Part shown: positions 1 through 64,000 of the stretch, piece by piece
How the letters are laid out: each line of letters opens with the position of its first letter
Numbering within the stretch: position 1 is the stretch's first letter
NCBI GenBank assembly: GCA_938015295.1
Contig: CALLQB010000003.1
Location: 27,640 to 91,639 of the forward strand
Length of the DNA: 64,000 bases
Direction of reading: 5' to 3'
Source of the DNA: an uncultured Acidimicrobiales bacterium
GTDB taxonomy: Bacteria > Actinomycetota > Acidimicrobiia > Acidimicrobiales > SHLQ01
Notes under the pieces: generated by a model
The model's input: the letters and a program-made list of their open reading frames with translations, nothing else
Databases searched by the model: none
What the model was told of the DNA's origin: nothing
Program-made: the position numbers and the translations under genes

Positions 1-257
1 CTTCGACCGACGCAAACGGGAACCCCTTCCCGGGCCGCGCCGATGTCCAAGTCATCGGAGGACAACTTCAGGAAACCACCGAAGCGGTGTTGTTCGAACT
101 TCTCGACCAAGGATTCCAACTTCGTTGGGCCGTGGCCGGCGAACTCGTCCTTTCCAGCTTCGACGGGGCCCTGGCCCGAGTAAACGTCAACCCGACCCCG
201 TCGGTCTGACTCGTTGTAGCAAGCTTCCCCAAGAACCCCACCAATACATCCCCCCAA
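1..257 (-). CDS. partial CDS, hypothetical protein (gene runs off the left edge; start uncertain)
   Basis: This minus-strand frame is open to the window edge, so it is absent from the ORF track. The translation ...VDVYSGQGPVEAGKDEFAGHGPTKLESLVEKFEQHRFGGFLKLSSDDLDIGAAREGVPVCVGR is compositionally protein-like with mostly G/C third positions. The only in-frame start outside the neighbouring gene is TTG at 257. No family recognised. Confidence 0.3.
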   Translation of the reverse strand, partial: MGGCIGGVLGEACYNESDRRGRVDVYSGQGPVEAGKDEFAGHGPTKLESLVEKFEQHRFGGFLKLSSDDLDIGAAREGVPVCVGR

Positions 258-276
258 ATTGCAAGAGGTAAATAAC

Positions 277-1920
277 GTGACGCAGCAGCAGGGCTCCACC
301 GCACCAACGAACCGGTTACGCATCGGCATCGTTGGTTGTGGCTACTGGGGTTCCAAACACACCCGGGTACTCAGCGGTCGAGGCGACGTTGACGTCGTGC
401 TCATCGACCGTGACCAGCGTCGTATCGACGAGCTCAGCTCAGCGTTCGATGTCACCGCGTCGTTCAACGATTTCGAGGAAGCCCTCGACCATGTCGATGC
501 TGTCGTCATCGCTACGCCGCCCACCGGCCATTACCCGCTAGGCAAGATGGCGCTCGAGCACGGCATTCACGCCATGATCGAAAAACCACTCGCCACTAGC
601 GTCGAGCACGCTGCAGAGCTCACTCGCATAGCCGAGGAGCGTGGTCTTGCGCTCATGGTCGGGCATACCTTCGTCTTCAACCCCTCGGTGTGGAAGCTTC
701 GCGAAGTGGTCGAAGAGTCCGGCTTTGGTGAAGTGCTCTACATCTACGGTGCTCGCCTCAACCTGGGTCTCTACCAGCCTGACGTAAACGTTGTGTGGGA
801 CCTTGCACCTCACGACATCTCGATCATCAACTACCTGCTTCGCTCGGCTCCCGAGACCGTAAGCGCCTGGGGATCGAGCCACGCTGGTGCGGAAGAACGC
901 GAAGACGTTGCCTTTGTGCAGCTTCGTTACAAGAACCCGAACGTCACGGCCACTATTCACGTGAGCTGGCTCGACCCGGCCAAGGTGCGTCGTACCACCG
1001 TGGTGGGTAAGCGCCGCATGGTCGTGTACGACGATGTTGCTGAAGAGCCAATTCGTGTCTATGACAAGGCTGTCGAAAGCCCCGACATGCCGAACATGCA
1101 CGACCGTCCAATGTCGTACCGTCACGGCGACGTGCTTTCACCGTTCATCAAGGCCGACGAGCCGCTTTCGGTCGAACTTGGTCACTTTGTCGATTGCATC
1201 CGCTCCGGTCAGCGTCCAATCGCCGACGGTCGGGCAGGTCTCGACGTTGTCCGTGTCCTCGTTGCTGCCGACCAGTCGATGGCAAACGGCGGCATCGCCA
1301 TCAACCTCGACCAGGTTGAACTTGGCGACCTCGAGGATGGCCAACGCAAGCTCGACAAGGTGCTTGCCGAACAAAAGGCAGCCGAGGCTGCCAAAGGCCC
1401 ACGCGAAGCGTCCGCTGTAGCTGCAGGAGCCGTGCCGGCGGGAAAACCCTTGGGCGCCAGCCTCTCGTTCGGCGCCAATCCTCCTGAAGAACTCATCTTG
1501 CGCTCTCGTGGCTCCGAGCTCACCCCAATGATCGACCTGTTCTGCCGTCGTTTGATGGACTCAGGATTCGACCTGCGATGGAGCCAACGCAACGAGGTTG
1601 CCCTCGGGTCTGACTCGGGCGCAATTGCTTTGTTCGACCTCGATCACGACGGCCCCGCCGGCGGTGAGGCGGTTCTTCGTCTCTTCGGATTCCCGTCCTA
1701 CGACGCTCGGGCGATGCTCGCCGATGCGTTGAGTGGCGAAGCCGAATTGCTTGTTACCGAATGGAACGAGCACGAAATCGAGCTGAGTGGTTTCGACGGC
1801 GTCCGGGTAACCCTCGGTCGTATCGACGCAGCCACAACGCGCGAAATTGACGTCACCGACGTCGCAACCCAAAAGATGAACCCCGACACCAATGGCTTTG
1901 CCAACTCCGAAAGGAACTGA
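277..1920 (+). CDS. Gfo/Idh/MocA-family NAD(P)-dependent sugar oxidoreductase with a ~200-aa C-terminal extension of unknown function
   Basis: ORF track 259..1920; start moved to GTG 277, which has AAGAGG about 7-8 nt upstream. It has the Rossmann motif RIGIVGCGYWGSKH and the MIEKPLA motif typical of the family. The catalytic part ends near residue ~345 and the rest is unassigned. Confidence 0.85.
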   Translation: MTQQQGSTAPTNRLRIGIVGCGYWGSKHTRVLSGRGDVDVVLIDRDQRRIDELSSAFDVTASFNDFEEALDHVDAVVIATPPTGHYPLGKMALEHGIHAMIEKPLATSVEHAAELTRIAEERGLALMVGHTFVFNPSVWKLREVVEESGFGEVLYIYGARLNLGLYQPDVNVVWDLAPHDISIINYLLRSAPETVSAWGSSHAGAEEREDVAFVQLRYKNPNVTATIHVSWLDPAKVRRTTVVGKRRMVVYDDVAEEPIRVYDKAVESPDMPNMHDRPMSYRHGDVLSPFIKADEPLSVELGHFVDCIRSGQRPIADGRAGLDVVRVLVAADQSMANGGIAINLDQVELGDLEDGQRKLDKVLAEQKAAEAAKGPREASAVAAGAVPAGKPLGASLSFGANPPEELILRSRGSELTPMIDLFCRRLMDSGFDLRWSQRNEVALGSDSGAIALFDLDHDGPAGGEAVLRLFGFPSYDARAMLADALSGEAELLVTEWNEHEIELSGFDGVRVTLGRIDAATTREIDVTDVATQKMNPDTNGFANSERN

Positions 1921-1930
1921 AGGAAAACCG

Positions 1931-3058
1931 ATGGCTCCCCCCGCCAAGATGAACGTCCCCTTCCTCGACCTCGCATCACTACACGCGCCTCTCCAGGCCG
2001 AGTTTGATGAGGTCTGGGCAAAAGTCACCGAGGCAAACGCCTTTATTGGTGGCACCTGGTGCGAGAAATTCGAACAAGAATTTGCCGCCTATATCGGAAC
2101 CGAGCACGCCATTGGCTGTGCGAACGGCACCGATGCTCTCGAGCTCATTATCCGAGCCCTTGGTATCGGACCTGGCGACGAGGTAATCGTTCCTGCGAAC
2201 ACCTTTATCGCCACCGCAGAGGCTGTGGCCGCCGCTGGTGCTGTGCCGGTGTTCGTCGATGTCGATCCGGCAACGATGCTCATCACCGCCGACGGTATTG
2301 AAAAAGCAGCGACCGACAAGACCGCTGCGGTCATGGTAGTGCACCTTTACGGTCAGGCTGCCGCGATGGATAGCATCTCGGAAGTCTGTGAAAAGCACGG
2401 CATCGCGATTATCGAAGATACTGCGCAGGCTCACGGCGCTACCTGGGACGGCAAGAAAGCCGGATCTTGGGGCGTTGCCGCCGGATTCAGTTTCTACCCA
2501 GGCAAAAACCTCGGTGCGTTCGGTGACGGCGGTGCCATTACAACCAACGATGCAGCACTCGCCGAGCAGATCCGCTCGATTGCTTTCCATGGTCGTTCGA
2601 TCACCTCGCGGTATCACCACGACAACATGGGCATGAACAGCCGTCTCGACGGCCTTCAGGCTGGCATCCTCAGCGTGAAGCTCCGTCACCTCGACGGCTG
2701 GAACGCCGATCGTCAACGGGTGCGCGACCGCTATGAAGCCGGCCTCGCCGACCTCGCTGCGCTGCCACTGGTTGGCGTGCATGAGCGGGCGACATCGGTA
2801 CACCATCTGTGTGTCGTACAGTCCGATAACCGCGAAGAGCTCATGGCTTACCTGGGTGAACGCGGCATCGGAAACTCCATTCATTACCCCGTGCCTTGCC
2901 ACATGAACGATCCCTTTAAGAAATGGGCTCCTTCGATTGCGCCAGTCGTCACAGAGACGGCCGCACCGAAAATCATGTCGCTTCCCATGTACCCGGCACT
3001 CACTGACGACATGATCGACTACACCCTCGAGGCACTTCATGACTTCCACGCTCGATAG
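1931..3058 (+). CDS. DegT/DnrJ/EryC1/StrS-family PLP-dependent sugar aminotransferase
   Basis: ORF track 1892..3058; ATG 1931 is preceded by GAAGGA. Motifs: GTDALELIIRALGIGPGDEVIVPANTFIAT, DTAQAHGA, and FSFYPGKNLGAFGDGG (PLP-lysine region). Confidence 0.9.
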   Translation: MAPPAKMNVPFLDLASLHAPLQAEFDEVWAKVTEANAFIGGTWCEKFEQEFAAYIGTEHAIGCANGTDALELIIRALGIGPGDEVIVPANTFIATAEAVAAAGAVPVFVDVDPATMLITADGIEKAATDKTAAVMVVHLYGQAAAMDSISEVCEKHGIAIIEDTAQAHGATWDGKKAGSWGVAAGFSFYPGKNLGAFGDGGAITTNDAALAEQIRSIAFHGRSITSRYHHDNMGMNSRLDGLQAGILSVKLRHLDGWNADRQRVRDRYEAGLADLAALPLVGVHERATSVHHLCVVQSDNREELMAYLGERGIGNSIHYPVPCHMNDPFKKWAPSIAPVVTETAAPKIMSLPMYPALTDDMIDYTLEALHDFHAR

Positions 3059-3917
3059 ACCAGCGAATTCTCCTTTTGAGGAGGTTCCGGTCGGCGGGAC
3101 GACGTTGGAGACTTTTGACTTCAACAGTCGGGGCGACAGTGTCGCTCTCGAGCCCGTGTTCCGTTCACGCCCCTCAGGCAAGCTTCTCACCTCAATCGGA
3201 TTGGTTGCGTTGGTCATCACGGCACTTTGTGCCGAGGTTGCCTACGTAGTCGCCGACCTGCAGCCCAACGTTTGGGCAGCGCGGTCACAGATCCAGTACC
3301 AGGGTGCGACGTGGGTTGAGACCCAGTCTGAGCGTGTCAACAGCCGGAGTCTGCTTGAGCCGATTGCGCTTGCCGAAGGTATCCCGATCGACGAGTTCGA
3401 GGCAGCTTGGACTGGTGGACAGGTACTTGGTACCGAAATCCTGCAGTTTGAGTACGCCAGCGAAGATCCCGATCAGGCTCTTGCCGTCGTCGAGCAGGTG
3501 ACCAACCGTTATCTGGCCGAGTTCCAGGCGGATGCCGACGAGGTCCCAGCGGCGTTGCTTGACTATCAAGCTCTCGAAAAGCAGTACTCCGACCAGATTG
3601 CAGCATCTGCAGCATTGGTCGAAGAGCTGTCTGACGAACTTGGTGCCAATGGGCAACCGAAGCCGGCCTACAATGCTGCGTTGCAGTCGTTGCAGACCGA
3701 CCGAGCCTCGCTCAACGCTGTTCGTTTGCAGATCGCCGGGTTCGGTGTGTTCAACCGGGGAATTCAAACTCCCGAGTTGGTGACCGATCCGTTCTTGCTT
3801 TCGCAACCGGTTGCACCGCTGCCTGGCAAGCGGGCGATCTTCGGACTCATTGGTGGCATGGCCTTGGCGACAGCGTTTGTGTTTGTTGCTCTGCGCATCG
3901 CCGCTACCCGTCGCTGA
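3039..3917 (+). CDS. Wzz/PCP-like polysaccharide chain-length determinant protein (no kinase domain)
   Basis: It has an N-terminal TM helix (LLTSIGLVALVITALCAEVAYVV), a long helical soluble region and a C-terminal TM helix (IFGLIGGMALATAFVFVALRIA). This is the two-TM topology of chain-length regulators, and the gene sits in a polysaccharide cluster. The family call is tentative. Confidence 0.55.
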   Translation: MTSTLDRPANSPFEEVPVGGTTLETFDFNSRGDSVALEPVFRSRPSGKLLTSIGLVALVITALCAEVAYVVADLQPNVWAARSQIQYQGATWVETQSERVNSRSLLEPIALAEGIPIDEFEAAWTGGQVLGTEILQFEYASEDPDQALAVVEQVTNRYLAEFQADADEVPAALLDYQALEKQYSDQIAASAALVEELSDELGANGQPKPAYNAALQSLQTDRASLNAVRLQIAGFGVFNRGIQTPELVTDPFLLSQPVAPLPGKRAIFGLIGGMALATAFVFVALRIAATRR

Positions 3918-3968
3918 AGCTCTGCTGCAGCTGACCTATCCAATTCGAGTTACTAGCCGGAAGATTCC

Positions 3969-6314
3969 ATGGCTGAGATAACTATTGCTCCTGGGCAAAA
4001 ATCGGGAATCGGCCGCATGCCGAAGCCGAAACTACCAGGACGGCCTGCCAGCTCTGATGCTGCGCAGCCGACCTCTGGTAGCCACAAGCCCGGACTGATC
4101 GACCGTGTCATTGCTGGCACTGGTCGTTCGGTCGAGCGTCGACTGTTCGCATCTATGGCAGCGTTCACGCTGATCATGGGTGCGATGATCGCGACCGACG
4201 ACAACCGCATCTTGGGTGCTGCTGTCGCCATCGCCATCATTGGGTTGGTTGTGCAGTACCCGCCGTTTGCCTCGTGGATCCTTGTGGCGGGCACGCCGTT
4301 CATTGTCGGTGTGCCCCGCAACCTGTACTTGCCGTTGCTGCGGCCCAATGAGGTTTTCCTCATTATCGTGTGTTTCGCGCTGGGGGTTCGTTGGCTTTTC
4401 AAGTCGCGAAACTTCACGTTCAAGATCAACAAATTCGAAGTTGTGATGTTGATCTTTGTGTTCTTCGGGTCGGTAATGCCGCTGGTGTTCACCTACGGCC
4501 GGCTCCGTCCGCTGCTGAACGACGACATTTTCTACTCGATCACGTTGTGGAAGTTCGTAGCGATCTACGCAATCATCAAGTCAACGATCCGCACTCCGCA
4601 GCAGGTACGTGAGTTGCTTTGGGTCACCCTGCTTGCCTCCACGGTCATTGGCTTCATGGCGGTCCTCGACTCCCGTAACACCGCCAACTTCGCCTTTACG
4701 TTGGCGAACTACTTCCCGCCAGGCCAAAACGTCATCAACGACGGCCGTGGAGCGGCCACCATTGGTAACCCGATTGGTTTGGGCGGCTACATGGCCATTC
4801 ATTCTTTCATTGCTTTCGCTATGTTGCTGAAGGGCGAGCGTCCGGTCTGGCTGCTCGGCCCAATTGCGTTCATGGGTGTATTCGGCACCATGGGCTCTGG
4901 CCAGACCAGTGGCCTGATCGCACTGGTTGCCGGCACGGCCGGATTCGTTCTGGTCACCAAGAGCATCAAAAAGGTCCTCACCTTTGGTATCCCGGTGATG
5001 ATCGTGACCAGCTTCTTGTTGTATCCAATCATCGAGGCTCGGGTCACCGGGTTGTCGAACGACGGGACTCTCACCTCCTGGCAACGCGACGGCATCGAGA
5101 ATCTGCCTCCGCAGGATCAGCCGTTCGCCATTTACGTCACCAACCCTGGTTCAAGCTGGGACGTGCGGCAATACAACCTCGAGTCGTTCTTCTTGCCACA
5201 ATTCAAGTCGCTCAACGACTGGCTGTGGGGCGTGAGTCCACAGGCCCGTGTACCCGAGCCTGACTCAGGCGTGAACGATGCGCAGTACATTTGGATCGAG
5301 AGCGGACACCTCTGGTTGTTCTGGATCGGCGGGCTACCACTCTTTGTCGCCTTCATGTTGTTCATGTTCTACGGCGCCAAATACATGTGGGACCAGTCTC
5401 GGTCCCGGGAAGGGCCGGTAGCCATTGCTGCGGTAGGCGCCTTCTCCGCTTTCTGTGCACTGTTTGTTGTGCAGACCTTTGATCCGCACATCACTTTGCG
5501 CGGTTCGGCCGATATTTTTTGGCCGCTGATTGCACTGGCGTCGGTGGGCGCGCCTTCTATCCGTTGGTTCCCGGAGGGTAAATCCATGTTTGTTTCCGAT
5601 GGCCGAGGCTATGGCTTCAGCAAGCTGCTACTGGAAGACCCAGCAGCGATTCGTCGACGTGACGCCTTGCAGCGTTTGCGTCCAGGCATCATCACACGGG
5701 CGATCAAGCGCACATTCGACATTGTCGTATCGGGCTTGGGTTTGCTGGTGCTTGCCGTCCCCTTGTTGCTCATCATGGCGGCCATTCGGCTCACCTCGAA
5801 AGGTCCTGCACTGTTCAAACAGGAGCGAGTTGGTCTCCTCGAAGAACCGTTCACCATTTACAAGCTTCGTACTATGGCGGCCAACAACGATGACAGCGAG
5901 CATCGCGAGTTTGTCAAGCAGCAGCTTCTTGACCCAAATGTCACGGCAAACACCGAGGACGGCGCCTTCAAGCTCCAGGATTCTCGGGTTACTGGTATCG
6001 GCAGCGTCCTCCGCCGGTTCAGCCTCGACGAACTCCCGCAGCTGATGAATGTGTTGAAGGGCGACATGTCGCTGATCGGCCCACGACCGGCGCTTCCTTG
6101 GGAAGTCGAACTTTTTGCTCCTGAGCACCGCATGCGTTCGTTGGTGAAGCCTGGCTGTACTGGCCTCTGGCAGGTTTCGGGGCGAAACAAGCTCACCTCG
6201 CTGCAGATGCTCGACCTTGACGTCGATTATGCCGGTGAGGTTTCGTTTCCTCGAGACATCGGCATTCTTGTCAAGACGCCGCTGGTGCTGGTGCGAGGCG
6301 ACGGCGCCCGTTAA
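3969..6314 (+). CDS. fusion protein: polytopic O-antigen polymerase/ligase-like (Wzy/WaaL-type) membrane domain + C-terminal bacterial sugar transferase (phosphoglycosyl transferase, WbaP/EpsL type)
   Basis: Single 781-aa ORF. Residues ~50-540 contain ten or more hydrophobic helices with one large loop. Residues ~560-781 carry PGT motifs: FDIVVSGLGLLVLAVPLLLIMAAI, KGPALFKQERVG, YKLRTM, DELPQLMNVLKGDMSLIGPRP, PGCTGLWQVSGR. The PGT call is strong; the Wzy/ligase call rests on topology only. Confidence 0.75.
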   Translation: MAEITIAPGQKSGIGRMPKPKLPGRPASSDAAQPTSGSHKPGLIDRVIAGTGRSVERRLFASMAAFTLIMGAMIATDDNRILGAAVAIAIIGLVVQYPPFASWILVAGTPFIVGVPRNLYLPLLRPNEVFLIIVCFALGVRWLFKSRNFTFKINKFEVVMLIFVFFGSVMPLVFTYGRLRPLLNDDIFYSITLWKFVAIYAIIKSTIRTPQQVRELLWVTLLASTVIGFMAVLDSRNTANFAFTLANYFPPGQNVINDGRGAATIGNPIGLGGYMAIHSFIAFAMLLKGERPVWLLGPIAFMGVFGTMGSGQTSGLIALVAGTAGFVLVTKSIKKVLTFGIPVMIVTSFLLYPIIEARVTGLSNDGTLTSWQRDGIENLPPQDQPFAIYVTNPGSSWDVRQYNLESFFLPQFKSLNDWLWGVSPQARVPEPDSGVNDAQYIWIESGHLWLFWIGGLPLFVAFMLFMFYGAKYMWDQSRSREGPVAIAAVGAFSAFCALFVVQTFDPHITLRGSADIFWPLIALASVGAPSIRWFPEGKSMFVSDGRGYGFSKLLLEDPAAIRRRDALQRLRPGIITRAIKRTFDIVVSGLGLLVLAVPLLLIMAAIRLTSKGPALFKQERVGLLEEPFTIYKLRTMAANNDDSEHREFVKQQLLDPNVTANTEDGAFKLQDSRVTGIGSVLRRFSLDELPQLMNVLKGDMSLIGPRPALPWEVELFAPEHRMRSLVKPGCTGLWQVSGRNKLTSLQMLDLDVDYAGEVSFPRDIGILVKTPLVLVRGDGAR

Positions 6315-6388
6315 GGACTGGGTTATCGTCGATACATCTCGACCATCGGCCGACTAAAGATACTTCGAACCTTCGTGAGATCGTTTAG

Positions 6389-7483
6389 GTGGCGCTCTGT
6401 GCTGTCGATACGAAAGACACGATGCCCGAGATTGTCGATGTGCTGAACGAGCCTTCCTGGGACCTTGCCGTTGCTGATACCGACGGTGAGCTCTTCCAGT
6501 CGCGCCCGTGGATGCGGTGCCTAGCGGAGACTTTTGGGTTCAACTTTCAAGCATCAGTAGAGCGCGACGATCGTGGGTCGATTGTCGAAGGTATTCCGTT
6601 CGTTCGCATCGATGACCTTCGGGGGCCCCGGACTGTCGTGCTGCCTTTCAGCGACTATGTGTTACCCCTGGTCGCAGACGATCTTTCGTGGAAGTGCCTA
6701 GTCGAACCACTACTCGCCTTTGGCGACCCGGTGATCGTGCAAACCTCGGCCGATTCGTGCGTGGCCCGAGATGGTCGATTTGTCCCTGATCTCGAAACGA
6801 TCCGCCACGCTGTGGCCTTCGATGCCGACCGCGAGACAATTGTCGCTCGATTCGGACAACAACCACGCCGCCACATTCGCAAGGCCGAGAAGTCCGGCCT
6901 TACGTTTCGGATGGCAAACACGCGGGCCGAACTGCAGAGCTTCTATGACCTGCACTTTGGCGTTCGAAAGTACAAGCACCAGCTGTTGTGTCAGCCCTTT
7001 GCATTGTTCGAATCGCTTTGGCGAAACTTCATCGCCGACGGCGATGGCGGCGTCATGCTCGGTTTCGATGGAGACGTAGTCGCCGGTGGCTGCCTGCTGC
7101 TTGAAGCAGGGGAGACCCTTTACTATAAGTACAGCGCCTCGCATCCTGACTACCGCAGCAAAGGCGTCAGTCATGGCGCTGTGATGGGTGCAATTGACTA
7201 TGGCCTCGAGCAAGGTCTTTTGCGCCTGGATTTGGGTCGTAGCGACCTTGAACCGTCTGGGCTTGTCGATTTCAAGCGCCGCTTCGGCTCCACGTCTTCG
7301 ACCCTGATGCGTTTTTGTCACCTACCCGCTGGTACCCCCGACGCCCCGCTCTGTCACCATGGCGACGCATTCGACGACGCTGGTGAACTCCTTACCGAAC
7401 TTACCGAGCTCTTCGTCGATCCGCTGGTGCCCGACGAGTTGACGATGCAGGCCGGCGAACGCCTGTACCGTTACTTTGCCTGA
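6389..7483 (+). CDS. FemAB/BioF2-like GNAT-superfamily acyltransferase
   Basis: 364-aa ORF. The segments RHIRKAEKSGLTFRMA...FYDLH...K and GGCLLLEAGETLYYKYSASHPDYRSKGVSHGAVMGAIDYGLEQGLLRLDLGRS...GLVDFKRRFG resemble FemAB-like/CelD-type acetyltransferase domains. An alternative start is ATG 6422. Confidence 0.65.
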   Translation: MALCAVDTKDTMPEIVDVLNEPSWDLAVADTDGELFQSRPWMRCLAETFGFNFQASVERDDRGSIVEGIPFVRIDDLRGPRTVVLPFSDYVLPLVADDLSWKCLVEPLLAFGDPVIVQTSADSCVARDGRFVPDLETIRHAVAFDADRETIVARFGQQPRRHIRKAEKSGLTFRMANTRAELQSFYDLHFGVRKYKHQLLCQPFALFESLWRNFIADGDGGVMLGFDGDVVAGGCLLLEAGETLYYKYSASHPDYRSKGVSHGAVMGAIDYGLEQGLLRLDLGRSDLEPSGLVDFKRRFGSTSSTLMRFCHLPAGTPDAPLCHHGDAFDDAGELLTELTELFVDPLVPDELTMQAGERLYRYFA

Positions 7484-7516
7484 GGCACACAGCCGCTTAG
7501 CTAGGAGAAAATCATC

Positions 7517-8227
7517 GTGAGTCGAGTTCTCAACCGTCTCAAAGTGCTCGCCGACCAGGTCAAAGCTGGCGAGCTCGACAATGTAAAAGCCGATATTGCT
7601 GGGTGGATGAACTCATCGACCGAATCGGTGGGCTTTCGCCGCGACTTCACCAAGACCTACAACCGGCACACCAAGGCCGACATCGCACTTACGGCGGTCG
7701 CCCTTAACGACGCCCTCGCCGAACGCACGTTCAATACCGATGGCATGAAGGACCGAGACAAGCAGTTTCTCGACCGTCGCCGGGCTATCTGGGAAGAAGG
7801 GTTTCAGGGCGCATACGTCGCCGTGGATCCTGACGGAGAACCTGCGTATCTCCAGTGGTTCATTCCGCATACCCAAGCGGCAAAGGTCAAGTCCTATTGG
7901 GGGCCGTTGTTTCCCGACTTTGGCGCCGACACCTTGATCGTCGAGGGAGCATGGATACCTCCGGCGTTTCGTAAGAAGAATGTGATGGGAGAGGGCTTGT
8001 ATCTCACCTCCGAAGCAGCAAAGGCAGGGAGTCCCGACGTCGTGCGATACGCGACGTGTTATCCGGAGGCGGCAAACAAAGGTGCCGTTCTCGGCACACA
8101 CTCCGGCGGATACGACGTGTTTGAGAAACGAACAGAGACGTGGAAATACGGTCGGCGAAGTGTCGACTTCGTGCCCGCTACCGAAGCCGACTTTGCGGTG
8201 TTCGACGGGTACAACAGCGGTTCCTGA
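7517..8227 (+). CDS. hypothetical protein, possibly GNAT-like acyltransferase
   Basis: GTG start preceded by AGGAGA. The segment IVEGAWIPPAFRKKNVMGEGLYLTSEAAKAG resembles the GNAT acetyl-CoA loop (R-x-x-G-x-G/A). The family call is weak. Confidence 0.45.
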   Translation: MSRVLNRLKVLADQVKAGELDNVKADIAGWMNSSTESVGFRRDFTKTYNRHTKADIALTAVALNDALAERTFNTDGMKDRDKQFLDRRRAIWEEGFQGAYVAVDPDGEPAYLQWFIPHTQAAKVKSYWGPLFPDFGADTLIVEGAWIPPAFRKKNVMGEGLYLTSEAAKAGSPDVVRYATCYPEAANKGAVLGTHSGGYDVFEKRTETWKYGRRSVDFVPATEADFAVFDGYNSGS

Positions 8228-8285
8228 AAGTTGCGCTCCGCCACGTAGGTGTCGGGTTGAGTAGCTGCTAACATCTTACGCTCCG

Positions 8286-8359
8286 GGGCGTTTAGCTCAG
8301 TTGGCTAGAGCACCTCCATGACATGGAGGGGGTCGGGGGTTCAAGTCCCTCAACGCCCA
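8286..8359 (+). tRNA. tRNA-Val (anticodon GAC)
   Basis: The cloverleaf was folded by hand. Acceptor GGGCGTT/AACGCCC. D arm GCTC-AGTTGGCTA-GAGC. Anticodon arm CCTCC-ATGACAT-GGAGG with GAC at positions 34-36. Variable loop 5 nt. T arm GGGGG-TTCAAGT-CCCTC. Discriminator A. CCA is not encoded. Total length 74 nt. Confidence 0.93.
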
Positions 8360-8516
8360 CGTCGTTCGTCAGTCCTGGCGGACTTCCTCTCTTACGGAGT
8401 TTGGCTGCGCCAAACGTCCCATTGCCCGGAAGTTCGCAGGGGTTTCTATACCGTCCCGACAGGACCCCTTCGTTCGTGTCGTTCGTCAGCCCGACCAGAC
8501 CAGCGCAACTTCCAGA

Positions 8517-8569
8517 ATCTCGTGACGCCAGGCGACAAATATTGTCGCCCTGGGTCACGAGATCTCGTG
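8517..8569 (+). promoter_or_regulatory. nested inverted repeats (possible operator or structured leader) upstream of small ORF 8586
   Basis: The outer arms CTCGTGAC (8519..8526) and GTCACGAG (8554..8561) enclose the inner arms GGCGACA and TGTCGCC. The right arm is itself part of the perfect 14-nt palindrome CACGAGATCTCGTG (8556..8569). Function unknown. Confidence 0.3.
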
Positions 8570-8585
8570 CCACCTGCCCGTCATC

Positions 8586-8924
8586 ATGGGTGTGCTGGGA
8601 GTACTTCTTGGTGGCAGCACCTTTGGCATCCTTGTGAGGCGCAACACCTTAGGAGTTGGCGTCGTTTTCGGCGCCAGCTATCTGCTTCTGCTCGCCATCG
8701 GGTTTCGCCACCTCCGAGCGGCCACAAAGGACATCGACTGCGCCGAAGGGGACTGCATGCTCCCAACGCCGAGTCGCAGGCAGCCACCCCCGAAAGTTTG
8801 TTCTAGAACGGCCAAATTTGGTCGTTCTGCAGCAACAGAACATGAGACGTTCGGTTCTGTTGTTGAGGTGCGACCGTCTGGTGGCGTTTTGGAGCAAAAT
8901 TTCGGGGTGCGCTGGCTGGGGTAG
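8586..8924 (+). CDS. hypothetical small protein with two N-terminal hydrophobic helices (coding status doubtful)
   Basis: ORF track 112 aa. The first ~45 aa (MGVLGVLLGGSTFGILVRRNTLGVGVVFGASYLLLLAIGF) look like a two-TM hairpin with moderately G/C-rich third positions. The second half has poor codon bias. Confidence 0.25.
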   Translation: MGVLGVLLGGSTFGILVRRNTLGVGVVFGASYLLLLAIGFRHLRAATKDIDCAEGDCMLPTPSRRQPPPKVCSRTAKFGRSAATEHETFGSVVEVRPSGGVLEQNFGVRWLG

Positions 8925-8955
8925 GGTTGCGGACCGAGAGGTGCAGGGGGAATAC

Positions 8956-9723
8956 GTGACGACGGATGGACTGCGAACGGCGGTTGTTTCAGGTGGTGGG
9001 TCTGGCATCGGGCAGGCCATAGCGAGATCGCTCTTCGCCGACGGATACGACGTCGTAATTCTCGGACGAAGGCGTGAGAATCTCGACGCGGCGATCGACA
9101 CGATTACCTCCGATTCGCAACCCACGCGTGGTTCCCTTTTCGGCGTCACCGGCGACCTTGCAGACCCCTCGTCGGTTGAACGCATCGTTGGCGACGTCGT
9201 CGGACGCTTCGGTCGCCCTGTCGATGTTGTGGTTGCCAACGCTGGCCGGCCCGCCAAAAGACCAGCCGAAAGCCTCGAGTCAGTGCAGACTGCGTGGCGT
9301 GATGCGATCGAGGGCAACACGCTTCCTGCCGTGCTGTTAGTGGAGGGGCTAAAACCGCACCTCTCCGACTCCAGCCGAATCGTGTTCATCAGTTCAGCCG
9401 CTGCCAGCGGCCATGGTGGAGGTGCCTACGGTGGGGCCAAAGCAGCTCTCCACAGCTACATGTTTGACCTTGCGGTCGAACTTGGCCCCGCAGGCGTGAC
9501 CTCCAACGTCGTCGCACCAGGATTCATCGCCGATACCGAACTGTTCGGAGGGCGGCTCACCCCCGAACGCACAGCGGCGTTTGTCGACCGCACACTTGTG
9601 AAGAGGGCCGGTCTGCCACCCGACGTCGCAGCTGCTGTTCGATGGTTGGCGAGCGAACAGGCCGGGTACGTAACGGCCCAGGTCATCGGGATCGACGGCG
9701 GCGCTCTCATCGATCCGAACTGA
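8956..9723 (+). CDS. short-chain dehydrogenase/reductase (SDR)
   Basis: ORF track 8656..9723 trimmed to GTG 8956 (AGGGGG 5 nt upstream); GTG 8941 is an alternative. Motifs: TAVVSGGGSGIGQA, NAG, and the Y-x-x-x-K triad in GGAYGGAKAAL. Confidence 0.85.
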   Translation: MTTDGLRTAVVSGGGSGIGQAIARSLFADGYDVVILGRRRENLDAAIDTITSDSQPTRGSLFGVTGDLADPSSVERIVGDVVGRFGRPVDVVVANAGRPAKRPAESLESVQTAWRDAIEGNTLPAVLLVEGLKPHLSDSSRIVFISSAAASGHGGGAYGGAKAALHSYMFDLAVELGPAGVTSNVVAPGFIADTELFGGRLTPERTAAFVDRTLVKRAGLPPDVAAAVRWLASEQAGYVTAQVIGIDGGALIDPN

Positions 9724-9746
9724 TACTGCGGCCGGCTACCGAAGAG

Positions 9747-10955
9747 TCATTCCTCCGGACCCCGATCGGGGAGAATTGGCACTAATGGCCCGGGGGCGCT
9801 GCCCAGAAGTGTTGCTCGGCCAATCGCCTTGGCCCCGAAGCGATCGCGCAACACGTCGATGGCGGTGTCGAGCTGCGGGGATGACCTGCCATCGAACGGC
9901 AGCGCTTGCTGTACAGCGGTGGCAGGCGACAGGTTCGCGATGGTCAACCCGAGAAGGGTGAGTTGGCGCTCGACCAACTCGTCACCTCTGGCCAGCAGCA
10001 GATGACGTGCAGCATCGAGAAACAACGCCGTCGAGGCTGACGGCTGGTCGAGTGTGGTCGAGCGGGTGTCGCGGGTGAAGTCGCCGAATCGAAAACGCAA
10101 GACCACGGTGCGGCCAACGCGGTCTCCTTCGCGGAGTCGGCGACATACCCGGTCGACGAGCTCCAGAAGGACGCCGTCGTAGTCGTCGAGAGAGCGGACC
10201 TGTCGGCCAAGCGCCCGCTGGGATCCAACCGACGACCGTCGCTTGCCCGTTACCACCGGCCGGGGATCGAGATTGTTGGCCAGAGCGCTCAGGTGATGGC
10301 CAGCACCCTTACCGAGAAGAGAAACCAGTGGTCCCTCGCCAAGAGCAGCGACCTCGCCAACCGTGGTGATGCCCTTGTCGGCCAATTTTGCCGCCGTGAC
10401 CTTGCCGACCCCCCACAGCTTTCCCACCTCTAGCGGATGTAAGAACTCAAGCTCGGCGTCGGGCTCGACCACAAGGAGGCCATCGGGTTTACACACTCCG
10501 CTCGCCACCTTGGCCAAAAATTTGGTTCTGGCAACGCCAATGGAGATCGCCAGCCCAACCTCGCTGGCCACCCGTTCGCGAAGAAGGCGCGCCACGGTCG
10601 CCGGACTGCCCACCAGGCGCGAGAGCCCACCGACTTCGAGAAACGCTTCGTCGACCGAGAGGGGCTCGACCAGCGGCGTGGTGTCGTTGAAAATGCTGAA
10701 CACCTGCCGACTTGCCTCCGAGTATGCGTCGATACGAGGAGTAACAGTGAGCAGACCAGGACAAAGCTGGCGTGCTTGGCGAATGTTCATCGCCGTTCGG
10801 ACCCCCGTGGCCCGGGCCTCGTAGCTGGCCGCGAGAATAACGCCGCCGCCAACCGCTATTGGGCGCCCGCGGAGTTCAGGGTGGTCGCGTTGTTCGACCG
10901 ATGCATAAAACGCGTCGAGATCGGCGTGAAGAATGGTGGCTCGCATCGAACACAT
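9747..10955 (-). CDS. dinB: DNA polymerase IV (Y-family translesion polymerase)
   Basis: ORF track 9747..11126 trimmed to the ATG giving MCSMRATILHADLDAFYASVEQRDHPELRGRPIAVGG. Further family-typical segments are SVDEAFLEV and GIGVARTKFLAKVAS...KPDG. Confidence 0.9.
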   Translation of the reverse strand: MCSMRATILHADLDAFYASVEQRDHPELRGRPIAVGGGVILAASYEARATGVRTAMNIRQARQLCPGLLTVTPRIDAYSEASRQVFSIFNDTTPLVEPLSVDEAFLEVGGLSRLVGSPATVARLLRERVASEVGLAISIGVARTKFLAKVASGVCKPDGLLVVEPDAELEFLHPLEVGKLWGVGKVTAAKLADKGITTVGEVAALGEGPLVSLLGKGAGHHLSALANNLDPRPVVTGKRRSSVGSQRALGRQVRSLDDYDGVLLELVDRVCRRLREGDRVGRTVVLRFRFGDFTRDTRSTTLDQPSASTALFLDAARHLLLARGDELVERQLTLLGLTIANLSPATAVQQALPFDGRSSPQLDTAIDVLRDRFGAKAIGRATLLGSAPGPLVPILPDRGPEE

Positions 10956-11045
10956 GTTCGCATCGTAGTCAGGTGCGCTGACATCGGTCGAGAACGTGGC
11001 TGAACCCCGAGGCGCAACGGCATCGACCGCGCCTAGATTGTCGAC

Positions 11046-11813
11046 ATGGACGACGAACACTACCGCTCTGCTGCCATCGAACTCCTCAATGGTCGGGCGT
11101 CGATGGAGTCGATCAGCAAGCTGCACACGTCGCCGACGACTACCGACGACTCGTACGCAATTCAGGACCTCGTTGTGGGCGACGCTGCTGAGGTGGGCTG
11201 GAAGATCGGCGCAACGTCGGCGTTCGCACAGGAATTTCTTGGGTGCGACGGGCCGTTTTGCTCGCCGATGATCGACAACATTGTTGCGACGGGAGCGTCG
11301 ATCGAGTTCTCGTCACTACTGAACCCGATGATGGAGCCCGAGATCGCCGTTGTGCTCGGTACCGATCTCTCGGCAGCAGCCGGGCCGGTGACCGTCGACC
11401 AGGCTCGCGCAGCCACAGCATCGTTGCGACCATCGATCGAGCTGATCGGCGGCTGCTTTCCTGACATTTCGGCCTGTGGCGTCGAATCACTCATCGCCGA
11501 CTGGGGCGGAAACCTGGGGATTGTCCTCGGCGACCCGGTAACCGAATGGCACGATATTGACTTGCAAGCAGTACCCGTCGAGTTGCGACAGAACGGCGCA
11601 GTCGTCGGGGCTGGCCACGGTGCAGATGCGATGGGCGGACCTATGGAAGCGTTGGCCTGGCTCGCCAATCACCTACACCGGCGCGGCAAAACCCTGCGGG
11701 CCGGGCAAATCGTTACCACCGGCACCTGTGGTGGGGTCGCTCCACTGCGCGCTGACGACAACGCCCTTGCCACGCATGGGCCCCTAGGCGAGGTGTCGTT
11801 CACCCTCGTCTAG
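11046..11813 (+). CDS. 2-keto-4-pentenoate hydratase / 2-oxohepta-3-ene-1,7-dioate hydratase family protein
   Basis: 255-aa ORF with the GWKIGATS motif, EPEIAVVLG, and a C-terminal GQIVTTGTCGG typical of MhpD/HpcG-type hydratases. Confidence 0.7.
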   Translation: MDDEHYRSAAIELLNGRASMESISKLHTSPTTTDDSYAIQDLVVGDAAEVGWKIGATSAFAQEFLGCDGPFCSPMIDNIVATGASIEFSSLLNPMMEPEIAVVLGTDLSAAAGPVTVDQARAATASLRPSIELIGGCFPDISACGVESLIADWGGNLGIVLGDPVTEWHDIDLQAVPVELRQNGAVVGAGHGADAMGGPMEALAWLANHLHRRGKTLRAGQIVTTGTCGGVAPLRADDNALATHGPLGEVSFTLV

Positions 11814-11822
11814 CCTGCCGAC

Positions 11823-12089
11823 CTACATCGAAGGTCCGGCTGCTTCTGCAACAGCCTTTTTGTATTTCTCAAGCGCTCGTTTGTGTCCGTTCGACCCTGA
11901 ACCGACAACGCCGCCGTCGCGGGCTCCCTTCACGACCTTTTCGAGTTCGTGAAGGAGTCCGTGGATGTCGTCTTCGGGTCCGGCGTTGCGCACGGCGTCG
12001 AACGCCACGTGTACGTCGCCGAGGCTTTCCTGCACGTCGGCGTATTCTTTCTCGAGTTTCTCGCGTGCCTTGTGTACGTCGTCGCTCAT
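11823..12089 (-). CDS. hypothetical 88-aa helical, charged protein
   Basis: This is the downstream part of ORF 11823..12560, starting at the ATG giving MSDDVHKAREKLEKEYADVQ.... It lies 17 nt after the amidase stop on the same strand. No obvious SD; no family recognised. Confidence 0.4.
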   Translation of the reverse strand: MSDDVHKAREKLEKEYADVQESLGDVHVAFDAVRNAGPEDDIHGLLHELEKVVKGARDGGVVGSGSNGHKRALEKYKKAVAEAAGPSM

Positions 12090-12106
12090 GAGCAGATTCT
12101 TGCAGG

Positions 12107-13552
12107 TTACGCGTGTATGGGGGGCCGATTTGCCGACCAGTTCACGACCTGTTCTAGCTGCGCCCCCACTTGCAGGAGCAGATCCTCCCTGCCGTAGGCC
12201 GCGATTATCTGCGCCCCAACCGGCAAACCCTCGTCGGTCTGACCGAGTGGGAGCGAGATTCCGGGCTGACCGGTGACATTGAAAGGCGACGTGTAGAGCG
12301 AATACGGGATGGAACCAATGGCCGACCGCATGGGATCGTCGACGGTCGGGGCCAGCTCGCCCAGCACTGGCGGGGGCGACGCTGTGGTCGGAGTGATCAG
12401 CAGGTCGAAGTCGTTCCACCAAGAACACACCGCTCGCCGGTAGGCGGCAGTGGCGGCATGCCCTGCTGCGGCATCTAGGGCAGTAGCGCTCTTGCCAGCC
12501 TGCGCCATCAGCCACGTTGCGGGCTCGACATCGTCCTCGGTGATCTCGCGTCCGAGCCATTCGGCGATGGTTTGCAGGCTCAGCGCAGTGGCGCCTCCCC
12601 AGAGGGCCGGGGCTCCCGTGGTGTACTGCGGGTCAAACAGCGCCGAAGGCGACGCCATCTCGACGTGGTGCCCGAGTGCTTCGAGTTCGGTCGCAGCTCG
12701 TTGAGCTGCGCCAGCACAAGCCTCGTGGGTGGGTAATCGGGGGTTGTCGGTCAGCAGTCCGATCCGCAGGGCGCCGGGCGACTCGGTTACAGCGGTGGCG
12801 TACGGGCGGCCGAAATTGGGAGCGACAACACCGTCGCCGACCGTGGCGATTGCGCTCACGTCGAGGATGTTTGCTGCGTCACGCATCGTCCAGCAGACGA
12901 CGTGTTGGCACGAGCGACTCCACTCTTCGCTCAGCGGCCCCATTGGCACCCGCCCTCGAGAAGGCTTCAGGCCGACGAGCCCGGTCATGGCAGCCGGAAT
13001 TCGGATCGAGCCACCTCCGTCGCTCGCGTTTGCTGCTGGCACGATGCCTGCGGCGACCGCTGCAGCGCTGCCGCCACTTGAACCGCCGGGACCGTGGTCG
13101 ATGTTCCAGGGGTTTCGAGTGGCGCCGTAGGCCAGTGGCTCGGTCGTCGCAGACAGGCCGAGCTCGGGGGTGTTTGTGCGGCCAAAGATGACAAAGCCCG
13201 CTCGTCGATAGTTGGTGACCAAATCGCTATCGGTCGGGTGGATGTACCCGGCTTCTTTCAAACCCTTGACGCCCAGATGTAGCGGGTCGCCTGCGCTCGC
13301 CGGCCAAAGATCCTTGAGGAGAAATGGCACGCCCTTGAATGGCCCATCGGGAAGATCTGGCGAGACTGCTGTAGCGCGTGCCTTGTCGTCGAACCGGTGG
13401 ATGATGGCGTTGATCTCGGGGTCGATGCGGTCGGCTAGAGCGATGGCTCGCTCGAGAAGCTCGGCAGACGTAACTTCGCCGTTGCGCACGAGTTGTGCCT
13501 GACCCGTGGCATCGAGACGGGCGATGCTGGAGTCGTCGATGATGCTGCTCAT
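12107..13552 (-). CDS. amidase (amidase-signature family, GatA-like)
   Basis: ORF track 12107..13675 trimmed to the ATG giving [14 protein letters not shown]. It has the amidase signature GGSSGGSAAAVAAG and GGSIRIPAA. The start shares 1 nt with the stop of the upstream gene (TGATG). Confidence 0.9.
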   Translation of the reverse strand: MSSIIDDSSIARLDATGQAQLVRNGEVTSAELLERAIALADRIDPEINAIIHRFDDKARATAVSPDLPDGPFKGVPFLLKDLWPASAGDPLHLGVKGLKEAGYIHPTDSDLVTNYRRAGFVIFGRTNTPELGLSATTEPLAYGATRNPWNIDHGPGGSSGGSAAAVAAGIVPAANASDGGGSIRIPAAMTGLVGLKPSRGRVPMGPLSEEWSRSCQHVVCWTMRDAANILDVSAIATVGDGVVAPNFGRPYATAVTESPGALRIGLLTDNPRLPTHEACAGAAQRAATELEALGHHVEMASPSALFDPQYTTGAPALWGGATALSLQTIAEWLGREITEDDVEPATWLMAQAGKSATALDAAAGHAATAAYRRAVCSWWNDFDLLITPTTASPPPVLGELAPTVDDPMRSAIGSIPYSLYTSPFNVTGQPGISLPLGQTDEGLPVGAQIIAAYGREDLLLQVGAQLEQVVNWSANRPPIHA

Positions 13553-14784
13553 CACTGACCGCCTGGTCCGAGATCGCCCAGCTTTACGAGTTTGGTGGTG
13601 ATTGTCGGTTCGGTTTCGTTCTGCACGAAGCGCAGACCCATAACGCCATGATCGCTTGTGCCGGGGTCGACCCAATTCGGCACACCCGGGTCGCTAGTAC
13701 ACACCACAATCCGCACGCGGTTGGGGGCGGTTACCTGGGCGTTCTCCGCCGAGAGGTACCCCTTGGCCGTGATGTAATCGGCAAGGTTTTCCATCCAGTG
13801 ATTACAGAGCTGAAAGTTCCAATGTCTGCACACCGGCACGTCAAAATCGATGACCAGCGCCTCATCGGCCGCCAAACGCCAATAGCCGAATTCGAAGTGC
13901 CGGTCGTCGGGCGAGCCACCGATGCGTTTGTAAATTTCGACCGTGTGCTGCAGTTCGTTCTCGAGTTCGAGCAGCTCACGAGTCCACTCTGCATAATCAG
14001 CCTGGATGCCAAGCACGAGCTGCGCGGCGGTTGCCAGCCGGGCCGACATGTCGGCAGCGGAGGGAGCCGGGGGAGTCCTAACGGGGTCAAGGCACTCGAT
14101 GGTGAGTTTCGGAGGCTGCTGAGTTTCGCGGTCGTCGTACACCGCGCGGATCATCAGTTCGCGCGTGCCCGTGGCCATTGGAAACCAGTTGCCTTCCTGC
14201 TCGGCCACCGACATGACGAAGTCGACGTTGCCATCATCGTCAGTGAAGTCATCGAGGATTGCCGTGAACGGGGTGACCGCGTTGTTGGGGTTGAACTCGT
14301 CGAGCATCGACTCGGCATTGAGGCCGACGGGGCGCGAGCCGACATCGGTCGGGATCGGCGGGGTCCATGCCGACAGGTGCACGTGCGGCACGTTCTTTCG
14401 TTGGCCGCTGATTCGGTAGCGATAACGGCCATCGACGGGTTGAACGACATGGTCTTGGTTCGGTGACTGCACCCCGATGCCGCCCTTGAGCGGAGGTCGG
14501 ATGAACCAGATGGGCGTTGGTGTCTGGGTAGGAGTCGACCTCTCGATCGCCCGAAAGTTCGCCATCAGCATCATGCGGGTTAGGTAGCGGAAGCCCTCGA
14601 CACGGTCTTGTTCATTGCCATCGGGCGTCTCGCGAAGAACGATCTGGCCCGCTCGCTTGAGGGTGTCGCAAAAGTCGTCCCAGGCTCGGCCGTCGAGGAG
14701 TCTGGCCGCTGCCTCTGCCTCACGTGGGTTGGCGAGGTTCGTGGTCATTTCTGCAGCGCCCGGCAGGTTTTCTGATGAACTCAT
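13552..14784 (-). CDS. DUF1214-like protein of unknown function (family assignment tentative)
   Basis: 410-aa ORF with good codon bias. Segments [31 protein letters not shown] and [20 protein letters not shown] resemble DUF1214-type proteins from memory. It is a distant paralog of 20938..22083. Confidence 0.55.
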
Positions 14785-14897
14785 GGCCCTGTTGTAGCTC
14801 GTCAGAGCACTGCACTACGAAAACTAGATGCGGCAACAATCCTGTGACTTTGGGCCTCTGGTGCGGGTTTCGACCAAATACCCACCATCATTGATAG

Positions 14898-16778
14898 GTG
14901 ACCTCCTCTGCTACCGCGCCTGCGGCCCCCCTCGCTACTCGCGACGACATCCGAAACATCGCCATCATTGCCCACGTCGACCACGGCAAGACCACGCTCG
15001 TCGACGGCATGCTGCAGCAAGCGGGCGCCTTCGGCGACCACAAAGAGATGGACGATCGAGTCATGGACTCGATGGATCTTGAAAAAGAGAAGGGCATCAC
15101 CATCGAGGCCAAGAACACCTCGATCCGCTGGGGCGACACGAAGATCAACGTCGTCGACACCCCTGGTCACGCCGACTTTGGTGGCGAGGTCGAACGTGCG
15201 CTCACCATGGTCGATGGCGTGCTGCTGCTGGTCGATGCCAGCGAGGGTCCGCTGCCCCAGACTCGTTTCGTGCTGCGCAAGGCGCTTACTGCCGACTTGC
15301 CGGTCGTGGTCGTCATCAACAAGATCGATCGTCCCGATGCACGTATCGCCGAGGTCGTTTCGGAGGTCGAAGACCTGTTCCTCGACGTCGAAGCCGAAGA
15401 ACATCAGATCGATTTTCCCATCGTCTACACCGTTGCTCGAGAAGGCCAGGCCACGCTCGACCTCGCGACGCCGGGTACCGATCTCAACCCGCTGTTCGAA
15501 GCGATCCTCGAGCGAGTTCCTGCCCCGAGCTACGAGCCTGGCCACCCGCTCCAGGCTTGGGTGACCAACCTGGGCGCATCTCCCTATGTTGGCCGTTTGG
15601 CGATCTGTCGCATCATGAACGGCGAAATCAAGAAGGGTCAAGCTGTTTCGTGGTGCAAGGCCGATGGCACCATCGAGGCCGCCAAGATCACCGAACTCTA
15701 CGCAACCGAGAGCCACGAACGCGTCGAGATTGACTCGGCCTTCGCCGGCGAACTTGTCGCCGTCGCCGGTCTACCCGGTGTCACCATCGGCGAAACTCTT
15801 GGAGACCCCGGCGAAGGTCGGCCGATGCCGGTTATCTCGGTGGATGAGCCAAGCCTGTCGATGACCGTTGGTATCAACACCTCGCCGATCTCTGGTCGCA
15901 GCGGTAGCAAGCTCACCGCACGTCAGGTCAAAGATCGTCTCGACAAAGAACTCGTCGGTAATGTCTCGCTCCGAGTCCTCGATCTCGACCGACCCGACGC
16001 TTGGGAAGTGCAGGGCCGTGGCGAACTCCAGCTTGCGGTTCTGGTCGAGATCATGCGCCGAGAAGGCTTCGAGCTGACCGTCGGAAAACCACAGGTTGTT
16101 ACCCGAGAAATCGACGGCAAGTTGCACGAGCCGGTCGAACGCGTGTCGATCGATATTCCCGAAGAGCATGTCGGGGGCGTCACCCAACTTCTCGCTCCGC
16201 GCAAAGGCCTGATGCAAGAAATCGTCAACCACGGCACCGGTTGGGTTCGTCTCGACTACCGCATTCCGGCTCGTGGGCTCATTGGTTTCCGCACCGACTT
16301 TCTCACCGAAACTCGCGGTACCGGCATTATCAACCATGTCTTCGACGGCTGGATGGTGTGGCAGGGTGAAATTCAGGCTCGTCATCGTGGCTCGATGGTC
16401 GCCGACCGAACCGGCGTCGCTACCAGCAACGCGATTTTGAACCTGCAGGAACGTGGCCTGTTCTTTATCGGCGTTGGCGCAGATGTGTACGAAGGCATGA
16501 TCGTCGGCGAAACACCGAAGCTCGGCGACATGGACGTCAACATTTGCAAAGAGAAGAAGCACACCAACGTTCGCGCCGCCGCCGCTGACGAAACCGTGCG
16601 ACTCACGCCGCCGAAGGTCATGTCGCTCGAGCAGTCTCTTGAGTTCATCGGCGACGACGAGTGCATCGAAGTCACCCCGGATGAAATCCGGCTCCGTAAA
16701 GTCGATCTCGACGCCACCGTTCGTCACCGCAACATGAAGAACCTCAAGAAGTCGCGCGACGGCGCCGACCAAAGCTGA
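14898..16778 (+). CDS. typA: translational GTPase TypA/BipA
   Basis: 626 aa. It has the G1 motif IAIIAHVDHGKTTLVD, DTPGHADFGGEV and NKIDR, and the overall EF-G-like length and C-terminal domain typical of BipA. Confidence 0.95.
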   Translation: MTSSATAPAAPLATRDDIRNIAIIAHVDHGKTTLVDGMLQQAGAFGDHKEMDDRVMDSMDLEKEKGITIEAKNTSIRWGDTKINVVDTPGHADFGGEVERALTMVDGVLLLVDASEGPLPQTRFVLRKALTADLPVVVVINKIDRPDARIAEVVSEVEDLFLDVEAEEHQIDFPIVYTVAREGQATLDLATPGTDLNPLFEAILERVPAPSYEPGHPLQAWVTNLGASPYVGRLAICRIMNGEIKKGQAVSWCKADGTIEAAKITELYATESHERVEIDSAFAGELVAVAGLPGVTIGETLGDPGEGRPMPVISVDEPSLSMTVGINTSPISGRSGSKLTARQVKDRLDKELVGNVSLRVLDLDRPDAWEVQGRGELQLAVLVEIMRREGFELTVGKPQVVTREIDGKLHEPVERVSIDIPEEHVGGVTQLLAPRKGLMQEIVNHGTGWVRLDYRIPARGLIGFRTDFLTETRGTGIINHVFDGWMVWQGEIQARHRGSMVADRTGVATSNAILNLQERGLFFIGVGADVYEGMIVGETPKLGDMDVNICKEKKHTNVRAAAADETVRLTPPKVMSLEQSLEFIGDDECIEVTPDEIRLRKVDLDATVRHRNMKNLKKSRDGADQS

Positions 16779-16779
16779 C

Positions 16780-18486
16780 ATGAGTAGGGGCGAGACAACA
16801 TTCGGTGACCTCGGCGTTTCCGACGAGGTTGTCTCGGCACTTGCCAAAAATGGCATCACAACCGCGTTTCCCATCCAAACTGCCACCATCGAGGCGGCAC
16901 TCAGGGGTCGCGACATTTGCGGGAAGGCCCCGACAGGTTCGGGCAAAACGCTTGCCTTTGGTGTACCCGTTGTCGACCTTGTTGAAACCGGCAAGAAGCA
17001 TCGCCCGCGGGCGCTGATTCTTTCGCCGACTCGCGAGTTAGCTGCTCAGATCAAAGGTGAGATCACCCCGCTTGCCAAGGCGAAGGATCGCACGATCCTC
17101 ACCGTTTACGGTGGTACCAACATCCAGAACGACCGGAAACAGCTGGTCAAAGGGGTCGATATCGTCGTCGCTACGCCGGGCCGCCTCGAAGACCTGATAG
17201 GGCGAGGCTACCTGAGCCTGCACGAGGTCGACATTGTTGTCGTCGACGAAGCCGACCGGATGGCCGACATGGGATTTCTCCCAACGGTCAAACGAATACT
17301 CGATCAGACCTCTGGTGAACGACGAACCTTTCTGTTCTCGGCAACGCTCGACGGTGACGTCGACGAATTGATCAGCCGCTATCAGCATGACCCGCTCACT
17401 GTTGAGGTCGAAGACCGTGAGGGCGCCTCGGGCGACGTGCAGCACCTCTGGTACCGGGTCGACGGCAAAGGGCGAATCGATCTCACCGCTCGCATCCTTG
17501 AGCGGTACGAATCGTCGATCGTGTTTTGCCGCACGCGTAAGGGCTGCGACCGTGCAGCTCAGCTTCTGGTTCGTCGCGGCGTCGAGGCTGTCGCGATCCA
17601 CGGCGATCGTAGTCAGGCACAGCGCGAGCGGGCTCTGCGCACGTTCACCAAAGGTACCGCCAATGTGCTGGTTGCGACCGACGTCGCTGCCCGCGGCATC
17701 CATGTCGACAACGTTTCGTTGGTCATGCACTATGACCCGCCCGAGAACGACAAGGATTACATTCATCGCTCGGGTCGTACCGGCCGAGCCGGAGCCAGCG
17801 GCACGGTGATGTCGCTGATTATCCCCCAAAAAATTGGGGTCGCCAAAGGTCTCCAGAAATCACTAGGACTCCCGGTCGAGTTTGATGACTTTACGTTCGA
17901 CACGTTGCCGCAGCCCATCGATCGTCCAGAGCCAGAGCGTCGGCCGCGCGACGACCGCTCGAACGACGAACGTTTCGTCGCACCCGGTCAATCCAAACGC
18001 CGCGGCTCGGCCGCAGCTACGGGGCCGGCGGCCAAAGGCGCGTCAAAGCGTGGTCGGGGCCGAGATCGGCGTCCACGTTTCGACGACGACTTCGAGGGCA
18101 CCGATGTCACGCCCAAGGCGGTGCGAAAGCAGCGCAAGAAGCAGTGGGAAGCCGACAATGTGGTGAAGGGGCCAAGAGGTCGCATTGTTCGCGACGAAAA
18201 CGGCGACCCGATTCACAAAGAAGACGACCAGCGCCCGTCGACAAAGCCGAAGCGTAAAAGCTCGCCCCCACGCGACCGGCCACGAACCGCGGGCCGCGCC
18301 GTCGCTAAACCGAAGCGAAAGAAGCCGAAGAACCGATGGAACGAATCATCGGGTCAGGGCGCAAGCCAAAAGAACAAGGGTAAACGCCGAGCAGCAAGCG
18401 GCGACGGTACGGGCAAACATGCGTCGAAGAAATCGGCCAAGGGTTCGCCGGGATCAATCCGTAAAGACGGCCGCAACAGCCGCTGA
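16780..18486 (+). CDS. DEAD-box ATP-dependent RNA helicase with long Arg/Lys/Pro-rich C-terminal tail
   Basis: Q-motif region FGDLGVS...AFPIQ, then APTGSGKT, PTRELA, VVDEADRM, SAT, and HRSGRTGRAG. About 190 aa of basic low-complexity tail follow. Confidence 0.95.
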   Translation: MSRGETTFGDLGVSDEVVSALAKNGITTAFPIQTATIEAALRGRDICGKAPTGSGKTLAFGVPVVDLVETGKKHRPRALILSPTRELAAQIKGEITPLAKAKDRTILTVYGGTNIQNDRKQLVKGVDIVVATPGRLEDLIGRGYLSLHEVDIVVVDEADRMADMGFLPTVKRILDQTSGERRTFLFSATLDGDVDELISRYQHDPLTVEVEDREGASGDVQHLWYRVDGKGRIDLTARILERYESSIVFCRTRKGCDRAAQLLVRRGVEAVAIHGDRSQAQRERALRTFTKGTANVLVATDVAARGIHVDNVSLVMHYDPPENDKDYIHRSGRTGRAGASGTVMSLIIPQKIGVAKGLQKSLGLPVEFDDFTFDTLPQPIDRPEPERRPRDDRSNDERFVAPGQSKRRGSAAATGPAAKGASKRGRGRDRRPRFDDDFEGTDVTPKAVRKQRKKQWEADNVVKGPRGRIVRDENGDPIHKEDDQRPSTKPKRKSSPPRDRPRTAGRAVAKPKRKKPKNRWNESSGQGASQKNKGKRRAASGDGTGKHASKKSAKGSPGSIRKDGRNSR

Positions 18487-18504
18487 CGCGTTCGACTCAT
18501 CTCG

Positions 18505-18539
18505 AAAGGGGTCAGGCACTTTAAGTGCCTGACCCCTTT
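18505..18539. terminator. bidirectional intrinsic-terminator-like palindrome between convergent genes (shared repeat family, see 56536)
   Basis: The 15-bp perfect stem AAAGGGGTCAGGCAC/GTGCCTGACCCCTTT has a 5-nt loop. It is flanked by T-rich tracts on both strands and lies between the helicase stop (18486) and the stop at 18544. Confidence 0.75.
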
Positions 18540-18543
18540 GGGT

Positions 18544-19740
18544 TTAGCCGGGCCAATCGTTGGTGTCTTGAGTGACGCTGAGATGGAGGCCGTCGCCGGT
18601 CCAGGGGTTGGCTCGGGCGACGGCTTCATCGACCTCGGTGCCTAAGCCGGGACCGGTGAAGGGCGTGATGTGGCCATCGGCCCACTGCACGGGGTTCGTC
18701 AGAATGTCGGCGTGGAAACCACCCCATTCGCCGATGCCCTCAAGCACCAAGAAGTTAGGGATCGTGGCGGCCACGGCAAGGTTGGCTGCGCCAGCGATTG
18801 GGCCACAGTAAAGATGGGGGGCGATCTGGGCGCCGAAGGTTTCTGCGATGGCGGCAATCTTCTTACCGGCGGTGATGCCCCCGGCACGCGCGAGGTTTGG
18901 CTGAAGGATCGACGCCGCACCGAGAGTCAACAATCGCTGAAACTCGACGATGCTGGTGAGTCGCTCGCCAGTCGCGACAGGGATCGAGGTGTGCCGGGCG
19001 ACTTCGGCCATTGCCTCGGGAATGTCGGGCGGACATGGCTCCTCGAACCACAACGGCGACCAAGGTTCCAGCCGTTGTGCGAGGCGAATCGCTCCTGACG
19101 GCGTGAACTGCCCATGGGTGCCGAAGAGCAGATCGGCTCGCGGGCCAACCGCCTCGCGGATCTGCCGGACGAACGCCTCAGAGCGGTCGAGCTCGTTTTG
19201 TGATGGCTGGCGCGGGCCAACGGCACGGTACGGGCCCGCCGGGTCGAACTTGATGGCTGTGTGGCCAGCGTCGACGTATTCGACTGCGCGCGCAGCCGCG
19301 AGCCCCGGATCGTCGTAGACCGACTCGTCCTCGCCGTCGGCGGGGTACAGGTAGGTATACCCGCGAACCCGGTCGCGGACGAGGCCGCCCAGAAGGTCGG
19401 TGACATTGCGGTCGACCTCTTTCCCCACGATGTCCCACGACGCCATATCGAAAGCGCTGATGATGCCACCCAACGTCACATCTGGTCGCTGTGTGAAGCC
19501 CAGCGAATACAGCAGGCGCGTGCGCTCTTCAATCCGGAACGGATCGGTGCCCTTCACCCGCCGATCGAAAACGTCGGCGACCAATGCTTCGATGGTTTCG
19601 GTGCCGAACGGCGGCGAGTACACCTCGCCCCACCCGGTGGCACCGGTGTCGGTGGAAAGCTTGACAAAGACGAAGTACCGCCCGCCATAGCTAGGTGGCG
19701 GGTTCGCCACGACAAAGGTCTCGACGTCGGTGAACAACAT
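18544..19740 (-). CDS. enolase-superfamily enzyme (mandelate racemase/muconate lactonizing enzyme family; sugar-acid dehydratase-like)
   Basis: 398 aa. The N-terminal capping-domain segment is VKLSTDTGATGWGEVY. The barrel motifs are AIKFDPAG, LWFEEPCPP and IPVATGERL. Confidence 0.85.
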   Translation of the reverse strand: MLFTDVETFVVANPPPSYGGRYFVFVKLSTDTGATGWGEVYSPPFGTETIEALVADVFDRRVKGTDPFRIEERTRLLYSLGFTQRPDVTLGGIISAFDMASWDIVGKEVDRNVTDLLGGLVRDRVRGYTYLYPADGEDESVYDDPGLAAARAVEYVDAGHTAIKFDPAGPYRAVGPRQPSQNELDRSEAFVRQIREAVGPRADLLFGTHGQFTPSGAIRLAQRLEPWSPLWFEEPCPPDIPEAMAEVARHTSIPVATGERLTSIVEFQRLLTLGAASILQPNLARAGGITAGKKIAAIAETFGAQIAPHLYCGPIAGAANLAVAATIPNFLVLEGIGEWGGFHADILTNPVQWADGHITPFTGPGLGTEVDEAVARANPWTGDGLHLSVTQDTNDWPG

Positions 19741-19748
19741 GGCGGCTC

Positions 19749-20840
19749 CTAGGTGTGCGTGGCGTCCATAAGCAGAACGTTGCGGATGACCGCCCCGCCT
19801 GACACGTCAGCGATGGCTTGGTTGATGTCGTCGAGCGAGTACGTGGCGCTCACGAGCTCGTCGAGTTTCAACTTGCCCTCCTGGTACCAACCAATCAACT
19901 TCGGGATATCTCGTTGAATCTGCGAGGTGCCCATCTTTGAACCAACGATGCGTTGGCCAGCAGACGCAATATTCACCGGATCGATCTCGATCTCGTTGTT
20001 GACGGCAGGCATGCCAACGATGATCAGTTCGCCACCCACGTCGACGTAGTCGAGCGCTGCGCTGATCGCTGGCGCTGAACCAACGGTGACAAACACATGG
20101 CTCACGACCGACGAGCCGCCGGTCGCCTCCATGATGACCTCGGTGGCGTTGTCTGGTGTCGCCACATGGGTTGCGCCGAAGTCCTTGGCGATGTCTAGCT
20201 TCTCGGGGGCAAGGTCAATCGCGATGACCGCATGTGCGCCGACGATCGACGCTCCCTGAATCGTGTTGAGTCCGACGCCGCCCGCACCAACGACGACCAC
20301 GGTCGAGTTCGCATCGGCAGACGAGGTATTGGTGACTGCCCCGACACCGGTGATCACTCCGCAGGCCAACAACGACGCGACTGGCCAACTCATGTCGGAG
20401 GGGATCGGCACCACCTGCGAACTGTCAACCACGACCTGCTCGGCGAACGCGCCACAGAGCATTCCGGCAAGGACGTCTTCGCCGTCTGGACCGCTCAATC
20501 TTGGCGCCGCATCGGCCTGATAGGCCTTGGTGCAGAAGACCTCGTTGCCCCGGGAGCATTGCTTGCACTCGCCGCAGGAACGAATGAGTGTTACCACGAC
20601 ATGATCGCCGACCTTGACGCTTTCGACATCGCTGCCCACGGCCTCGACGACGCCTGCCGCCTCATGGCCATAGACAGCGGGCAAGGTGCCGCCCCATTCA
20701 CCGGCAGCGAAATGCATGTCGCTATGGCAAATTGCGCACGCTGCCACGTCGACCTGCACGTCGTCTGGACCGAGTTGGCCGAGAGACACATTCTCGACGA
20801 CTAAGGGTTTGCCGAATTCTCGACACACTGCGGCTCGCAT
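19749..20840 (-). CDS. zinc-dependent alcohol dehydrogenase (MDR family)
   Basis: ORF track 19749..20873 trimmed to MRAAVCREFG. Motifs: CAICHSDMH, GHEAAGVVEAVG, structural-zinc CGECKQCSRG, and Rossmann VVVVGAGGVG. Confidence 0.85.
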   Translation of the reverse strand: MRAAVCREFGKPLVVENVSLGQLGPDDVQVDVAACAICHSDMHFAAGEWGGTLPAVYGHEAAGVVEAVGSDVESVKVGDHVVVTLIRSCGECKQCSRGNEVFCTKAYQADAAPRLSGPDGEDVLAGMLCGAFAEQVVVDSSQVVPIPSDMSWPVASLLACGVITGVGAVTNTSSADANSTVVVVGAGGVGLNTIQGASIVGAHAVIAIDLAPEKLDIAKDFGATHVATPDNATEVIMEATGGSSVVSHVFVTVGSAPAISAALDYVDVGGELIIVGMPAVNNEIEIDPVNIASAGQRIVGSKMGTSQIQRDIPKLIGWYQEGKLKLDELVSATYSLDDINQAIADVSGGAVIRNVLLMDATHT

Positions 20841-20937
20841 TTCTTCAACCTCGTTCGTGCAGGGCCGACTCACGGCGTGAGTTGGCGATGTAGTTGAGGA
20901 ACGCTACCGCTTCGATGTCGCTGCGGCGACGATCTGT

Positions 20938-22083
20938 TCAGCGAAGCTCAGAAAATGGGACGACGGCAGCCTGCGGGGTGACGATGTCGCCCTCGGGAAG
21001 CACAAACCGCCAGAACGCAATGCCGAGGTTTCGGCCCTCGGTATCAATCCAATTCGGGTGGCCGGGGTCTTGGTGAGCAAGAACCATCTTGAACGTGCCA
21101 TCGGGTTCGAGTGTCGTCTGCTTGCGGTTGAGTCCCACCCGGCGGTTGCGGAAGTCGAGCGTTTGCTGCCAACGCGTCCAAAGGCAGAGATAGCCGGCTC
21201 GACACTCGGGCCACTCGCCGGTAATCACCAACGCTTCGTCGTCGGCGATGTAGTACGGCGCGAGAGAGTAGGCAGCGTCGGCAAAGGAGAGGAAGTGGTC
21301 GCCGGGGGGCTGCGGAGGCGGGAACTCGTTGATCGTCGTTCCGGCGAACCCCGGACGTTCCTTGGTGCCGGGGGCTCCCATCTCGATGGTGCGAGCGCTC
21401 AGGAATTTCGCGACCCGTCGGATTCCCTCGGCGATTGAAGCGTCGTTTGGAGGAGCCGGTGCAGGCTGAGGCTGGGTGGTCTCGATAGACAGGTTCACCG
21501 GAAGATTTTCGTCGCTCGCCGCGTATTCCTCGTTCTCGGAGTAGTGGCGAATGGTGAGGCTTGATGCATTGGGGTCGAGTTCAAGCCAGTTGCGTTCTTG
21601 GGGTTCTCCGCCAACAAAGACTTCGAAATTTCCCTCCGCGTCGATGTCGAGATCGGCATCGCCGATTACCCCGGCGGTACGTTCTGGTGTGCCACCGTCG
21701 GACCCGCCGACTTCGACGGTGACCGACAGGTAGACGCCACCGGCCATGTTGCCGCGCACGACGTAGGAGTACTCGGCTGAGACCGGGGCTTCAAAGTACA
21801 GGGCGTCGGGGTTGTCGCCGGTGAACTTGCGAAACGGCGAGACGATCTTGCGAAACTCTGGTGATGAGGGGTCGCGTTCGAACGCGCTGAACAGCCCGCC
21901 CTGGAGCATGTGCATCATCGACCGGTGCGCGCCGGCGACGTCTTCGGGTGATCCGATCATCCATTCGGCGCTGGCGTATCGCCGGTCGACTTCTTCGAGG
22001 GTGTCGATGAGTTCGCGTAGCGCCGTTCGGCTTTGCGAAGCGATTGCCTCTGGTGCAGCGGTGGTGGTTGGTTCTTCAGCCAT
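20938..22083 (-). CDS. DUF1214-like protein of unknown function (paralog of 13552..14784; assignment tentative)
   Basis: 381 aa. It shares its architecture and segments with the other copy: DDEALVITGEWPEC versus [14 protein letters not shown], and GHPNWIDTEGRNLGIAFWRF versus [20 protein letters not shown]. Confidence 0.55.
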   Translation of the reverse strand: MAEEPTTTAAPEAIASQSRTALRELIDTLEEVDRRYASAEWMIGSPEDVAGAHRSMMHMLQGGLFSAFERDPSSPEFRKIVSPFRKFTGDNPDALYFEAPVSAEYSYVVRGNMAGGVYLSVTVEVGGSDGGTPERTAGVIGDADLDIDAEGNFEVFVGGEPQERNWLELDPNASSLTIRHYSENEEYAASDENLPVNLSIETTQPQPAPAPPNDASIAEGIRRVAKFLSARTIEMGAPGTKERPGFAGTTINEFPPPQPPGDHFLSFADAAYSLAPYYIADDEALVITGEWPECRAGYLCLWTRWQQTLDFRNRRVGLNRKQTTLEPDGTFKMVLAHQDPGHPNWIDTEGRNLGIAFWRFVLPEGDIVTPQAAVVPFSELR

Positions 22084-22085
22084 GG

Positions 22086-23357
22086 CTAGTGCTCCTCAGC
22101 GATGTTGTAGTGCTCGACATAGGCGCCAAACTCGTTTCGGACCTGGTCGGGGTCGAGGCCAAAGCGGTCGAAGGTGTAGTCGTGTTTGCCGAATTTTCCC
22201 TTGGGCTTGTTGGCGAGATAGTCGGTGATGATGTTGTCGTGGCCAGCGGGCCACGTCATGTTGAGTCGGTCGTAAATCGATCTGATCGTGGCCGTTGGGT
22301 TGGCCATCAGCGAGCTGAAATGTGAGTCGACGAATCGTTCGGCTGGCAGGTCGCCGTTTGCCCGTTGGCTCATCAGATGTTCGACCATGAACCGGAAACC
22401 GAGGCTGATCATTTGCCCCTGGGCGACCGGATCGACCTCGTCGCTGCGAATCCATCGCAAAACAGTGGTGGTGCTCGCCGCTGACGCTACCCACTTCAGC
22501 GGGTCACGGTGGGTGTTCACGACGTACGCATCGGGGTATTCGTCGAAGAGTTCTTTCATCGACACAAGGTGTCCAGGAGTTTTAAGGAGCCAGTTTGTCG
22601 AGGTGCGGCCGAGCTGTCGGTCTTGCCACTGCAGGGTTTGCAAGAAACGTCGGTGGTCGCTGTACTGGCGAGCGAGCAGTTCTGGATGTTCCTGGGTGAA
22701 CAGGCCGAACAACGGCGTGTTGTATTGCATGCTCCAGTAGCCGGCGTCGAAGTTCAGCGACATGAAGTGCACACACTCGCAGGGCAGATCGTGGCGTAGT
22801 TCGTGCACGGTCATCAGCTCGGGCTGAATGTCGGCCCAGAACTCGTGTTCGGCCTCGCCCATCGCCATGCGTTCCGCGATGTTGTCGGACGTGGGAAGTT
22901 CGCCCGGAGTGTGGGGGAGCGGATGGCTTGCTTCCCACGACATTGGGGCACGCAGGTTCGGGTCGAGTTCGAGAAGCTCAAGGGTGATCGTGGTGCCTGT
23001 GCGAGGTGGGCCGATGACAAAGATTGGGGCGGCGATCTCCTCGTCGAGGATCTCGGGATGGTCATGCCACGCTTTCACCAGACGGAGACGGGTCTGCAAC
23101 ACACGGATTGCTTCTTGCCGTGCAAGTGTGCGGCCGAGGTGGTGCGCGTTACTTTCGGCGTCGATTGCACGAAGTCGCTGCCGCATGGTCTCGACGTAGA
23201 GGTCGTCGCCGACATTGGTCAGACCGGTCGACGATCTCGCGATGGCGAGTAACTCGTCGGGATCGAGTGACACGCCAGCACCGTCGGTGGCCGCGCCCAG
23301 TGCGTTGAACCGGCGGACCCAATCGGGACGTTCATACAAGCTCGCAACCTCTCCCAT
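22086..23357 (-). CDS. cytosolic-type sulfotransferase family protein
   Basis: ORF track 22086..23393; the start is at 23357 (MGEVASLY) or 23393. It has the PAPS 5-prime-phosphosulfate loop IGPPRTGTT and the 3-prime-phosphate motif HRDPLKWVASAAS. Confidence 0.75.
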   Translation of the reverse strand: MGEVASLYERPDWVRRFNALGAATDGAGVSLDPDELLAIARSSTGLTNVGDDLYVETMRQRLRAIDAESNAHHLGRTLARQEAIRVLQTRLRLVKAWHDHPEILDEEIAAPIFVIGPPRTGTTITLELLELDPNLRAPMSWEASHPLPHTPGELPTSDNIAERMAMGEAEHEFWADIQPELMTVHELRHDLPCECVHFMSLNFDAGYWSMQYNTPLFGLFTQEHPELLARQYSDHRRFLQTLQWQDRQLGRTSTNWLLKTPGHLVSMKELFDEYPDAYVVNTHRDPLKWVASAASTTTVLRWIRSDEVDPVAQGQMISLGFRFMVEHLMSQRANGDLPAERFVDSHFSSLMANPTATIRSIYDRLNMTWPAGHDNIITDYLANKPKGKFGKHDYTFDRFGLDPDQVRNEFGAYVEHYNIAEEH

Positions 23358-23423
23358 GCCGCCAACATAGGGAAGACCGGGAAGACCGGCCAATCATGGG
23401 ACTCTGCGGCTAGTTTCGGTTGC

Positions 23424-24158
23424 ATGGAGATCACAGAACAGATACTCGACACCGTGTCCGATGGCGAACCAATGGCCGTGCTGGTCAAGCAGCCAGCCGA
23501 GGCGGGCACCTACCCGACGATTGCCATCTTTCACGACGGACCCGGAATGCGGCCGGCCACCCACGAGTTTGCGGCGAAGCTGGCCGCCGAGGGGTATTGC
23601 GTTGTTGTACCCGATCTGTACCACCGGCAGGGACGCATGATTGGGTATGAACCTGCTGACTTCGCCAAGGATCCGAAACTCGGCGAGACGATGTGGGGGC
23701 TCATCGTGTCGCTGACCGATGACGGCATCCAGAACGACCTCGACGCAGCGCTCGCTGTCGCCGGTGTCGACACCGCCGCCCCCATGGGCGTGCTCGGGTT
23801 CTGTCTCGGTGCCCGCGCGGTGGTGCGAACCATGACCCGTCTTCCTGACCAATTCATCGCCGGCGCTACCTGGCACCCGTCGTTTCTCGCCGACGACTTA
23901 CCCGATTCGCCGCACCTTACCGCTTCGACGATTTCTGGCGATCTTTACATCGGTATCGGTGATGCCGACAAGATCCAGTCGATCGCTATGCATCAACGGT
24001 TCTTCGACGCTGTTGAACCAATGGCCAATATCGAGGTCGAGGTATTTGAGGGCGCTGACCATGGGTACACCTGGCCCGGATATTCGTCGTACCACGAGGT
24101 TGCAGCCGAAACGAGCTGGACCAAGACAATGGCGCTGCTCGAGCGGACACTCGGGTAG
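23424..24158 (+). CDS. dienelactone hydrolase family protein
   Basis: 244 aa. Motifs: IAIFHDGPGMRP, the nucleophile elbow GFCLGAR (Cys type) and a C-terminal GADHGY. Confidence 0.75.
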   Translation: MEITEQILDTVSDGEPMAVLVKQPAEAGTYPTIAIFHDGPGMRPATHEFAAKLAAEGYCVVVPDLYHRQGRMIGYEPADFAKDPKLGETMWGLIVSLTDDGIQNDLDAALAVAGVDTAAPMGVLGFCLGARAVVRTMTRLPDQFIAGATWHPSFLADDLPDSPHLTASTISGDLYIGIGDADKIQSIAMHQRFFDAVEPMANIEVEVFEGADHGYTWPGYSSYHEVAAETSWTKTMALLERTLG

Positions 24159-24186
24159 GTCGGGCCCCAGCTAAGGTACCCACGTC

Positions 24187-25662
24187 ATGTCTCGCCCCCG
24201 CTTGTCGCAACTCGTTTTGGTCGTGCTGTTGCTGGTCTTGTCGGCCTGTTCGAGTACCGCCGCGCCCCGCGGTGAGAGCGATGATGCCAGTGTCCCAAAC
24301 GCAGAAACGGCCGCCGCCGTGGCTGCGAATACCACTGGTGAGGCATCCAGTACGAACGACGAGACCGCGAGTGAAGCCGAAAGCGAGAGTGCCGACGAGC
24401 CAGCAACGCTCGTGCGGTATGAAGAGGGCGACGCCGACTACATCTTCGACCAAGAAGCGCTACACACCTTCGAATTGTCACTTTCCGAAGACGACCTGGC
24501 GTTTCTCGACGCCGACCCAACCGCCGAGGAGTACGTCGAAGGCAGCCTGAGCTTTGAAGACGAAACCGTCGCGAAGGTTGGCATCCGCTACAAAGGGTCG
24601 ATCGGGGCGTTCGTGAACTGTCTGACCGGCGCAAACCCGCTGCAACCCAGTGGCGCGAAGAAGTGCACCAAACTCTCGATGAAGGTGAAGATCAACTGGG
24701 GCGACAACCCCGACCAGAAGTTTTACGGCCTCAAGAAGCTGCAGCTGCACTCGATGAACTTCGACCAGTCGCAGATGCGCGACCGCCTTGGCTATTACCT
24801 CTTTCGAGAGATGGGGGTTCCCGCTCCGAGGGCGACACACGCCCGAGTGATGATCAATGGCGAATACATCGGTTTGTTTGCGCTCATCGAGCAGATCGAT
24901 GGCCGCTTTACTCGCGAGGCCTTCGACGACGGAACGGGCAATCTCTACAAGGAAGTGTGGCCTGTCGATCTCAACGGCGACGTGATCGACGACGACGGAT
25001 TCCGCAAAGGCCTCAAGACCAACGAAGATGAAGATCCTTCGTTTGAGATTCTTCGTTCGTTCGCCGAGGAAGTCGTCTAGGCTGGTGCCGACGGCGCACC
25101 AGCAGTCGTTGAGAAACGGATGGATCTGGAGGAGATCATTTCCTACGTTGTTGTCGACCGTACGATTCGCCACGACGACGGACCCTTCCACTTCTACTGC
25201 TTCCGGACGCCGTGTTTTAACCACAATTACTACTTCTACGAGCAGCCCACCGATCGAACAGTGCATCTCATTGCCTGGGATCTCGACAACGCGTTTGAAA
25301 ACATCGTGCGCGACGCGAATCCCATCACCCCATTGGCAGATGCGTTCGGCGAGACATCTGGCGACTGTAAACCGGTGCCGTATGGTGCCTTCCAAGTGCC
25401 GCAGATCTCGGCGGCATGCGACCCCATTATTGCCGCGTGGGCCACCTTCGACGACGAGTACGATCGCCTGTTGCAGAAGTTTCTCGACGGCCCCTTCTCC
25501 GAAGACAACGTCAATACGATGCTCGACACTTGGAGTGCCCAGATTGCCGAGGCGACAGCAGAAGCTCACGAAACCCATGCCGGGGCGCTAGCGGTAACCA
25601 CTTGGCAAAGCGCCATCACGAGTTTGCAGGCGGCCCTCGAAGTCGCCCGCGCTGGGCAATAG
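24187..25662 (+). pseudogene. CotH-family atypical protein kinase lipoprotein interrupted by a single in-frame TAG (25078..25080)
   Basis: ORFs 24187..25080 and 25120..25662 are in the same frame with one stop between them (...SFAEEVV*AGADGAPAVVEKRMDLEE...). Together they make one CotH domain: KLQLHSMNFDQSQMRDRLGYYLFREMGVP, INGEYIGLFALIEQIDG, NLYKE, HNYYFYEQP...IAWDLDNAF. The signal peptide has the lipobox LVLSAC. Confidence 0.7.
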
Positions 25663-25704
25663 TCACCTTCAACGAGCAAGCGAAAGTTCGGATCACCACA
25701 AGAA

Positions 25705-26265
25705 ATGTCACAACAACTTCTGATTCTCTGCAACGCCGTTGCGGTACTGCTACTGGTCTTCGGGCTGTACTTTCCGCGGTACCGACGAAAAGACATGGTG
25801 GTGTCGATCCTCGGGATCAACGTAGGCGTGCTCGCTGTGGCCACTGTGTTGTCGAAGGCCGATGTGTCAGCTGGTCTTGGTCTTGGGCTCTTTGGTGTCT
25901 TGTCGATCATCCGGCTGCGGTCACGTGAACTCGACCAGGAAGAGGTCGCGTACTACTTCGCGGCCCTTGCGCTCGGACTCCTCGGTGGGATTGCCGTGCA
26001 GCCCGAGTGGCTCACTCCTGCGCTGATGACAGCGATCGTGGTCGCCCTGTTCATCGGTGGCCATCCGGCGCTCTTCGCCGATGCCCGAAGCCAATCGGTC
26101 ACCCTTGACGCGGCAATTACCGATGAAGATGAGCTCACCGCCCGCCTCGAGGCATTGCTTGGGGGCAGCGTGCAGAAGATAAAGGTGCGGCGAGTCGACC
26201 TGGTCAACGACACCACCGTCGTCGACGTTCGATTCTCACTCGACCGCAAGAGTCGCGGTTCGTGA
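25705..26265 (+). CDS. DUF4956-type small membrane protein
   Basis: 186 aa with 4-5 hydrophobic helices followed by a ~70-aa soluble tail. The segment GLGLGLFGVLSIIRLRS..LDQEEVAYYF matches my memory of DUF4956. The stop overlaps the next start (GTGA at 26262..26265). Confidence 0.65.
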   Translation: MSQQLLILCNAVAVLLLVFGLYFPRYRRKDMVVSILGINVGVLAVATVLSKADVSAGLGLGLFGVLSIIRLRSRELDQEEVAYYFAALALGLLGGIAVQPEWLTPALMTAIVVALFIGGHPALFADARSQSVTLDAAITDEDELTARLEALLGGSVQKIKVRRVDLVNDTTVVDVRFSLDRKSRGS

Positions 26266-27065
26266 CCGGAAAAGACTTCGCACGAGCCGGCGCGTTAGCT
26301 GCGCAGCTTGGTCGACGCGACACCGTATCGCTTGCTGAGCTGAACGAAGTCGCCGAGTTGCAGACCCGCGTCGACCGCAAGTACATCGTCAACGATGCGG
26401 TTGCGCAGAAAATGCTTGCCGATCTTCCGGACAAGATTCGGGTGCTCGAGATCGGGGGCGACCGCTCTTTTTCGTACGAATCGGTGTACTTCGATACAGA
26501 AGATTTCGATCTCTACCTTGCGACCGCCCACCGACGTCGACGCCGGTACAAGGTGCGCACTCGGGTCTACCAGAACTCGGGCACCGCTCGCCTCGAGGTG
26601 AAAACCAAGGGAGGTCGAGGTTTGACCATCAAACAGAGCGTCGCGTATGACCCCGCAGACGCCCGCCGTCTCACCAGCGAGGGACAGGCCTTTGTCGACA
26701 GCGTCGTTGCTCGTGACGGAGCCGCAGCTGTGCTGCGCCCAACGTTGACGACGCAGTACGAACGGGCGACACTGCTCAACGCCGACAACGGTGCACGCCT
26801 CACTATCGACCAAAACCTTGTTTGCACCGATTGGCAGCCGAGCTCGGTTCGCCTCGAAGCGGTCGTGCTCGAGACCAAGTCGCCTGGCAAAGCGAGCGCG
26901 TTCGACCGTTGGTTATGGGTTGAGGGTCACCGCCCCGCCAAGCTGAGCAAGTTCTGTACCGGTCTGGCTGCACTGCACCGCGAGCTTCCCTCGAACAAGT
27001 GGCACCGTACCTTGCGGCGCCACTTTGGCACCCCGACCCATCACGCATCCCAAGGACTTTCATGA
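26262..27065 (+). CDS. VTC-domain (triphosphate tunnel, polyphosphate-polymerase-type) protein
   Basis: 267 aa. It has the alternating charged beta-strand motifs of tunnel metalloenzymes: RVDRKY, SVYFDT, RRYKVRTRVY, ARLEVKTKG, ARLTIDQNL, VVLETKSPG. Confidence 0.75.
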   Translation: MTGKDFARAGALAAQLGRRDTVSLAELNEVAELQTRVDRKYIVNDAVAQKMLADLPDKIRVLEIGGDRSFSYESVYFDTEDFDLYLATAHRRRRRYKVRTRVYQNSGTARLEVKTKGGRGLTIKQSVAYDPADARRLTSEGQAFVDSVVARDGAAAVLRPTLTTQYERATLLNADNGARLTIDQNLVCTDWQPSSVRLEAVVLETKSPGKASAFDRWLWVEGHRPAKLSKFCTGLAALHRELPSNKWHRTLRRHFGTPTHHASQGLS

Positions 27066-27991
27066 CCCTCGTTGTTTTCACCACCTGTAACCCGTGGATT
27101 CAGGAGGTGGTCGACGAGGTAAAACCCGATGGGTTCGACGTCGAATTCGTTGATAGTGACGACGCCGATGCGGTGGCAGAGGCGTTCCCGCGAGCTGACT
27201 TTGTGGTGTGTCTAAAGATGTCAGCCGATCAAGCCCGTTTGCTCGATCGTTGCCGGCTCGTCATGCACAACGGCGTTGGCTACGACGCTATAGCTATCGA
27301 GACCCTTTCGGAGATGAATATTCCGGTGGCGGCCACCCCGGCGATGACTGCTGAGGGAGTCGCCGAGCACGTGTTGATGATGGTGCTTGCCCTGAACAAG
27401 CAACTGCCAGCCGTGCGCGAAAGCATGAGCAGCGGCGAGTGGAATATGTTCGGCTGGCGGCAGGGATCGCACAACCTCGCCGGCAAGACGATGGGAATCG
27501 TCGGTCTGGGCCGCATCGGGACTCGAGTGGCGCATCTGGCCGAGGCCTTCGATTGTCGAGTGCTCTACACCGACATCGAAACCAAGGACAGCCCCTTTGA
27601 ACGGGTCGCCTTCGGTCAGCTATTGGCCGAAGCCGATGTGGTGACGCTGCATGTGCCACTTACCGAATCCACCACGAAGATGGTGGGCACTGCTGAGTTC
27701 GCGCAAATGAAGGCCGGTTCGTTGTTCATCAATGCCAGCCGGGGGCCAACCACCGATCTGGACGCGCTTGTCGCAGCAATAACGTCTGGGCATCTCCGCG
27801 GGGCAGGTGTCGATGTCTTCGACCCAGAGCCGCCACCGAGCGATCATCCGGTTCTGCAGCTGCCGAATGTGATCTGCACGCCGCACATCGCAAGTGGCAC
27901 CGTCGAACGGCAGTACGCGATCAACACCGATCAATTCGCGAACTGTCTTCGTGTGCTGGCTGGTCAACCGGCGCACGATCTGATCAGCTAG
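27062..27991 (+). CDS. D-isomer-specific 2-hydroxyacid dehydrogenase (phosphoglycerate dehydrogenase-like)
   Basis: ORF track 26999..27991 trimmed to MTLVVFTT; the ATG overlaps the VTC stop (ATGA). Motifs: NAD motif GIVGLGRIGTRVA, NASRG, and TPHIAS. Confidence 0.9.
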   Translation: MTLVVFTTCNPWIQEVVDEVKPDGFDVEFVDSDDADAVAEAFPRADFVVCLKMSADQARLLDRCRLVMHNGVGYDAIAIETLSEMNIPVAATPAMTAEGVAEHVLMMVLALNKQLPAVRESMSSGEWNMFGWRQGSHNLAGKTMGIVGLGRIGTRVAHLAEAFDCRVLYTDIETKDSPFERVAFGQLLAEADVVTLHVPLTESTTKMVGTAEFAQMKAGSLFINASRGPTTDLDALVAAITSGHLRGAGVDVFDPEPPPSDHPVLQLPNVICTPHIASGTVERQYAINTDQFANCLRVLAGQPAHDLIS

Positions 27992-28029
27992 GGCAACGAA
28001 GCAGGTAACGCTACGGCACGGAGATCTCC

Positions 28030-28791
28030 ATGGGGCAGTCAGCAAACACCGATCAGTTAGTACACACTGATCAGTTAGCAAAGAAGGTGATTCTCATCAC
28101 GGGAGCAGCCCGGGGCCAAGGGGCCGCCGAGGCCAGGCAGGCTGCCGAACGTGGCGCGACGGTGGTCGTCACGGATGTGTTGGACGACGCGGGTACGGCC
28201 GTTGCGAAGGAGGTGGGCGGGCAGTACCACCGCCTCGACGTGACATCGAGCGGCGAATGGCGCTCGGTGATGGAGGACGTGGTGGCCACCCATGGCCGTC
28301 TCGACGGGCTGGTGAACAATGCTGGCATCTTCCGCCACGACAGCATTCTTGACGGCAACGAGGACAACTTTCGACTCATTACCGAGATCAACCAGTACGG
28401 CGTGTTCAACGGCATGGCCGCCGCCGCCCACATCATGAAAGATCAGGGGGCAGGCAGCATTGTCAATATTTCGTCGGTGGCCGGTATGCGTGGCCAGCGC
28501 GCAGTTGCCTACGTCGCAAGCAAGTGGGCTGTTCGCGGAATGACCAAGAGTGCAGCGTCGCAGCTGGCTCGCTACAACGTTCGCGTGAACTCGGTGCACC
28601 CCGGTGCAATCGAGACCGACATGTTGTTCGACTTGGGCACCGAGACTATCGACCGCCTGGTAGGGGCTACCCCGATGGGTCGATCAGCAAAACCCGAAGA
28701 GGTCGGCAATGTCGTGATGTTCTTGCTGTCCGACGAATCGAGTTACGTGACCGGAGCCGAGATAGTGGTGGACGGAGCACTGATCGCCTAA
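28030..28791 (+). CDS. short-chain dehydrogenase/reductase (SDR)
   Basis: Motifs: ILITGAARGQGAA, NNAG, and the triad S...YVASKWAVRG. The N-terminus carries an 18-nt duplication. An alternative in-frame GTG lies at 28087. Confidence 0.9.
   Translation: MGQSANTDQLVHTDQLAKKVILITGAARGQGAAEARQAAERGATVVVTDVLDDAGTAVAKEVGGQYHRLDVTSSGEWRSVMEDVVATHGRLDGLVNNAGIFRHDSILDGNEDNFRLITEINQYGVFNGMAAAAHIMKDQGAGSIVNISSVAGMRGQRAVAYVASKWAVRGMTKSAASQLARYNVRVNSVHPGAIETDMLFDLGTETIDRLVGATPMGRSAKPEEVGNVVMFLLSDESSYVTGAEIVVDGALIA
28047..28080 (+). repeat. imperfect 18-nt tandem duplication (CACCGATCAGTTAGTA / CACTGATCAGTTAGCA)
   Basis: Read directly. As coding sequence it gives TDQLVH-TDQLAK. Each unit contains a GATCAG/CTGATCAG palindromic core. 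Confidence 0.7.
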
Positions 28792-29651
28792 TGGAGCTCG
28801 TTGACCGGTTGGAAGCAACCGACCAGATTCGACAACTGAAAGCCCGCTACTGGCGATGTGTCGACACGCAGAACTGGTCGGATATGGCGACGGTGCTCGA
28901 TGCTGCTGTTGCGGTTGACCTCACCGACGCTGGAGGCGGAACGTACACCTCTGCCGAAGCGTTCATCACGGCGATGACGAAGGGGCTTCGGGGCGCAGTT
29001 TCGTCGCACCAGGGCGGAGGCGCCGAGATCAACATCGTGAGCGGCACTGAGGCCGTCGGCACCTGGGCGTTCACCGACCACATCGAATACCCAAACCGGA
29101 TCCTCGACGGCGCCGGCCGCTATGACGAGACCTATCGAAACACCGCCGATGGGTGGCGCATCGCGTCGACGCGTCTGACCCGACACTGGGTGAACGTGAC
29201 GCGCCCGGGCGCCGAGAAGGCCGTCGCCGATCTCCTCTATCAGTACGCCCGCAAGATTGACCGCGGCGACTACGCAGGTGTCGCCGCGCTATTTACCCAC
29301 GGCCGCATTGCCTATGAGGTCGATGCTCCGGTCGATCAGCAAATCGTTGGCGCCGACGCAGTGCTCGCCAGCTATCAGAGCACGACACGGTTGTACGACG
29401 ATGGCACGCCCAAGTCGAAACATGTCACGACCAACGTTGCTATCGAGGTCGACCATGTTGCGGGTTCTGCGACCGCCCACAGCTATTACACCGTGCTGCA
29501 ACAGACCGCAGATCTTGCGCTGCAGCCGATCATCGCAGGCGAATACTTTGATTCGTTTCATATCGTCGACGGCACCTGGTGGTTCGATACTCGAATCATC
29601 GGGGTCAACCAGCTCGGCGACCTCAGTCATCACCTGCTTTTTGACCTTTAG
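28791..29651 (+). CDS. tandem SnoaL-like (NTF2-fold) domain protein
   Basis: ORF track 28524..29651 trimmed to MELVDRLEATDQIRQLKARYWRCVD; the start shares 1 nt with the SDR stop (TAATG). Two repeats have the same pattern: I..L...Y....D......A..F, ending in DGWRI and DGTWWF. Confidence 0.6.
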   Translation: MELVDRLEATDQIRQLKARYWRCVDTQNWSDMATVLDAAVAVDLTDAGGGTYTSAEAFITAMTKGLRGAVSSHQGGGAEINIVSGTEAVGTWAFTDHIEYPNRILDGAGRYDETYRNTADGWRIASTRLTRHWVNVTRPGAEKAVADLLYQYARKIDRGDYAGVAALFTHGRIAYEVDAPVDQQIVGADAVLASYQSTTRLYDDGTPKSKHVTTNVAIEVDHVAGSATAHSYYTVLQQTADLALQPIIAGEYFDSFHIVDGTWWFDTRIIGVNQLGDLSHHLLFDL

Positions 29652-29732
29652 GGTCTGATCTTGAACTAGGCCGCCTGTCATCTTTATTGTCGGCGGGCTA
29701 AAGAAACGGTTCGGTGTCGTCGATTCAACGGT

Positions 29733-32486
29733 GTGCAGATACGACCCATCGCCGAACTTGCGGACGCCGAGTTCGGAGAACCCGAAGCGGTGGCAGGGGG
29801 ATCTGATGACGAACACACGCTTTCGGCCACGCGCGAGCTGCACACACGGTTTCTGATCGCGTTGTTGGCGATTGCAGCAATGGTGCTCTCGGGACAGCTG
29901 GTGCTGCAGTCGGTGGTTCGCTCTCAGGCGGACGCCAACGAGGTCGTTCTTGTCATCGATTGGCAGTTGTGGCAGTCAGAACGGCTGCTGGTTGAGGTGC
30001 AACGGTTTGGGCTGTGGGAGCCGGGCGATCCACGTCTACCGACCTATGACCTTCAGCGTGCACTGACCGAATACCGATCGAACCACGAAGAGTTCCTTCG
30101 GGTCCATCCCAAACATGCGTACGACGACGGCAACTTTGAGCGGGCGTATGAAAAAACAGTTGAGACTGCCGTCGCCATCACGACGCTCGGAATTTCGAAC
30201 GAATGGCCCGATCTGACGCGCGAGCAACGTGCCGAAGCGATTGACAACCATGAGCAAGAACGCGACGACTATCTGGCTCTCCTGCAAAACCTCCATACGA
30301 ACCACTCGGCCGAGAACGGCAGGCGGTCGGCGCAACTCCAGGCGGCTGGACTTCTCACCTTGGCGGCCGTTCTTCTGTCGTTGTTGCTGATCGGTCGCTT
30401 CGTGTTTGCTCCTGCAGTTGCTCGGGTGCAGACAGCCATGCGTGCATTGCATCGACGCGAGCAGGAGCTCGTCGTCGCTACCGAACGGTCACGCGATGCC
30501 AGCCGCGCCAAGAGCGAGTTCGTAGCCAATATGAGCCACGAGTTGCGCACGCCCATGAACGGTGTCGTCGGCATGACCAGCCTGCTCAGCGAGACCACGC
30601 TCAACGACGACCAACGCACGATGATCGATACGATCCGGTTGTCGAGCGATCAGTTGCTCAGCGTCATCAACGATGTTCTCGACTTCTCCAAAATTGAGGC
30701 GAGAAAACTCGACCTCGAAACGTACCCCTTTGATCTGCGTTCACAGGTTGAAGAGTCGCTGGAAGTGGTGGCATCTCTGGCAGCTGAGAAACGGCTTTCG
30801 CTTGCCCTCGACGTCGACGCTGATCTGCCGGAAATATTCGTCGGAGATGCCGGACGAATACGTCAGATTTTGAACAACCTGGTCTCGAACGCCATCAAGT
30901 TCACCCCTGAGGGTGAGATTGTGGTCACCGTATCCGGCAGACGGATCGGCGATATCGACGATTCGCGAGGCGCTTCATCAGAGCACAACATCGACCACTC
31001 GGGCGCCGAGGACCAAAGTGGCGTCTGGCGCCTCTTCTTCGATGTTGCCGACAGCGGCATCGGTATTCCGGCCGACCGGCTCCCGTTGCTGTTCAACTCA
31101 TTTAGCCAGGTGGACGGCAGCACAGCACGAAAGTTCGGTGGAACAGGACTGGGTCTGGCCATTAGCAAGCAGCTGGCCGAGCTAATGAACGGTACAGCGT
31201 GGGCTGAGAGTACCGAAGGCTCCGGTTCGACGTTCTCGTTCTGCGTCGAGTTGCAATCCGAACGTGACACGACAGCTCCGTTCTTCTCGGCCGCGCATGC
31301 CGATTTCGCAGGGACGTACATCGTTATCGCCGACCCCAACGAGCGCGCGGCCGAGATCGTGGCGCAGCAACTGACGACCTGGGGATCAAAGGTCGTGTGC
31401 GTCGAGTCTGCAGCGGGCTTGCGGTCGGCACTAGACGCGAGACCAGCCGATGTCGTGATTATCGACGACAGCTTGGCGGATTCGTGCGTGGTCGATGGAC
31501 AACCCACCGTTGTGATGGCGCCGCTAGGAAGACGGATGGTTCTCACCGACCGCGACTCGATCTTCAACTATGTGAGCAAGCCGGTGAAGCCCGCGAAACT
31601 CTTTGACCTGCTCATCCTCGAATTGAACGGCGAAGCCCGAAAAGTTGCGGTCGGCAAGATCGAGCCGAACGAGCCCGGCAGGGCACGTCCCCTTCGAATT
31701 CTTCTTGCCGAGGACAACCGAGTGAACCAGCAGGTCGCGCTAGGACTTTTGGGCAACCTCGGCTACACCGCCGATGTGGTCGCCAACGGTCTCGAGGTGC
31801 TTGAAGCGTTTGCCAAGCGCCCCTACGACGTCGTACTGATGGATATCCAAATGCCAGAGATGGACGGCCAGGAGGCCACCACACGAATACGGGCCGACCT
31901 TCCTCCGGAGGATCAGCCGTGGATTATCGCAATGACAGCGAACGCCCTGAGCGGTGATCGAGAAAGGTTCCTGGCCGGCGGCATGAATGACTACGTGAGT
32001 AAACCTGTCCAACCGAGGCGTCTGGCGGACGCACTCCGGAGCGTTCCCGCCACGGGTGTGCAGGACGTTTCCGCTACCGAAGCGGCTCCGGTGTCCGACA
32101 TCGGCCGCGCCGAGGATTCTGCGACGACCGCTGTGCCAGTGTTCGACCGCTCGGTACTCGATGAACTTTCTGAGGCCATGGGTGACGCTGGTTCTGCCCT
32201 CGTTGGCGAGTTACTCGATGTCTTTCTCGACGATGCGCCCAAGCGGCTCGCTTCGATCGATGCGGCGACCCTTGCCGACGATGTCGAGGTCGTGCAGCGT
32301 GAAGCCCACACGCTGAAGTCTTCGGCGGCCTCAGTGGGCGCCTTAGCGATGAGTGAGGTGGCGAAGACGATCGAACACGCGTTGAAAGCCGGCAACTCGT
32401 TGCACGATGTCGAGGACGACGTGGCAAGTTTGCACCGCCTTTCCGTCGAAACGTTTGCTGCGCTTCGGATGACAAAAGCGGCGTGA
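29733..32486 (+). CDS. hybrid sensor histidine kinase (2 TM + HisKA + HATPase_c + degenerate receiver-like region + receiver + Hpt)
   Basis: Motifs: H-box [16 protein letters not shown]-box [10 protein letters not shown]-boxes DSGIGI and [10 protein letters not shown]. The receiver is [13 protein letters not shown]...[13 protein letters not shown]...KP. The Hpt segment is [17 protein letters not shown] helices flank a ~160-aa outside domain. Confidence 0.9.
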
Positions 32487-32523
32487 TCTTGCTCGTCTGC
32501 CAGTCGGGCGATACAACAACGTT

Positions 32524-33924
32524 GTGCGTGACTACTCTCTGGCCTCGGCCGCCGACGCTCAAGCGGTAGCGAACGGCTTAGCCGACGCCGAGTGGTACCG
32601 CTCGCCGATCAGCCCCGACCGTCTGCAATCGCTGAGTGTGCGCACAAACGGGCGGGCCGCGATCGACCTTTTGCTGTACGTCGCGCTGCTAGTCGGTAGT
32701 GCAGTTCTGCTCTACTGGTCGCTGTGGTCGTGGTGGACGCTGCCGGCAGCGTTTGTCTACGGCACGTTGTACGGAAGTTCGTCGGACCCGAGGTGGCATG
32801 AGTGCGGCCATGGGACGGCCTTTCGCTCGTCGGTGCTCAACAACCTGGTGTACTTTCCGGCGTCGTTTATGTTGCTGAGAGAAGCAACGCTCTGGCGCTG
32901 GTCGCATGTGCGTCACCACAGCGACACGATCGTTGTCGGCCGAGATCCGGAGATCATCTTGGCTCGACCCCCGCAACTCGGCGACTGGCTACCGAATCTG
33001 ATTGGTCTGAAGGCGGGCACGTTCATGATGCGGCGCACGGTTCGCCACGCCACCGGAAACATCTCGGCCGCCGACGAGTCCTACCTGCCTGAGCACGCGA
33101 AACCCTTGGTGGTAAGAGAAGCGCGGATGACGGTGACGATCTGGCTCGCGGTGCTGGCCGGATGTCTCGTGCTGGGGAGCGCTGTGCCGTTGCTATTTGT
33201 GATTGGCCCATCGTTCTATGGCGCCTGGCTGATGTTGGTGCTGGGCACGACGCAGCATCTCGGACTTCGTGAGGACGTGCTCGATCACCGTCAGAACACC
33301 CGCACGATCTATCTCAATCCGGTGCTGAGGTTTCTTTATCTGAACATGAACTACCACGCAGAACATCACATGTTCCCGCAGGTTCCGTACCACGCACTAC
33401 CGCGACTGCACCGTGAGATACAGCACGACATGCCGACACCGTTGCCATCGCTGATCGCCGCGTACCGGGAGGTCGTTCCGGCGTTGCGTCGGCAGCATAC
33501 GGACCCGTCATGGGAAATCCCGAGAGAGATCCCTGTTGCTAGTGCAGCGAGCGGCGGCGCCGGCGCAAGCAGCGATACCGCTCAACCTCGCTCGGTCGGC
33601 GGTGGAGCATTCGATGTGGGCGACGACCAGTCGGTGCGACCAGGACACGTGGTGCGAGTCGATATCGGTGATCGCACGTTTGCGCTCTACCGGGTCGGTC
33701 GCGACATCTTTGCGACCGATGGGATCTGCACCCATAGCCGCAGCGTGCATCTGGCAACGGGCACAGTGGTCGGCGACCAGATCGAATGCCCCAAGCACAA
33801 CGGCAGATTCGATATTGCCTCTGGCGAACCCCGTCGGGCGCCGGTGTGCGAAGCGCTGGGCACCTATCGCGTTGTCGTTGTAGACGGACGTCTCGTGCTT
33901 GAGGCCGGCCTCAAGCACCCATGA
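32524..33924 (+). CDS. membrane fatty-acid-desaturase-family protein fused to a C-terminal Rieske [2Fe-2S] domain
   Basis: The His boxes are HECGH, HVRHH and HAEHH, with intervening TM helices. The C-terminal ~110 aa carry C-T-H-x17-C-P-K-H (GICTHSRSVHLATGTVVGDQIECPKHNGRF). Confidence 0.85.
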   Translation: MRDYSLASAADAQAVANGLADAEWYRSPISPDRLQSLSVRTNGRAAIDLLLYVALLVGSAVLLYWSLWSWWTLPAAFVYGTLYGSSSDPRWHECGHGTAFRSSVLNNLVYFPASFMLLREATLWRWSHVRHHSDTIVVGRDPEIILARPPQLGDWLPNLIGLKAGTFMMRRTVRHATGNISAADESYLPEHAKPLVVREARMTVTIWLAVLAGCLVLGSAVPLLFVIGPSFYGAWLMLVLGTTQHLGLREDVLDHRQNTRTIYLNPVLRFLYLNMNYHAEHHMFPQVPYHALPRLHREIQHDMPTPLPSLIAAYREVVPALRRQHTDPSWEIPREIPVASAASGGAGASSDTAQPRSVGGGAFDVGDDQSVRPGHVVRVDIGDRTFALYRVGRDIFATDGICTHSRSVHLATGTVVGDQIECPKHNGRFDIASGEPRRAPVCEALGTYRVVVVDGRLVLEAGLKHP

Positions 33925-33974
33925 GCCAATGATGTACCGGTAACCTTACGTACTTCTTAGGAGATGTCCGAGCT

Positions 33975-35057
33975 ATGAAAGCCGCAGTGCTACGAGAGGT
34001 TGGAATTCCGCTCGCAATCGAGTCGGTCGACGTCGATTCGCCTCAGGCTTATGAGGTGTTGATCCGGACGGTGGCCGCGGGGGTCTGCCATTCCGATCTG
34101 CACTTTGTCGAGGGGCACTACCACACCGACTTGCCGGTTGTGCCAGGGCATGAGTCGGCTGGTGTGGTCGCAGCGGTCGGCGATCGGGTGACGTACGTGC
34201 AACCGGGCGATCACGTCATTACCTGCATGTCGGTGTTCTGCGGCCACTGCAACGTGTGTACCTCCGGCCGCCCGTACCTGTGCGAGAGCCCGGAAACTCG
34301 ACGAACGAGCGGCAGCCGGCTGCTGCAAAACGGGGCACCGATGGGGCAGCTTTATGAGCTGTCGTCCTACGCCGAGATGATGCTCGTACACGAACGAGCG
34401 GTCGTGAAGATCCGACCCGACATGCCACTCGATCGAGCAGCGCTCATCGGGTGTGCCGTTATGACCGGCTTCGGCGCGGTGGTCAACACCGCTCGGGTCG
34501 AGGTTGGCGCATCGGTCGCTGTCCTTGGTTGCGGCGGCATTGGACTGTCGGCTATCAACGGCGCAGACATCACCGGTGCAGGCCAAGTCATCGCGGTCGA
34601 CGTGTTGCCAGAGAAACTTGCTATGGCCAAACGTTTCGGCGCGACCCACATCGTTGATGCAAACGGCCTCAGCGACGAAGAGGTCGTCGACGCGGTGCGG
34701 CAGCTTACTGGCGGGGGAGTCGACTACTCCTTTGAGGCGATCGGCCTCAAGCGCACCTCTGAGCAGGCGTTTAACATGCTGCGCCCGGGAGGCGATGCGA
34801 CGATCATCGGCATGGTTCCCGAAGGGCAGAAGATAGAGATCGAGGCTGCCGACCTCCTCTACGAAAAGACTCTTCAAGGGTCGAATATGGGATCGAACCG
34901 GTTCCGTACCGACATGCCCCGACTCATCGAGTTCTACCTCGACGGCAAGCTTCACCTCGACGAGCTCATCTCCAAGCGGGTCGGTCTCGAAAAGATCAAT
35001 GAGGCGTTCGCCGATATGTTGAGCGGAAACGTCGCCCGAACGGTCATCGAGTTCTAG
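33975..35057 (+). CDS. zinc-dependent alcohol dehydrogenase (MDR family)
   Basis: Motifs: GVCHSDLH, GHESAGVVAAVG, CGHCNVCTSG, and Rossmann VAVLGCGGIG. Confidence 0.85.
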   Translation: MKAAVLREVGIPLAIESVDVDSPQAYEVLIRTVAAGVCHSDLHFVEGHYHTDLPVVPGHESAGVVAAVGDRVTYVQPGDHVITCMSVFCGHCNVCTSGRPYLCESPETRRTSGSRLLQNGAPMGQLYELSSYAEMMLVHERAVVKIRPDMPLDRAALIGCAVMTGFGAVVNTARVEVGASVAVLGCGGIGLSAINGADITGAGQVIAVDVLPEKLAMAKRFGATHIVDANGLSDEEVVDAVRQLTGGGVDYSFEAIGLKRTSEQAFNMLRPGGDATIIGMVPEGQKIEIEAADLLYEKTLQGSNMGSNRFRTDMPRLIEFYLDGKLHLDELISKRVGLEKINEAFADMLSGNVARTVIEF

Positions 35058-35166
35058 CCGACGCCCTAGAGCGGCGATCGAATCTGGCGGAAATCGTGTG
35101 CGGCAGCCTACGTTTAAGGAAAGAAATCACGAACCACCACTTTCGCTGAGCAGGAGAACAACCCCA

Positions 35167-36327
35167 ATGGGTGAGGCATACATCGTCGACGCAGTCCGGA
35201 CCCCGGTAGGCAAACGAGGAGGCTCGTTTGCCGAAGTGCACCCCGCCGACATGGGGGCGCACGCAATCAGCGCACTGATGGACCGCACCGGCATCGATCC
35301 TGAAGCTGTCGAAGATGTGATCTTCGGCTGCCTCGACAACCTTGGGCCACAGGCTGGCGATATCGCTCGTACCTGTTGGTTAGCTGCCGGACTGCCACAA
35401 ACCGTCCCAGGCGTCACCATCGACCGGCAGTGCGGCTCAGGCCAACAGGCAGTCCATTTCGCTTCGACTGGCGTCATGGCTGGCGTCAACGATGTGATGG
35501 TCGCTGGCGGCGTGCAGAACATGTCGATGATTCCGATCGGCGCGGCGTTGACTGCAGCCGAGTCAGTCGGCCTCGACATGCCCGACCCGTTCACCACGTC
35601 GACCGGCTGGGTCGAGCGGTACGGAACACAAGAAGTTTCGCAATTCCGTGGAGCCGAACTCATCGCCGAAAAGTGGGACATCACCCGCGACCACATGGAG
35701 GCGTTCGCCTTCGAGTCGCACGAGCGTGCAATCACCGCAATCGACGAAGGTCGGTTCGAAAACGAGATCGTGGCATACGGCGACATGGTCAACGATGAAG
35801 GGCCACGCCGAGGTGGAAGCCTCGAAAAGATGGCGCAACTCAACCCGCTCGTCGAGGGCGGACGAATCACCGCAGCGATGGCGAGCCAACTTTCTGATGG
35901 CGCTGCGGCGTTGTTGGTGTGCTCAGAACAGGCGCTGAAGGATCACAACCTGACCCCGAGAGCTCGTATCCATCACCTCAGCGTGCGTGGCGATGACCCC
36001 ATCTTTATGCTGACCGGACCGATTGAAGCTACGCGATACGCGATGGAAAAGACCGGTATGTCGATTGACGATATCGACCTGTTCGAGTGCAACGAAGCCT
36101 TTGCTCCCGTTCCGCTTGCCTGGATGCACGAACACAACATTCCGCACGAAAAGGTCAACGTAAACGGCGGCGCAATCGCGCTCGGTCATCCTCTCGGATG
36201 CACCGGCGCACGCCTGATGACCACGCTTCTCAACGAACTTGAGCGCACCGGTGGCCGCTACGGCCTCCAGACCATGTGTGAAGGTGGCGGCCAGGCAAAC
36301 GTGACGATTATCGAGGTACTGAAGTAG
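35167..36327 (+). CDS. acetyl-CoA C-acyltransferase (thiolase)
   Basis: ORF track 35098..36327 trimmed to MGEAYIVDAVRTPVGKRGG. Motifs: the active-site Cys region RQCGSGQQAV, NVNGGAIALGHPLGCTGAR, and CEGGGQANV. Confidence 0.9.
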   Translation: MGEAYIVDAVRTPVGKRGGSFAEVHPADMGAHAISALMDRTGIDPEAVEDVIFGCLDNLGPQAGDIARTCWLAAGLPQTVPGVTIDRQCGSGQQAVHFASTGVMAGVNDVMVAGGVQNMSMIPIGAALTAAESVGLDMPDPFTTSTGWVERYGTQEVSQFRGAELIAEKWDITRDHMEAFAFESHERAITAIDEGRFENEIVAYGDMVNDEGPRRGGSLEKMAQLNPLVEGGRITAAMASQLSDGAAALLVCSEQALKDHNLTPRARIHHLSVRGDDPIFMLTGPIEATRYAMEKTGMSIDDIDLFECNEAFAPVPLAWMHEHNIPHEKVNVNGGAIALGHPLGCTGARLMTTLLNELERTGGRYGLQTMCEGGGQANVTIIEVLK

Positions 36328-36351
36328 CGACCGGCGAAACCAATCGAGGGC

Positions 36352-37842
36352 TCAGGCGTCTACTTTCGCCTGGGCCTTCTTGGTAAATCGCATGACGCCG
36401 TCGGCGATTGGGCCATCGCGGAACAGTTTTTTGTCGGCGCGATAACTTTGCGTGTTCAGCCATGGTTCGCGGTCGCCCTGCTTGGGCATCATCGGCATCA
36501 TCCGCTGCATGTACCCAGCGGAGAAGTCGTCGACCCAGGGTCGGCGGGGCATCTCGGCATCCGATGGCCGAAGTCGGGGCGTGCACTGATCGGTGCCCGT
36601 CTCGGTCAGGTGATTGAGTAACCGGCAGACGTACTCACAGGTGAGGTCTGCTCGAAGGGTCCACGATGCGTTGATATAGCCGAACGACGAAGCCAGGTTC
36701 GGCACGTCGCTGTAGGCAAGGCCTTTGTAGGTCCAAACGTCGGCGAAATCGACCTCCTTGCCGTCGACAGAGAACCGCATTTCGCCCAGGGTTACTAGCT
36801 GCAGGCCCGTAGCGGTGATGATGATGTCGGCATCGAGGTGTTTGCCAGATTGCAGGGCGATCCCTGTTTCGGTGAAGGTGTCGATGTGGTCGGTGACAAC
36901 GGCAGCTTTGCCGCTGTTGATCGACTTGAAGAGGTCGCTATCGGGCACGAGGCAAAGGCGTTGATCCCACGGGCCATAGGTGGGGGTGAAGTGGGTGTCG
37001 ACGTCGTAGTTGTCGCCGAGCTCCTTGCGAACACCATCGAGGAGCAGCTTCTTGATCTTGTCGGGGCTGCTGCGGGTCTTTTCGTAGATCATTTCGCCGC
37101 GCCAGACGTTGCGGCGTCGAGTGAGATCGTACGCCAGCTTGTTCGGCAAGACCTTCCGGAGGCTGTTGGCGACCGGGTCCTCCGATGGTCGGCTGACGAC
37201 GTAGGTCGGCGAGCGCTGCAGCATCGTGACACTCGCTGCGGTTTGTGCCATTGCCGGTACGAGCGTGACGGCGGTGGCACCCGACCCAATGATGACGACC
37301 TTCTTGCCGGCGTAGTCGAGATCTTCGGGCCATTTCTGGGGATGAACGATTGGGCCGGCGAATTTTTCGCTGCCGGGAAAATCAGGCTCGTAGCCGCCCT
37401 TGTAGCTGTAGTAGCCCGAGCACATGAACAAGAAGTTGCAGGTATAGCTGATGCTGGAGCCGTCGTCGGAACGTGCGCCGGTGACTGTCCACGCAGCATC
37501 GTCGGTCGACCAGGATGCGTCGGTTACCAGATGGTTGAAGCGAATGTGGCGTCGGATGTCGTACTCGTCGACGGTCTCGTTGAGGTAGTCGAGGATGGCG
37601 GGGCCATCGGCGATCGTCTTCTTTGAGGTCCAGGGCTTGAAGCTGTAGCCGAGGGTGTGCATGTCGCTGTCGGACCGGACCCCGGGGTACCGGAAGAGGT
37701 CCCAGGTGCCGCCTAGGTTCTCTCGGCCTTCAAGAATCGTGAAGCTTCGGTCGGGGCACTGGCTTTGCAGATGATAGGCAGCGCCAATGCCTGAAATGCC
37801 GGCGCCGATAATCACAACATCAAAGTGGGGAGTCTCGCTCAT
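36352..37842 (-). CDS. type I Baeyer-Villiger (flavin-containing) monooxygenase
   Basis: ORF track 36352..38133 trimmed to MSETPHFDVVIIGAGISG. It has GGTWDLFRYPGVRSDSD, the BVMO fingerprint FAGPIVHPQKWP and the second dinucleotide motif IGSGATA. Confidence 0.9.
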   Translation of the reverse strand: MSETPHFDVVIIGAGISGIGAAYHLQSQCPDRSFTILEGRENLGGTWDLFRYPGVRSDSDMHTLGYSFKPWTSKKTIADGPAILDYLNETVDEYDIRRHIRFNHLVTDASWSTDDAAWTVTGARSDDGSSISYTCNFLFMCSGYYSYKGGYEPDFPGSEKFAGPIVHPQKWPEDLDYAGKKVVIIGSGATAVTLVPAMAQTAASVTMLQRSPTYVVSRPSEDPVANSLRKVLPNKLAYDLTRRRNVWRGEMIYEKTRSSPDKIKKLLLDGVRKELGDNYDVDTHFTPTYGPWDQRLCLVPDSDLFKSINSGKAAVVTDHIDTFTETGIALQSGKHLDADIIITATGLQLVTLGEMRFSVDGKEVDFADVWTYKGLAYSDVPNLASSFGYINASWTLRADLTCEYVCRLLNHLTETGTDQCTPRLRPSDAEMPRRPWVDDFSAGYMQRMMPMMPKQGDREPWLNTQSYRADKKLFRDGPIADGVMRFTKKAQAKVDA

Positions 37843-37902
37843 AGGGTCGACGCTACCGGTCCCGTCTCGGAGTCCGTAATCCATCGGTGCTTTGATGGGC
37901 GC

Positions 37903-38307
37903 ATGTCTAACAACCCTGCTGAGAACACTGCTGAGAACGCTGCTGAGAACACTGCCCTGACGACTCGCTGGATTACCGAAATGGGGATGGGTGTCGACGT
38001 GCACGGCCACGACTACACCAAGGCTGCGAGGCGCGCTGTTTCTGATGCTCTGCGGCACAGCAGCCTGAACTTCTTTCGGGCGACCAACAAGACCGTGCAC
38101 GACATGTTTGTCGAGGTGCGAATTGGCGTCCAACGCCCCGACGACGTCGACCTTGCCGCGGTGGCTGAAGAGGTGCCCTACGGGACAGTGACCGTCACTG
38201 CGCAGATGGGTGGACTCGATGTTGCGGCCGAACCGAGCGACAACCGGCCGGCGGGTGACGGCATCGTCATTGCGAACGCGGCGATTTTGGTGAGCTTTAC
38301 CGACTAG
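37903..38307 (+). CDS. Lin0512-family protein (conserved, function unknown)
   Basis: ORF track 37825..38307 trimmed to ATG 37903. The core EMGMGVDVHGHDYTKAARRAVSDAL matches my memory of the Lin0512 family. The N-terminus carries the AENT/AENA/AENT repeat. Confidence 0.5.
   Translation: MSNNPAENTAENAAENTALTTRWITEMGMGVDVHGHDYTKAARRAVSDALRHSSLNFFRATNKTVHDMFVEVRIGVQRPDDVDLAAVAEEVPYGTVTVTAQMGGLDVAAEPSDNRPAGDGIVIANAAILVSFTD
37918..37953 (+). repeat. 3 x 12-nt tandem repeat GCTGAGAAC(A/G)CT
   Basis: Read directly. It is in frame within the N-terminus of the Lin0512-type gene, 76 nt from the divergent BVMO start. Confidence 0.85.
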
Positions 38308-38343
38308 TTCTTTGACAGGTTGTTTGGACGAGTGTTCGGTGTT

Positions 38344-39450
38344 CTACGGCGTGAACTTGGGGTAATAATTTGCGGCGCCCATCGCTTGTACATCGCTGAC
38401 CCACTCGCTGTCGTAGGGCCAGGCTTCCTCGTTGCCATCTTGTGGGCCTTGCCAGAACCGGGCGAACGCACCTTCGCCTCCGGGTTCAAGCGACCACGCC
38501 TGACGGCGATACGCGAAGTTGTCGGGAACCAGTTGGTGCGCTTGGCGGAAATGCGGCACGGCGGCATCGTGTTTGCCAGCCTGTTCAAGGTGGGCGGCCA
38601 TGGCGAAGTGCGCCGCACCAGTCGACGTGTCGGCGCTTCGTGGCTGCGAACGTTCGATGACCTGATCGGCTGAAAGTGCGTAGACACTTTCAGCGCCGTT
38701 GGTTACCCAGTCCCGAAGTGCCGCCTCATAGGCCGCCGGGTCGCTTTCGATATTGACCGCTTCGGCCATGATGGCCTGCGCCCGGTCGGGAAATTCGGTC
38801 ATGCCCTCAAAGGGGTTGGTGCGCGGCACATCGATTGACGGCGGCGCCGGAGCAGCCTCGGCCGGACGAACGATCATGCCGTCCTCGTCGATCCAGACGC
38901 TGTTGGGGATGTTGATGATGCCGAACTGACTTGCCACGACGTGGTTGGCATCGATAAGCGACGGATGCTCGGGCTTCGCAGCCTCGATGAAGTGTCGACA
39001 TGCTTCGGCTCCAGCGGTATCCATGCCGACGGTGACGACTTCGAGGCCGTGGGGGTGAAGTTCGTTGCGGAGTGCCTGCCACACGGGCAGGTCGCCGGAG
39101 CAACCTCAATACGGTGACCACGCGACCATCAACACCTTGCTGCCTCGAAGCGATTGGAGCTCGAAGGTAGTGCCATCGAGACGGGGCAGGGTCAGGTTTG
39201 GCGCGACTGCGGTGGCCAGAGCTCGTCCACCCGGTGCCGCTGGTCCAAGGGCCCAGAGATCGTTGTCCTGGTCGTGAACCAACGCAAGGCCGAGCTGGTC
39301 GGCCAGCTCGTCGAGCTGCACCGTGTCGCCAACTGGGGGAGTAGCGAGCGGGATGCAGATTTCGCCTTTGCAGGCCCCTTCGGGTTTGAGTTCCCAACCC
39401 GTGCCTTCTTCGAAGGCAGAGCGGGCGACGGTTAGCGAGTCCGAGATCAT
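38344..39450 (-). CDS. ResA/TlpA-like thiol-disulfide oxidoreductase, probable selenoprotein (in-frame TGA at 39106..39108 read as Sec), with N- and C-terminal extra domains
   Basis: ORFs 39106..39450 and 38344..39084 share one frame. The junction reads ...KVLMVAWSPY-TGA-GCSGDLPVWQALRNEL.... The stop sits at the nucleophilic-Cys column of the redoxin motif, and a SECIS-like hairpin follows. Confidence 0.65.
39068..39097 (-). promoter_or_regulatory. candidate bacterial SECIS stem-loop
   Basis: On the mRNA, the CCUGCC/GGCAGG stem with loop CGUGU (39075..39091) has its apical loop starting 20 nt after the UGA. It can be extended by CGG/CCG pairs across an internal loop. Confidence 0.45.
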
Positions 39451-39574
39451 GTCGGGACCTTACAAGCAATGGCGCTTCCGGCCAGCTTCTCGCAGACGTT
39501 CGCCTCGTTTCCGCCCTACGGGACCAGGGTTTCGGTGGGGGTCGAAGAGGGCTGCGAGGCGCTACGATTCGCCC

Positions 39575-40417
39575 ATGAACGCTCGAAACAAGCTGGTGCT
39601 CGATCGGCTTACGCCCGCGTTGGGTGCCGAGGTTTCCGGGCTGCGTCTCGACGGCGAAATCGACGAAGCACTGGCCGACGAAATATACGGCGCGCTTATC
39701 GATCACCAAGTGCTGATCTTTCGCGATGCCGACCTCTCGCCGGCGACCATGGTCGGCCTAGCGAACAGCTTCGGCGAGCTTGGTGCGCGCCATCACTCCT
39801 ACGTCACCCATCCAGAGAACGACGATGTTGTCATCCTCGAGTGGAAAGACGACGACCGGCCCGACGCTGCTGAGTGGCACGCAGACATGACCTATCGCGC
39901 CCAGCCGCCCTTTGGGACGATTCTTAAAGCTGTCGTGGTGCCGCCGTCGGGCGGCGACACCTTATGGGCCAGCATGTACTCGGTGTACGACGCCCTGTCT
40001 CCCGGGCTGCGCGACGACCTGTCAAAGCTCGAGGCCGTGCATGACATGGGCGCCTTTCGCACCCCGGCGTATCTCGAGGGCGGCAACGATGGCATTCAAG
40101 CTGCGCTGCAGGGTGCGGGTACTGCAGTGCACCCGGTGATTGCTCACCACCCGGTATCCGGGCGACCGTACCTCAACGTCAGCGAGTCCTTTACACGCTT
40201 CGTTATCGGGCTTTCGGCTCCCGAGGGCGGCCGCTTGTTGACCGAACTGTTCGACCTGATCAACCGGCCAGAACATCATGTTCGACTCCGCTGGAAGCCC
40301 AACACCGTGGCGATTTGGGACAACCGCGGCACACAGCACTATGCGTGCGCCGACTATCTGCCGCAGCGTCGGGTCATGCATCGAGTGGCGGTTGTTCGCG
40401 ACGGGCGGGTCGACTAA
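39575..40417 (+). CDS. TauD/TfdA-family Fe(II)/2-oxoglutarate dioxygenase
   Basis: ORF track 39323..40417 trimmed to MNARNKLVLDRLTPALGAEVSGL. It has the H-x-D facial-triad segment EWHADMTY, GGDTLWASM, and C-terminal WDNRGTQHYA. Confidence 0.85.
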   Translation: MNARNKLVLDRLTPALGAEVSGLRLDGEIDEALADEIYGALIDHQVLIFRDADLSPATMVGLANSFGELGARHHSYVTHPENDDVVILEWKDDDRPDAAEWHADMTYRAQPPFGTILKAVVVPPSGGDTLWASMYSVYDALSPGLRDDLSKLEAVHDMGAFRTPAYLEGGNDGIQAALQGAGTAVHPVIAHHPVSGRPYLNVSESFTRFVIGLSAPEGGRLLTELFDLINRPEHHVRLRWKPNTVAIWDNRGTQHYACADYLPQRRVMHRVAVVRDGRVD

Positions 40418-41517
40418 GACGTCGCCCGCTCGGCGGTGAAGGCCTCGACGGCCTGCTCGAAGGCATCGGCGACCCTCGCCAACGCGGAGGGCGTTGTTGC
40501 TGCCTCGGGTGTGTCCTCTGGCGTGTGGAAGTGGATTCCGGCGCCGCTAAATGACAGCAGGGGTACGCCAACCTGTGACCAGGACTGCCCTTCGCCGACC
40601 CAGCTCGTACATGACGTTGTGAGGTTGAGGCCGATCTCGGCGAGCGCCCGAGTGACCGAACCCGATTCGTCGGAGCTTGAGGTTAAGGCCAAGCGCGTTG
40701 TCGCCAAATCGTCTGTGCCCGGGTCGACTACGGCGACGGAGGCGCCGACGTGAATGATGGCAGATACGGCGGGTGGCTGGTTGTCGACCCAGTGTTGCGC
40801 TCCGAACCAGGTGAGCTCGTGTCCGCCGGTGCCGACGACGATGATGTCGCGGTCGGCGAAACGGTCGAGAAGATCGAGGGTGACGGCGATGCCGGTGCCT
40901 CGTTCGCCTGCACAGCCGAACCAGCCGTTGAGCGGCGTGGTGATCATAAGTGGTGGCTTCGTTGCCTTGGCCTTGTTGCTACCGGTGACGTTGTTCGTGA
41001 ATCCGGGCTGCTCGGTGGCCTCGATCTCGAGGCGGCACTGGCCGCCAAGCACGCGTTCGCTGTCGCGTCCGGCGACCAGAACGGTCGGAAACCCCGATCC
41101 TTGGCCGATGATGCGGTTGATCGCGACGAGTGAACCGTCGGGGTGGTCGGTAGCGAGCACAAGGGCGTCTGCTCCCTTGGCCTGAGCGCGCGCAATTGCC
41201 TCCGAGAGGACCTCTGGATGTCCGCCGCTGCGCGGATCGATGACCTCGATGTGCAGACGGTCGGTCTGGAGTTGACCAGTCCACTCGTAGAACACTGGCA
41301 GGTGATCGATTGGCTTGCCACCGACGAGCAATTCGCTCGAAGACGTCCACTGCGAATACTGAACTCGATTGGTTTCCGTGGCGAATCCGCGGGTCGCGAG
41401 GTGTCCGGCAAACCACGACGCGGTGGCGTCGTCGACCTCAGTGCCGGTGCGATGAATGCCGAGATCGAAGTACTGCTCGACGAGTTCGAACAACGTGCTG
41501 CCGGACGCACCACCCAC
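40414..41517 (-). CDS. hypothetical protein, weakly M28-peptidase-like
   Basis: 367 aa. The only recognisable pieces are IVVGTGGHELTWFGAQHW and a C-terminal GIHFHTPEDT reminiscent of M28 family ends. Zinc-ligand motifs are not evident. Confidence 0.35.
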   Translation of the reverse strand: MGGASGSTLFELVEQYFDLGIHRTGTEVDDATASWFAGHLATRGFATETNRVQYSQWTSSSELLVGGKPIDHLPVFYEWTGQLQTDRLHIEVIDPRSGGHPEVLSEAIARAQAKGADALVLATDHPDGSLVAINRIIGQGSGFPTVLVAGRDSERVLGGQCRLEIEATEQPGFTNNVTGSNKAKATKPPLMITTPLNGWFGCAGERGTGIAVTLDLLDRFADRDIIVVGTGGHELTWFGAQHWVDNQPPAVSAIIHVGASVAVVDPGTDDLATTRLALTSSSDESGSVTRALAEIGLNLTTSCTSWVGEGQSWSQVGVPLLSFSGAGIHFHTPEDTPEAATTPSALARVADAFEQAVEAFTAERATS

Positions 41518-41519
41518 GA

Positions 41520-42044
41520 CTAGGCAGACTCTGCGGAGAGTTCGATGTCGAGCATCAAGGTTTCCGCCAATTCTTCGACACAGGCCGTGAGGCTCTCGAG
41601 GGTCTCCTCGGGAGGCACATGAAGCACTGCGTGAGCCTCGAAGAGCAGGCCGCCGGCCATTGGTGCACTGCGAGTCTCGGTTCGCAGCTCGGCAATGCTT
41701 ACGTTTCGTTCGGCTAAGGCACCGGACAAATCGGCAATGATGCCGGGTTGGTCCTGGCCAAGCAGGTCGAGCAGCAGAACCGTCGACGGTTCGGGTGGCG
41801 CTGCACCGGTCTGCTCAACGGTGATGTCAAGGAGCCCGGTTTGCTCAAGCGGCGCCAATGCAGCGACGAAGGCGTCGGCCGACGGATTCGGGATTGTCAC
41901 CATAACAATCCCGGCGAACTTGCCGGCCAGCTGCGACATCTGACTCGTGGTCCAGTTGCCATTGTGCGTGTCGACCACGCCGGCTAGTGCGTCGACGAGA
42001 CCCGACTTATCGTCGCCGATGACGGTGAGAACGAAGGTTGCCAT
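41520..42044 (-). CDS. tandem ACT-domain protein (GcvR-like regulator)
   Basis: 174 aa with two ACT-like repeats: VLTVIGDDKSGLVDALAGVV and LLDLLGQDQPGIIADLSGALAERNVSI. Confidence 0.65.
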   Translation of the reverse strand: MATFVLTVIGDDKSGLVDALAGVVDTHNGNWTTSQMSQLAGKFAGIVMVTIPNPSADAFVAALAPLEQTGLLDITVEQTGAAPPEPSTVLLLDLLGQDQPGIIADLSGALAERNVSIAELRTETRSAPMAGGLLFEAHAVLHVPPEETLESLTACVEELAETLMLDIELSAESA

Positions 42045-42133
42045 GACACCACACTAGAGGGGAATGCGATCTCAAGGCGCCGCCAGAGCCATCCGTTGCA
42101 CCGCGTTGCGTTTTGCCGTTCATCGTTGCGGTG

Positions 42134-43834
42134 TCAGCCGGCTTTATCGTCCAGCGCGAGAGTTGCGTACGAAAGGGGACGGTTTCCGGCATCTCGTTTG
42201 TGGGCGTACATCGCGGCATCTGCCTCGGCGATGAGCTTGTCGGGATCGGTCGCCACCGTGGTAGTCGCTGCAGCCAGGCCGTTGTCGTGAAGGATATGCG
42301 AGTAGCCGCACGACGCGACGATTGGTGGGAGCGTGGGAGCGTCGGCGTCGAGGTCGTTGACGGCGTCGAGTAATCGTTGTGCCAGCGCGGCGACCTGATC
42401 GGCCGTGGTTTCCGGACAGATGACAATGAATTCATCGCCGCCAAGACGTCCGACGATGTCGGAGTCGCGCGCAGCGCCAGCGAGACGGTTTGCTGTCTCT
42501 TGCAAGAGCTCGTCGCCGATCGCATGCCCGAATGCATCATTTATGGCCTTAAAGCCGTTGAGGTCGAAATAGATCGCGCCAGTTCCGATCGAGCGCCGGT
42601 CTCGGAGAGCCTCGGCAAGACCGGTATGTACGGCGGCGCGGTTGGCCACGCCGGTCAGGTCGTCACGATCGGCGCGGCGTGCCAATTCCACACGAAGCAA
42701 CCACTCATCGGTGATGTCGTCGACACAAATCAGTAGACCGTTCGCACCCTGTTCGTCGACCGCCAGACTTCGCAACGAAAGCCGCACATGGCGGGTGGTG
42801 CCGTCTTTGCGGTGCAGCGTTGCTTCGAGGTTGAAGTCGCTGCCTTCTGCATAGGCGGATTCCGCGACCTCGGTAACCAATTGTTGGGTGTCGACGTCGA
42901 AAAGCTCAAGGTACGAACGAAGTACCGGATGGTGCACGCCAGTAATTTCGTCGAGTCGATCGTTGGCAAAGAGGAGAGCTCCGTGCCGATCGAAGTGCAC
43001 GACGCCGCTGGGCAGAGCATCGGTGAGCCGCAGCAGTAGTTCTTCGCGGGCCCGCAGCTCAGAAAGCGCCTGCATCTCAACCGAAATGTCGAGCAGTTCG
43101 ACCAAAACATAGCCTTCGGCGGCGAGAAGGTTGGTCTCTGTCGACTCGAACCACCGCCATTCGCCCGCAGAAGTTTTGTACTGGGTTCGACCGCGAAGCG
43201 TGCCACCCTCGGTTTGGAGGACATGCAGCCAGCGCGAAACCGCTGTGTCGACGTCGGAGGGGTGCATGCGGTCGAGCCCGGATTGCCCAACGAAGGACTC
43301 CTTGGTCCAGCCCATGAGTGTCTGAGCAGAGGGGTCGAAGGTGAGCGCGACTCCGGCAGCGTCGGCTCGGTAGACGATACGCCGAGGTGCGACCGCCTCG
43401 TCGAACGCGGTGGTTCGCTCGGTCGTTGCGCTGTCATCGGGAACACAGATGAAGACAAAGATGGGGTCGACGCCTACCACGTCGTTCCAATGGTCGACCC
43501 GCAAGGTGTGGCAACGCTGCAGCACGGAAGGGTTGTCGACAAGACGCGTTGCACTGACGCATTCGCCGTTCATACGCGCCTGATAGAACATTCCGACTGC
43601 ATCGATGCGTTGTTCTGCAGCGACGAGATCGACCGGGGTCGGCGGTTGGCGAAAATTGGTGAAGAGTTCAGCTAGCCAGTCGGGGGGCGCGAGAGTTTCG
43701 GTGCCCTGGGCATTGCTGATCATGACAACCGCATCGGGATGGGCCATGGCGAGTTCGGCAATCTTGGTTCTCGCGGCTTCGCCCATGCGTGTTGTATCGG
43801 CGATACCGTCGGTAAGCTTTACTCGATAGGCCAA
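42134..43834 (-). CDS. PAS-domain diguanylate cyclase (GGDEF)
   Basis: The C-terminal GGDEF domain has DDLTGVANR, FDLNGFKAINDAFGH and RLGGDEFIVI, preceded by PAS-like repeats. The start is at 43834 (16-nt overlap with the upstream gene) or at ATG 43786. Confidence 0.9.
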   Translation of the reverse strand: MAYRVKLTDGIADTTRMGEAARTKIAELAMAHPDAVVMISNAQGTETLAPPDWLAELFTNFRQPPTPVDLVAAEQRIDAVGMFYQARMNGECVSATRLVDNPSVLQRCHTLRVDHWNDVVGVDPIFVFICVPDDSATTERTTAFDEAVAPRRIVYRADAAGVALTFDPSAQTLMGWTKESFVGQSGLDRMHPSDVDTAVSRWLHVLQTEGGTLRGRTQYKTSAGEWRWFESTETNLLAAEGYVLVELLDISVEMQALSELRAREELLLRLTDALPSGVVHFDRHGALLFANDRLDEITGVHHPVLRSYLELFDVDTQQLVTEVAESAYAEGSDFNLEATLHRKDGTTRHVRLSLRSLAVDEQGANGLLICVDDITDEWLLRVELARRADRDDLTGVANRAAVHTGLAEALRDRRSIGTGAIYFDLNGFKAINDAFGHAIGDELLQETANRLAGAARDSDIVGRLGGDEFIVICPETTADQVAALAQRLLDAVNDLDADAPTLPPIVASCGYSHILHDNGLAAATTTVATDPDKLIAEADAAMYAHKRDAGNRPLSYATLALDDKAG

Positions 43835-45252
43835 CCCGAAAGTGATTTCACTTCCAGGAAGTCTTCGATGCCGTAACGGCCTCCCTCGCGGCCGTTACCC
43901 GATTGCTTGTAGCCGCCAAACGGTGCGTTCGGTGCTCGACCTGAGCCATTGATTTGCACCACCCCGGCACGAATCTGCCGGGCAAGTCTCTGTACTCGCT
44001 CGCGGTCGTGTCCTTGGATATACGCGGCGAGGCCGTACGGCGTGTCGTTGGCCATTTCGGCCGCCTGCTCATCGGATGCGAACTTGCTGATCGCAAGCAC
44101 TGGACCAAAGATTTCTTCGTGCCAGATGGTCATGTCCGGGGTGACGTCGGCAAAGACGGTGGGCCGCACAAACCAGCCCTTGTCCAAGCCTTCGGGGCGG
44201 CCGACGCCGCCCGCAACCAGCCGGGCGCCTTCGTCGATGCCAACTTGGATCAGATGCTGAACTTTGTTGAATTGGGCCTCTGACACGAGTGGTCCGAGGT
44301 GACGCCCTTCTTCGGAGGCAACATTTACTTCGGTCGCGTTTGCGGCCGCAGCAGCAAGTTCGACAGCCTCGTCGTAGGCATCGTCCTCAACCAACATGCG
44401 GGTGGGGGAGATGCACGATTGGCCGGTGTTGTTGAAGCACATGCCAACGCCTGCCGGCACCGAGGCCTCGATGCCGGAATCGGCAAAGATGACGTTGGGA
44501 GATTTGCCACCGAGTTCGAGTGACACCCGTTTCACAGTGTCGGCAGCCGCCTTACTGATAGCCATGCCAGCGCGGGTTGAGCCAGTGAAGGAGATGAGGT
44601 CGACCTCGGGATGGCTGGTGAGCGAGGTTCCGGTTCCGGCGCCGTCGCCCTGGATGAGGTTGAAGACTCCCGCAGGGATGTCGGCCTCGTCACAGAACTC
44701 GGCAAACAGCGCTGCCGAGACCGGAGCGATTTCTGAGGGCTTGAGCACCATCGTGCAGCCCGCAGCCATAGCGGCTCCGACCTTCAGGCAGATTTGGTTC
44801 ATCGGCCAGTTCCACGGAGTGATCAATGCGGCTACGCCCGCTGCTTCGAGAGCCACGAGGTGCTCGGGGCCATTGAGTTCACGAGTGAATTCCATCGCTG
44901 CGAGTTCTTTGGCGAACGTCTTGAGGTGGCCGAGGCCAACGGGCGCCTGCGCCCGGCGAGAGAGGTCGAGCGGGGCGCCCATCTCTTCCGAAATCGTTAC
45001 CGCCATTTCGTCTGCGCGAGCTTCGAACACAGCGATGAGACGCTCGAGGGCGGCGACACGCTCGCTCGGATCGGTGGTCGACCAGCTTGGGAACGCACGG
45101 CGGGCGGCCATGACCGCTTGGTCGACCTCGTCGGCTGAGGCCCAGGCTGTCTCGGTGAACTGCTCCTCTGTGGAGGGGTTGAAAACCGCCTGCCGTTCGG
45201 AAGTCGCAGGTTCCTGCCATTGGCCGTCGATGTAAAAGCTGCTGCTGTTCAT
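43819..45252 (-). CDS. NAD(P)-dependent aldehyde dehydrogenase
   Basis: 477 aa. Motifs: WNWP, FTGSTRAG, ELGGKSP, the catalytic Cys segment NTGQSCISPTR, and EEIFGPV. Confidence 0.92.
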   Translation of the reverse strand: MNSSSFYIDGQWQEPATSERQAVFNPSTEEQFTETAWASADEVDQAVMAARRAFPSWSTTDPSERVAALERLIAVFEARADEMAVTISEEMGAPLDLSRRAQAPVGLGHLKTFAKELAAMEFTRELNGPEHLVALEAAGVAALITPWNWPMNQICLKVGAAMAAGCTMVLKPSEIAPVSAALFAEFCDEADIPAGVFNLIQGDGAGTGTSLTSHPEVDLISFTGSTRAGMAISKAAADTVKRVSLELGGKSPNVIFADSGIEASVPAGVGMCFNNTGQSCISPTRMLVEDDAYDEAVELAAAAANATEVNVASEEGRHLGPLVSEAQFNKVQHLIQVGIDEGARLVAGGVGRPEGLDKGWFVRPTVFADVTPDMTIWHEEIFGPVLAISKFASDEQAAEMANDTPYGLAAYIQGHDRERVQRLARQIRAGVVQINGSGRAPNAPFGGYKQSGNGREGGRYGIEDFLEVKSLSGWPIE

Positions 45253-45323
45253 CCGTTCAGTCTAGAGGAGGAGGTAGAGCAGCTCGCTGGCAGGTCGTGC
45301 TGATTCCCGCCTGTCGGATGCGG

Positions 45324-46841
45324 TCACGGGTCGCCGTCGCCGATTTGTTCCTTGCGTCGGGCGACGTAGTCGTCGAGTTGATCGGCACGCGCGCTATCGA
45401 GAGCCGGCTCGACGTAGTCCTCGAGAGCGTCCTGCCAGACCTTCGTCGCCCGTTGGGTGGCGGTGAGCGCTCCCGAGTCGGTCCACGCTCCATGGTTCTG
45501 CCAGTCAGAGATCATCGGGGCGTAGAAGGCGTCGGTGTAGCGGGCAAGCGTGTGCTCATCGCCGAAGAAGTGGCCGCCAGTTGGGACTCGGCTCATCGCG
45601 TCGAAGGCCAAGGCGTCGTCGGAGAGATCGATTGGGGTGAGGAACTCCATCATGTGTTGCAGCATCTCGACGTCGAGCACCAGTTTTTCGTAGCTGGCCT
45701 GCAGGCCGCCTTCCATCCATCCCGCAGCGTGGTAGATGAGGTTGGTGCCGCCGAGCACACAACCCCATAGCGACATTTGGGTTTCGTACGCCGCTTGCGC
45801 ATCGACGACGTTCGAGGCGCTGGAGTTCGATGCCCGGTAGGGGAGGTCGTAGCGCCTCGCGAGCTGACCAGCGGCCACGTTGGCCTTGGCGTGTTCGGGC
45901 GTGCCGAAAGCTGGCGACCCCGACTTCATGTCGACGTTCGAGGTGAAGGAGCCGTACATGACCGGCGCTCCGGGGCGGGTAAGTTGCGTGAGCGCAATGC
46001 CGAACAGGGCTTCGGCGTTCTGTTGGGTCAGTGCTGCGCCGAGGGTCACCGGGGTCATCGCTCCCATCAACGTGAACGGCGTGACCGATACCGCCTGACC
46101 GTGTTCGGCCATCGTCATAAGACCCAACGCCATCTCCTCATCGAACCGGCGGGGTGAATTGACGTTGATGATGGTCGTTACGCCGGGAGACTCGGCCATC
46201 TCTTCGATGCTGATGCCGCGGCTGATGGCCATCATCTCAATGCCGTCGAGGGCTCGGCCGCGGCCGATGGACAAGCAGTGAAAACTGAGGTCCGACAGGG
46301 TGAGGTTGGCCCGGTAGGCATCGAGATGTCGACTGTTGGCGGGAAGCTCGAGAGGCGAGGCCACCTGATTGCCGATGATGTGAATGGCGTTGAAATAGTG
46401 GGCGAGACGGATGAAGTTTTCGTAGTCGTCCATATTCGACGGCCGACGGCCCCGCACCTCGTCGTGGACGCTCGGCGGCCCCGCGACCAGGCCAAAGGCT
46501 AGGTGGTTGCCGCCCATGGTCAGCTCTTTGTCGGGGTTGCGTGACGTAAGAGTGAACGAGCTTGGCGTGGAAGCCAGGGCAGCTTCGATGATGTCGCGCC
46601 CAACCCGTACGGTTTCGCCCTCGACGATCGCACCTGCGTCGGTGAAGAGTTTCCTGGCTTCGGCGCTCCACAGTTCGATGCCGAGCTCTTCGAGAATACG
46701 CAGCGACGCCTCGTGGATCCGCTCGACGCCTTCGGGGTCGAGAATAGGGAGCGTTCCGTGCGGATTGGTGACCTGTCGCCAGGGGAGTTGGGCGACCTTT
46801 GCTTGTGGACCGGTTGACCGTGGGCGACCTCGACGGGTCAC
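45324..46841 (-). CDS. MttB-superfamily methyltransferase, non-pyrrolysine type (quaternary-amine/betaine methyltransferase-like)
   Basis: 505 aa with a basic N-terminus, then LPILDPEGVERIHEASLRILEELGIE...ARKLFTDAGA, typical of trimethylamine methyltransferase family proteins. There is no internal TAG. Confidence 0.8.
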   Translation of the reverse strand: MTRRGRPRSTGPQAKVAQLPWRQVTNPHGTLPILDPEGVERIHEASLRILEELGIELWSAEARKLFTDAGAIVEGETVRVGRDIIEAALASTPSSFTLTSRNPDKELTMGGNHLAFGLVAGPPSVHDEVRGRRPSNMDDYENFIRLAHYFNAIHIIGNQVASPLELPANSRHLDAYRANLTLSDLSFHCLSIGRGRALDGIEMMAISRGISIEEMAESPGVTTIINVNSPRRFDEEMALGLMTMAEHGQAVSVTPFTLMGAMTPVTLGAALTQQNAEALFGIALTQLTRPGAPVMYGSFTSNVDMKSGSPAFGTPEHAKANVAAGQLARRYDLPYRASNSSASNVVDAQAAYETQMSLWGCVLGGTNLIYHAAGWMEGGLQASYEKLVLDVEMLQHMMEFLTPIDLSDDALAFDAMSRVPTGGHFFGDEHTLARYTDAFYAPMISDWQNHGAWTDSGALTATQRATKVWQDALEDYVEPALDSARADQLDDYVARRKEQIGDGDP

Positions 46842-46843
46842 CC

Positions 46844-48178
46844 TCAGCTCCAGGGGTATGGGCTGTTTGAGACCGGGTGGAGGTTGCCTTCGGCGTAGCG
46901 GCTGTAGCGGAAGGGTTCGAGTAGCGCTTGTGTGTCGCCCTCGAGTTCCTTGGCAACCAGCGCCCCGACGCCGAGCATTTTGTAGCCGTGGTTCGAGTCG
47001 CAGATGAAGTACGCGTTTTCGGCAAAGGTGTCGAAAACCGGAAAGCTATCGGGGGTGAAGCTGCCGATGCCGCCTGACGGCTCTTGTTTGATCAGGTGAC
47101 TTTTGCCTTCGAACCGTTTGTGACAGTGCGCCAATGCTGCTGTCCAGGTGCGGTAGAAATCGCCTCCGACGACGAAGTCGGGCGAATCGGGGCCGTAGGG
47201 ATCGACCGCTACTTCGAGTGCTGGCTTGTCGACGATGTAGGGCATATAGCCGCCTTGCACGCCACCAAAGGAGAAGTCGGGTTTGTAGTAGATGCCCCAC
47301 GGGCCTTCGGTGACTAGTGCTCCGTCGTCGTCGTAGAGGGGGGCGTCGGTGTCGATGTGAATCACGGGCGGCATGTTGCCCTCGTTGTCGACGAGGAAGC
47401 CCGGGTCGACACCGAGCACGCCTTCTTGCAGAGCCCAGTAAGTCCAGGTGTTGGTGTCATGCATCTGACCGTCGGGCCCCTTGACCGCTGTGGTAACTGG
47501 CAGGTCGAGCATCGCCCAGAACTTCTGCACCCATGGTCCGACAGCGACCACGACATGGTCGCAGGCAATGGTTCCCTGGCCGGTAACAACCGCGGTGACC
47601 GCTCCGGATGCGTCGGTGGTGAATTCCTGCACCTCAATGCCGCCGATGACGGCGACGCCCGCCGCTTCGCATTTGCCGAGGAGTCCGGCAAGCGACTTCT
47701 TGTTGTTTGCGTAGCCGCCCTTCTTTTCGTGGAGTACCGAGGTGATGCCTTGGGCTTGCCAGTCGTGGAAAATGTTTTCCATATACAGCCGGGATTCCTC
47801 GGCTCCTTCGACGAAGGTTGAGTCGTAGCCAATGGCTTGTTGTTGTTCGAAGATCGACCGCACGTCGGCTCGCATTCCTTCATGGCTGATCTGCATGTAC
47901 CCAACAGGGTGATAGCTGAACGCTTCGGGGTCGGACTCCCACACGCTGACCGAATGGGCCATGAGTTCGCGCATTGCCGGCTGGAAGTAGTTGTTGCGAA
48001 TGACCCCGCAGGCGATGCCCGACGCGCCCGCACCCACATTGGTTTTGTCGATGACGAGGATGCCCTCGCCCGACCCGCGTTCGCTGGCGAGGTGCAGCGC
48101 GGTGGAGAGGCCGTGGATCCCGGCCCCGACGATGACATGTGTCGCGTTGTGGGGGAGTTTGCTCATGCTACGGATCAT
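46844..48178 (-). CDS. FAD-dependent oxidoreductase (DAO family, sarcosine oxidase beta / amine dehydrogenase-like)
   Basis: It has the N-terminal dinucleotide motif HVIVGAGIHGLSTALHLA. Its length is ~440 aa, and it lies 2 nt upstream of the MttB-family gene. Confidence 0.8.
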   Translation of the reverse strand: MIRSMSKLPHNATHVIVGAGIHGLSTALHLASERGSGEGILVIDKTNVGAGASGIACGVIRNNYFQPAMRELMAHSVSVWESDPEAFSYHPVGYMQISHEGMRADVRSIFEQQQAIGYDSTFVEGAEESRLYMENIFHDWQAQGITSVLHEKKGGYANNKKSLAGLLGKCEAAGVAVIGGIEVQEFTTDASGAVTAVVTGQGTIACDHVVVAVGPWVQKFWAMLDLPVTTAVKGPDGQMHDTNTWTYWALQEGVLGVDPGFLVDNEGNMPPVIHIDTDAPLYDDDGALVTEGPWGIYYKPDFSFGGVQGGYMPYIVDKPALEVAVDPYGPDSPDFVVGGDFYRTWTAALAHCHKRFEGKSHLIKQEPSGGIGSFTPDSFPVFDTFAENAYFICDSNHGYKMLGVGALVAKELEGDTQALLEPFRYSRYAEGNLHPVSNSPYPWS

Positions 48179-48278
48179 GGTGTTGACGCTACGAAACTGT
48201 GTGCCGCTGTCCTATGGCCAATACATAATCTGTGCATAACATTTTTGGTATGAGTCGTAGTTCGTTAGCGTTGTACTC

Positions 48279-49211
48279 ATGCAGATCGAGCAACTTGAGC
48301 TCTACAAGACGGTCGTCGAGAGCGGCGGCATGACCGCCGCCGCTGGGGCGCTAGGAATGAGCCAGCCCGCCGTGAGTCGGTCGATGCGTGCGCTCGAAAG
48401 ACAGCTCGGGGTAGCGCTGTTTCGCAGAGACGGGCGTGGGATTCAGCCAACCGAGGCCGGCCAACTTGCCTACGAGCGGGCGGTCGAACTCACCAACGAC
48501 TGGCGCAATCTCGTCGCCGAGCTGCGCGTGTTGGCTGGCCGGCCAAACGAGGTGACTATCGCGGTCCCGTTTGGCACCGCCCGGGTGCTGATTCCGGTGC
48601 TGGTCCGACGGGCGACCACCGACGTTGCCGACATCGCGGTGCGGATAATCGAATCGGCCTCGCCCAAGAGCCAAGCGATGGTCGACAGCGGAGAGGTCGA
48701 CGCCGCGATCGTCTACCCCGAACCTGAAGATCGCGATGGCGAGGGCCTCGAACATCTGGTGTCGGAGAAGCTGTACGCCATGGGGCAGCCCGACACCTTT
48801 GGTGGTGTGGGGGTGGTTGGCGAAGACGAGAAACCGATCCACCTCGCCGAGCTGGTCGACGTGCCGTTGCTGCTGACCGGGCCGTCGTGGAGCATCCGGC
48901 GAACAATCGACGAGGCGTTTGCGGGCATCGACGCGACCCCGCAGGTCGCGCGAGAGGTCGGAATCGCCGACGCGCTGCTGGCGTTCGCCATGGAAGGCGA
49001 GGGCGTGGCGATTCTGCCGTTCAGTAACGTTGTGCGCGACCATGAGCTCGGGTCTCTTGCGGTGCGAGAGATCAGCAACCCAGCAATCGAGCGCAACATT
49101 TCGATGAAGCTGGGAACCGGCTTGGCCACGGTGGTCGCCGAGGAGCTTCGCGAAGTACTCAGGAGTTCGATTGAAGAAGTTGCGCCCGCGGCCCGATGGT
49201 TTACCGTGTAA
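48279..49211 (+). CDS. LysR-family transcriptional regulator
   Basis: The wHTH segment is MTAAAGALGMSQPAVSRSMRALERQLGVALF. It is ~310 aa long and divergent from the FAD-oxidoreductase/MttB operon. Confidence 0.9.
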   Translation: MQIEQLELYKTVVESGGMTAAAGALGMSQPAVSRSMRALERQLGVALFRRDGRGIQPTEAGQLAYERAVELTNDWRNLVAELRVLAGRPNEVTIAVPFGTARVLIPVLVRRATTDVADIAVRIIESASPKSQAMVDSGEVDAAIVYPEPEDRDGEGLEHLVSEKLYAMGQPDTFGGVGVVGEDEKPIHLAELVDVPLLLTGPSWSIRRTIDEAFAGIDATPQVAREVGIADALLAFAMEGEGVAILPFSNVVRDHELGSLAVREISNPAIERNISMKLGTGLATVVAEELREVLRSSIEEVAPAARWFTV

Positions 49212-49250
49212 GCATTACCGCATGACGGTTGTCGCATGAGAGGCTGAACC

Positions 49251-50369
49251 ATGGCACTAGTAGAACCTGTCGAGACAAGCAGCGAAGCCGGAGCGCTTCC
49301 CGATGCGGCGACCGTCGACGAGTCGATCCGACTCATTACCGATAACGCCACACGTATCATGACGTGGAAATACGACCGCGAGCGCGAGCAGCTGGTCACG
49401 CTCTACAACAAGGCCATGTCGTCGCAGTGGAACAGCGTCACCGATCTCGACTGGGCGACCGAAGTCGATCCCGAGCGACTCGTGAACGAACAGCCAAGCC
49501 CGACGATGCAGCTTGTCGCTGCGGCCGCCAAGATCCCGAACTCGCCGCTAGCAAACTGGAGTGAAAAAGAGCTCACCACCGCGGGCATCGAGTTCATGAA
49601 GGCAAACCTGAGCCAGTTCATGCACGGCGAGCAGGGCGCCATGATGACCGCGGCGAAGATCGTCGAAACCGTGCCATGGATTGACGCCAAGTACTACGCC
49701 TCGACCCAAACGATGGACGAAGCTCGTCACACCGAAGTCTTTGCCAAGTACTTGCACGAAAAGCTTGGCGAGGCGTATCCAATGAGTCCGACCCTCGATG
49801 CGCAGATCATGGCGTTGCTCGAGGATTCGCGCTGGGACATTGCCTACCTCGGCATGCAGATCGTGATCGAAAGCCTTGCCTTGGCTGCCTTTGGCGACAT
49901 GCTCCGGCGCACCAACGAGCCGCTGCTTCGCAAGCTGCTCCGCTACGTCATGGCCGACGAAGCCCGCCATGTAGCGTTCGGTATTCTTAGCCTCGCCGAG
50001 TACTACGAAAACCTCTCTTCGGCGGAACTTCTCGAACGTCAGGAGTTCATGTTGGAAAACACCATCCGCCAACGGAGCCGCTCGACTACCCCCGAGGTGT
50101 GGGAACGGCTCGACGTATCTGTTGATGCGGTACTTCCTTTCCTGCATCAGGCAGCAGAAGAAACCGGGGTACATCCGACCGCCAGTTTCCAGCGAGGCTT
50201 TTTCGCGAAGCTTGTTCCCAATACCCGCCGACTCGGCCTGCTCGATGCGAACGACGGCTACCTGCGCAAAGCATGGGGCGAAGCTGGCCTTATGGAGTTC
50301 GAATTCGCGGACGATACGGCGACCGACTACGACGCCTATGACGCGGTAGCTCAGGACCGCGCCTCCTAA
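49251..50369 (+). CDS. ferritin-like diiron oxygenase (AurF-like family, tentative)
   Basis: Two E-x-x-H diiron motifs (MDEARHTEVF and ADEARHVAFG) sit in an all-helical 372-aa protein. Confidence 0.55.
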   Translation: MALVEPVETSSEAGALPDAATVDESIRLITDNATRIMTWKYDREREQLVTLYNKAMSSQWNSVTDLDWATEVDPERLVNEQPSPTMQLVAAAAKIPNSPLANWSEKELTTAGIEFMKANLSQFMHGEQGAMMTAAKIVETVPWIDAKYYASTQTMDEARHTEVFAKYLHEKLGEAYPMSPTLDAQIMALLEDSRWDIAYLGMQIVIESLALAAFGDMLRRTNEPLLRKLLRYVMADEARHVAFGILSLAEYYENLSSAELLERQEFMLENTIRQRSRSTTPEVWERLDVSVDAVLPFLHQAAEETGVHPTASFQRGFFAKLVPNTRRLGLLDANDGYLRKAWGEAGLMEFEFADDTATDYDAYDAVAQDRAS

Positions 50370-50469
50370 ATCGACCGGTGCGAGTGAGAAGTGTTGGCTA
50401 CACTTCTCAGCAATGAAGTAACTGCGAACGTCCCGTGTCCCGTTTCCTCGGTCGATTGGATCTTCGCGC

Positions 50470-52131
50470 ATGCCTGCAAATACTTCATCTCTGGTTTCAC
50501 TTACCGCTCACAACGTCTCGGTTGAACGGGGCGACCAACACGTATTGGTCGATGTTTCGTTTACTCTCAACGAACGGTCACGGCTCGCAATCGTGGGCCC
50601 AAACGGGATCGGCAAATCGACGCTGCTCGCGGTCCTCGCCGGCGAAGTAACGCCAACCGCTGGACAGCTAGCCAAAGTTCCGCCGAGCGCTTCGGTCGGT
50701 TTTGTCCGCCAGGAACTCGATCGCAGCCCTACCGAGACCGGACACGCGTTTCTCGCGAGAAGGCTGGGCATCGCCGAGGCCGACGATGCCTTCATCGCTG
50801 CAACCGAAGCGCTTGCAGACGGCTCGCCCGGTGCCGATGATCGGTACAACGATGCGCTTTCCCAGTGGCTTGCTCTTGGCGTGGCCGACTTTGCTGCTCG
50901 GGCCGAAGCCGTGGGTGAAGAACTCGGCCTGCCGGCTGCGGTGCTCGCACAACCAACGGCGTCACTTTCGGGCGGCCAGGCCTCGCGCCTCGGACTAGCC
51001 GTTGTTCTCCTCAGCCGGTTCGACATCACGCTTCTTGACGAACCGACAAACGATCTCGATCTCGAAGGTCTCGCGGTTCTCGAGCGCTGGGTCAACGGCC
51101 ATCAGGGCGGTATCGCGCTTGTATCGCACGACCGGGCCTTTCTTGAACGGACCGTGGCGTCGGTGTTAGAGATCGACGAGCATGCCCATACCGCCCGGCT
51201 TTTCACTGGCGGATGGGATGCGTTTGTTGCCGAGAAGGCAACGGCGCGGCGCCATGCCGAACAGGACTATGCCACCTATATTGCCGAACGAAGCCGTCTG
51301 GCCGGTCGGGCGCAGCAGCAACGCGAGTGGTCACAACAGGGGCTGAGTCGGGCAAAGAAGGGCGGCGAAACCGACAAGTACGTCCGGGCCTTTAACGTGA
51401 ATCAGACCGAGAAGCTTGCCGGGAAGGCGAAAGCCACCGAGCGGGCCTTGGAACGGCTCGATACGAAGGGCAAGGTCGACAAGCCTTGGGAAGGCTGGGA
51501 TTTGCGTTTTACCATCGCCACGGCCGAGCGGAGTGCAGACGTCGTCGCCACGTTCTCCGGCGCAGTCATCGAACGCGGCGAGTTTCGCATCGGCCCGATA
51601 GACGAAGAGATTCGGTGGGCCGAGCGTGTCGCTATCACCGGTGCAAACGGTGCCGGCAAATCAACGCTTATCGAAGCGCTCCTGGGGCGAATCCCCCTCT
51701 CGTCGGGAATCGCCCGACTGGGGTCGAGCGTGGTGGTGGGCGAGCTGGCACAGAACCGCAAACAGTTCGATGTGTCCGACGGGGGCGCCTCTCGCACCCT
51801 GCAACGAGCCTTCGAAGACGAGTCAGGGCTTGTTGTTTCTGACGTCCGCTCGGTCCTGGCAAAGTTCGGCCTTGACGCCGATGCTGTGCAGCGACCGGCG
51901 GGGTCGCTATCGCCGGGGGAGCGGACGCGGGCACAGCTGGCACTGTTTCAGGCCAAAGGGGTGAACTTGCTGGTGTTGGATGAGCCAACCAACCATCTCG
52001 ACCTGCCGGCCATCGAACAAGTGGAATCAGCGCTATCGTCGTTCGCCGGAACGTTGCTGCTCGTCAGCCACGATCGCCGCTTTGTCGAGAACATAGCGAT
52101 CACCAGAGAGATCGTGCTCGGCGCCCCGTGA
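50470..52131 (+). CDS. ABC-F family ATPase (two ABC domains, no TM domain)
   Basis: Walker A motifs GPNGIGKST and GANGAGKST. Signature motifs LSGGQASR and LSPGERTR. Walker B motifs LLDEPTNDLD and VLDEPTNHLD. A ~80-aa charged interdomain linker separates the two halves. Confidence 0.9.
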   Translation: MPANTSSLVSLTAHNVSVERGDQHVLVDVSFTLNERSRLAIVGPNGIGKSTLLAVLAGEVTPTAGQLAKVPPSASVGFVRQELDRSPTETGHAFLARRLGIAEADDAFIAATEALADGSPGADDRYNDALSQWLALGVADFAARAEAVGEELGLPAAVLAQPTASLSGGQASRLGLAVVLLSRFDITLLDEPTNDLDLEGLAVLERWVNGHQGGIALVSHDRAFLERTVASVLEIDEHAHTARLFTGGWDAFVAEKATARRHAEQDYATYIAERSRLAGRAQQQREWSQQGLSRAKKGGETDKYVRAFNVNQTEKLAGKAKATERALERLDTKGKVDKPWEGWDLRFTIATAERSADVVATFSGAVIERGEFRIGPIDEEIRWAERVAITGANGAGKSTLIEALLGRIPLSSGIARLGSSVVVGELAQNRKQFDVSDGGASRTLQRAFEDESGLVVSDVRSVLAKFGLDADAVQRPAGSLSPGERTRAQLALFQAKGVNLLVLDEPTNHLDLPAIEQVESALSSFAGTLLLVSHDRRFVENIAITREIVLGAP

Positions 52132-52147
52132 GGCTAGATTGCGCCTC

Positions 52148-52624
52148 ATGAGCAACGCACAAGCATTCTTCGACACACAACAAAGTCTTATTGGCGGCGA
52201 AGGCAAGGTGGGCGACTGGCTGGAGGTCAGCCAAGAGCGCATCAACCAGTTCGCCGACGCGACCGATGACCATCAGTTCATTCACATCGACGTCGAGCGA
52301 GCCACGGCCGAGACGCCCTTCGGCGGCACGATTGCCCATGGCATGCTCACGCTGTCATTGCTCGTACCGCTGAGCGCTGCACTGACAAAGGGGAACCCGA
52401 TCCCAGCGGGTGTCGTGATGGGCATCAACTATGGCTTCGACAAGGTGCGATTCCTCAGCCCGGTCCCCGCAGGCAGTCGAATCCGTTTGAAGGCCGAGAT
52501 GGCCAACGTTGTGCTGAAGGGAACAGCGGTCGACTTCACCCAAACGATGACCGTCGAACTCGAAGGGTCCGACAAGCCGGCGATGCTGGCCGAGTGGATC
52601 ACCCGCACCGTCTTCGACTCGTAA
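52148..52624 (+). CDS. MaoC-like (R)-specific enoyl-CoA hydratase / hot-dog fold dehydratase
   Basis: ORF 52139..52624 trimmed to ATG 52148. Motif: DDHQFIHIDVERA...FGGTIAHGMLT. Confidence 0.8.
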   Translation: MSNAQAFFDTQQSLIGGEGKVGDWLEVSQERINQFADATDDHQFIHIDVERATAETPFGGTIAHGMLTLSLLVPLSAALTKGNPIPAGVVMGINYGFDKVRFLSPVPAGSRIRLKAEMANVVLKGTAVDFTQTMTVELEGSDKPAMLAEWITRTVFDS

Positions 52625-52634
52625 TCGGTTGGTG

Positions 52635-53810
52635 ATGAAGAGCGACGTCGTCGTCATCGGCGGGGGTGTCATCGGCACGTCCAGCGCCTACTGGTTAGGC
52701 CGTGCCGGTTACTCGGTAACGCTGGTCGAGCGGCGTCGCGCCCCGGGTCTCTACACAACACCGAACGCGCTTGGCACTATCCGCACGCAGTTCGGCACGC
52801 CAGCGCTCATTGCGCTTGCTCAAGAGAGCGTCGCGTTCTATCGCGATATCGAGACGCACCTTGGGGTTAGCCATGTGGAGCTTGGGTACGCGAACCAAGG
52901 CTACGTTTACCTCAGTCCGCGGGCTGAAGATGCGCCCCGGATTGCTGAGTCGTTGGCCGGCTACGAGGCACTGGGAGTCACGAGCTCTGAACTGCTTGAT
53001 GAGCGAGATATCCGGCGCCGGTTTCCCTTTGCTGGCGAGTCGGTTGCCGGCATCTTTCATGGCGATGGAGCGTGGGTCGACCCTGCTCAGATAGCGCAGG
53101 CATGGGCAGGGGCGGCGTCGACGACATCGTTTCTGTTCGACACGTCGGTCGACGAGATTGGGTCTGACGGTGCGGACTCGTGGACGGTGAAGACCTCTAA
53201 GGGGTCGATCTCTACAGGCAAGGTCGTCGTCTGTGCCGGACCATATTCTTCGGCCATGCTCGCCCCCTTCGAGGTCGAACTGCCAATCAAGATCACGCCT
53301 CGGTACCGGGCGTTTATCCCCGACGACAATGCCGATCACGCCCAGGCACCCCTGGTGATCAACATCGTCAATGGTGCGTACTGGCGGCCGGTGCCCGGTG
53401 GCGTGTGGTTGAGTCACGCGAACGTTGACGACCGCGAGGTCGAGCCAGGCGATGCGGTCACGATTCCCGGTGGCTTTCTCGACGAAGCCGTCGATCTAAT
53501 CGCGCCCGTGTCGCCCGGCCTTGCGGCGACTGCTCGAGCTGCCGATCCAACAGACATCAGATATGCGGGCGGGTTTCAGATGTACCCGGCCGACGACGTG
53601 CCGATCATCGGTGAGGTTCCTGGCCATAGCGGTCTCTTCATGAACTGCGGTCACTGGGCAGGCGTGATGCTCTCGCCGGCCAGCGGACGTTTGCTCGCCG
53701 ATGTGGTGGACGGCCGAGTTGGCGAGGCCGACAACCCGTGCAGCGTGCTGCGGTTCGCTAACGGGAACGCCGAACGAAGCTCGACCAACAAATTTGGAGG
53801 CTGGGGATGA
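52635..53810 (+). CDS. FAD-dependent oxidoreductase (DAO family)
   Basis: The N-terminal motif is DVVVIGGGVIGTSSAYWL, and the protein is ~390 aa. The stop overlaps the start of the next gene (ATGA at 53807..53810). Confidence 0.8.
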   Translation: MKSDVVVIGGGVIGTSSAYWLGRAGYSVTLVERRRAPGLYTTPNALGTIRTQFGTPALIALAQESVAFYRDIETHLGVSHVELGYANQGYVYLSPRAEDAPRIAESLAGYEALGVTSSELLDERDIRRRFPFAGESVAGIFHGDGAWVDPAQIAQAWAGAASTTSFLFDTSVDEIGSDGADSWTVKTSKGSISTGKVVVCAGPYSSAMLAPFEVELPIKITPRYRAFIPDDNADHAQAPLVINIVNGAYWRPVPGGVWLSHANVDDREVEPGDAVTIPGGFLDEAVDLIAPVSPGLAATARAADPTDIRYAGGFQMYPADDVPIIGEVPGHSGLFMNCGHWAGVMLSPASGRLLADVVDGRVGEADNPCSVLRFANGNAERSSTNKFGGWG

Positions 53811-54595
53811 ACGCGAGGTGGCAGGTCGAACGCCTTTCTCCGGCTTTGGGTGCGGCAGTCCATGGCCTCGACCTCGCCGCACCCGTTGACCCCGCCGACC
53901 TCGTCGATCTTCAAGAGCTCCTCAACACGCACCTGGTGCTGACCTTTGCCAACCAAGACCTGACGCCCGAACGCCATGTCGAGATCGGAAGCTGGTTTGG
54001 GGAGCCATTTCTGCATCCGTACTTGACGTCGGTCGACGAGCATCCGGCCATTCTCGAAGTGGTGAAGGAACCCGACGACGAAGAAACGTTTGGCGGCGAG
54101 TTCTGGCACAGCGACATCTCGTTCAGGAACCCTCCCGCAGCGGTGTCGCTGCTGTACTCGCACGAGGTGCCACCGTTGGGAGGCGACACGCTTTTCGCCA
54201 ACCAGTACCGGTCGCTGGAACAGCTGTCGCCAACAATGGTGGAGATGCTGTCTGGGTTGCGCGGCGTGCACCTGTATCCGGGCATGTCCGAGGACGACAC
54301 GAATGCCTTTGCCCTGCACCCTATTGTTCGAACCCATTCGCTGACTGGTCGCCGGTCGTTGTTTCTCAACGCCGCGTTCGTCAACCGGTTCGAAGGTATG
54401 ACCGAAACCGAGAGCCGACCGTTGCTCGACTTTCTTTTCGCCCACCAGGTTCGACCAGAGTTCTGCGGGCGGGTGAGGTGGCAGCCGCACCAGTTGACGC
54501 TGTGGGACAACCGGGCGACGCTGCACTACGCGATGAACGACTACACCGGCCATCGTCGGAAGCTGCAACGAGTGACCGCAATGGAGCGCGTGTGA
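53807..54595 (+). CDS. TauD/TfdA-family Fe(II)/2-oxoglutarate dioxygenase
   Basis: Motifs: H-x-D segment FWHSDISF, GGDTLFANQ, and C-terminal WDNRATLHYA. Confidence 0.85.
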   Translation: MNARWQVERLSPALGAAVHGLDLAAPVDPADLVDLQELLNTHLVLTFANQDLTPERHVEIGSWFGEPFLHPYLTSVDEHPAILEVVKEPDDEETFGGEFWHSDISFRNPPAAVSLLYSHEVPPLGGDTLFANQYRSLEQLSPTMVEMLSGLRGVHLYPGMSEDDTNAFALHPIVRTHSLTGRRSLFLNAAFVNRFEGMTETESRPLLDFLFAHQVRPEFCGRVRWQPHQLTLWDNRATLHYAMNDYTGHRRKLQRVTAMERV

Positions 54596-54608
54596 AGTCG
54601 GCTTTCTC

Positions 54609-55496
54609 ATGAAAGTGGCGGTAACCGGATCGTCAGGATTCATTGGCTCTGCGTTGATCCCGTTACTGACCGCTCGAGGCGACGATGTCATTCGGGTCAA
54701 AAGGGACGCAGCCGAAAAACCCGACATCAGATGGGACATCGACGCTGGAACCATCGACGCAGAAGGGCTCGAAGGGGTCGACGCAGTAATTCACCTTGCA
54801 GGCGAAGGAATCGGCGACCGCCGTTGGACCGATGCCCACGAGCGACGCGTGAAGCAAAGCCGGGTTGCGGGCACGACTCTTCTTGCCGAGACGCTTGCCA
54901 GTCTTGCAATGGCGCCTCGTGTCTTGCTTTCGGGATCGGCAATTGGTTGGTACGGCGAACGAGGCAACGAGACGCTGACCGAAGCATCGGGTCCGGGCAC
55001 CGAGGTGAAGGCCGAGATCTGCACAGCTTGGGAGAATGCGGCGAGCCCAGCGGTCGATGCGGGTATCCGCACCGTGTTTCTTCGTACCGGGATGGTACTG
55101 AGCCCCGATGGAGGGGCGCTCGGTGAAGCGTTGCCGTTTTTCAAGCTGGGACTCATGGGTCGCTTCGGCGATGGCCGTCAGTGGTGGGCATGGATCTCGA
55201 TGGAAGATCAGCTTCGAGCAATGCTTTTTCTGCTCGACAACGAGATCTCCGGGCCGGTCAACCTTGTCGCTCCGCACCCAGTGACCAACAGCGAGTACAC
55301 CAAAACGGTTGGGTCGGCCCTACACCGTCCGACGTTGATCCCGACACCGAGGTTCGCCCTCAACCTAAGACTTGGGGCGAAGGGCGCACAAGCGGTCGCA
55401 CTCACGAGTGCCAAGGTCATTCCCGAGGTCCTCCTAGAGCACGGCTTTACCTTCCGTCATCCTCACCTTGAGGGTGCGTTGGCCTCGATGCTGTAA
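54609..55496 (+). CDS. TIGR01777-type NAD-dependent epimerase/dehydratase-family protein (SDR39U1-like)
   Basis: Starts MKVAVTGSSGFIGSAL and is ~295 aa long. The C-terminal segment PTPRFALNLRLG...EVLLEHGFTFRHP is typical of the DUF1731 tail. Confidence 0.8.
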   Translation: MKVAVTGSSGFIGSALIPLLTARGDDVIRVKRDAAEKPDIRWDIDAGTIDAEGLEGVDAVIHLAGEGIGDRRWTDAHERRVKQSRVAGTTLLAETLASLAMAPRVLLSGSAIGWYGERGNETLTEASGPGTEVKAEICTAWENAASPAVDAGIRTVFLRTGMVLSPDGGALGEALPFFKLGLMGRFGDGRQWWAWISMEDQLRAMLFLLDNEISGPVNLVAPHPVTNSEYTKTVGSALHRPTLIPTPRFALNLRLGAKGAQAVALTSAKVIPEVLLEHGFTFRHPHLEGALASML

Positions 55497-55575
55497 TTCA
55501 CTGCGCGTCCGCTGGTTTGTCACTGACGACCGGGCCGTACGCAAGTAGTGGTGCTCTCCTCCGTAAGCTGGACGG

Positions 55576-56082
55576 ATGTCTCGATTGAAGATTTCGACCA
55601 TTTTCGCTTGCCTACTTCTCATCGCCGCGAGTTGTGGCAGTTCTGATGACATCTCCACTGGCACCGGCGACACGCCAGAGGCCGGTGGTGGTGGCACCAC
55701 AGGCGTCGAGACGGCCGTCAAGCCGGTCATCGTCGTTCCCGATGGTGAGCCGCCAACCGAGTTGTTAATCGAGGACATCGTCATCGGCGACGGCGCCGAG
55801 GCGGTTGCCGGGACGCCAGTGAGTGTCGACTATGTCGGTGTTGCCTATTCAAATGCCACCGAGTTCGATGCTTCATGGGATCGCGGTTCGGAATTTCGCT
55901 TCAGCCTCGGCGTCGGGCAGGTCATTCCCGGCTGGGACGAGGGTGTACAAGGTATGAAGGTCGGCGGGCGCCGCCAGCTGACGATCCCTCCCGAGATGGC
56001 CTACGGCACCGCTGGTGCCGGTGGTGCAATTGGACCGAACGAAACCCTGATCTTCGTGGTCGATCTTCGTAGCGTGGGCTAG
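55576..56082 (+). CDS. FKBP-type peptidyl-prolyl isomerase, lipoprotein
   Basis: The signal peptide has the lipobox LIAASC. FKBP core: VDYVGV...FDASWDRG..F.F.LG.GQVIPGWDEGVQGMKVGGRR.LTIPP..AYG. Confidence 0.9.
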   Translation: MSRLKISTIFACLLLIAASCGSSDDISTGTGDTPEAGGGGTTGVETAVKPVIVVPDGEPPTELLIEDIVIGDGAEAVAGTPVSVDYVGVAYSNATEFDASWDRGSEFRFSLGVGQVIPGWDEGVQGMKVGGRRQLTIPPEMAYGTAGAGGAIGPNETLIFVVDLRSVG

Positions 56083-56142
56083 TTCGGTGGCGCCAGCGAG
56101 GTCGTGCGCCGGACCGCTGCTCGAACGGCTAACATCTCCCGG

Positions 56143-56523
56143 ATGCAAGACACCTCTGTAAAGCCCGAAATTTCTGTTCCTGCTGGCGAACCGCCGGTCA
56201 ACATCGTTATCGAAGACATCGTCGAAGGCGATGGCGCCGAAGCGCAGAACGGTGCAACGGTCAATGTCGACTATGCCGGTGTGGCCTGGTCGACCGGTGA
56301 AGAGTTCGACGCTTCCTGGAACCGCGGTTCGGTCTTTTCGTTTGGCCTTGGCCGCGGCCAGGTCATCCCCGGTTGGGACCAAGGCGTTGCCGGCATGAAA
56401 GTCGGTGGCCGCCGTCAGCTCACCATTCCGCCTGGCATGGCCTACGGACCCCAGGGCGCCGGTGGCGTCATCGGTCCCAACGAAACGTTGATCTTCGTAG
56501 TCGACCTCCGCAGCATCGGCTAA
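56143..56523 (+). CDS. FKBP-type peptidyl-prolyl isomerase (no signal peptide)
   Basis: ORF 56104..56523 trimmed to ATG 56143. It has the same FKBP core as the upstream paralog. Confidence 0.9.
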   Translation: MQDTSVKPEISVPAGEPPVNIVIEDIVEGDGAEAQNGATVNVDYAGVAWSTGEEFDASWNRGSVFSFGLGRGQVIPGWDQGVAGMKVGGRRQLTIPPGMAYGPQGAGGVIGPNETLIFVVDLRSIG

Positions 56524-56535
56524 CAACCCGAAACC

Positions 56536-56597
56536 AAGGGGTCAGGCACTTATGGGGTCAGGCACATAAAGTGCCTGACCCCTTATCGACCCCTTAT
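56536..56597. repeat. palindromic repeat element / terminator-like, same family as 18505..18539, with duplicated arms
   Basis: There are two left arms: AAGGGGTCAGGCACTT at 56536..56551 and ATGGGGTCAGGCAC at 56552..56565. There is one right arm, GTGCCTGACCCCTT, at 56571..56584. GACCCCTTAT is repeated at 56577 and 56588. The element lies between the convergent stops at 56523 and 56594. Confidence 0.7.
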
Positions 56598-57106
56598 CTT
56601 GTTCGTATCGGGTTGGTGCCGTCCCAGTCTTTGGCGATGTCGGCGATGTGGTCGAAGAAGGCAGTCATCGACTCGTTGGGGTCGACGATCTCAACATAGG
56701 GGACCCCGCACGCTCCGGTCATGTACAGAAACCGGTTCCCGTTGGACGTTTCGCCATGCTGCACAACTTCGGCGCCTTGGCCGGTGAAGTGTGCCTGGGC
56801 GGCGTCGATGTCGGCCCAGTAACAGACGTGATGTAATCCCGAACCGCCACCGTTGTCGAGAAACTCCTTATACAACGAGGGGTAGGCGAGGTCGGGCTCG
56901 ATAAGTTCGATCTGCTGGCCACCAGATTGGGCCAAGCCCATCCTTGCTTTCATCCGCGTCGTCTCGCCCCGGTACTGCGCATCGGCAAGGTCGAAGTCGA
57001 AGATCGTCCACGGCCCGACGCCATGCACGGCCACCCATTGTGCGGCGGCGGCTTCCATATCGCTGACGACAAAGGCACTTTGTCGCAGCGGTCCGAGGTT
57101 GATCAC
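56594..57106 (-). CDS. VOC-family (glyoxalase/bleomycin resistance/extradiol dioxygenase fold) protein
   Basis: 170 aa with two beta-alpha-beta-beta-beta-like halves, including HHVCYW and GVPYVEIVD. The start overlaps the upstream stop by 4 nt. Confidence 0.65.
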   Translation of the reverse strand: MINLGPLRQSAFVVSDMEAAAAQWVAVHGVGPWTIFDFDLADAQYRGETTRMKARMGLAQSGGQQIELIEPDLAYPSLYKEFLDNGGGSGLHHVCYWADIDAAQAHFTGQGAEVVQHGETSNGNRFLYMTGACGVPYVEIVDPNESMTAFFDHIADIAKDWDGTNPIRTR

Positions 57107-57642
57107 AGAGTTTCCTTTTGTTGTGTCGACGTGCCGGGGCCCAGCGGGCGATTGGCCGAAGGCCGGTCAAAGGAGCCCTGTCGGTACTTGCTCGGGTCGA
57201 TGGCCATTGGCGGGGGCTCGCCGGTTGCGGTGCCGTTGTGGGTGCAGACCCGATAGATGATTCGCCACTCGCCGTCACGCTTTTCGTAGGTATCGAGGTA
57301 ACGGCCGTACCAGGTATCGATGGTTCTACTATCGACGCGTTGCATGTTGGTGATGTTGTACACCTCGCCGTGGGCGGTCACGCCGTCGCTGTCAAGATCG
57401 ATCAGGTGGTTGTAGACCGAATGCATCGTCCACTCCCACTTGAGATGGGCTTCCATGCAGTAGTCGGAAAAGTCGTGCGCGTTGCCCACAAAGTTTCCGT
57501 GATCGTCGATGGCGTCTGGCCAGTACGCCGTCTTCATGTACTCGCCGTCGAGCCGATCGAGTCCGTGGCAGTACCGCAACACGGCATCGCGAATCTGTTC
57601 GCGGTCGGACAGCTGTTCGGCGGTGAATCCCTTGCTGGTCAT
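57103..57642 (-). CDS. SnoaL-like (NTF2-fold) protein
   Basis: ORF 57103..57708 trimmed to MTSKGFTAEQLSDREQIRDAVLRYCHGLD. It ends with the RDGEWRI pattern, and its start overlaps the Rieske oxygenase stop (ATGA). Confidence 0.6.
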   Translation of the reverse strand: MTSKGFTAEQLSDREQIRDAVLRYCHGLDRLDGEYMKTAYWPDAIDDHGNFVGNAHDFSDYCMEAHLKWEWTMHSVYNHLIDLDSDGVTAHGEVYNITNMQRVDSRTIDTWYGRYLDTYEKRDGEWRIIYRVCTHNGTATGEPPPMAIDPSKYRQGSFDRPSANRPLGPGTSTQQKETL

Positions 57643-58997
57643 CGGTGGCCACTCATGAAGTGGTTGAGCCAATCGTGGTAGTGCTGGACCCGTGATTCGT
57701 CGTCGCACAATACGGCTGTATCGAAGCCTCTCGAACGCATGCCGGCCTGGACATCGCGGATGAGATGAATGTCTTGATCGATAGTGCGGGTCATGGTTTT
57801 ACGCCCGGCGATGATGTCGTCTTGATCGAACACATCGTGTTCGGGACGCTCGGCCGGGGGCGTATCGGTTGGGTCGAACGGCACGAACTCGACACCGGCG
57901 GCCTTGGCGATCGCCGGGTCAGGGAAGCGGTGAAACGACAGTTTGTCCCACTCGCACTTGTTGGGGTCGGTGGGATGTGGACGCGAGCGCATGATGATGG
58001 CATCGTCAGGTTGCACCGTCACGACCGTATTTGGAAACACGTTGTACTGCTCGATGTCGGTGAGGCGCACGTCGCTCATAGCGGAGTAGTCGTAGCCCAA
58101 CGAGGCGCCAACCTCGCGCCGGACCCGCTGCACGTCGGCACGGATATCGAGGACCCGACCCTCATACTCATCGGGGTTGAGACCAAACATCCCCAGCTGA
58201 TGTTTGAGGTACGGCGTGGGGGTGTCGCTTACTGGTAGGCGGGTGTTGACGGTGTGGCCATAGATCAGTACGCCGGTGTGGCCGTTCTCGTAGAGGTCGG
58301 TTTGGGCGGTTGGACAGTCGAACATCAACTCATGCTGGGGATGAATATGTTCGACGTGGTACAACTCGCCGAAGTTGTCGATAACGGCCTTCCAGTTGCA
58401 GTCGAGTCGCACTGTTTGATCGGCGACGAGTGTCATGCCTGCCAAGTCATAGGGTTCGAGTATGTCGATGAGCGGACCGAGGAATTCCTCAAGCGGCGGT
58501 GCGTCTGGGCTCATGCAGATCCAGACCATGTCGCTGAACGTGCCGACCCGCACCGGTTGCAACGACCGGGCTTCGCAGTCGACGCCGCCCGAAAATCGTT
58601 CGATGTCGGGAACAACCGTGAGTGCGCCGCCGCGGTCATAGGTCCAGCCGTGGTACGGGCAGACGAAATTCTTCACCCAGCCTCGCTCGTTGACCATCAC
58701 CCGGGCGCCCCGGTGCTGGCAGACGTTATAGAACGCGCCAACGGTGCCCTCTTCGGTGCGGGTGACCAGGATCGATTCGTCGCCGACGTTGAACACCACA
58801 TATTCGCCGGGTTCCGCAACATCGCGTTCGAGGCACGCAAACAGCCACATATCTGGCCACAGCCGCTCGGTTTCGTCGCGCAGGTACTCGGGCGACACGT
58901 AGCGCTCGGCGGTGATCGGCGCAGTGCCGGAGGGCGACGGGTGATGCACCACCGTCGGGCGGGCATGGACGTCGGTAGACGCTTGTTGTGTGCTCAT
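57639..58997 (-). CDS. Rieske non-heme iron oxygenase alpha subunit (GbcA/Stc2/CntA-like group by appearance)
   Basis: ORF 57639..59207 trimmed to MSTQQAST. The Rieske motif is CQHRGARV...CPYHGWTY. The mononuclear iron region is NFGELYHVEHIHPQH. Confidence 0.88.
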   Translation of the reverse strand: MSTQQASTDVHARPTVVHHPSPSGTAPITAERYVSPEYLRDETERLWPDMWLFACLERDVAEPGEYVVFNVGDESILVTRTEEGTVGAFYNVCQHRGARVMVNERGWVKNFVCPYHGWTYDRGGALTVVPDIERFSGGVDCEARSLQPVRVGTFSDMVWICMSPDAPPLEEFLGPLIDILEPYDLAGMTLVADQTVRLDCNWKAVIDNFGELYHVEHIHPQHELMFDCPTAQTDLYENGHTGVLIYGHTVNTRLPVSDTPTPYLKHQLGMFGLNPDEYEGRVLDIRADVQRVRREVGASLGYDYSAMSDVRLTDIEQYNVFPNTVVTVQPDDAIIMRSRPHPTDPNKCEWDKLSFHRFPDPAIAKAAGVEFVPFDPTDTPPAERPEHDVFDQDDIIAGRKTMTRTIDQDIHLIRDVQAGMRSRGFDTAVLCDDESRVQHYHDWLNHFMSGHR

Positions 58998-59010
58998 AAC
59001 TCTCCTGTGC

Positions 59011-60243
59011 TCAGTTCCAGGCCACCGGGAGGCGGTAGCGCCCCCAGAGGAATGGTTGGGGCAGACGTTCGGTCGGGCCGTCGAGTCGAAGACTTGGCAG
59101 ACGGGTGATAAGCGTGTGTAGCGCCTCGCGGCCGGCGACACGAGCGACGTGGGCGCCGAGGCAAAAGTGTGGGCCCCAACCGAAGCTGTAATGGCGCCGG
59201 CTTTCAAGCAGCGGTCGGTCGACGACGAAGTCGTCGGGGTTCTCGAATGTTTCGGGGTCGCGGTTGGCCGCTCCGACCAGGTACATCACCTTGTGGTCGG
59301 CAGGAATCTCGACGCCATGGCGTTCGATTGGTTCGTTGTTTGTTCGGCAGTTGCCGAGCACAGGTGGGTCGAACCTGAGGCTCTCCTCGACGACGTTCTC
59401 GACCAACTCGGGATGGGCCAGCAGTTGTTCCCAGCGGTTGCGATCTTCGAGAAGCCGCCACACCATATTGGTGATGAGCGACGTGGTGGTTTCGTGGCCT
59501 GCGACGAGCATCATCGACACCAGGCCGGTGACTTCGTCGTCGGTAGCAAATGAACCATCTTCGAGCGGATGGCAACACAGTTGCGACAAGATACCGGCAG
59601 GAACCACGTTGCCTACCGGGTCCTCGCCGTCGGGCAGGTTCGCTTCTGCAACGGCATTGCGGCGCGTCATGACCTCGCCCATCGTGTAGCCGCGAACGGC
59701 TTCGCGGATGCCTACCGCTTTGTCCGGGAAGGCCATGCCCAAGGTGGTGAGGTCGGCCCAGTGTTTGAACCGGTCGGCTTCGGTTTCGTCCATGCCAAGG
59801 ATGCGGGCGAACGACACGATAGGCAACGGCACCGCGAAGTCATCGTGGAGTTCAGCGCTGCCGTGGTCGATCAGACCGTCGATGAGGTCTTCGGCGAGGG
59901 AACGCACCGCATCGGCATTTTTCTCGGCCGCTCGCGGAAGGAATGGCGCCCGAAGGAAACGACGCCGCACGCCGTGCTCGGGTGGGTCATAGCGCTGCAC
60001 GCTGCCGACACTTTTGTCGAAAGAGATGCCGGCTCCGTTGGCGTTTGACCAGAGGTCGGTATCGGTGAGCATTTCGTACACGTCGTCGCGTCGGACCATG
60101 CTAAACAGCGGATTGGCCAGCGTGTCGGAATGGGCGACCGGGCATCGGTCGGCCATCTCTGCGTATGCAGGAAACGGATCGGCCATGACCTCGGGCGCCG
60201 TTGGGTCGTACGGTGTTTCCGGGCCGTGAAGTGATTCGCTCAT
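59011..60243 (-). CDS. cytochrome P450
   Basis: Motifs: I-helix MLVAGHETTTS, EXXR (ESLRF), and heme loop FGWGPHFCLGAHVAR. Confidence 0.93.
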   Translation of the reverse strand: MSESLHGPETPYDPTAPEVMADPFPAYAEMADRCPVAHSDTLANPLFSMVRRDDVYEMLTDTDLWSNANGAGISFDKSVGSVQRYDPPEHGVRRRFLRAPFLPRAAEKNADAVRSLAEDLIDGLIDHGSAELHDDFAVPLPIVSFARILGMDETEADRFKHWADLTTLGMAFPDKAVGIREAVRGYTMGEVMTRRNAVAEANLPDGEDPVGNVVPAGILSQLCCHPLEDGSFATDDEVTGLVSMMLVAGHETTTSLITNMVWRLLEDRNRWEQLLAHPELVENVVEESLRFDPPVLGNCRTNNEPIERHGVEIPADHKVMYLVGAANRDPETFENPDDFVVDRPLLESRRHYSFGWGPHFCLGAHVARVAGREALHTLITRLPSLRLDGPTERLPQPFLWGRYRLPVAWN

Positions 60244-60333
60244 CAGGTCCGCCTTACTCGTCGAGTTACCGGATCGTTCTCCGGAAGCCTGTCAGACACC
60301 AGCCAGCCTTTCCAAAAAACTTCGCGAGACGAT

Positions 60334-60367
60334 TGTCTAGAGGCCTTGCTTGTCTAGAAGCCTTGCT
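60334..60367. repeat. 2 x 17-nt tandem direct repeat TGTCTAGA(G/A)GCCTTGCT upstream of the P450 gene
   Basis: Read directly; there is one mismatch between the units. A third partial copy, CCTAGAGGC, is at 60376..60384. The repeat lies 91-124 nt upstream of the P450 ATG, just after the hydrolase stop. Confidence 0.8.
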
Positions 60368-60369
60368 GG

Positions 60370-61158
60370 TCAGTGCCTAGAGGCATGGCTGTTCGCCAGA
60401 AGAAACGGTCGGAGAAATGCAAGGACGGCATCGGGCGCTTCGACGATGATCGAATGACGCAGCTCGGGAAGGATCACCAGTTCGCTGTTTGGCAGTTGCT
60501 CGTCGATGAACGTGTTGAGACGCGGGTTGCAACCCGGGTCGTTCTCGCCGGTCAGCACGAGGCACGGTGCAGCAACCTGATGTAGCCACGGCGCCATCTC
60601 GGTTTCGGCGTAGACATCAAACACCGACAGGAAGACCTCGGGTGGCGTGGTCAGTACCTGCTCTATGCGGTGGTCGATGATCGCCGGGTTCGCTTCGGCG
60701 AATGGCTCGGTGTACCAGCGGCCAACAAGGGTGGTGAGCACGTTGTCGATACCTTCGTCTCGCATTTTGGCGACGACCGCCTTCACTCGGGCGCTGTCGT
60801 CTTCGGTGCGGCCAGCGGCGGTGCTGAGGAGTCCAACCGAGAGCGTTCGTTCTGGGTGAGCGACCGCGTAGGCGGGGCCGATCATCCCGCCTAACGAATG
60901 GCCGATGACGTGGAGCGCTTCGTGGCCCAGCTTTACGCGGAGCGCTTCAAGATCTTCGACGAGCTGGTCGAGGGCGTACGGGACAGCGGGAATGGGACTA
61001 TCGCCGTGGCCTCGCAGGTCATAGACAACACAGGTGAACTCGCTGCTCAATGCGTCGACAAACGGTTGCCACATCGTCTTACGGCTGCCGATGCCGTGCA
61101 CCATGTAGAGCGGCGGACCCGACCCTGTGCATTCGTAGGCGACGTCAATTGCGGTCAC
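60370..61158 (-). CDS. alpha/beta-fold hydrolase (3-oxoadipate enol-lactonase-like)
   Basis: Motifs: HGIGS, the nucleophile elbow VIGHSLGG, and a C-terminal H in ELRHSIIVE. Confidence 0.85.
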   Translation of the reverse strand: MTAIDVAYECTGSGPPLYMVHGIGSRKTMWQPFVDALSSEFTCVVYDLRGHGDSPIPAVPYALDQLVEDLEALRVKLGHEALHVIGHSLGGMIGPAYAVAHPERTLSVGLLSTAAGRTEDDSARVKAVVAKMRDEGIDNVLTTLVGRWYTEPFAEANPAIIDHRIEQVLTTPPEVFLSVFDVYAETEMAPWLHQVAAPCLVLTGENDPGCNPRLNTFIDEQLPNSELVILPELRHSIIVEAPDAVLAFLRPFLLANSHASRH

Positions 61159-61170
61159 AGGGGGCTGCTT

Positions 61171-61593
61171 TCAGTTCTGGCTGTCGGTTTGGCTGGTTCG
61201 TTCGAAGGCATTGGGGTCGCGGTATTGGCGGTAGGCGCCGATGTGGCCGTCGGGGGTGAGCTCAAAGACCCCGACGAACCGGTTGCGATACAGGGCGCCG
61301 TTGGCAAGAATCTCGGCGTTGGCCCGCCACTCGGCGACAACCGTGCCGCCGTTGTTGAGCCCAGACGCATCGTGAACTGTCACCTCGTCGAACGTGAAGG
61401 GGCCGAACACAGAAACGGCGCCTCCGAAGTAACCGACGATGGTGTCGCGCCCAACGTAGCTGACCGGTTGGCCGTCTTCGCCGTCGTACATTGTCGTCAT
61501 CGTTGCCTGAGCGGTGAAGAGGTCGCCGAAGGCCACGAGGTCGCCTGATCCGAGGTGCTGATGGAAGGTTGCGATGAGTTCGTTGCCGGTCAT
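61171..61593 (-). CDS. SnoaL-like / ketosteroid-isomerase-like (NTF2-fold) protein
   Basis: ORF 61171..61899 trimmed to MTGNELIATFHQHLGSGDLVAFGDLF. It is 140 aa, and its start overlaps the upstream stop (ATGA). Confidence 0.55.
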   Translation of the reverse strand: MTGNELIATFHQHLGSGDLVAFGDLFTAQATMTTMYDGEDGQPVSYVGRDTIVGYFGGAVSVFGPFTFDEVTVHDASGLNNGGTVVAEWRANAEILANGALYRNRFVGVFELTPDGHIGAYRQYRDPNAFERTSQTDSQN

Positions 61594-62075
61594 GGTTGTG
61601 GTTCCTTCGCGAGTCCGTCGACGACCTCGGCGGTTGGGTGGAGAGCGAGTGTGGCGGGCGGAACCAAGAGCTTGCGGTCGCGCGATCCGCCACCGACGAT
61701 GACCTGGTCGCACTCCATCACTCGGCTGTCGATCAGCAGCGGCAACGCGCTTGTTGTGCCGAAGGGCGTGACCCCGCCAATCTGCATGCCCGTGAGTTCG
61801 ATGGTTTCGTCGGCTGACGCGAACGAAGCCTTCTTGGTGCCGAGGCGTTTTCGCACCACCTTGTTGACGTCGAGTCGGGTGTGTGCAAGGACAAGGCAAA
61901 TCGCGTACGCCGGCGGGTCGGCTTTTCCGGTCACGACGATCGCGTTGGCCGAGATTTCGGGGGAGTAACCGTACGCTTCACAAAAAGCTGCGGTGTCAGC
62001 GAGTTGAAGGTCGCACGGCACGAGTTCGAAGTCAGCGCCGAGGGTGTTGAGTTGGTCAAGAACGGGGTCGGACAT
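61590..62075 (-). CDS. YbaK/EbsC-type aminoacyl-tRNA deacylase-domain protein
   Basis: ORF 61590..62165 trimmed to MSDPVLDQL. Segments: NAIVVTGK...AICLVLAHTRLD..KVRK.LG and TGMQIGGVTPFG. Confidence 0.65.
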   Translation of the reverse strand: MSDPVLDQLNTLGADFELVPCDLQLADTAAFCEAYGYSPEISANAIVVTGKADPPAYAICLVLAHTRLDVNKVVRKRLGTKKASFASADETIELTGMQIGGVTPFGTTSALPLLIDSRVMECDQVIVGGGSRDRKLLVPPATLALHPTAEVVDGLAKEPQP

Positions 62076-62149
62076 CTGGTCAATACTACCTGTTCCTCGA
62101 TCTGGGCTCGGAGTAGGCGAACGACTGGACGATCGTCCAGAATATTCGG

Positions 62150-63274
62150 ATGGTTGTTTCCACACCGACCCACGTCACCCTCTCTCCCCGTATCCGCACT
62201 TCGCCGTTCTACGAAGCGACGATCGCTGCTGGACTCACCGACTACACCATCTACAACAAGATGGTCATGCCAACCTCCTATGGAGACCTCGAAGCCGAAT
62301 ATCAGCGGCTCATCGAAGCCGTCGCGATCTGGGACGTTGGAGCCGAACGTCAGGTTGAAATCGACGGCCCCGATGCTGGTGTCTGCGCGCAATATCTCAG
62401 CGCCCGCGATCTCTCGAAGATGGTCGTGGGGCAAGGCAAATATGTGGCGATGTGTGATCACGAAGGCCGCATCCTGAACGATCCTGTGCTCATGAAGCTG
62501 TCGGAAAACCGCTACTGGTTCTCGCTTGCCGATCACGACATGTTGCTGTGGTGCAAAGCGGTAGCCGCCGAAAAGGGCTTCGACGTCCGGGTCCACGAAC
62601 CCGACGTATCGCCGCTTGCAGTGCAGGGGCCACGAGCCGAAGATCTCATCGCCGAACTCTTTGGTGAGCATATTCGCAAGCTCAAGTACTTCTGGTTTAC
62701 CGAAACCGAACTCGATGGCATACCCCTAGTGCTTTGCCGCTCGGGCTGGAGCAAGCAGGGCGGCTTCGAGCTGTTCTTGCGAGACGGCAGTCGTGGGACC
62801 GACCTCTGGAACACCGTCGTCGCAGCTGGCGAAAAGTACGGCATCGGGCCCGGCGCGCCCAACCATCGTGAACGGGTCGAAAGTGGCTTGTTGTCGTGGG
62901 GCGGCGACACGACCTACGACACGAACCCCTTCGAAGCAGGCATGGGTCGCTACACCGACGTCGATTGCGAAGCAGACTTTATCGGCAAAGAGGCATTGCA
63001 AAAGGTGGTGGCCCAGGGCGCCGATCGACTCTTTGTCGGGTTGGTTGTCGACACCGACGCGGCCGACGTATGGCCGCTTGCCGCTCGCACGCCGGTCACC
63101 GTGGACGGCGAAGAGGTAGGCACCATGAGTGCGATCATTTTCTCGCCGCGCCTACAACGCACCATCGGTCTAGCCCAAATCAAACGAGAGGTAGTCGAGT
63201 CGGGCACTGCAGTTGTGGTTGAGAGCCCCCACGGTCACAGCTCGGCAACGATCACCGAGCTGCCGTTTCTGTAA
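62150..63274 (+). CDS. GcvT-family aminomethyltransferase (folate-dependent demethylase-like)
   Basis: 374 aa. Segments: SPFYE, AIWDVGAERQVEIDGPDA, LAVQGPRAEDL, GWSKQGGFELF, and the C-terminal barrel. Confidence 0.8.
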   Translation: MVVSTPTHVTLSPRIRTSPFYEATIAAGLTDYTIYNKMVMPTSYGDLEAEYQRLIEAVAIWDVGAERQVEIDGPDAGVCAQYLSARDLSKMVVGQGKYVAMCDHEGRILNDPVLMKLSENRYWFSLADHDMLLWCKAVAAEKGFDVRVHEPDVSPLAVQGPRAEDLIAELFGEHIRKLKYFWFTETELDGIPLVLCRSGWSKQGGFELFLRDGSRGTDLWNTVVAAGEKYGIGPGAPNHRERVESGLLSWGGDTTYDTNPFEAGMGRYTDVDCEADFIGKEALQKVVAQGADRLFVGLVVDTDAADVWPLAARTPVTVDGEEVGTMSAIIFSPRLQRTIGLAQIKREVVESGTAVVVESPHGHSSATITELPFL

Positions 63275-63354
63275 CCCCGAACGGGTCTTGAGTAGTGTCG
63301 ATCCATGTCCGCATTACCCGAGATGCCAGGTTCCCGAGTGCCCGAGATTCCCAG

Positions 63355-64000
63355 ATGAAGGTCACGCCGCTTTCCGACACGATCGGAGCAACGGTCACCG
63401 GCGTTGATCTTGCAGTGGACGCAGGGGACCTCGCCGTCGAGTTGGTGTCGGCGTTGCAGTTTGCGCTGCTCGACCATCACGTCATCGTTATTCCTGCGCA
63501 GCACCTCAACGACGATCAACACCGAAGGCTGGCCGAAACCTGGGGGACTCCGCATCCACATCCGGTGGCCGGCATGTTGGGCTCAACCGAGGTTCTCGCC
63601 TCGGTCGAGAACTCTGCAGAAAAGCCTCCGCAAAAGGCTTCGCCCGATGGTGGCTGGCATACCGACTACACGTTTCATACCCACATCGCCGATGCCGCCA
63701 TGTTACGGGCCGAAGTGTGCCCTCCGCACGGTGGTGCAACAGGTTGGGCGTCGACCCATGCTGCGTTCGATAGCTTGCCCGACGACGTAAAGACGCGCAT
63801 CGTTGGACTGTCGGCGCATCACGACCTCGGGCCGAAGTTCGAATTTGAGATGCGTCGGACCTACGGCGATGACACCGCCGATCAGATCGTGGAAAGCTTC
63901 GCCGGCGTCGATCACCCCGTTGTCGCAGAACACCCGGTCACAGGGCGCCCGTTGCTGTTCGTGAACCCGGGATACACCCGACACATCGTTGGCGTGTCCG
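63355..64000 (+). CDS. TauD/TfdA-family Fe(II)/2-oxoglutarate dioxygenase (partial, continues beyond the right edge)
   Basis: This frame is missing from the ORF track because it has no stop in the window. I translated it by hand from ATG 63355: MKVTPLSDTIGATVTGVDL...GGWHTDYTF (H-x-D)...HPVTGRPLLFVN, with no stop to position 64000. Confidence 0.8.
   Translation, partial: MKVTPLSDTIGATVTGVDLAVDAGDLAVELVSALQFALLDHHVIVIPAQHLNDDQHRRLAETWGTPHPHPVAGMLGSTEVLASVENSAEKPPQKASPDGGWHTDYTFHTHIADAAMLRAEVCPPHGGATGWASTHAAFDSLPDDVKTRIVGLSAHHDLGPKFEFEMRRTYGDDTADQIVESFAGVDHPVVAEHPVTGRPLLFVNPGYTRHIVGVS

Follow-up and report, generated by a model that had tools for sequence, protein, structure and literature searches.

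Secreted CotH-type kinases are widespread in bacteria, and we know of no supply of ATP outside the cytoplasmic membrane. How such a kinase might be energized is the question raised by three consecutive plus-strand genes (24187-27065) in a 64,000-nucleotide stretch of DNA, hereafter the window, which originates from a marine actinobacterium. By translation and Pfam, these genes encode a CotH-family kinase lipoprotein, a membrane protein of the DUF4956 family and a soluble VTC (triphosphate-tunnel) protein. An earlier note on this DNA, made from the sequence alone, proposed that the last two proteins make and export a phospho-donor for the first, that the trio heads a six-gene operon, and that it is without an assigned function.

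The last of these claims needs changing, as the gene set has been published. Genes for CotH, a polyphosphate polymerase and DUF4956 accompany the pel loci of Gram-positive bacteria as an accessory set (Whitfield et al. 2020, PMC7112168). In S. intermedius, where SIR_1592-1594 are homologues of the trio, deletion of the DUF4956 or CotH gene has mild phenotypes: Pel level and aggregation are altered, with the Pel level shifting in opposite directions in the two deletions, and no phenotype is reported for deletion of the VTC gene (PMC12345266). The silent VTC deletion and the opposite Pel shifts are therefore evidence against a simple linear pathway. The same authors did not find the trio outside pel loci, and described the DUF4956 homologue of this species as combining a transmembrane domain of MgtC type with an ACT domain (PMC12345266). 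Our survey, described below, recasts the unit as a two-gene core with an exchangeable partner.

Results

Organization of the locus

The features of the locus are collected in Table 1. The three family assignments made in the earlier note were reproduced by Pfam, with PF08757 matched in two pieces, as were the identities of the three genes that follow the trio. The gene junctions are also as first read, with a GTGA between DUF4956 and VTC, an ATGA at 27062-27065 and a TAATG at 28789-28793. The CotH and DUF4956 genes are separated by a 42-nt gap, and the DUF4956 and VTC genes overlap by 4 nt. An anti-phage defence reading of the trio was rejected, as PADLOC gave zero matches for the CotH, DUF4956 and VTC proteins.

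Table 1. Features of the CotH-DUF4956-VTC locus, in window coordinates.
Feature	Position	Strand	Basis
Gene for a CotH-family kinase lipoprotein (subfamily 1), with an in-frame stop	24187..25662	+	PF08757 in both halves
Lipobox L-S-A-C, residues 18-21, ending a hydrophobic signal sequence	24238..24249	+	translation
Premature TAG, E298*, single G>T from GAG	25078..25080	+	translation, near-identical contigs
DUF4956 membrane protein, 186 aa	25705..26265	+	PF16316 E=7e-58, alignment, AF2 model, hydropathy
VTC / triphosphate-tunnel protein, soluble, Vtc4-like, 267 aa	26262..27065	+	PF09359 E=4e-27, AF2, Foldseek
GTGA overlap	26262..26265	+	DUF4956 stop / VTC start; translational coupling
2-hydroxyacid dehydrogenase, SDR and double SnoaL_4 genes	27062..29651	+	Pfam; ATGA and TAATG junctions

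DUF4956 and VTC form a core with an exchangeable secreted partner

We surveyed 80 DUF4956 loci, each from a different species, and called CotH partners by an iterated HMM with Pfam confirmation. A VTC gene directly follows the DUF4956 gene in 78 of the 80 loci, and the stop of DUF4956 and the start of VTC share a 4-nt NTGA overlap in 64 of the 77 loci evaluated. Look-ups of VTC-centred neighbourhoods were consistent with this DUF4956-centred survey. CotH is adjacent in 52 of the 80 loci, where a rough estimate of chance predicts well under one locus in 80, and the partner is Cthe_2159, a beta-helix protein that binds polyanions and carbohydrates, in 22 of the 80. A secreted partner of either type adjoins the pair in 73/80 loci; four of the seven loci without one are cut off at a contig end. 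Both CotH and Cthe_2159 partners carry lipobox or signal sequences, as called by a crude detector that under-calls Ala-rich actinobacterial signals. The earlier note had named a lack of co-occurrence as the main ground for refuting its proposal, and what we find is strong co-occurrence. Because VTC almost always adjoins DUF4956, mostly with the overlap, while the partner is either CotH or Cthe_2159, DUF4956 and VTC constitute an obligate core and the extracytoplasmic partner is exchangeable. The trio is a conserved functional module.

The type of partner follows the tree of DUF4956 and VTC, with 13 changes compared to ∼44 when the labels are shuffled; the 13 include a few switches between CotH and Cthe_2159. 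CotH partners fall into three subfamilies and occur upstream on the same strand, divergently or downstream. In Streptomyces and Actinoplanes, the partner lies among pectate lyase, CBM2 and glycoside hydrolase genes. Additionally, the trio stands alone, outside pel loci, in dozens of actinobacterial and Chloroflexota species; its published confinement to pel loci is therefore corrected. The locus in the window belongs to a three-part envelope module that is widespread.

The genes downstream appear to be lineage-specific passengers

The proposal of a six-gene operon invites a reading in which the trio, the 2-hydroxyacid dehydrogenase, the SDR and the SnoaL protein form one functional pathway. 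The ATGA and TAATG overlaps and the short gaps couple the genes physically, no terminator-like site was found on the plus strand between 23300 and 29900, and the arrangement is repeated in a 99.86% identical contig (L087). However, that contig is from the same lineage, the only place where these redox and SnoaL genes follow the trio. Against 80 other species, the dehydrogenase, SDR and SnoaL proteins gave 2, 3 and 0 matches, respectively, none in an equivalent position, and the nearest relatives with the trio (L005, L006, L095-L100) carry other downstream genes. The six genes are physically coupled here, and the overlaps and the missing terminator-like site are compatible with co-transcription, but outside their own lineage they are not conserved as a unit. 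Nor does CotH clearly head the run, since a gene for a DLH hydrolase lies on the same strand and ends 28 nt before it; this gene is likewise not conserved with the trio outside the same lineage. Since the same-strand run extends from the DLH gene (23424) to a thiolase gene (36327), the six-gene boundary is arbitrary. Judged by the missing conservation, a six-gene pathway appears largely refuted and is in our estimate very improbable, and the dehydrogenase, SDR and SnoaL genes are most simply taken as lineage-specific passengers.

A sigma-70 promoter scan returned zero sites, which carries no information in an actinobacterium of high GC content. Outside the run, the ten genes closest to it encode BipA, a DEAD helicase, MR_MLE, ADH, an unknown protein, a sulfotransferase, a hybrid His-kinase, a desaturase-Rieske protein, ADH and a thiolase. 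No pel or other exopolysaccharide-synthesis genes were found within 10 kb on either side of the trio.

The VTC protein resembles the yeast polyphosphate polymerase Vtc4

All six motifs listed for the VTC protein in the earlier note (RVDRKY, YFDT, RYKVRTRVY, RLEVKTK, RLTID and VLETK) are present in the translation, and its predicted solubility agrees with the lack of any hydrophobic segment (maximum hydropathy 0.78). The PF09359 match spans the full profile. A single-sequence search of the PDB gave no matches, and a profile was needed; the profile search matched only yeast Vtc4, Vtc2 and Vtc3. When the AF2 model (pLDDT 90.4) was searched with Foldseek, the top 13 matches were all Vtc4, Vtc2 or Vtc3, with Vtc4 structures the best (E 4e-12 to 1e-10, TM ∼0.6), and YgiF and CYTH triphosphatases ranked behind them (ranks 14-32).

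HMMER alignments place K40, R99, R101 and K114 of the VTC protein at Vtc4 K200, R264, R266 and K281, and K227, S229 and K230 at K455, S457 and K458. These mapped tunnel residues are invariant in a 26-sequence alignment, K227 excepted. Three further residues, E204, R168 and R179, were paired with Vtc4 E426, R361 and R373 by motif order, without a significant alignment. In Vtc4, the tunnel residues K200, R264, R266, K281, E426, S457 and K458 are reportedly needed for polymerase activity, a result said to go back to Hothorn et al. in 2009. The VTC protein is thus a Vtc4-like tunnel enzyme, modelled as a closed beta-barrel and keeping those tunnel residues that could be mapped by alignment. In the literature searched, no biochemical activity was found for bacterial VTC-domain proteins, including polyphosphate synthesis from ATP.

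Similar to the yeast VTC complex (PDB 3G3Q/3G3R, 7YTJ, 8I6V), in which the catalytic tunnel domain of Vtc4 is coupled to a membrane channel, the bacterial enzyme has the tunnel fold and is associated with a membrane protein, an association that suggests synthesis coupled to membrane transit. In contrast to yeast, the window VTC protein lacks an SPX domain and is a separate polypeptide from its membrane partner; that partner, DUF4956, shares no homology with the three-helix domain of Vtc1 type; and the target compartment of the putative activity would be the cell exterior rather than the vacuole.

DUF4956 is a predicted five-helix membrane protein with an ACT-like domain

The AF2 model (pLDDT 76) and hydropathy predict five transmembrane helices for DUF4956, in line with the four or five first proposed. 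The C-terminal domain is modelled as a beta-alpha-beta-beta, ACT-like fold and predicted to be cytoplasmic, and a structure search of the PDB gave weak ACT-like matches to the final ∼55-60 residues. The GLGLGLFGVLSIIRLRS helix is invariant in the family alignment (A1), and the basic loops FPRYRRKD and IIRLRS are predicted to lie on the cytoplasmic side. The same search gave no significant structural relative of DUF4956 (best E=0.012), and none among solved channels. Among 150 family representatives we found no natural DUF4956-VTC fusion; the long members contain only the DUF4956 domain, one of them with a transposase-associated domain.

The ACT-like domain bears on a reading in which the pair regulates and nothing is exported. 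An MgtC-like DUF4956 would sense a metabolite through this domain, VTC would make or hydrolyse a cytoplasmic polyphosphate or triphosphate as a signal or store, and the pair would tune an envelope or exopolysaccharide process, with the secreted partner acting independently on another source of phosphoryl groups. The description of the S. intermedius homologue (PMC12345266) and our weak ACT-like matches are consistent with this, as are the silent VTC deletion and the opposite effects of the DUF4956 and CotH deletions on Pel. In many subfamily-2 loci, CotH is also co-transcribed with a HAMP sensor kinase and a response regulator of the OmpR type, and other enzymes of the tunnel fold are triphosphatases. 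However, the relationship to MgtC finds no support in HMMER even at E<=10, where the Pfam matches to DUF4956 are DUF4956, CGL160_C, DUF6050, DUF4191 and YiaAB. MgtC/SapB shares the reported architecture, several transmembrane helices and then a small cytoplasmic ACT-like domain, but is not paired with a tunnel enzyme; this comparison was made by sequence and reported architecture, the MgtC membrane domain having no solved structure. In addition, VTC is best matched by a polymerase and not by hydrolases, with the polymerase residues invariant, and a purely cytoplasmic role explains neither the secreted partner in most loci nor why, whenever a partner has been lost, a different secreted protein takes its place. 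We consider the regulatory reading unlikely.

An in-frame stop interrupts the CotH gene of the window

PF08757 matches the CotH gene twice, with E=8e-22 (profile positions 2-109) and E=3e-17 (profile positions 162-312). The gene had been taken for one open reading frame, overlooking a TAG that divides it into 297 and 193 codons. At this position three metagenome contigs (L087, L088 and L089; 98.9-99.9% identical DNA) have GAG, and an intact homologue of 491 aa (P0001, 99% identical) has Glu. The stop lies upstream of the DDGP...HNYYFY catalytic-loop and WDLDNAF metal-binding motifs, and the window CotH has no intact reading frame over the whole kinase domain. Together with RYKGS, which would contain the nucleotide-binding Lys, these motifs are kept in 22/22 subfamily-1 sequences; catalytic D228 and metal-binding D251 of B. 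subtilis were mapped onto them indirectly, by their 23-residue spacing in the alignment to 5JD9. Readthrough or recoding was rejected because TAG is an ordinary stop here, ending 11 of the 47 window genes, and because the sole tRNA in the window is tRNA-Val, with no suppressor tRNA. The kinase arm encoded by this sequence is dead, barring an error in the base call.

The stop could mark a module in decay in this genome, a recent, pseudogene-containing remnant in which the nonsense mutation kills CotH and may lower downstream expression. The Glu codon of the near-identical sequences, the position of the stop ahead of both motifs and its regular use as a terminator all point this way. Against decay, there is one base change in an otherwise undamaged gene, whose product otherwise matches the intact homologue except for three changes in its N-terminal linker; neither DUF4956 nor VTC is interrupted; and the stop could equally well stem from an error in sequencing or assembly, or from a minority variant taken into the metagenome-derived consensus. 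We give decay somewhat less than an even chance.

The LSAC lipobox and its signal sequence are present as claimed and predict an extracytoplasmic lipoprotein; lipobox-like N-termini are common among CotH homologues. CotH proteins of subfamily 1 have two conserved cysteines around an insertion. Because of the lipoprotein signal and the probable disulfide cysteines, the window CotH would act outside the membrane, whereas Bacillus CotH (PDB 5JD9/5JDA) acts inside the mother cell, where ATP is available. The two share the PF08757 kinase fold and, in the intact homologue, RYKGS, DG...HNY and WDxD. The window protein differs in its catalytic loop, where 9-10 residues flanked by Cys are inserted, and the relationship is distant (E=1.3e-10 over ∼190 residues of B. 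cereus CotH, 5JD9).

Discussion

Our best explanation of the locus as a whole, to which we give slightly under an even chance, is a three-part envelope module in which a polyanion made by VTC would be passed via DUF4956 to an extracytoplasmic partner. In this mechanism VTC would bind DUF4956 at its conserved cytoplasmic loops and ACT-like domain, and would polymerize phosphate taken from a nucleoside triphosphate. A DUF4956 oligomer could then offer the growing polyanion, or the energy of its phosphoanhydride bonds, a path through or along itself to the outside of the membrane, perhaps assisted by the inside-negative membrane potential, and the tethered partner would bind the polyanion or spend it in modifying a surface protein or polysaccharide.

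From the sequence evidence, it is plausible that polyphosphate is exported to a surface partner. In favour of such a module are the adjacency of VTC (78/80), the secreted partner (73/80), the NTGA overlap (64/77), the match of VTC to Vtc4 and the published changes in Pel level and aggregation when the DUF4956 or CotH homologue is deleted in S. intermedius. Against it, DUF4956 lacks relatives among solved channels, homology to Vtc1-type domains and fusions to VTC; the window CotH is truncated while DUF4956 and VTC are intact; and close CotH homologues (∼60% identity) are without the pair in five of seven neighbourhoods. As a phospho-donor for the CotH kinase in particular, the role first proposed for the pair, it leaves unexplained the Cthe_2159 partners, these solo CotH genes and the silent VTC deletion in S. 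intermedius. A model of donation to a kinase must be incomplete, since Cthe_2159 is no kinase. A fuller version, with DUF4956 and VTC as a bacterial polyphosphate synthase-translocase, CotH using polyphosphate instead of ATP, and Cthe_2159 binding or processing a surface polyanion, seems doubtful to us.

Two published settings resemble the locus. As in the pel accessory set, genes of the three Pfam families lie side by side and encode a secreted CotH, a DUF4956 protein of four or five transmembrane segments whose ACT-like domain is cytoplasmic, and a VTC protein that is soluble. However, the window trio is not contiguous with pelDEADAFG, lacks a fourth gene for DUF4832 or a diguanylate cyclase/phosphodiesterase and belongs to another phylum (Acidimicrobiia), and its CotH is a truncated lipoprotein of another subfamily without an FN3 domain. 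In NELoc-2 of C. perfringens, a VTC gene and a gene for a ∼225-aa cytoplasmic-membrane protein lie beside a 497-aa CotH gene (PMC2879425). That membrane protein is described as 'tubulin-FtsZ-like' and is likened to DUF4956 by description only. Unlike the window locus, the NELoc-2 pair occurs in duplicate about a resolvase gene within a pathogenicity locus, and its neighbours are chitin-related and cell-wall genes.

A Vtc4-like enzyme with an obligate membrane protein and a usual secreted partner is the most concrete genomic lead on how secreted CotH proteins are energized. With a two-gene core in view, experimenters know which pair to reconstitute first. If the pair makes and exports polyphosphate, it would be a new bacterial polyphosphate pathway, a third route besides PPK1 and PPK2 and the first to extrude the polymer across the cytoplasmic membrane. 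Such a pathway would explain surface or extracellular polyphosphate. It would also offer a handle on how streptococci and clostridia modify their biofilm matrix (Pel) and on how Streptomyces and Actinoplanes interact with plant cell walls.

Gene organization at the locus

The DLH, trio and downstream genes were assigned by Pfam (Table); NCBIfam gave nothing specific for the trio proteins beyond this. The earlier note had placed the CotH, DUF4956 and VTC genes at the head of a six-gene operon. The junctions on which that reading rested are present: GTGA at 26262-26265, ATGA at 27062-27065 and TAATG at 28789-28793. Because no terminator-like site was found on the plus strand in 23300-29900, co-transcription is possible. 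The six-gene unit itself does not hold: the same-strand run begins at the DLH gene, which ends 28 nt before CotH, and goes on past SnoaL to 36327, taking in a hybrid histidine kinase, a desaturase-Rieske protein, an ADH and a thiolase; six genes are therefore not a natural boundary. The dehydrogenase, SDR and SnoaL genes have no conserved link to the trio. They also lie 3′ of it in L087, a contig 99.86% identical. In the next nearest relatives (L005, L006, L095-L100) they are absent from that position. A protein search of 80 species returned 2, 3 and 0 matches, respectively, with 0 at the equivalent position.

Genes at and around the trio (window positions)
Gene	Position	Strand	Family or domains
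Sulfotransfer_3 gene and 381-aa protein gene	20938-23393	-	Sulfotransfer_3; no Pfam match for the 381-aa protein
DLH-family hydrolase	23424-24158	+	PF01738
CotH	24187-25662	+	PF08757
DUF4956	25705-26265	+	PF16316, E=7e-58
VTC	26262-27065	+	PF09359, E=4e-27, full profile
D-2-hydroxyacid dehydrogenase	27062-27991	+	PF02826/PF00389
SDR	28030-28791	+	PF13561/PF00106
Double SnoaL_4 protein	28791-29651	+	PF13577
Hybrid histidine kinase (917 aa)	29733-32486	+	HisKA-HATPase-REC-Hpt
Desaturase-Rieske protein (466 aa)	32524-33924	+	fatty-acid desaturase, C-terminal Rieske [2Fe-2S]

The hybrid histidine kinase follows SnoaL after an 81-nt gap and is also present in L087; no nearby gene was recognised as its cognate response regulator. 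The desaturase-Rieske fusion is uncommon, with the electron donor built into the desaturase. The 381-aa protein, encoded with the Sulfotransfer_3 gene immediately upstream of DLH-CotH, shows 26% identity to a DUF1214 protein. Both gene types recur (L098-L100, 7651-9979) by a CotH/CotH/YHYH/DUF4956/VTC cluster of a different lineage, and a sulfotransferase gene lies at the edge of L005. These genes could have an associated function (surface-polymer sulfation?) or reflect mere shared synteny.

The window copy of CotH carries a nonsense codon

The CotH gene had been read as a single open frame. The family assignment stands, but an in-frame TAG at 25078-25080 had been missed, and the halves on either side align with PF08757 separately, one with its N-terminal and the other with its C-terminal part. 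TAG is an ordinary stop codon here: it ends 11 of the 47 window genes, including DLH and CotH itself, and tRNA-Val is the sole tRNA of the window. At this position P0001, a public intact homologue (491 aa, 99% identical), has Glu and otherwise differs at only 3 residues, all in a low-complexity linker; three metagenome contigs of 98.9-99.9% DNA identity have GAG. The window gene shows no other damage. The TAG is either a very recent change or a base-calling or consensus error. Since the DDGP...HNYYFY and WDLDNAF motifs, the probable counterparts of the catalytic loop and the metal-binding Asp (D228 and D251 of the B. subtilis protein, PMC7821199), lie downstream of the premature TAG, the encoded kinase would be inactive, taking the sequence as written. 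Missed stop codon apart, the earlier observation of the trio is real.

The signal sequence ends in L-S-A-C, as first described, and B. cereus CotH is a distant relative of the protein. Its subfamily (subfamily 1, below) has two conserved Cys that flank an insertion of variable length within the catalytic loop, probably forming a disulfide-stapled loop in the catalytic cleft. The lipobox and both Cys fit a predicted extracytoplasmic location. These Cys (window 25150-25300, residues ~322-345) are invariant, and the insertion, which separates the DDG and HNY motifs, ranges from ~6 residues in the shortest homologues, through 10 in the window, to ~30 in the longest.

VTC resembles Vtc4, and DUF4956 is a predicted membrane protein

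All six strand motifs quoted for VTC are present in the translation, and the protein lacks any hydrophobic segment. The only PDB entries matched by a profile of 26 homologues were yeast Vtc4, Vtc2 and Vtc3. Counted through the profile alignment, K40 corresponds to Vtc4 K200, R99 and R101 to R264 and R266, E112 and K114 to E279 and K281, and K227, S229 and K230 to K455, S457 and K458. All are invariant in the 26-sequence alignment except K227. In Vtc4 the corresponding residues line the catalytic tunnel. The AF2 model has high confidence (pLDDT 90.4, pTM 0.86), and the 13 structures that it matches best are all Vtc4/2/3 tunnel domains (E 4e-12 to 1.5e-9, TM ~0.6), ranking above E. coli YgiF and other triphosphatases/CYTH proteins. 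Profile and model identify VTC as a predicted Vtc4-like enzyme with the mapped tunnel residues kept. No biochemical characterisation of a VTC-domain protein from bacteria turned up in the literature searched.

DUF4956 is the most conserved of the trio (63-81% identity across Acidimicrobiia), in a family of ~2,000 clusters at 50% identity. Its AF2 model, of moderate confidence (pLDDT 76), has five helices, in line with the 4-5 TM segments proposed earlier, followed by a beta-alpha-beta-beta domain. Helix 3 consists of the invariant, glycine-rich segment GLGLGLFGVLSII. By the positive-inside rule, the loops FPRYRRKD and IIRLRS-ELDQEE and the C-terminal domain would be cytoplasmic. No PDB structure is a significant relative of the model; its last ~55-60 residues weakly resemble ACT regulatory domains, and HMMER gave no relationship to MgtC.

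DUF4956 and VTC form an obligate pair with an exchangeable secreted partner

One genome per GTDB species was scanned with a DUF4956 alignment, giving at least 596 confirmed loci. The best 80, from Acidimicrobiia, Streptomyces, Actinoplanes, Saccharothrix, Micromonospora, Microbispora, Cryobacterium and Thermomicrobiales/Chloroflexia, were annotated with local HMMs built from homologues (the CotH model iterated), with Pfam as a check on the calls. Among these best 80 of at least 596 loci, VTC is directly downstream of DUF4956 in 78, and a 4-nt NTGA overlap joins the DUF4956 stop to the VTC start in 64 of 77 evaluated. DUF4956 is adjoined by CotH in 52 and by a Cthe_2159-family protein (PF14262) in 22; one or the other is present in 73, both in one. 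The seven without either include four ending at a contig edge and two without VTC. DUF4956 and VTC are an obligate, translationally coupled pair, and their secreted partner is exchangeable. Co-occurrence of the three families, by which the earlier note had proposed to judge its module, is decisively borne out in this sample. No DUF4956-VTC fusions were found among the longer DUF4956 family members checked.

The 52 CotH genes of these best 80 loci form three subfamilies. Subfamily 1 (17 loci), which resembles the window gene, lies upstream on the same strand; subfamily 2 (24 loci; Pfam E ~1e-32) lies divergently upstream or downstream of VTC; subfamily 3 (11 loci) lies downstream, in a flanking-protein set also matching CHB_HEX_C_1 and Fn3_assoc. 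Partner type tracks the DUF4956+VTC tree (13 parsimony changes versus ~44 with shuffled labels), with a few CotH/Cthe_2159 switches and all subfamily-1 pairs, the window's included, in one clade. CotH-DUF4956-VTC appeared again in two VTC-centred look-ups in abundant marine lineages, one with two CotH genes and a YHYH protein.

The dependence of CotH on the pair is weaker than that of the pair on its partner: neighbourhoods of ~60%-identical CotH homologues contain the pair in 2 of 7 distinct cases, and CotH is solo in the other 5. Some solo homologues adjoin Bacteroidota-type secretion-tail genes. The closest non-actinobacterial relatives of the window CotH (58-61% identity; L001-L004, L091-L094) are solo in Bacteroidota-like contexts, beside Por_Secre_tail, peptidase S41 and GH113 genes, which suggests horizontal exchange of this subfamily among marine bacteria.

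In subfamily-2 loci (L013, L016, L020, L039, L055 and others), the operon that begins with CotH goes on to encode an OmpR-type response regulator (~230 aa) and a HAMP-HisKA sensor kinase (~455 aa), neither reaching the curated cut-off of any specific two-component system; this operon is divergent from DUF4956-VTC (e.g. L016 4353-7794, minus strand). At L084 (8423-10969), VTC and a subfamily-2 CotH share one stop-free frame with a hydrophobic segment between. This could be a VTC-TM-CotH protein fused in nature, or two genes that by chance lie in the same frame in GC-rich DNA. The Cthe_2159-type partner occurs in Streptomyces, Actinoplanes, Cryobacterium and others (L017, L034, L035, L040, L042, L052, L056, L057, L063-L076, L080, L086). 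Proteins flanking pairs without subfamily-1 or -2 CotH also include FG-GAP, CBM2, pectate lyases and GH53/GH11/GH9; this set points to a plant cell-wall context.

Published relatives and a proposed role

Whitfield et al. (2020, PMC7112168) reported a conserved accessory set made up of cotH, DUF4956, DUF4832 and the gene for a polyphosphate polymerase; in streptococci and clostridia it directly adjoins pelDEADAFG, and a variant occurs in bifidobacteria. Unlike that set, the window trio stands alone: no Pel or other exopolysaccharide-synthesis genes were found within 10 kb on either side. In S. intermedius, deletion of DUF4956 (SIR_1592) raised Pel and deletion of CotH (SIR_1594) lowered it, each reducing aggregation by more than half in artificial sputum medium, and no change in Pel or aggregation was reported for the VTC deletion (SIR_1593); those authors did not find the synteny outside pel loci (PMC12345266). 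In C. perfringens NELoc-2, every VTC-domain gene is partnered by the gene for a ~225-aa membrane protein, beside CotH.

We infer that the pair would synthesise polyphosphate at the membrane and pass the polymer, or the energy stored in it, to the outer face; there CotH or Cthe_2159 would use or bind it. With the membrane potential negative inside, exporting a polyanion down that potential makes energetic sense. Cthe_2159 has been described as a PL9-like beta-helix protein with affinity for cellulose and polygalacturonate (PMC6712302); an alternative partner of this polyanion-binding kind suits a picture of surface polyphosphate better than the strict donor for a kinase proposed earlier. The main rival is a regulatory, non-exporting pair. 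Against a simple linear pathway stand the silent VTC deletion and the opposite effects of the DUF4956 and CotH deletions on Pel in S. intermedius, the occurrence of close CotH homologues without the pair, and a DUF4956 protein unlike any known channel.

The gene set is already published, the window copy is damaged and the six-gene extension fails. The module is of a published kind; its new context is marine Acidimicrobiia, where it stands alone without pel genes, and its mechanism is directly testable.

Follow-up and report, generated by a model that had tools for sequence, protein, structure and literature searches.

This locus raises the question of whether two adjacent open reading frames (ORFs) on the minus strand, 39106..39450 and 38344..39084, are two genes or the two parts of one. 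Both lie in the window, which is the whole 64-kb stretch of DNA analysed here, from an uncultured Acidimicrobiales bacterium. The minus-strand letters confirm the claim of the initial annotation that the ORFs share a single frame, which is broken only by TGA (39106-39108) and seven sense codons. The letters up to the junction are AAG GTG TTG ATG GTC GCG TGG TCA CCG TAT TGA, and those after the TGA are GGT TGC TCC GGC GAC CTG CCC GTG TGG CAG GCA. Translated with read-through, the junction is ...VLMVAWSPY-U-GCSGDLPVWQALRNEL..., and the peptide across it is ...WSPY-U-GCSGDLPVWQALR. Gene callers split this gene into a 114-aa ORF and a 246-aa ORF, and both here and in most records derived from metagenomes it stands as a pair of hypothetical ORFs. 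We conclude with high confidence that the two ORFs are one intact gene for a selenocysteine (Sec)-containing member of the NCBIfam family NF041054. A probable selenoprotein had been proposed at the outset, and this proposal is now supported by the family match, by homologs with TGA or TGC at the same position and by a SECIS-like hairpin. Merging the ORFs with Sec at codon 115 corrects the annotation. The features of the gene are listed in Table 1.

Table 1. Coordinates of the gene, its predicted recoding signals and the domains of its product.
Feature	Position	Strand	Basis or detail
Complete selenoprotein gene (read-through)	38344..39450	minus	368 aa and TAG stop; ATG 39448-39450, TAG 38344-38346
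N-terminal domain, aa 1-75	39226..39450	minus	motif G-W...G-A-C27-x4-C32-x-P invariant; C27 39370-39372, C32 39355-39357
UGA codon, predicted to be read as Sec115, nucleophilic residue	39106..39108	minus	conserved TGA; alignment to first Cys of ResA CxxC
Cys117, partner cysteine of U-G-C centre	39100..39102	minus	invariant in homologs
Predicted bacterial SECIS mini-hairpin	39075..39091	minus	17 nt; 6-bp stem 39086-39091/39075-39080; loop CGUGU 39081-39085
Thioredoxin-fold ResA/TlpA-like catalytic domain, about aa 80-198	38857..39213	minus	Pfam, phmmer, Foldseek
C-terminal all-helical domain, about aa 215-368	38347..38808	minus	one TPR-like repeat around aa 279-311

The read-through protein matched NF041054 with 506 bits (E = 5.9e-152, cut-off 300). 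The match runs from end to end, with residues 1-367 on profile positions 1-353 of 354, and residues 1-368 were matched in one frame in related genomes by tblastn. A family named after a WAxxUGC motif had been mentioned in the initial annotation, and this is NF041054 (WAxxUGC_long). The family does exist as "ResA-like WAxxUGC motif-containing protein"; it is already curated as an HMM, and the window protein is a new, full-length member of it. A literature search for NF041054 and WAxxUGC found no paper describing the family in the searchable literature. Like other members, the window protein belongs to a three-domain length class of about 350-370 aa and has the active-site block W-x-x-x-U/C-G-C-x-x-D-L-P-x-W-Q. 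Within the family, it falls in a subgroup with an insertion of roughly 15 residues near the C-terminus. Its motif, W-S-P-Y-U-G-C, agrees with WAxxUGC at the invariant W, U/C, G and C but departs from it at the second position, where Ser replaces the usual Ala. Sec forms have Ala there in 79% and Ser otherwise (about 21%).

Most of the closest database homologs are truncated at the same point. Among the best 120, 92 are fragments of about 246 aa, all starting at the same M/V-W-Q, and the full-length ones carry Cys at the Sec column (28/28). At the DNA level, the codon of this column is TGA in 67 distinct homologous sequences, from the window and public genomes of several phyla, and TGC in nine loci; Cys is the sole other residue seen there. 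Alternation of Sec and Cys at one column is a hallmark of Sec/Cys pairs. The homologs of the TGA form share 45-80% protein identity. The position had been assigned to the nucleophilic Cys of TlpA/ResA proteins, and in the alignment it does fall on the first of the two Cys in ResA's CxxC. Cys117 shows no variation in either the 28 full-length sequences or the 67 Sec-form DNA sequences. These comparisons show the UGA to be a sense position that has been conserved.

Loci with TGA or TGC are spread over Acidimicrobiia, other Actinomycetota including the cultured Pseudonocardia kunmingensis DSM 45301, Gamma-, Alpha- and Betaproteobacteria, Myxococcales, Chloroflexota and Binataceae, and most of the Sec-form loci found come from Actinomycetota. 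No neighbouring gene is conserved: each neighbour family was limited to at most 13 of the 80 loci, and adjacency was consistent for none of them, so the surroundings give no operon or pathway clue. Within the 64-kb window, TGA is the ordinary stop codon of most genes (standard code), and no convincing candidate for a further TGA-split gene was found. A promoter and terminator scan, which is uninformative for this lineage, showed none.

The hairpin downstream of the TGA (CCUGCC/CGUGU/GGCAGG), which also encodes D-L-P-V-W-Q-A, was found where the initial annotation had placed it. A distance of 20 nt from the TGA had been given; this is right for the apical loop, but the stem begins already 14 nt after the TGA. 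Published constraints for a bacterial SECIS (bSECIS) are a loop of 3-9 nt, an upper stem of 4-16 bp, a G in the first two loop positions, a UGA-to-loop distance of 16-37 nt and an MFE of -7.5 kcal/mol or lower (PMC13188914). With a 5-nt loop, a 6-bp stem, G at loop position 2, a distance of 20 nt and -9.3 kcal/mol when folded alone, the window hairpin passes all four bSECIS constraints, and the 17-mer alone passes them in 60 of 66 sequences. In 128,000 window positions there are 13 hairpins of this geometry and strength whose loop has a G near its start, and the number expected by chance after any one codon at a permitted spacing is about 0.002. The 76-nt region as a whole, when folded alone, was not significant (z = -0.67); it is the comparative data that carry weight.

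In the alignment of homologs, this hairpin is the sole conserved RNAalifold consensus structure after the TGA. Pairing is kept in 99.2% of cells, compared with 23-70% in slid registers. All substitutions in the stem keep pairing, and the outer pair alternates between C-G and U-A. Classical covariation is thin, with double changes at one pair only, because the stem hardly varies. The G at loop position 2 does not vary at all. A lower stem of CGG/CCG had also been suggested. It forms in the window sequence, but across homologs it is paired in 49.5%, no better than in shuffles, and is not conserved. Rfam gave no relevant match over the window at the gathering threshold or around the site at a permissive E-value; this is uninformative, since Rfam has no model for this type of bSECIS.

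The codons that make up the hairpin behave differently in the Sec and the Cys forms. The Leu at +6 is CTG in 67 of 67 Sec-form sequences (0 bits), compared with 1.8-2.0 bits at other conserved Leu columns, and three codons are used at this place in the Cys forms. Pro at +7 is present in 94% of Sec forms versus 13 of 27 Cys-form proteins. The synonymous sites of the hairpin are frozen in Sec forms only, and the homologous 17 nt of the Cys forms fold at 0 to -1.9 kcal/mol in seven of the nine loci that make up this control, seven of the nine being from one clade. The comparison shows that the hairpin is conserved as RNA, and only when the codon is UGA. The forced peptide D-L-P-V/G-W-Q together with the frozen synonymous sites is then the visible RNA constraint of a putative minimal SECIS in the coding region. 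Like the bSECIS of the E. coli fdhF type, the window hairpin lies in the coding region just downstream of the UGA and has a small apical loop that contains G and then U or G and whose distance falls in the 16-37 nt range (PMC13188914). What is conserved here, in contrast to the fdhF type, is a minimal hairpin of 17 nt; neither a lower stem nor a bulge is conserved, and the role of the hairpin as a SECIS is predicted.

These data bear directly on whether the TGA is a lesion. A pseudogene, in which a TGC-to-TGA nonsense mutation inactivated a Cys-type redoxin, would agree with the single transition that parts the two codons, with the existence of Cys-form homologs and with the splitting of the gene by gene callers. 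We regard it as highly improbable, since the TGA recurs in 67 distinct sequences of such divergence from several phyla, the hairpin downstream of it is under synonymous constraint, and both halves are in frame and conserved; no further lesions were found, and strain variants differ synonymously only. An error of sequencing or assembly that turned a Cys codon into TGA comes to mind because the source is a metagenome-type assembly. Its probability is negligible. The same TGA and hairpin are kept in four independent assemblies from different samples, with 1-2 synonymous base differences only, and TGA also fills this column in dozens of unrelated MAGs as well as in one isolate genome. It is also very improbable that the locus makes two real polypeptides, a 114-aa one ending at the TGA and a 246-aa one from GTG 39084, perhaps as a split redoxin. 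Although ORF callers give exactly these products in many genomes, the active site takes its invariant G-C and its conserved D-L-P from the seven codons that lie between TGA and GTG, two separate chains would break the thioredoxin fold at the catalytic helix, the supposed start codon is inside the conserved hairpin loop, and the Cys forms are single chains.

The remaining alternative is read-through of the UGA with a residue other than Sec, near-cognate Trp or Cys, or else a loss of Sec decoding that has left the hairpin as a relic. In its favour, selA, selB, selD and tRNA-Sec were not found in the 64-kb window or in 1.34 Mb of window and related loci. ARAGORN gave no tRNA-Sec, whether for the window or for 60 related loci, and Pfam gave no SelA, SelB or SelD among window ORFs of at least 300 aa or in the precomputed Pfam matches of 28-49 kb. 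A tblastn search with E. coli SelA, SelB and SelD against the 1.34 Mb returned a generic GTPase match only, and an EF-Tu-like GTPase at 14898-16778 was rejected as SelB, being TypA/BipA. For the window itself this absence is expected, since it is a small slice of the genome. This alternative is very unlikely, because the hairpin has SelB-type features, with the invariant G at loop position 2 and a fitting spacing, because selection has kept it in strain variants and in the closest relatives, and because Cys is the only alternative residue at the column. With decoding as Sec, the lineage of Acidimicrobiales represented here very probably decodes selenocysteine. The initial annotation had held selenoproteins to be unusual in high-GC Gram-positive bacteria; this view does not stand, as Actinobacteria are among the three phyla richest in selenoprotein families (PMC1794560) and are the source of most Sec-form loci in our survey.

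The product with Sec115 would consist of three domains. In the full-length 3-D model, which is that of a 57%-identical Cys homolog and not of the window protein itself, the position of Sec115 is at the N-terminus of helix 1, helices extend over 220-355, and the pTM of the whole protein is 0.92. The N-terminal domain, for which the AlphaFold model has a pLDDT of 90.5, is modelled as folded from residue 2. It had been estimated at about 100 aa, which is too long; its length is about 75 aa. The residues of its motif are invariant (alignment A2), and at least 65 of the 67 Sec forms have the C-x4-C pair. A fold search of this domain against the PDB gave no significant match (best E 1.3), and the domain is confined to the NF041054 family. 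Apparent outliers with other architectures were rejected: they are ORFs that are chimeric or were mis-called, or else giant repeat proteins in which the match is weak and partial. In the central domain, Pfam AhpC-TSA and Redoxin match residues 82-195, phmmer found ResA in the PDB at E = 4e-10, and Foldseek placed ResA 2f9s and 1st9 first (TM 0.75, target-normalised; rmsd 1.9 A). The matches of the C-terminal domain to Pfam TPR are weak and below cut-off, and that to MamA is weak. No hydrophobic segment was found: the 19-residue hydropathy maximum reaches 0.93 for the whole protein and 0.02 for the N-terminus. The product is soluble and very probably cytoplasmic.

Like ResA, TlpA, StoA and DsbE (CcmG), the window protein has the thioredoxin fold of the ResA subtype and a nucleophilic residue at the equivalent position, and these proteins are its best sequence and structure matches. 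They are membrane-anchored, extracytoplasmic and of CxxC type, whereas the window protein has no N-terminal anchor or signal peptide of the ResA type and has a U-x-C centre; relative to ResA, TlpA and StoA, it has two extra domains. Scores against the HMMs of ResA (54.3, cut-off 170), StoA (33.9, cut-off 210) and TlpA (30.5, cut-off 230) are far below threshold. The centre, U-G-C in place of C-x-x-C, is one residue shorter than CxxC, and every alignment with a ResA-type chain has to open a one-residue gap within the motif. The selenoproteins called "Prx-like thiol:disulfide oxidoreductase" (PF00578), from the Sargasso Sea and GOS, are also Sec-containing thioredoxin-fold proteins of the AhpC-TSA type, in which Sec takes the first redox position and a coding-region SECIS follows downstream (PMC1088965, PMC13188914). 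Their motif is UxxC or UxxU; the U-x-C centre with N- and C-terminal domains of the window protein is outside their published description, and one UXC sequence only was tabulated in 2005 (PMC1088965, Table 3). The bacilliredoxins BrxA and BrxB (YphP/YqiW) have a centre of the C-G-C type on a thioredoxin-like fold but are single-domain Cys proteins. Their HMM (TIGR04191), which has a cut-off of 100, matched the window protein weakly at 16.7 bits (E = 0.0063). With its U-x-C centre and its orphan C-x4-C domain, this widespread, multi-phylum family, which has one cultured actinomycete among its sources, is a reasonable target for enzymology and structural work.

By analogy with the established bacterial mechanism, the hairpin would act as a SECIS bound by SelB.GTP.Sec-tRNA(Sec), so that Sec is delivered and termination avoided. 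The resulting protein, with an orphan C-x4-C N-terminal domain, a ResA-like thioredoxin fold bearing Sec115-Gly-Cys117 and a TPR-like helical C-terminal domain, may act as a selenol/thiol oxidoreductase. Sec115 would attack a disulfide, a mixed disulfide or an oxidant, and Cys117 would resolve the intermediate as a strained selenenylsulfide. CxC centres have potentials of -130 to -200 mV, with -130 mV for YphP and -167 mV for a CGC peptide (PMC3173608). These values are relatively oxidising, so a role of the isomerase, de-thiolating or peroxidase type appears more likely than that of a thioredoxin-like bulk reductase. We suggest, tentatively, a cytoplasmic three-domain selenoenzyme in which the U-x-C centre works together with the N-terminal C-x4-C as an intramolecular redox relay or a metal/selenium-handling site and the TPR-like domain binds a partner; the substrate of such an enzyme would be new.

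The locus is very probably a mis-annotated selenoprotein gene, as the initial annotation had correctly proposed. That annotation described two minus-strand ORFs in one frame, parted by a TGA and seven codons, and the sequence bears this out: only TGA 39106-39108 and seven sense codons lie between them, with one frame throughout. The minus-strand sequence across the junction is GTC GCG TGG TCA CCG TAT TGA GGT TGC TCC GGC GAC CTG CCC GTG TGG CAG GCA. Reading through the stop gives a 368-aa product in which the junction is VLMVAWSPY-U-GCSGDLPVWQALRNEL. The gene has a divergent TauD-family neighbour (39575-40417) and a convergent Lin0512-family neighbour (37903-38307), and no conserved gene neighbour was found across the family loci.

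Features of the probable selenoprotein gene (window coordinates)
Feature	Position	Strand	Description
Upstream ORF	39106..39450	minus	114 aa, ends at TGA 39106-39108
Downstream ORF	38344..39084	minus	246 aa, frame common with the upstream ORF
N-terminal domain	39226-39450	minus	aa 1-75 of the selenoprotein
Hairpin CCUGCC-CGUGU-GGCAGG	39075-39091	minus	6-bp stem, 5-nt loop

Among the best 120 matches in the protein database, 92 were fragments of about 246 aa starting at the same M/V-W-Q right after the stop. The same 120 included 28 full-length homologs, all with W-A-x-x-C-G-C and with identities of 46-57%. The initial annotation had suggested scoring the homologs for the codon in this column. 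In a scan of genome DNA (one genome per species; 79 loci returned), TGA was present at the active-site column in 67 distinct sequences, window included, and TGC in 9 loci. The closest relatives with TGA are from Acidimicrobiia (identity up to 80%). Others are from further Actinomycetota, among them the cultured Pseudonocardia kunmingensis DSM 45301, and from Gamma-, Alpha- and Betaproteobacteria, Myxococcales, Chloroflexota and Binataceae. The TGA is retained in four assemblies of nearly identical strains, where the only departures from the window are 1-2 synonymous bases.

An altered genetic code was rejected, since most other window genes use TGA as a normal stop codon. Taken as a whole, the homolog lengths, the 67 TGA sequences, their taxonomic spread, the four independent assemblies and the standard code rule out both a sequencing error and a recent pseudogene. 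UGA 39106-39108 is thus shown to be a conserved sense codon. In two Sec-form loci (L059:~7200-7478 and L068:~1330-1433), the in-frame stretch before the TGA is short or unrelated and Arg/Ala-rich, which suggests a frameshift or assembly fault in the part of the two MAG contigs that encodes the N-terminal domain.

A hairpin had been proposed 20 nt past the TGA. The hairpin and its position stand, with the correction that the stem starts at 14 nt and the loop at 20 nt. We aligned the post-TGA DNA of 66 distinct sequences without gaps, from TGA to +63 (alignment A1). RNAalifold returned a single consensus structure, a 6-bp stem with a 5-nt loop at columns 18-34. In the stem 99.2% of cells were paired, compared with 23-70% when the 3' arm was slid by 1-3 columns. 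All stem substitutions keep pairing: four C-to-U changes and one A-to-G change each produce a G.U pair, and the outer pair varies among C-G (56), U-A (4) and U-G (3). The loop is CGUGU (43), CGGGU (19) or GGUCU (4), always with G as its second and U as its final nucleotide. The published bacterial SECIS model has a loop of 3-9 nt with G in its first two positions, a stem of 4-16 bp, a UGA-to-loop distance of 16-37 nt and an MFE <= -7.5 kcal/mol (PMC13188914). The initial annotation had judged spacing and loop to fit a bacterial SECIS, and the window hairpin passes all four of these criteria (5 nt with G2, 6 bp, 20 nt, -9.3 kcal/mol). The 17-mer alone passes in 60 of the 66 sequences. A CGG/CCG extension of the lower stem, also proposed, forms in the window but was not upheld in the homologs, where only 49.5% of cells are paired, no more than in shuffles.

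Covariation is thin because the stem is nearly invariant, and constraint at synonymous sites is the stronger evidence for the hairpin. Leu+6 (counted in codons from the TGA) is CTG in 67/67 Sec forms (0 bits), compared with five or six codons and 1.8-2.0 bits at other conserved Leu columns. Where Pro occupies +7, its codon is CCC in 94% of cases, and the 66 sequences with Gln at +10 all encode it by CAG. In the Cys-form DNA control, which is small (9 loci, 7 from one clade), the Leu+6 equivalent uses three codons, CTC being the commonest, and the 17-nt stretch reaches only 0 to -1.9 kcal/mol in 7/9. Pro itself is found at +7 in 94% of Sec forms and in only 13/27 Cys-form proteins; therefore the RNA element constrains the peptide too. 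Hairpins of equal geometry and strength occur 13 times in 128,000 window positions, giving a chance expectation of ~0.002 for one within the permitted spacing downstream of a single given codon, and the hairpin is unlikely to have arisen by chance alone. These data show a hairpin with bSECIS features that is under constraint in UGA forms only. By the established bacterial pathway, SelB.GTP.Sec-tRNA(Sec) would bind this hairpin and insert Sec at the UGA.

Selenocysteine machinery is not linked to the gene, over the window and the related loci. The only tRNA in the window is tRNA-Val, and Pfam scans of all large window ORFs detected no SelA, SelB or SelD. A tblastn search of the window and 83 loci (1.34 Mb) with SelA, SelB and SelD of E. 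coli gave generic GTPase similarity only. The sole SelB-like match, the translational GTPase at 14898-16778 (plus strand), is a TypA/BipA homolog with a BipA_C domain and was rejected as SelB. In 60 related loci no tRNA-Sec was found close to the gene, nor was a second TGA-split gene found in the 64-kb window. The initial annotation considered selenoproteins other than formate dehydrogenase unusual in high-GC Gram-positives, but selenocysteine use is nothing unusual in Actinobacteria, which rank among the three phyla richest in selenoprotein families (PMC1794560).

Profile searches were performed with Cys in place of the stop. The protein is a clear member of the NCBI-curated family NF041054 (506 bits, cut-off 300, profile positions 1-353 of 354). 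NF041054, "WAxxUGC_long", ResA-like WAxxUGC motif-containing protein, corresponds to the NCBI family name on a WAxxUGC motif that the initial annotation had mentioned. No other redoxin model came near its cut-off: ResA (54 bits, cut-off 170), StoA (34, 210), TlpA (31, 230) and bacilliredoxin (17, 100). Pfam placed AhpC-TSA/Redoxin at residues 82-195 and a weak TPR match at ~279-311. Our literature search found no paper mentioning the family name or accession, and a 2026 review gives Prx-like thiol:disulfide oxidoreductases with UxxC or UxxU motifs only (PMC13188914). One related locus (L025:9992-12206, uncultured Acidimicrobiales MFD09368.bin.2.121) carries two tandem Sec-form paralogs, 47% identical, with TGA at 10337 and 11412. 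One is of a short W-A-S-Y-U-G-C type; the other is of a W-A-P-Y-U-G-C type with a ~15-residue 'RF.QGP...WP' insertion in common with the window protein. At least two subtypes thus exist in the family and can occur together in one genome.

The stop had been assigned to the nucleophilic-Cys position of TlpA/ResA, and phmmer against PDB sequences agrees, matching Sec115 to the leading Cys of the ResA C-x-x-C. A one-residue gap inside the motif was needed in every such alignment, so the centre is U-G-C, one residue shorter than CxxC. The full-length AlphaFold model was made for P0005, the closest full-length Cys homolog (57% identical), and was very confident (pLDDT 94.7, pTM 0.92). It is compact, with three domains, and the Cys that stands in for Sec lies at the N-terminal end of helix 1. 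ResA was the top Foldseek match (TM 0.75 normalised to ResA, rmsd 1.9 A), and no PDB chain covered more than ~30% of the model. The results show a thioredoxin fold in which Sec occupies the nucleophilic position, with the partner Cys at +2. Unlike ResA and TlpA, the window protein should be soluble and cytoplasmic, because it lacks a hydrophobic segment (hydropathy over 19 residues peaks at 0.93). On chemical grounds, Sec115 would attack a substrate disulfide, mixed disulfide or oxidant, and Cys117 would then form a strained selenenylsulfide with it. Redox potentials published for CxC centres are relatively oxidising (CGC peptide -167 mV, thioredoxin CGC mutant -200 mV, YphP -130 mV; PMC3173608), which would favour activity of an isomerase, de-thiolating or peroxidase type over that of a bulk reductase.

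The initial annotation rightly recognised an N-terminal domain but gave it ~100 aa, and its size is ~75 aa. Its invariant residues are G18, W19, G25, A26, C27, C32 and P34, and the C-x4-C pair is kept in at least 65/67 Sec forms. Modelled alone from the window sequence (AlphaFold pLDDT 90.5), the domain carries this pair on a beta-hairpin, and a fold search against PDB gave no significant match (best E 1.3). The C27/C32 pair may act as a relay, bind a metal or have a structural role. Across 1.84 billion representatives, searched exhaustively, the domain was found in 338 clusters, essentially all of them pre-TGA fragments or full-length Cys forms of NF041054, and in no other protein architecture; apparent occurrences elsewhere were mis-called ORFs or weak partial matches. 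The U-x-C centre together with this orphan C-x4-C domain represents unexplored biochemistry in the family. Weak partial matches to residues 18-63 occur in two giant repeat proteins, 7 in P0131 (4214 aa, with DUF7507 and SdrD_B-like domains) and 25 in P0254 (4133 aa); they may be compositional or reflect a common small Cys-containing beta-hairpin unit.

Four coding-like minus-strand ORFs of 366-413 aa in the window are without a Pfam match at E <= 1e-5 (1979-3220, 20938-22083, 24478-25578 and 40414-41517). The last lies 1 kb from the selenoprotein gene and adjoins an ACT-domain gene. An intact MttB-superfamily gene (45324-46841, minus strand, 505 aa, PF06253), without in-frame TAG, lies in a cluster at 43819-49211 with a DAO-family oxidase (46844-48178), an aldehyde dehydrogenase (43819-45252) and a divergent LysR regulator (48279-49211). 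The set resembles a quaternary-amine demethylation cluster of the non-pyrrolysine MttB type.
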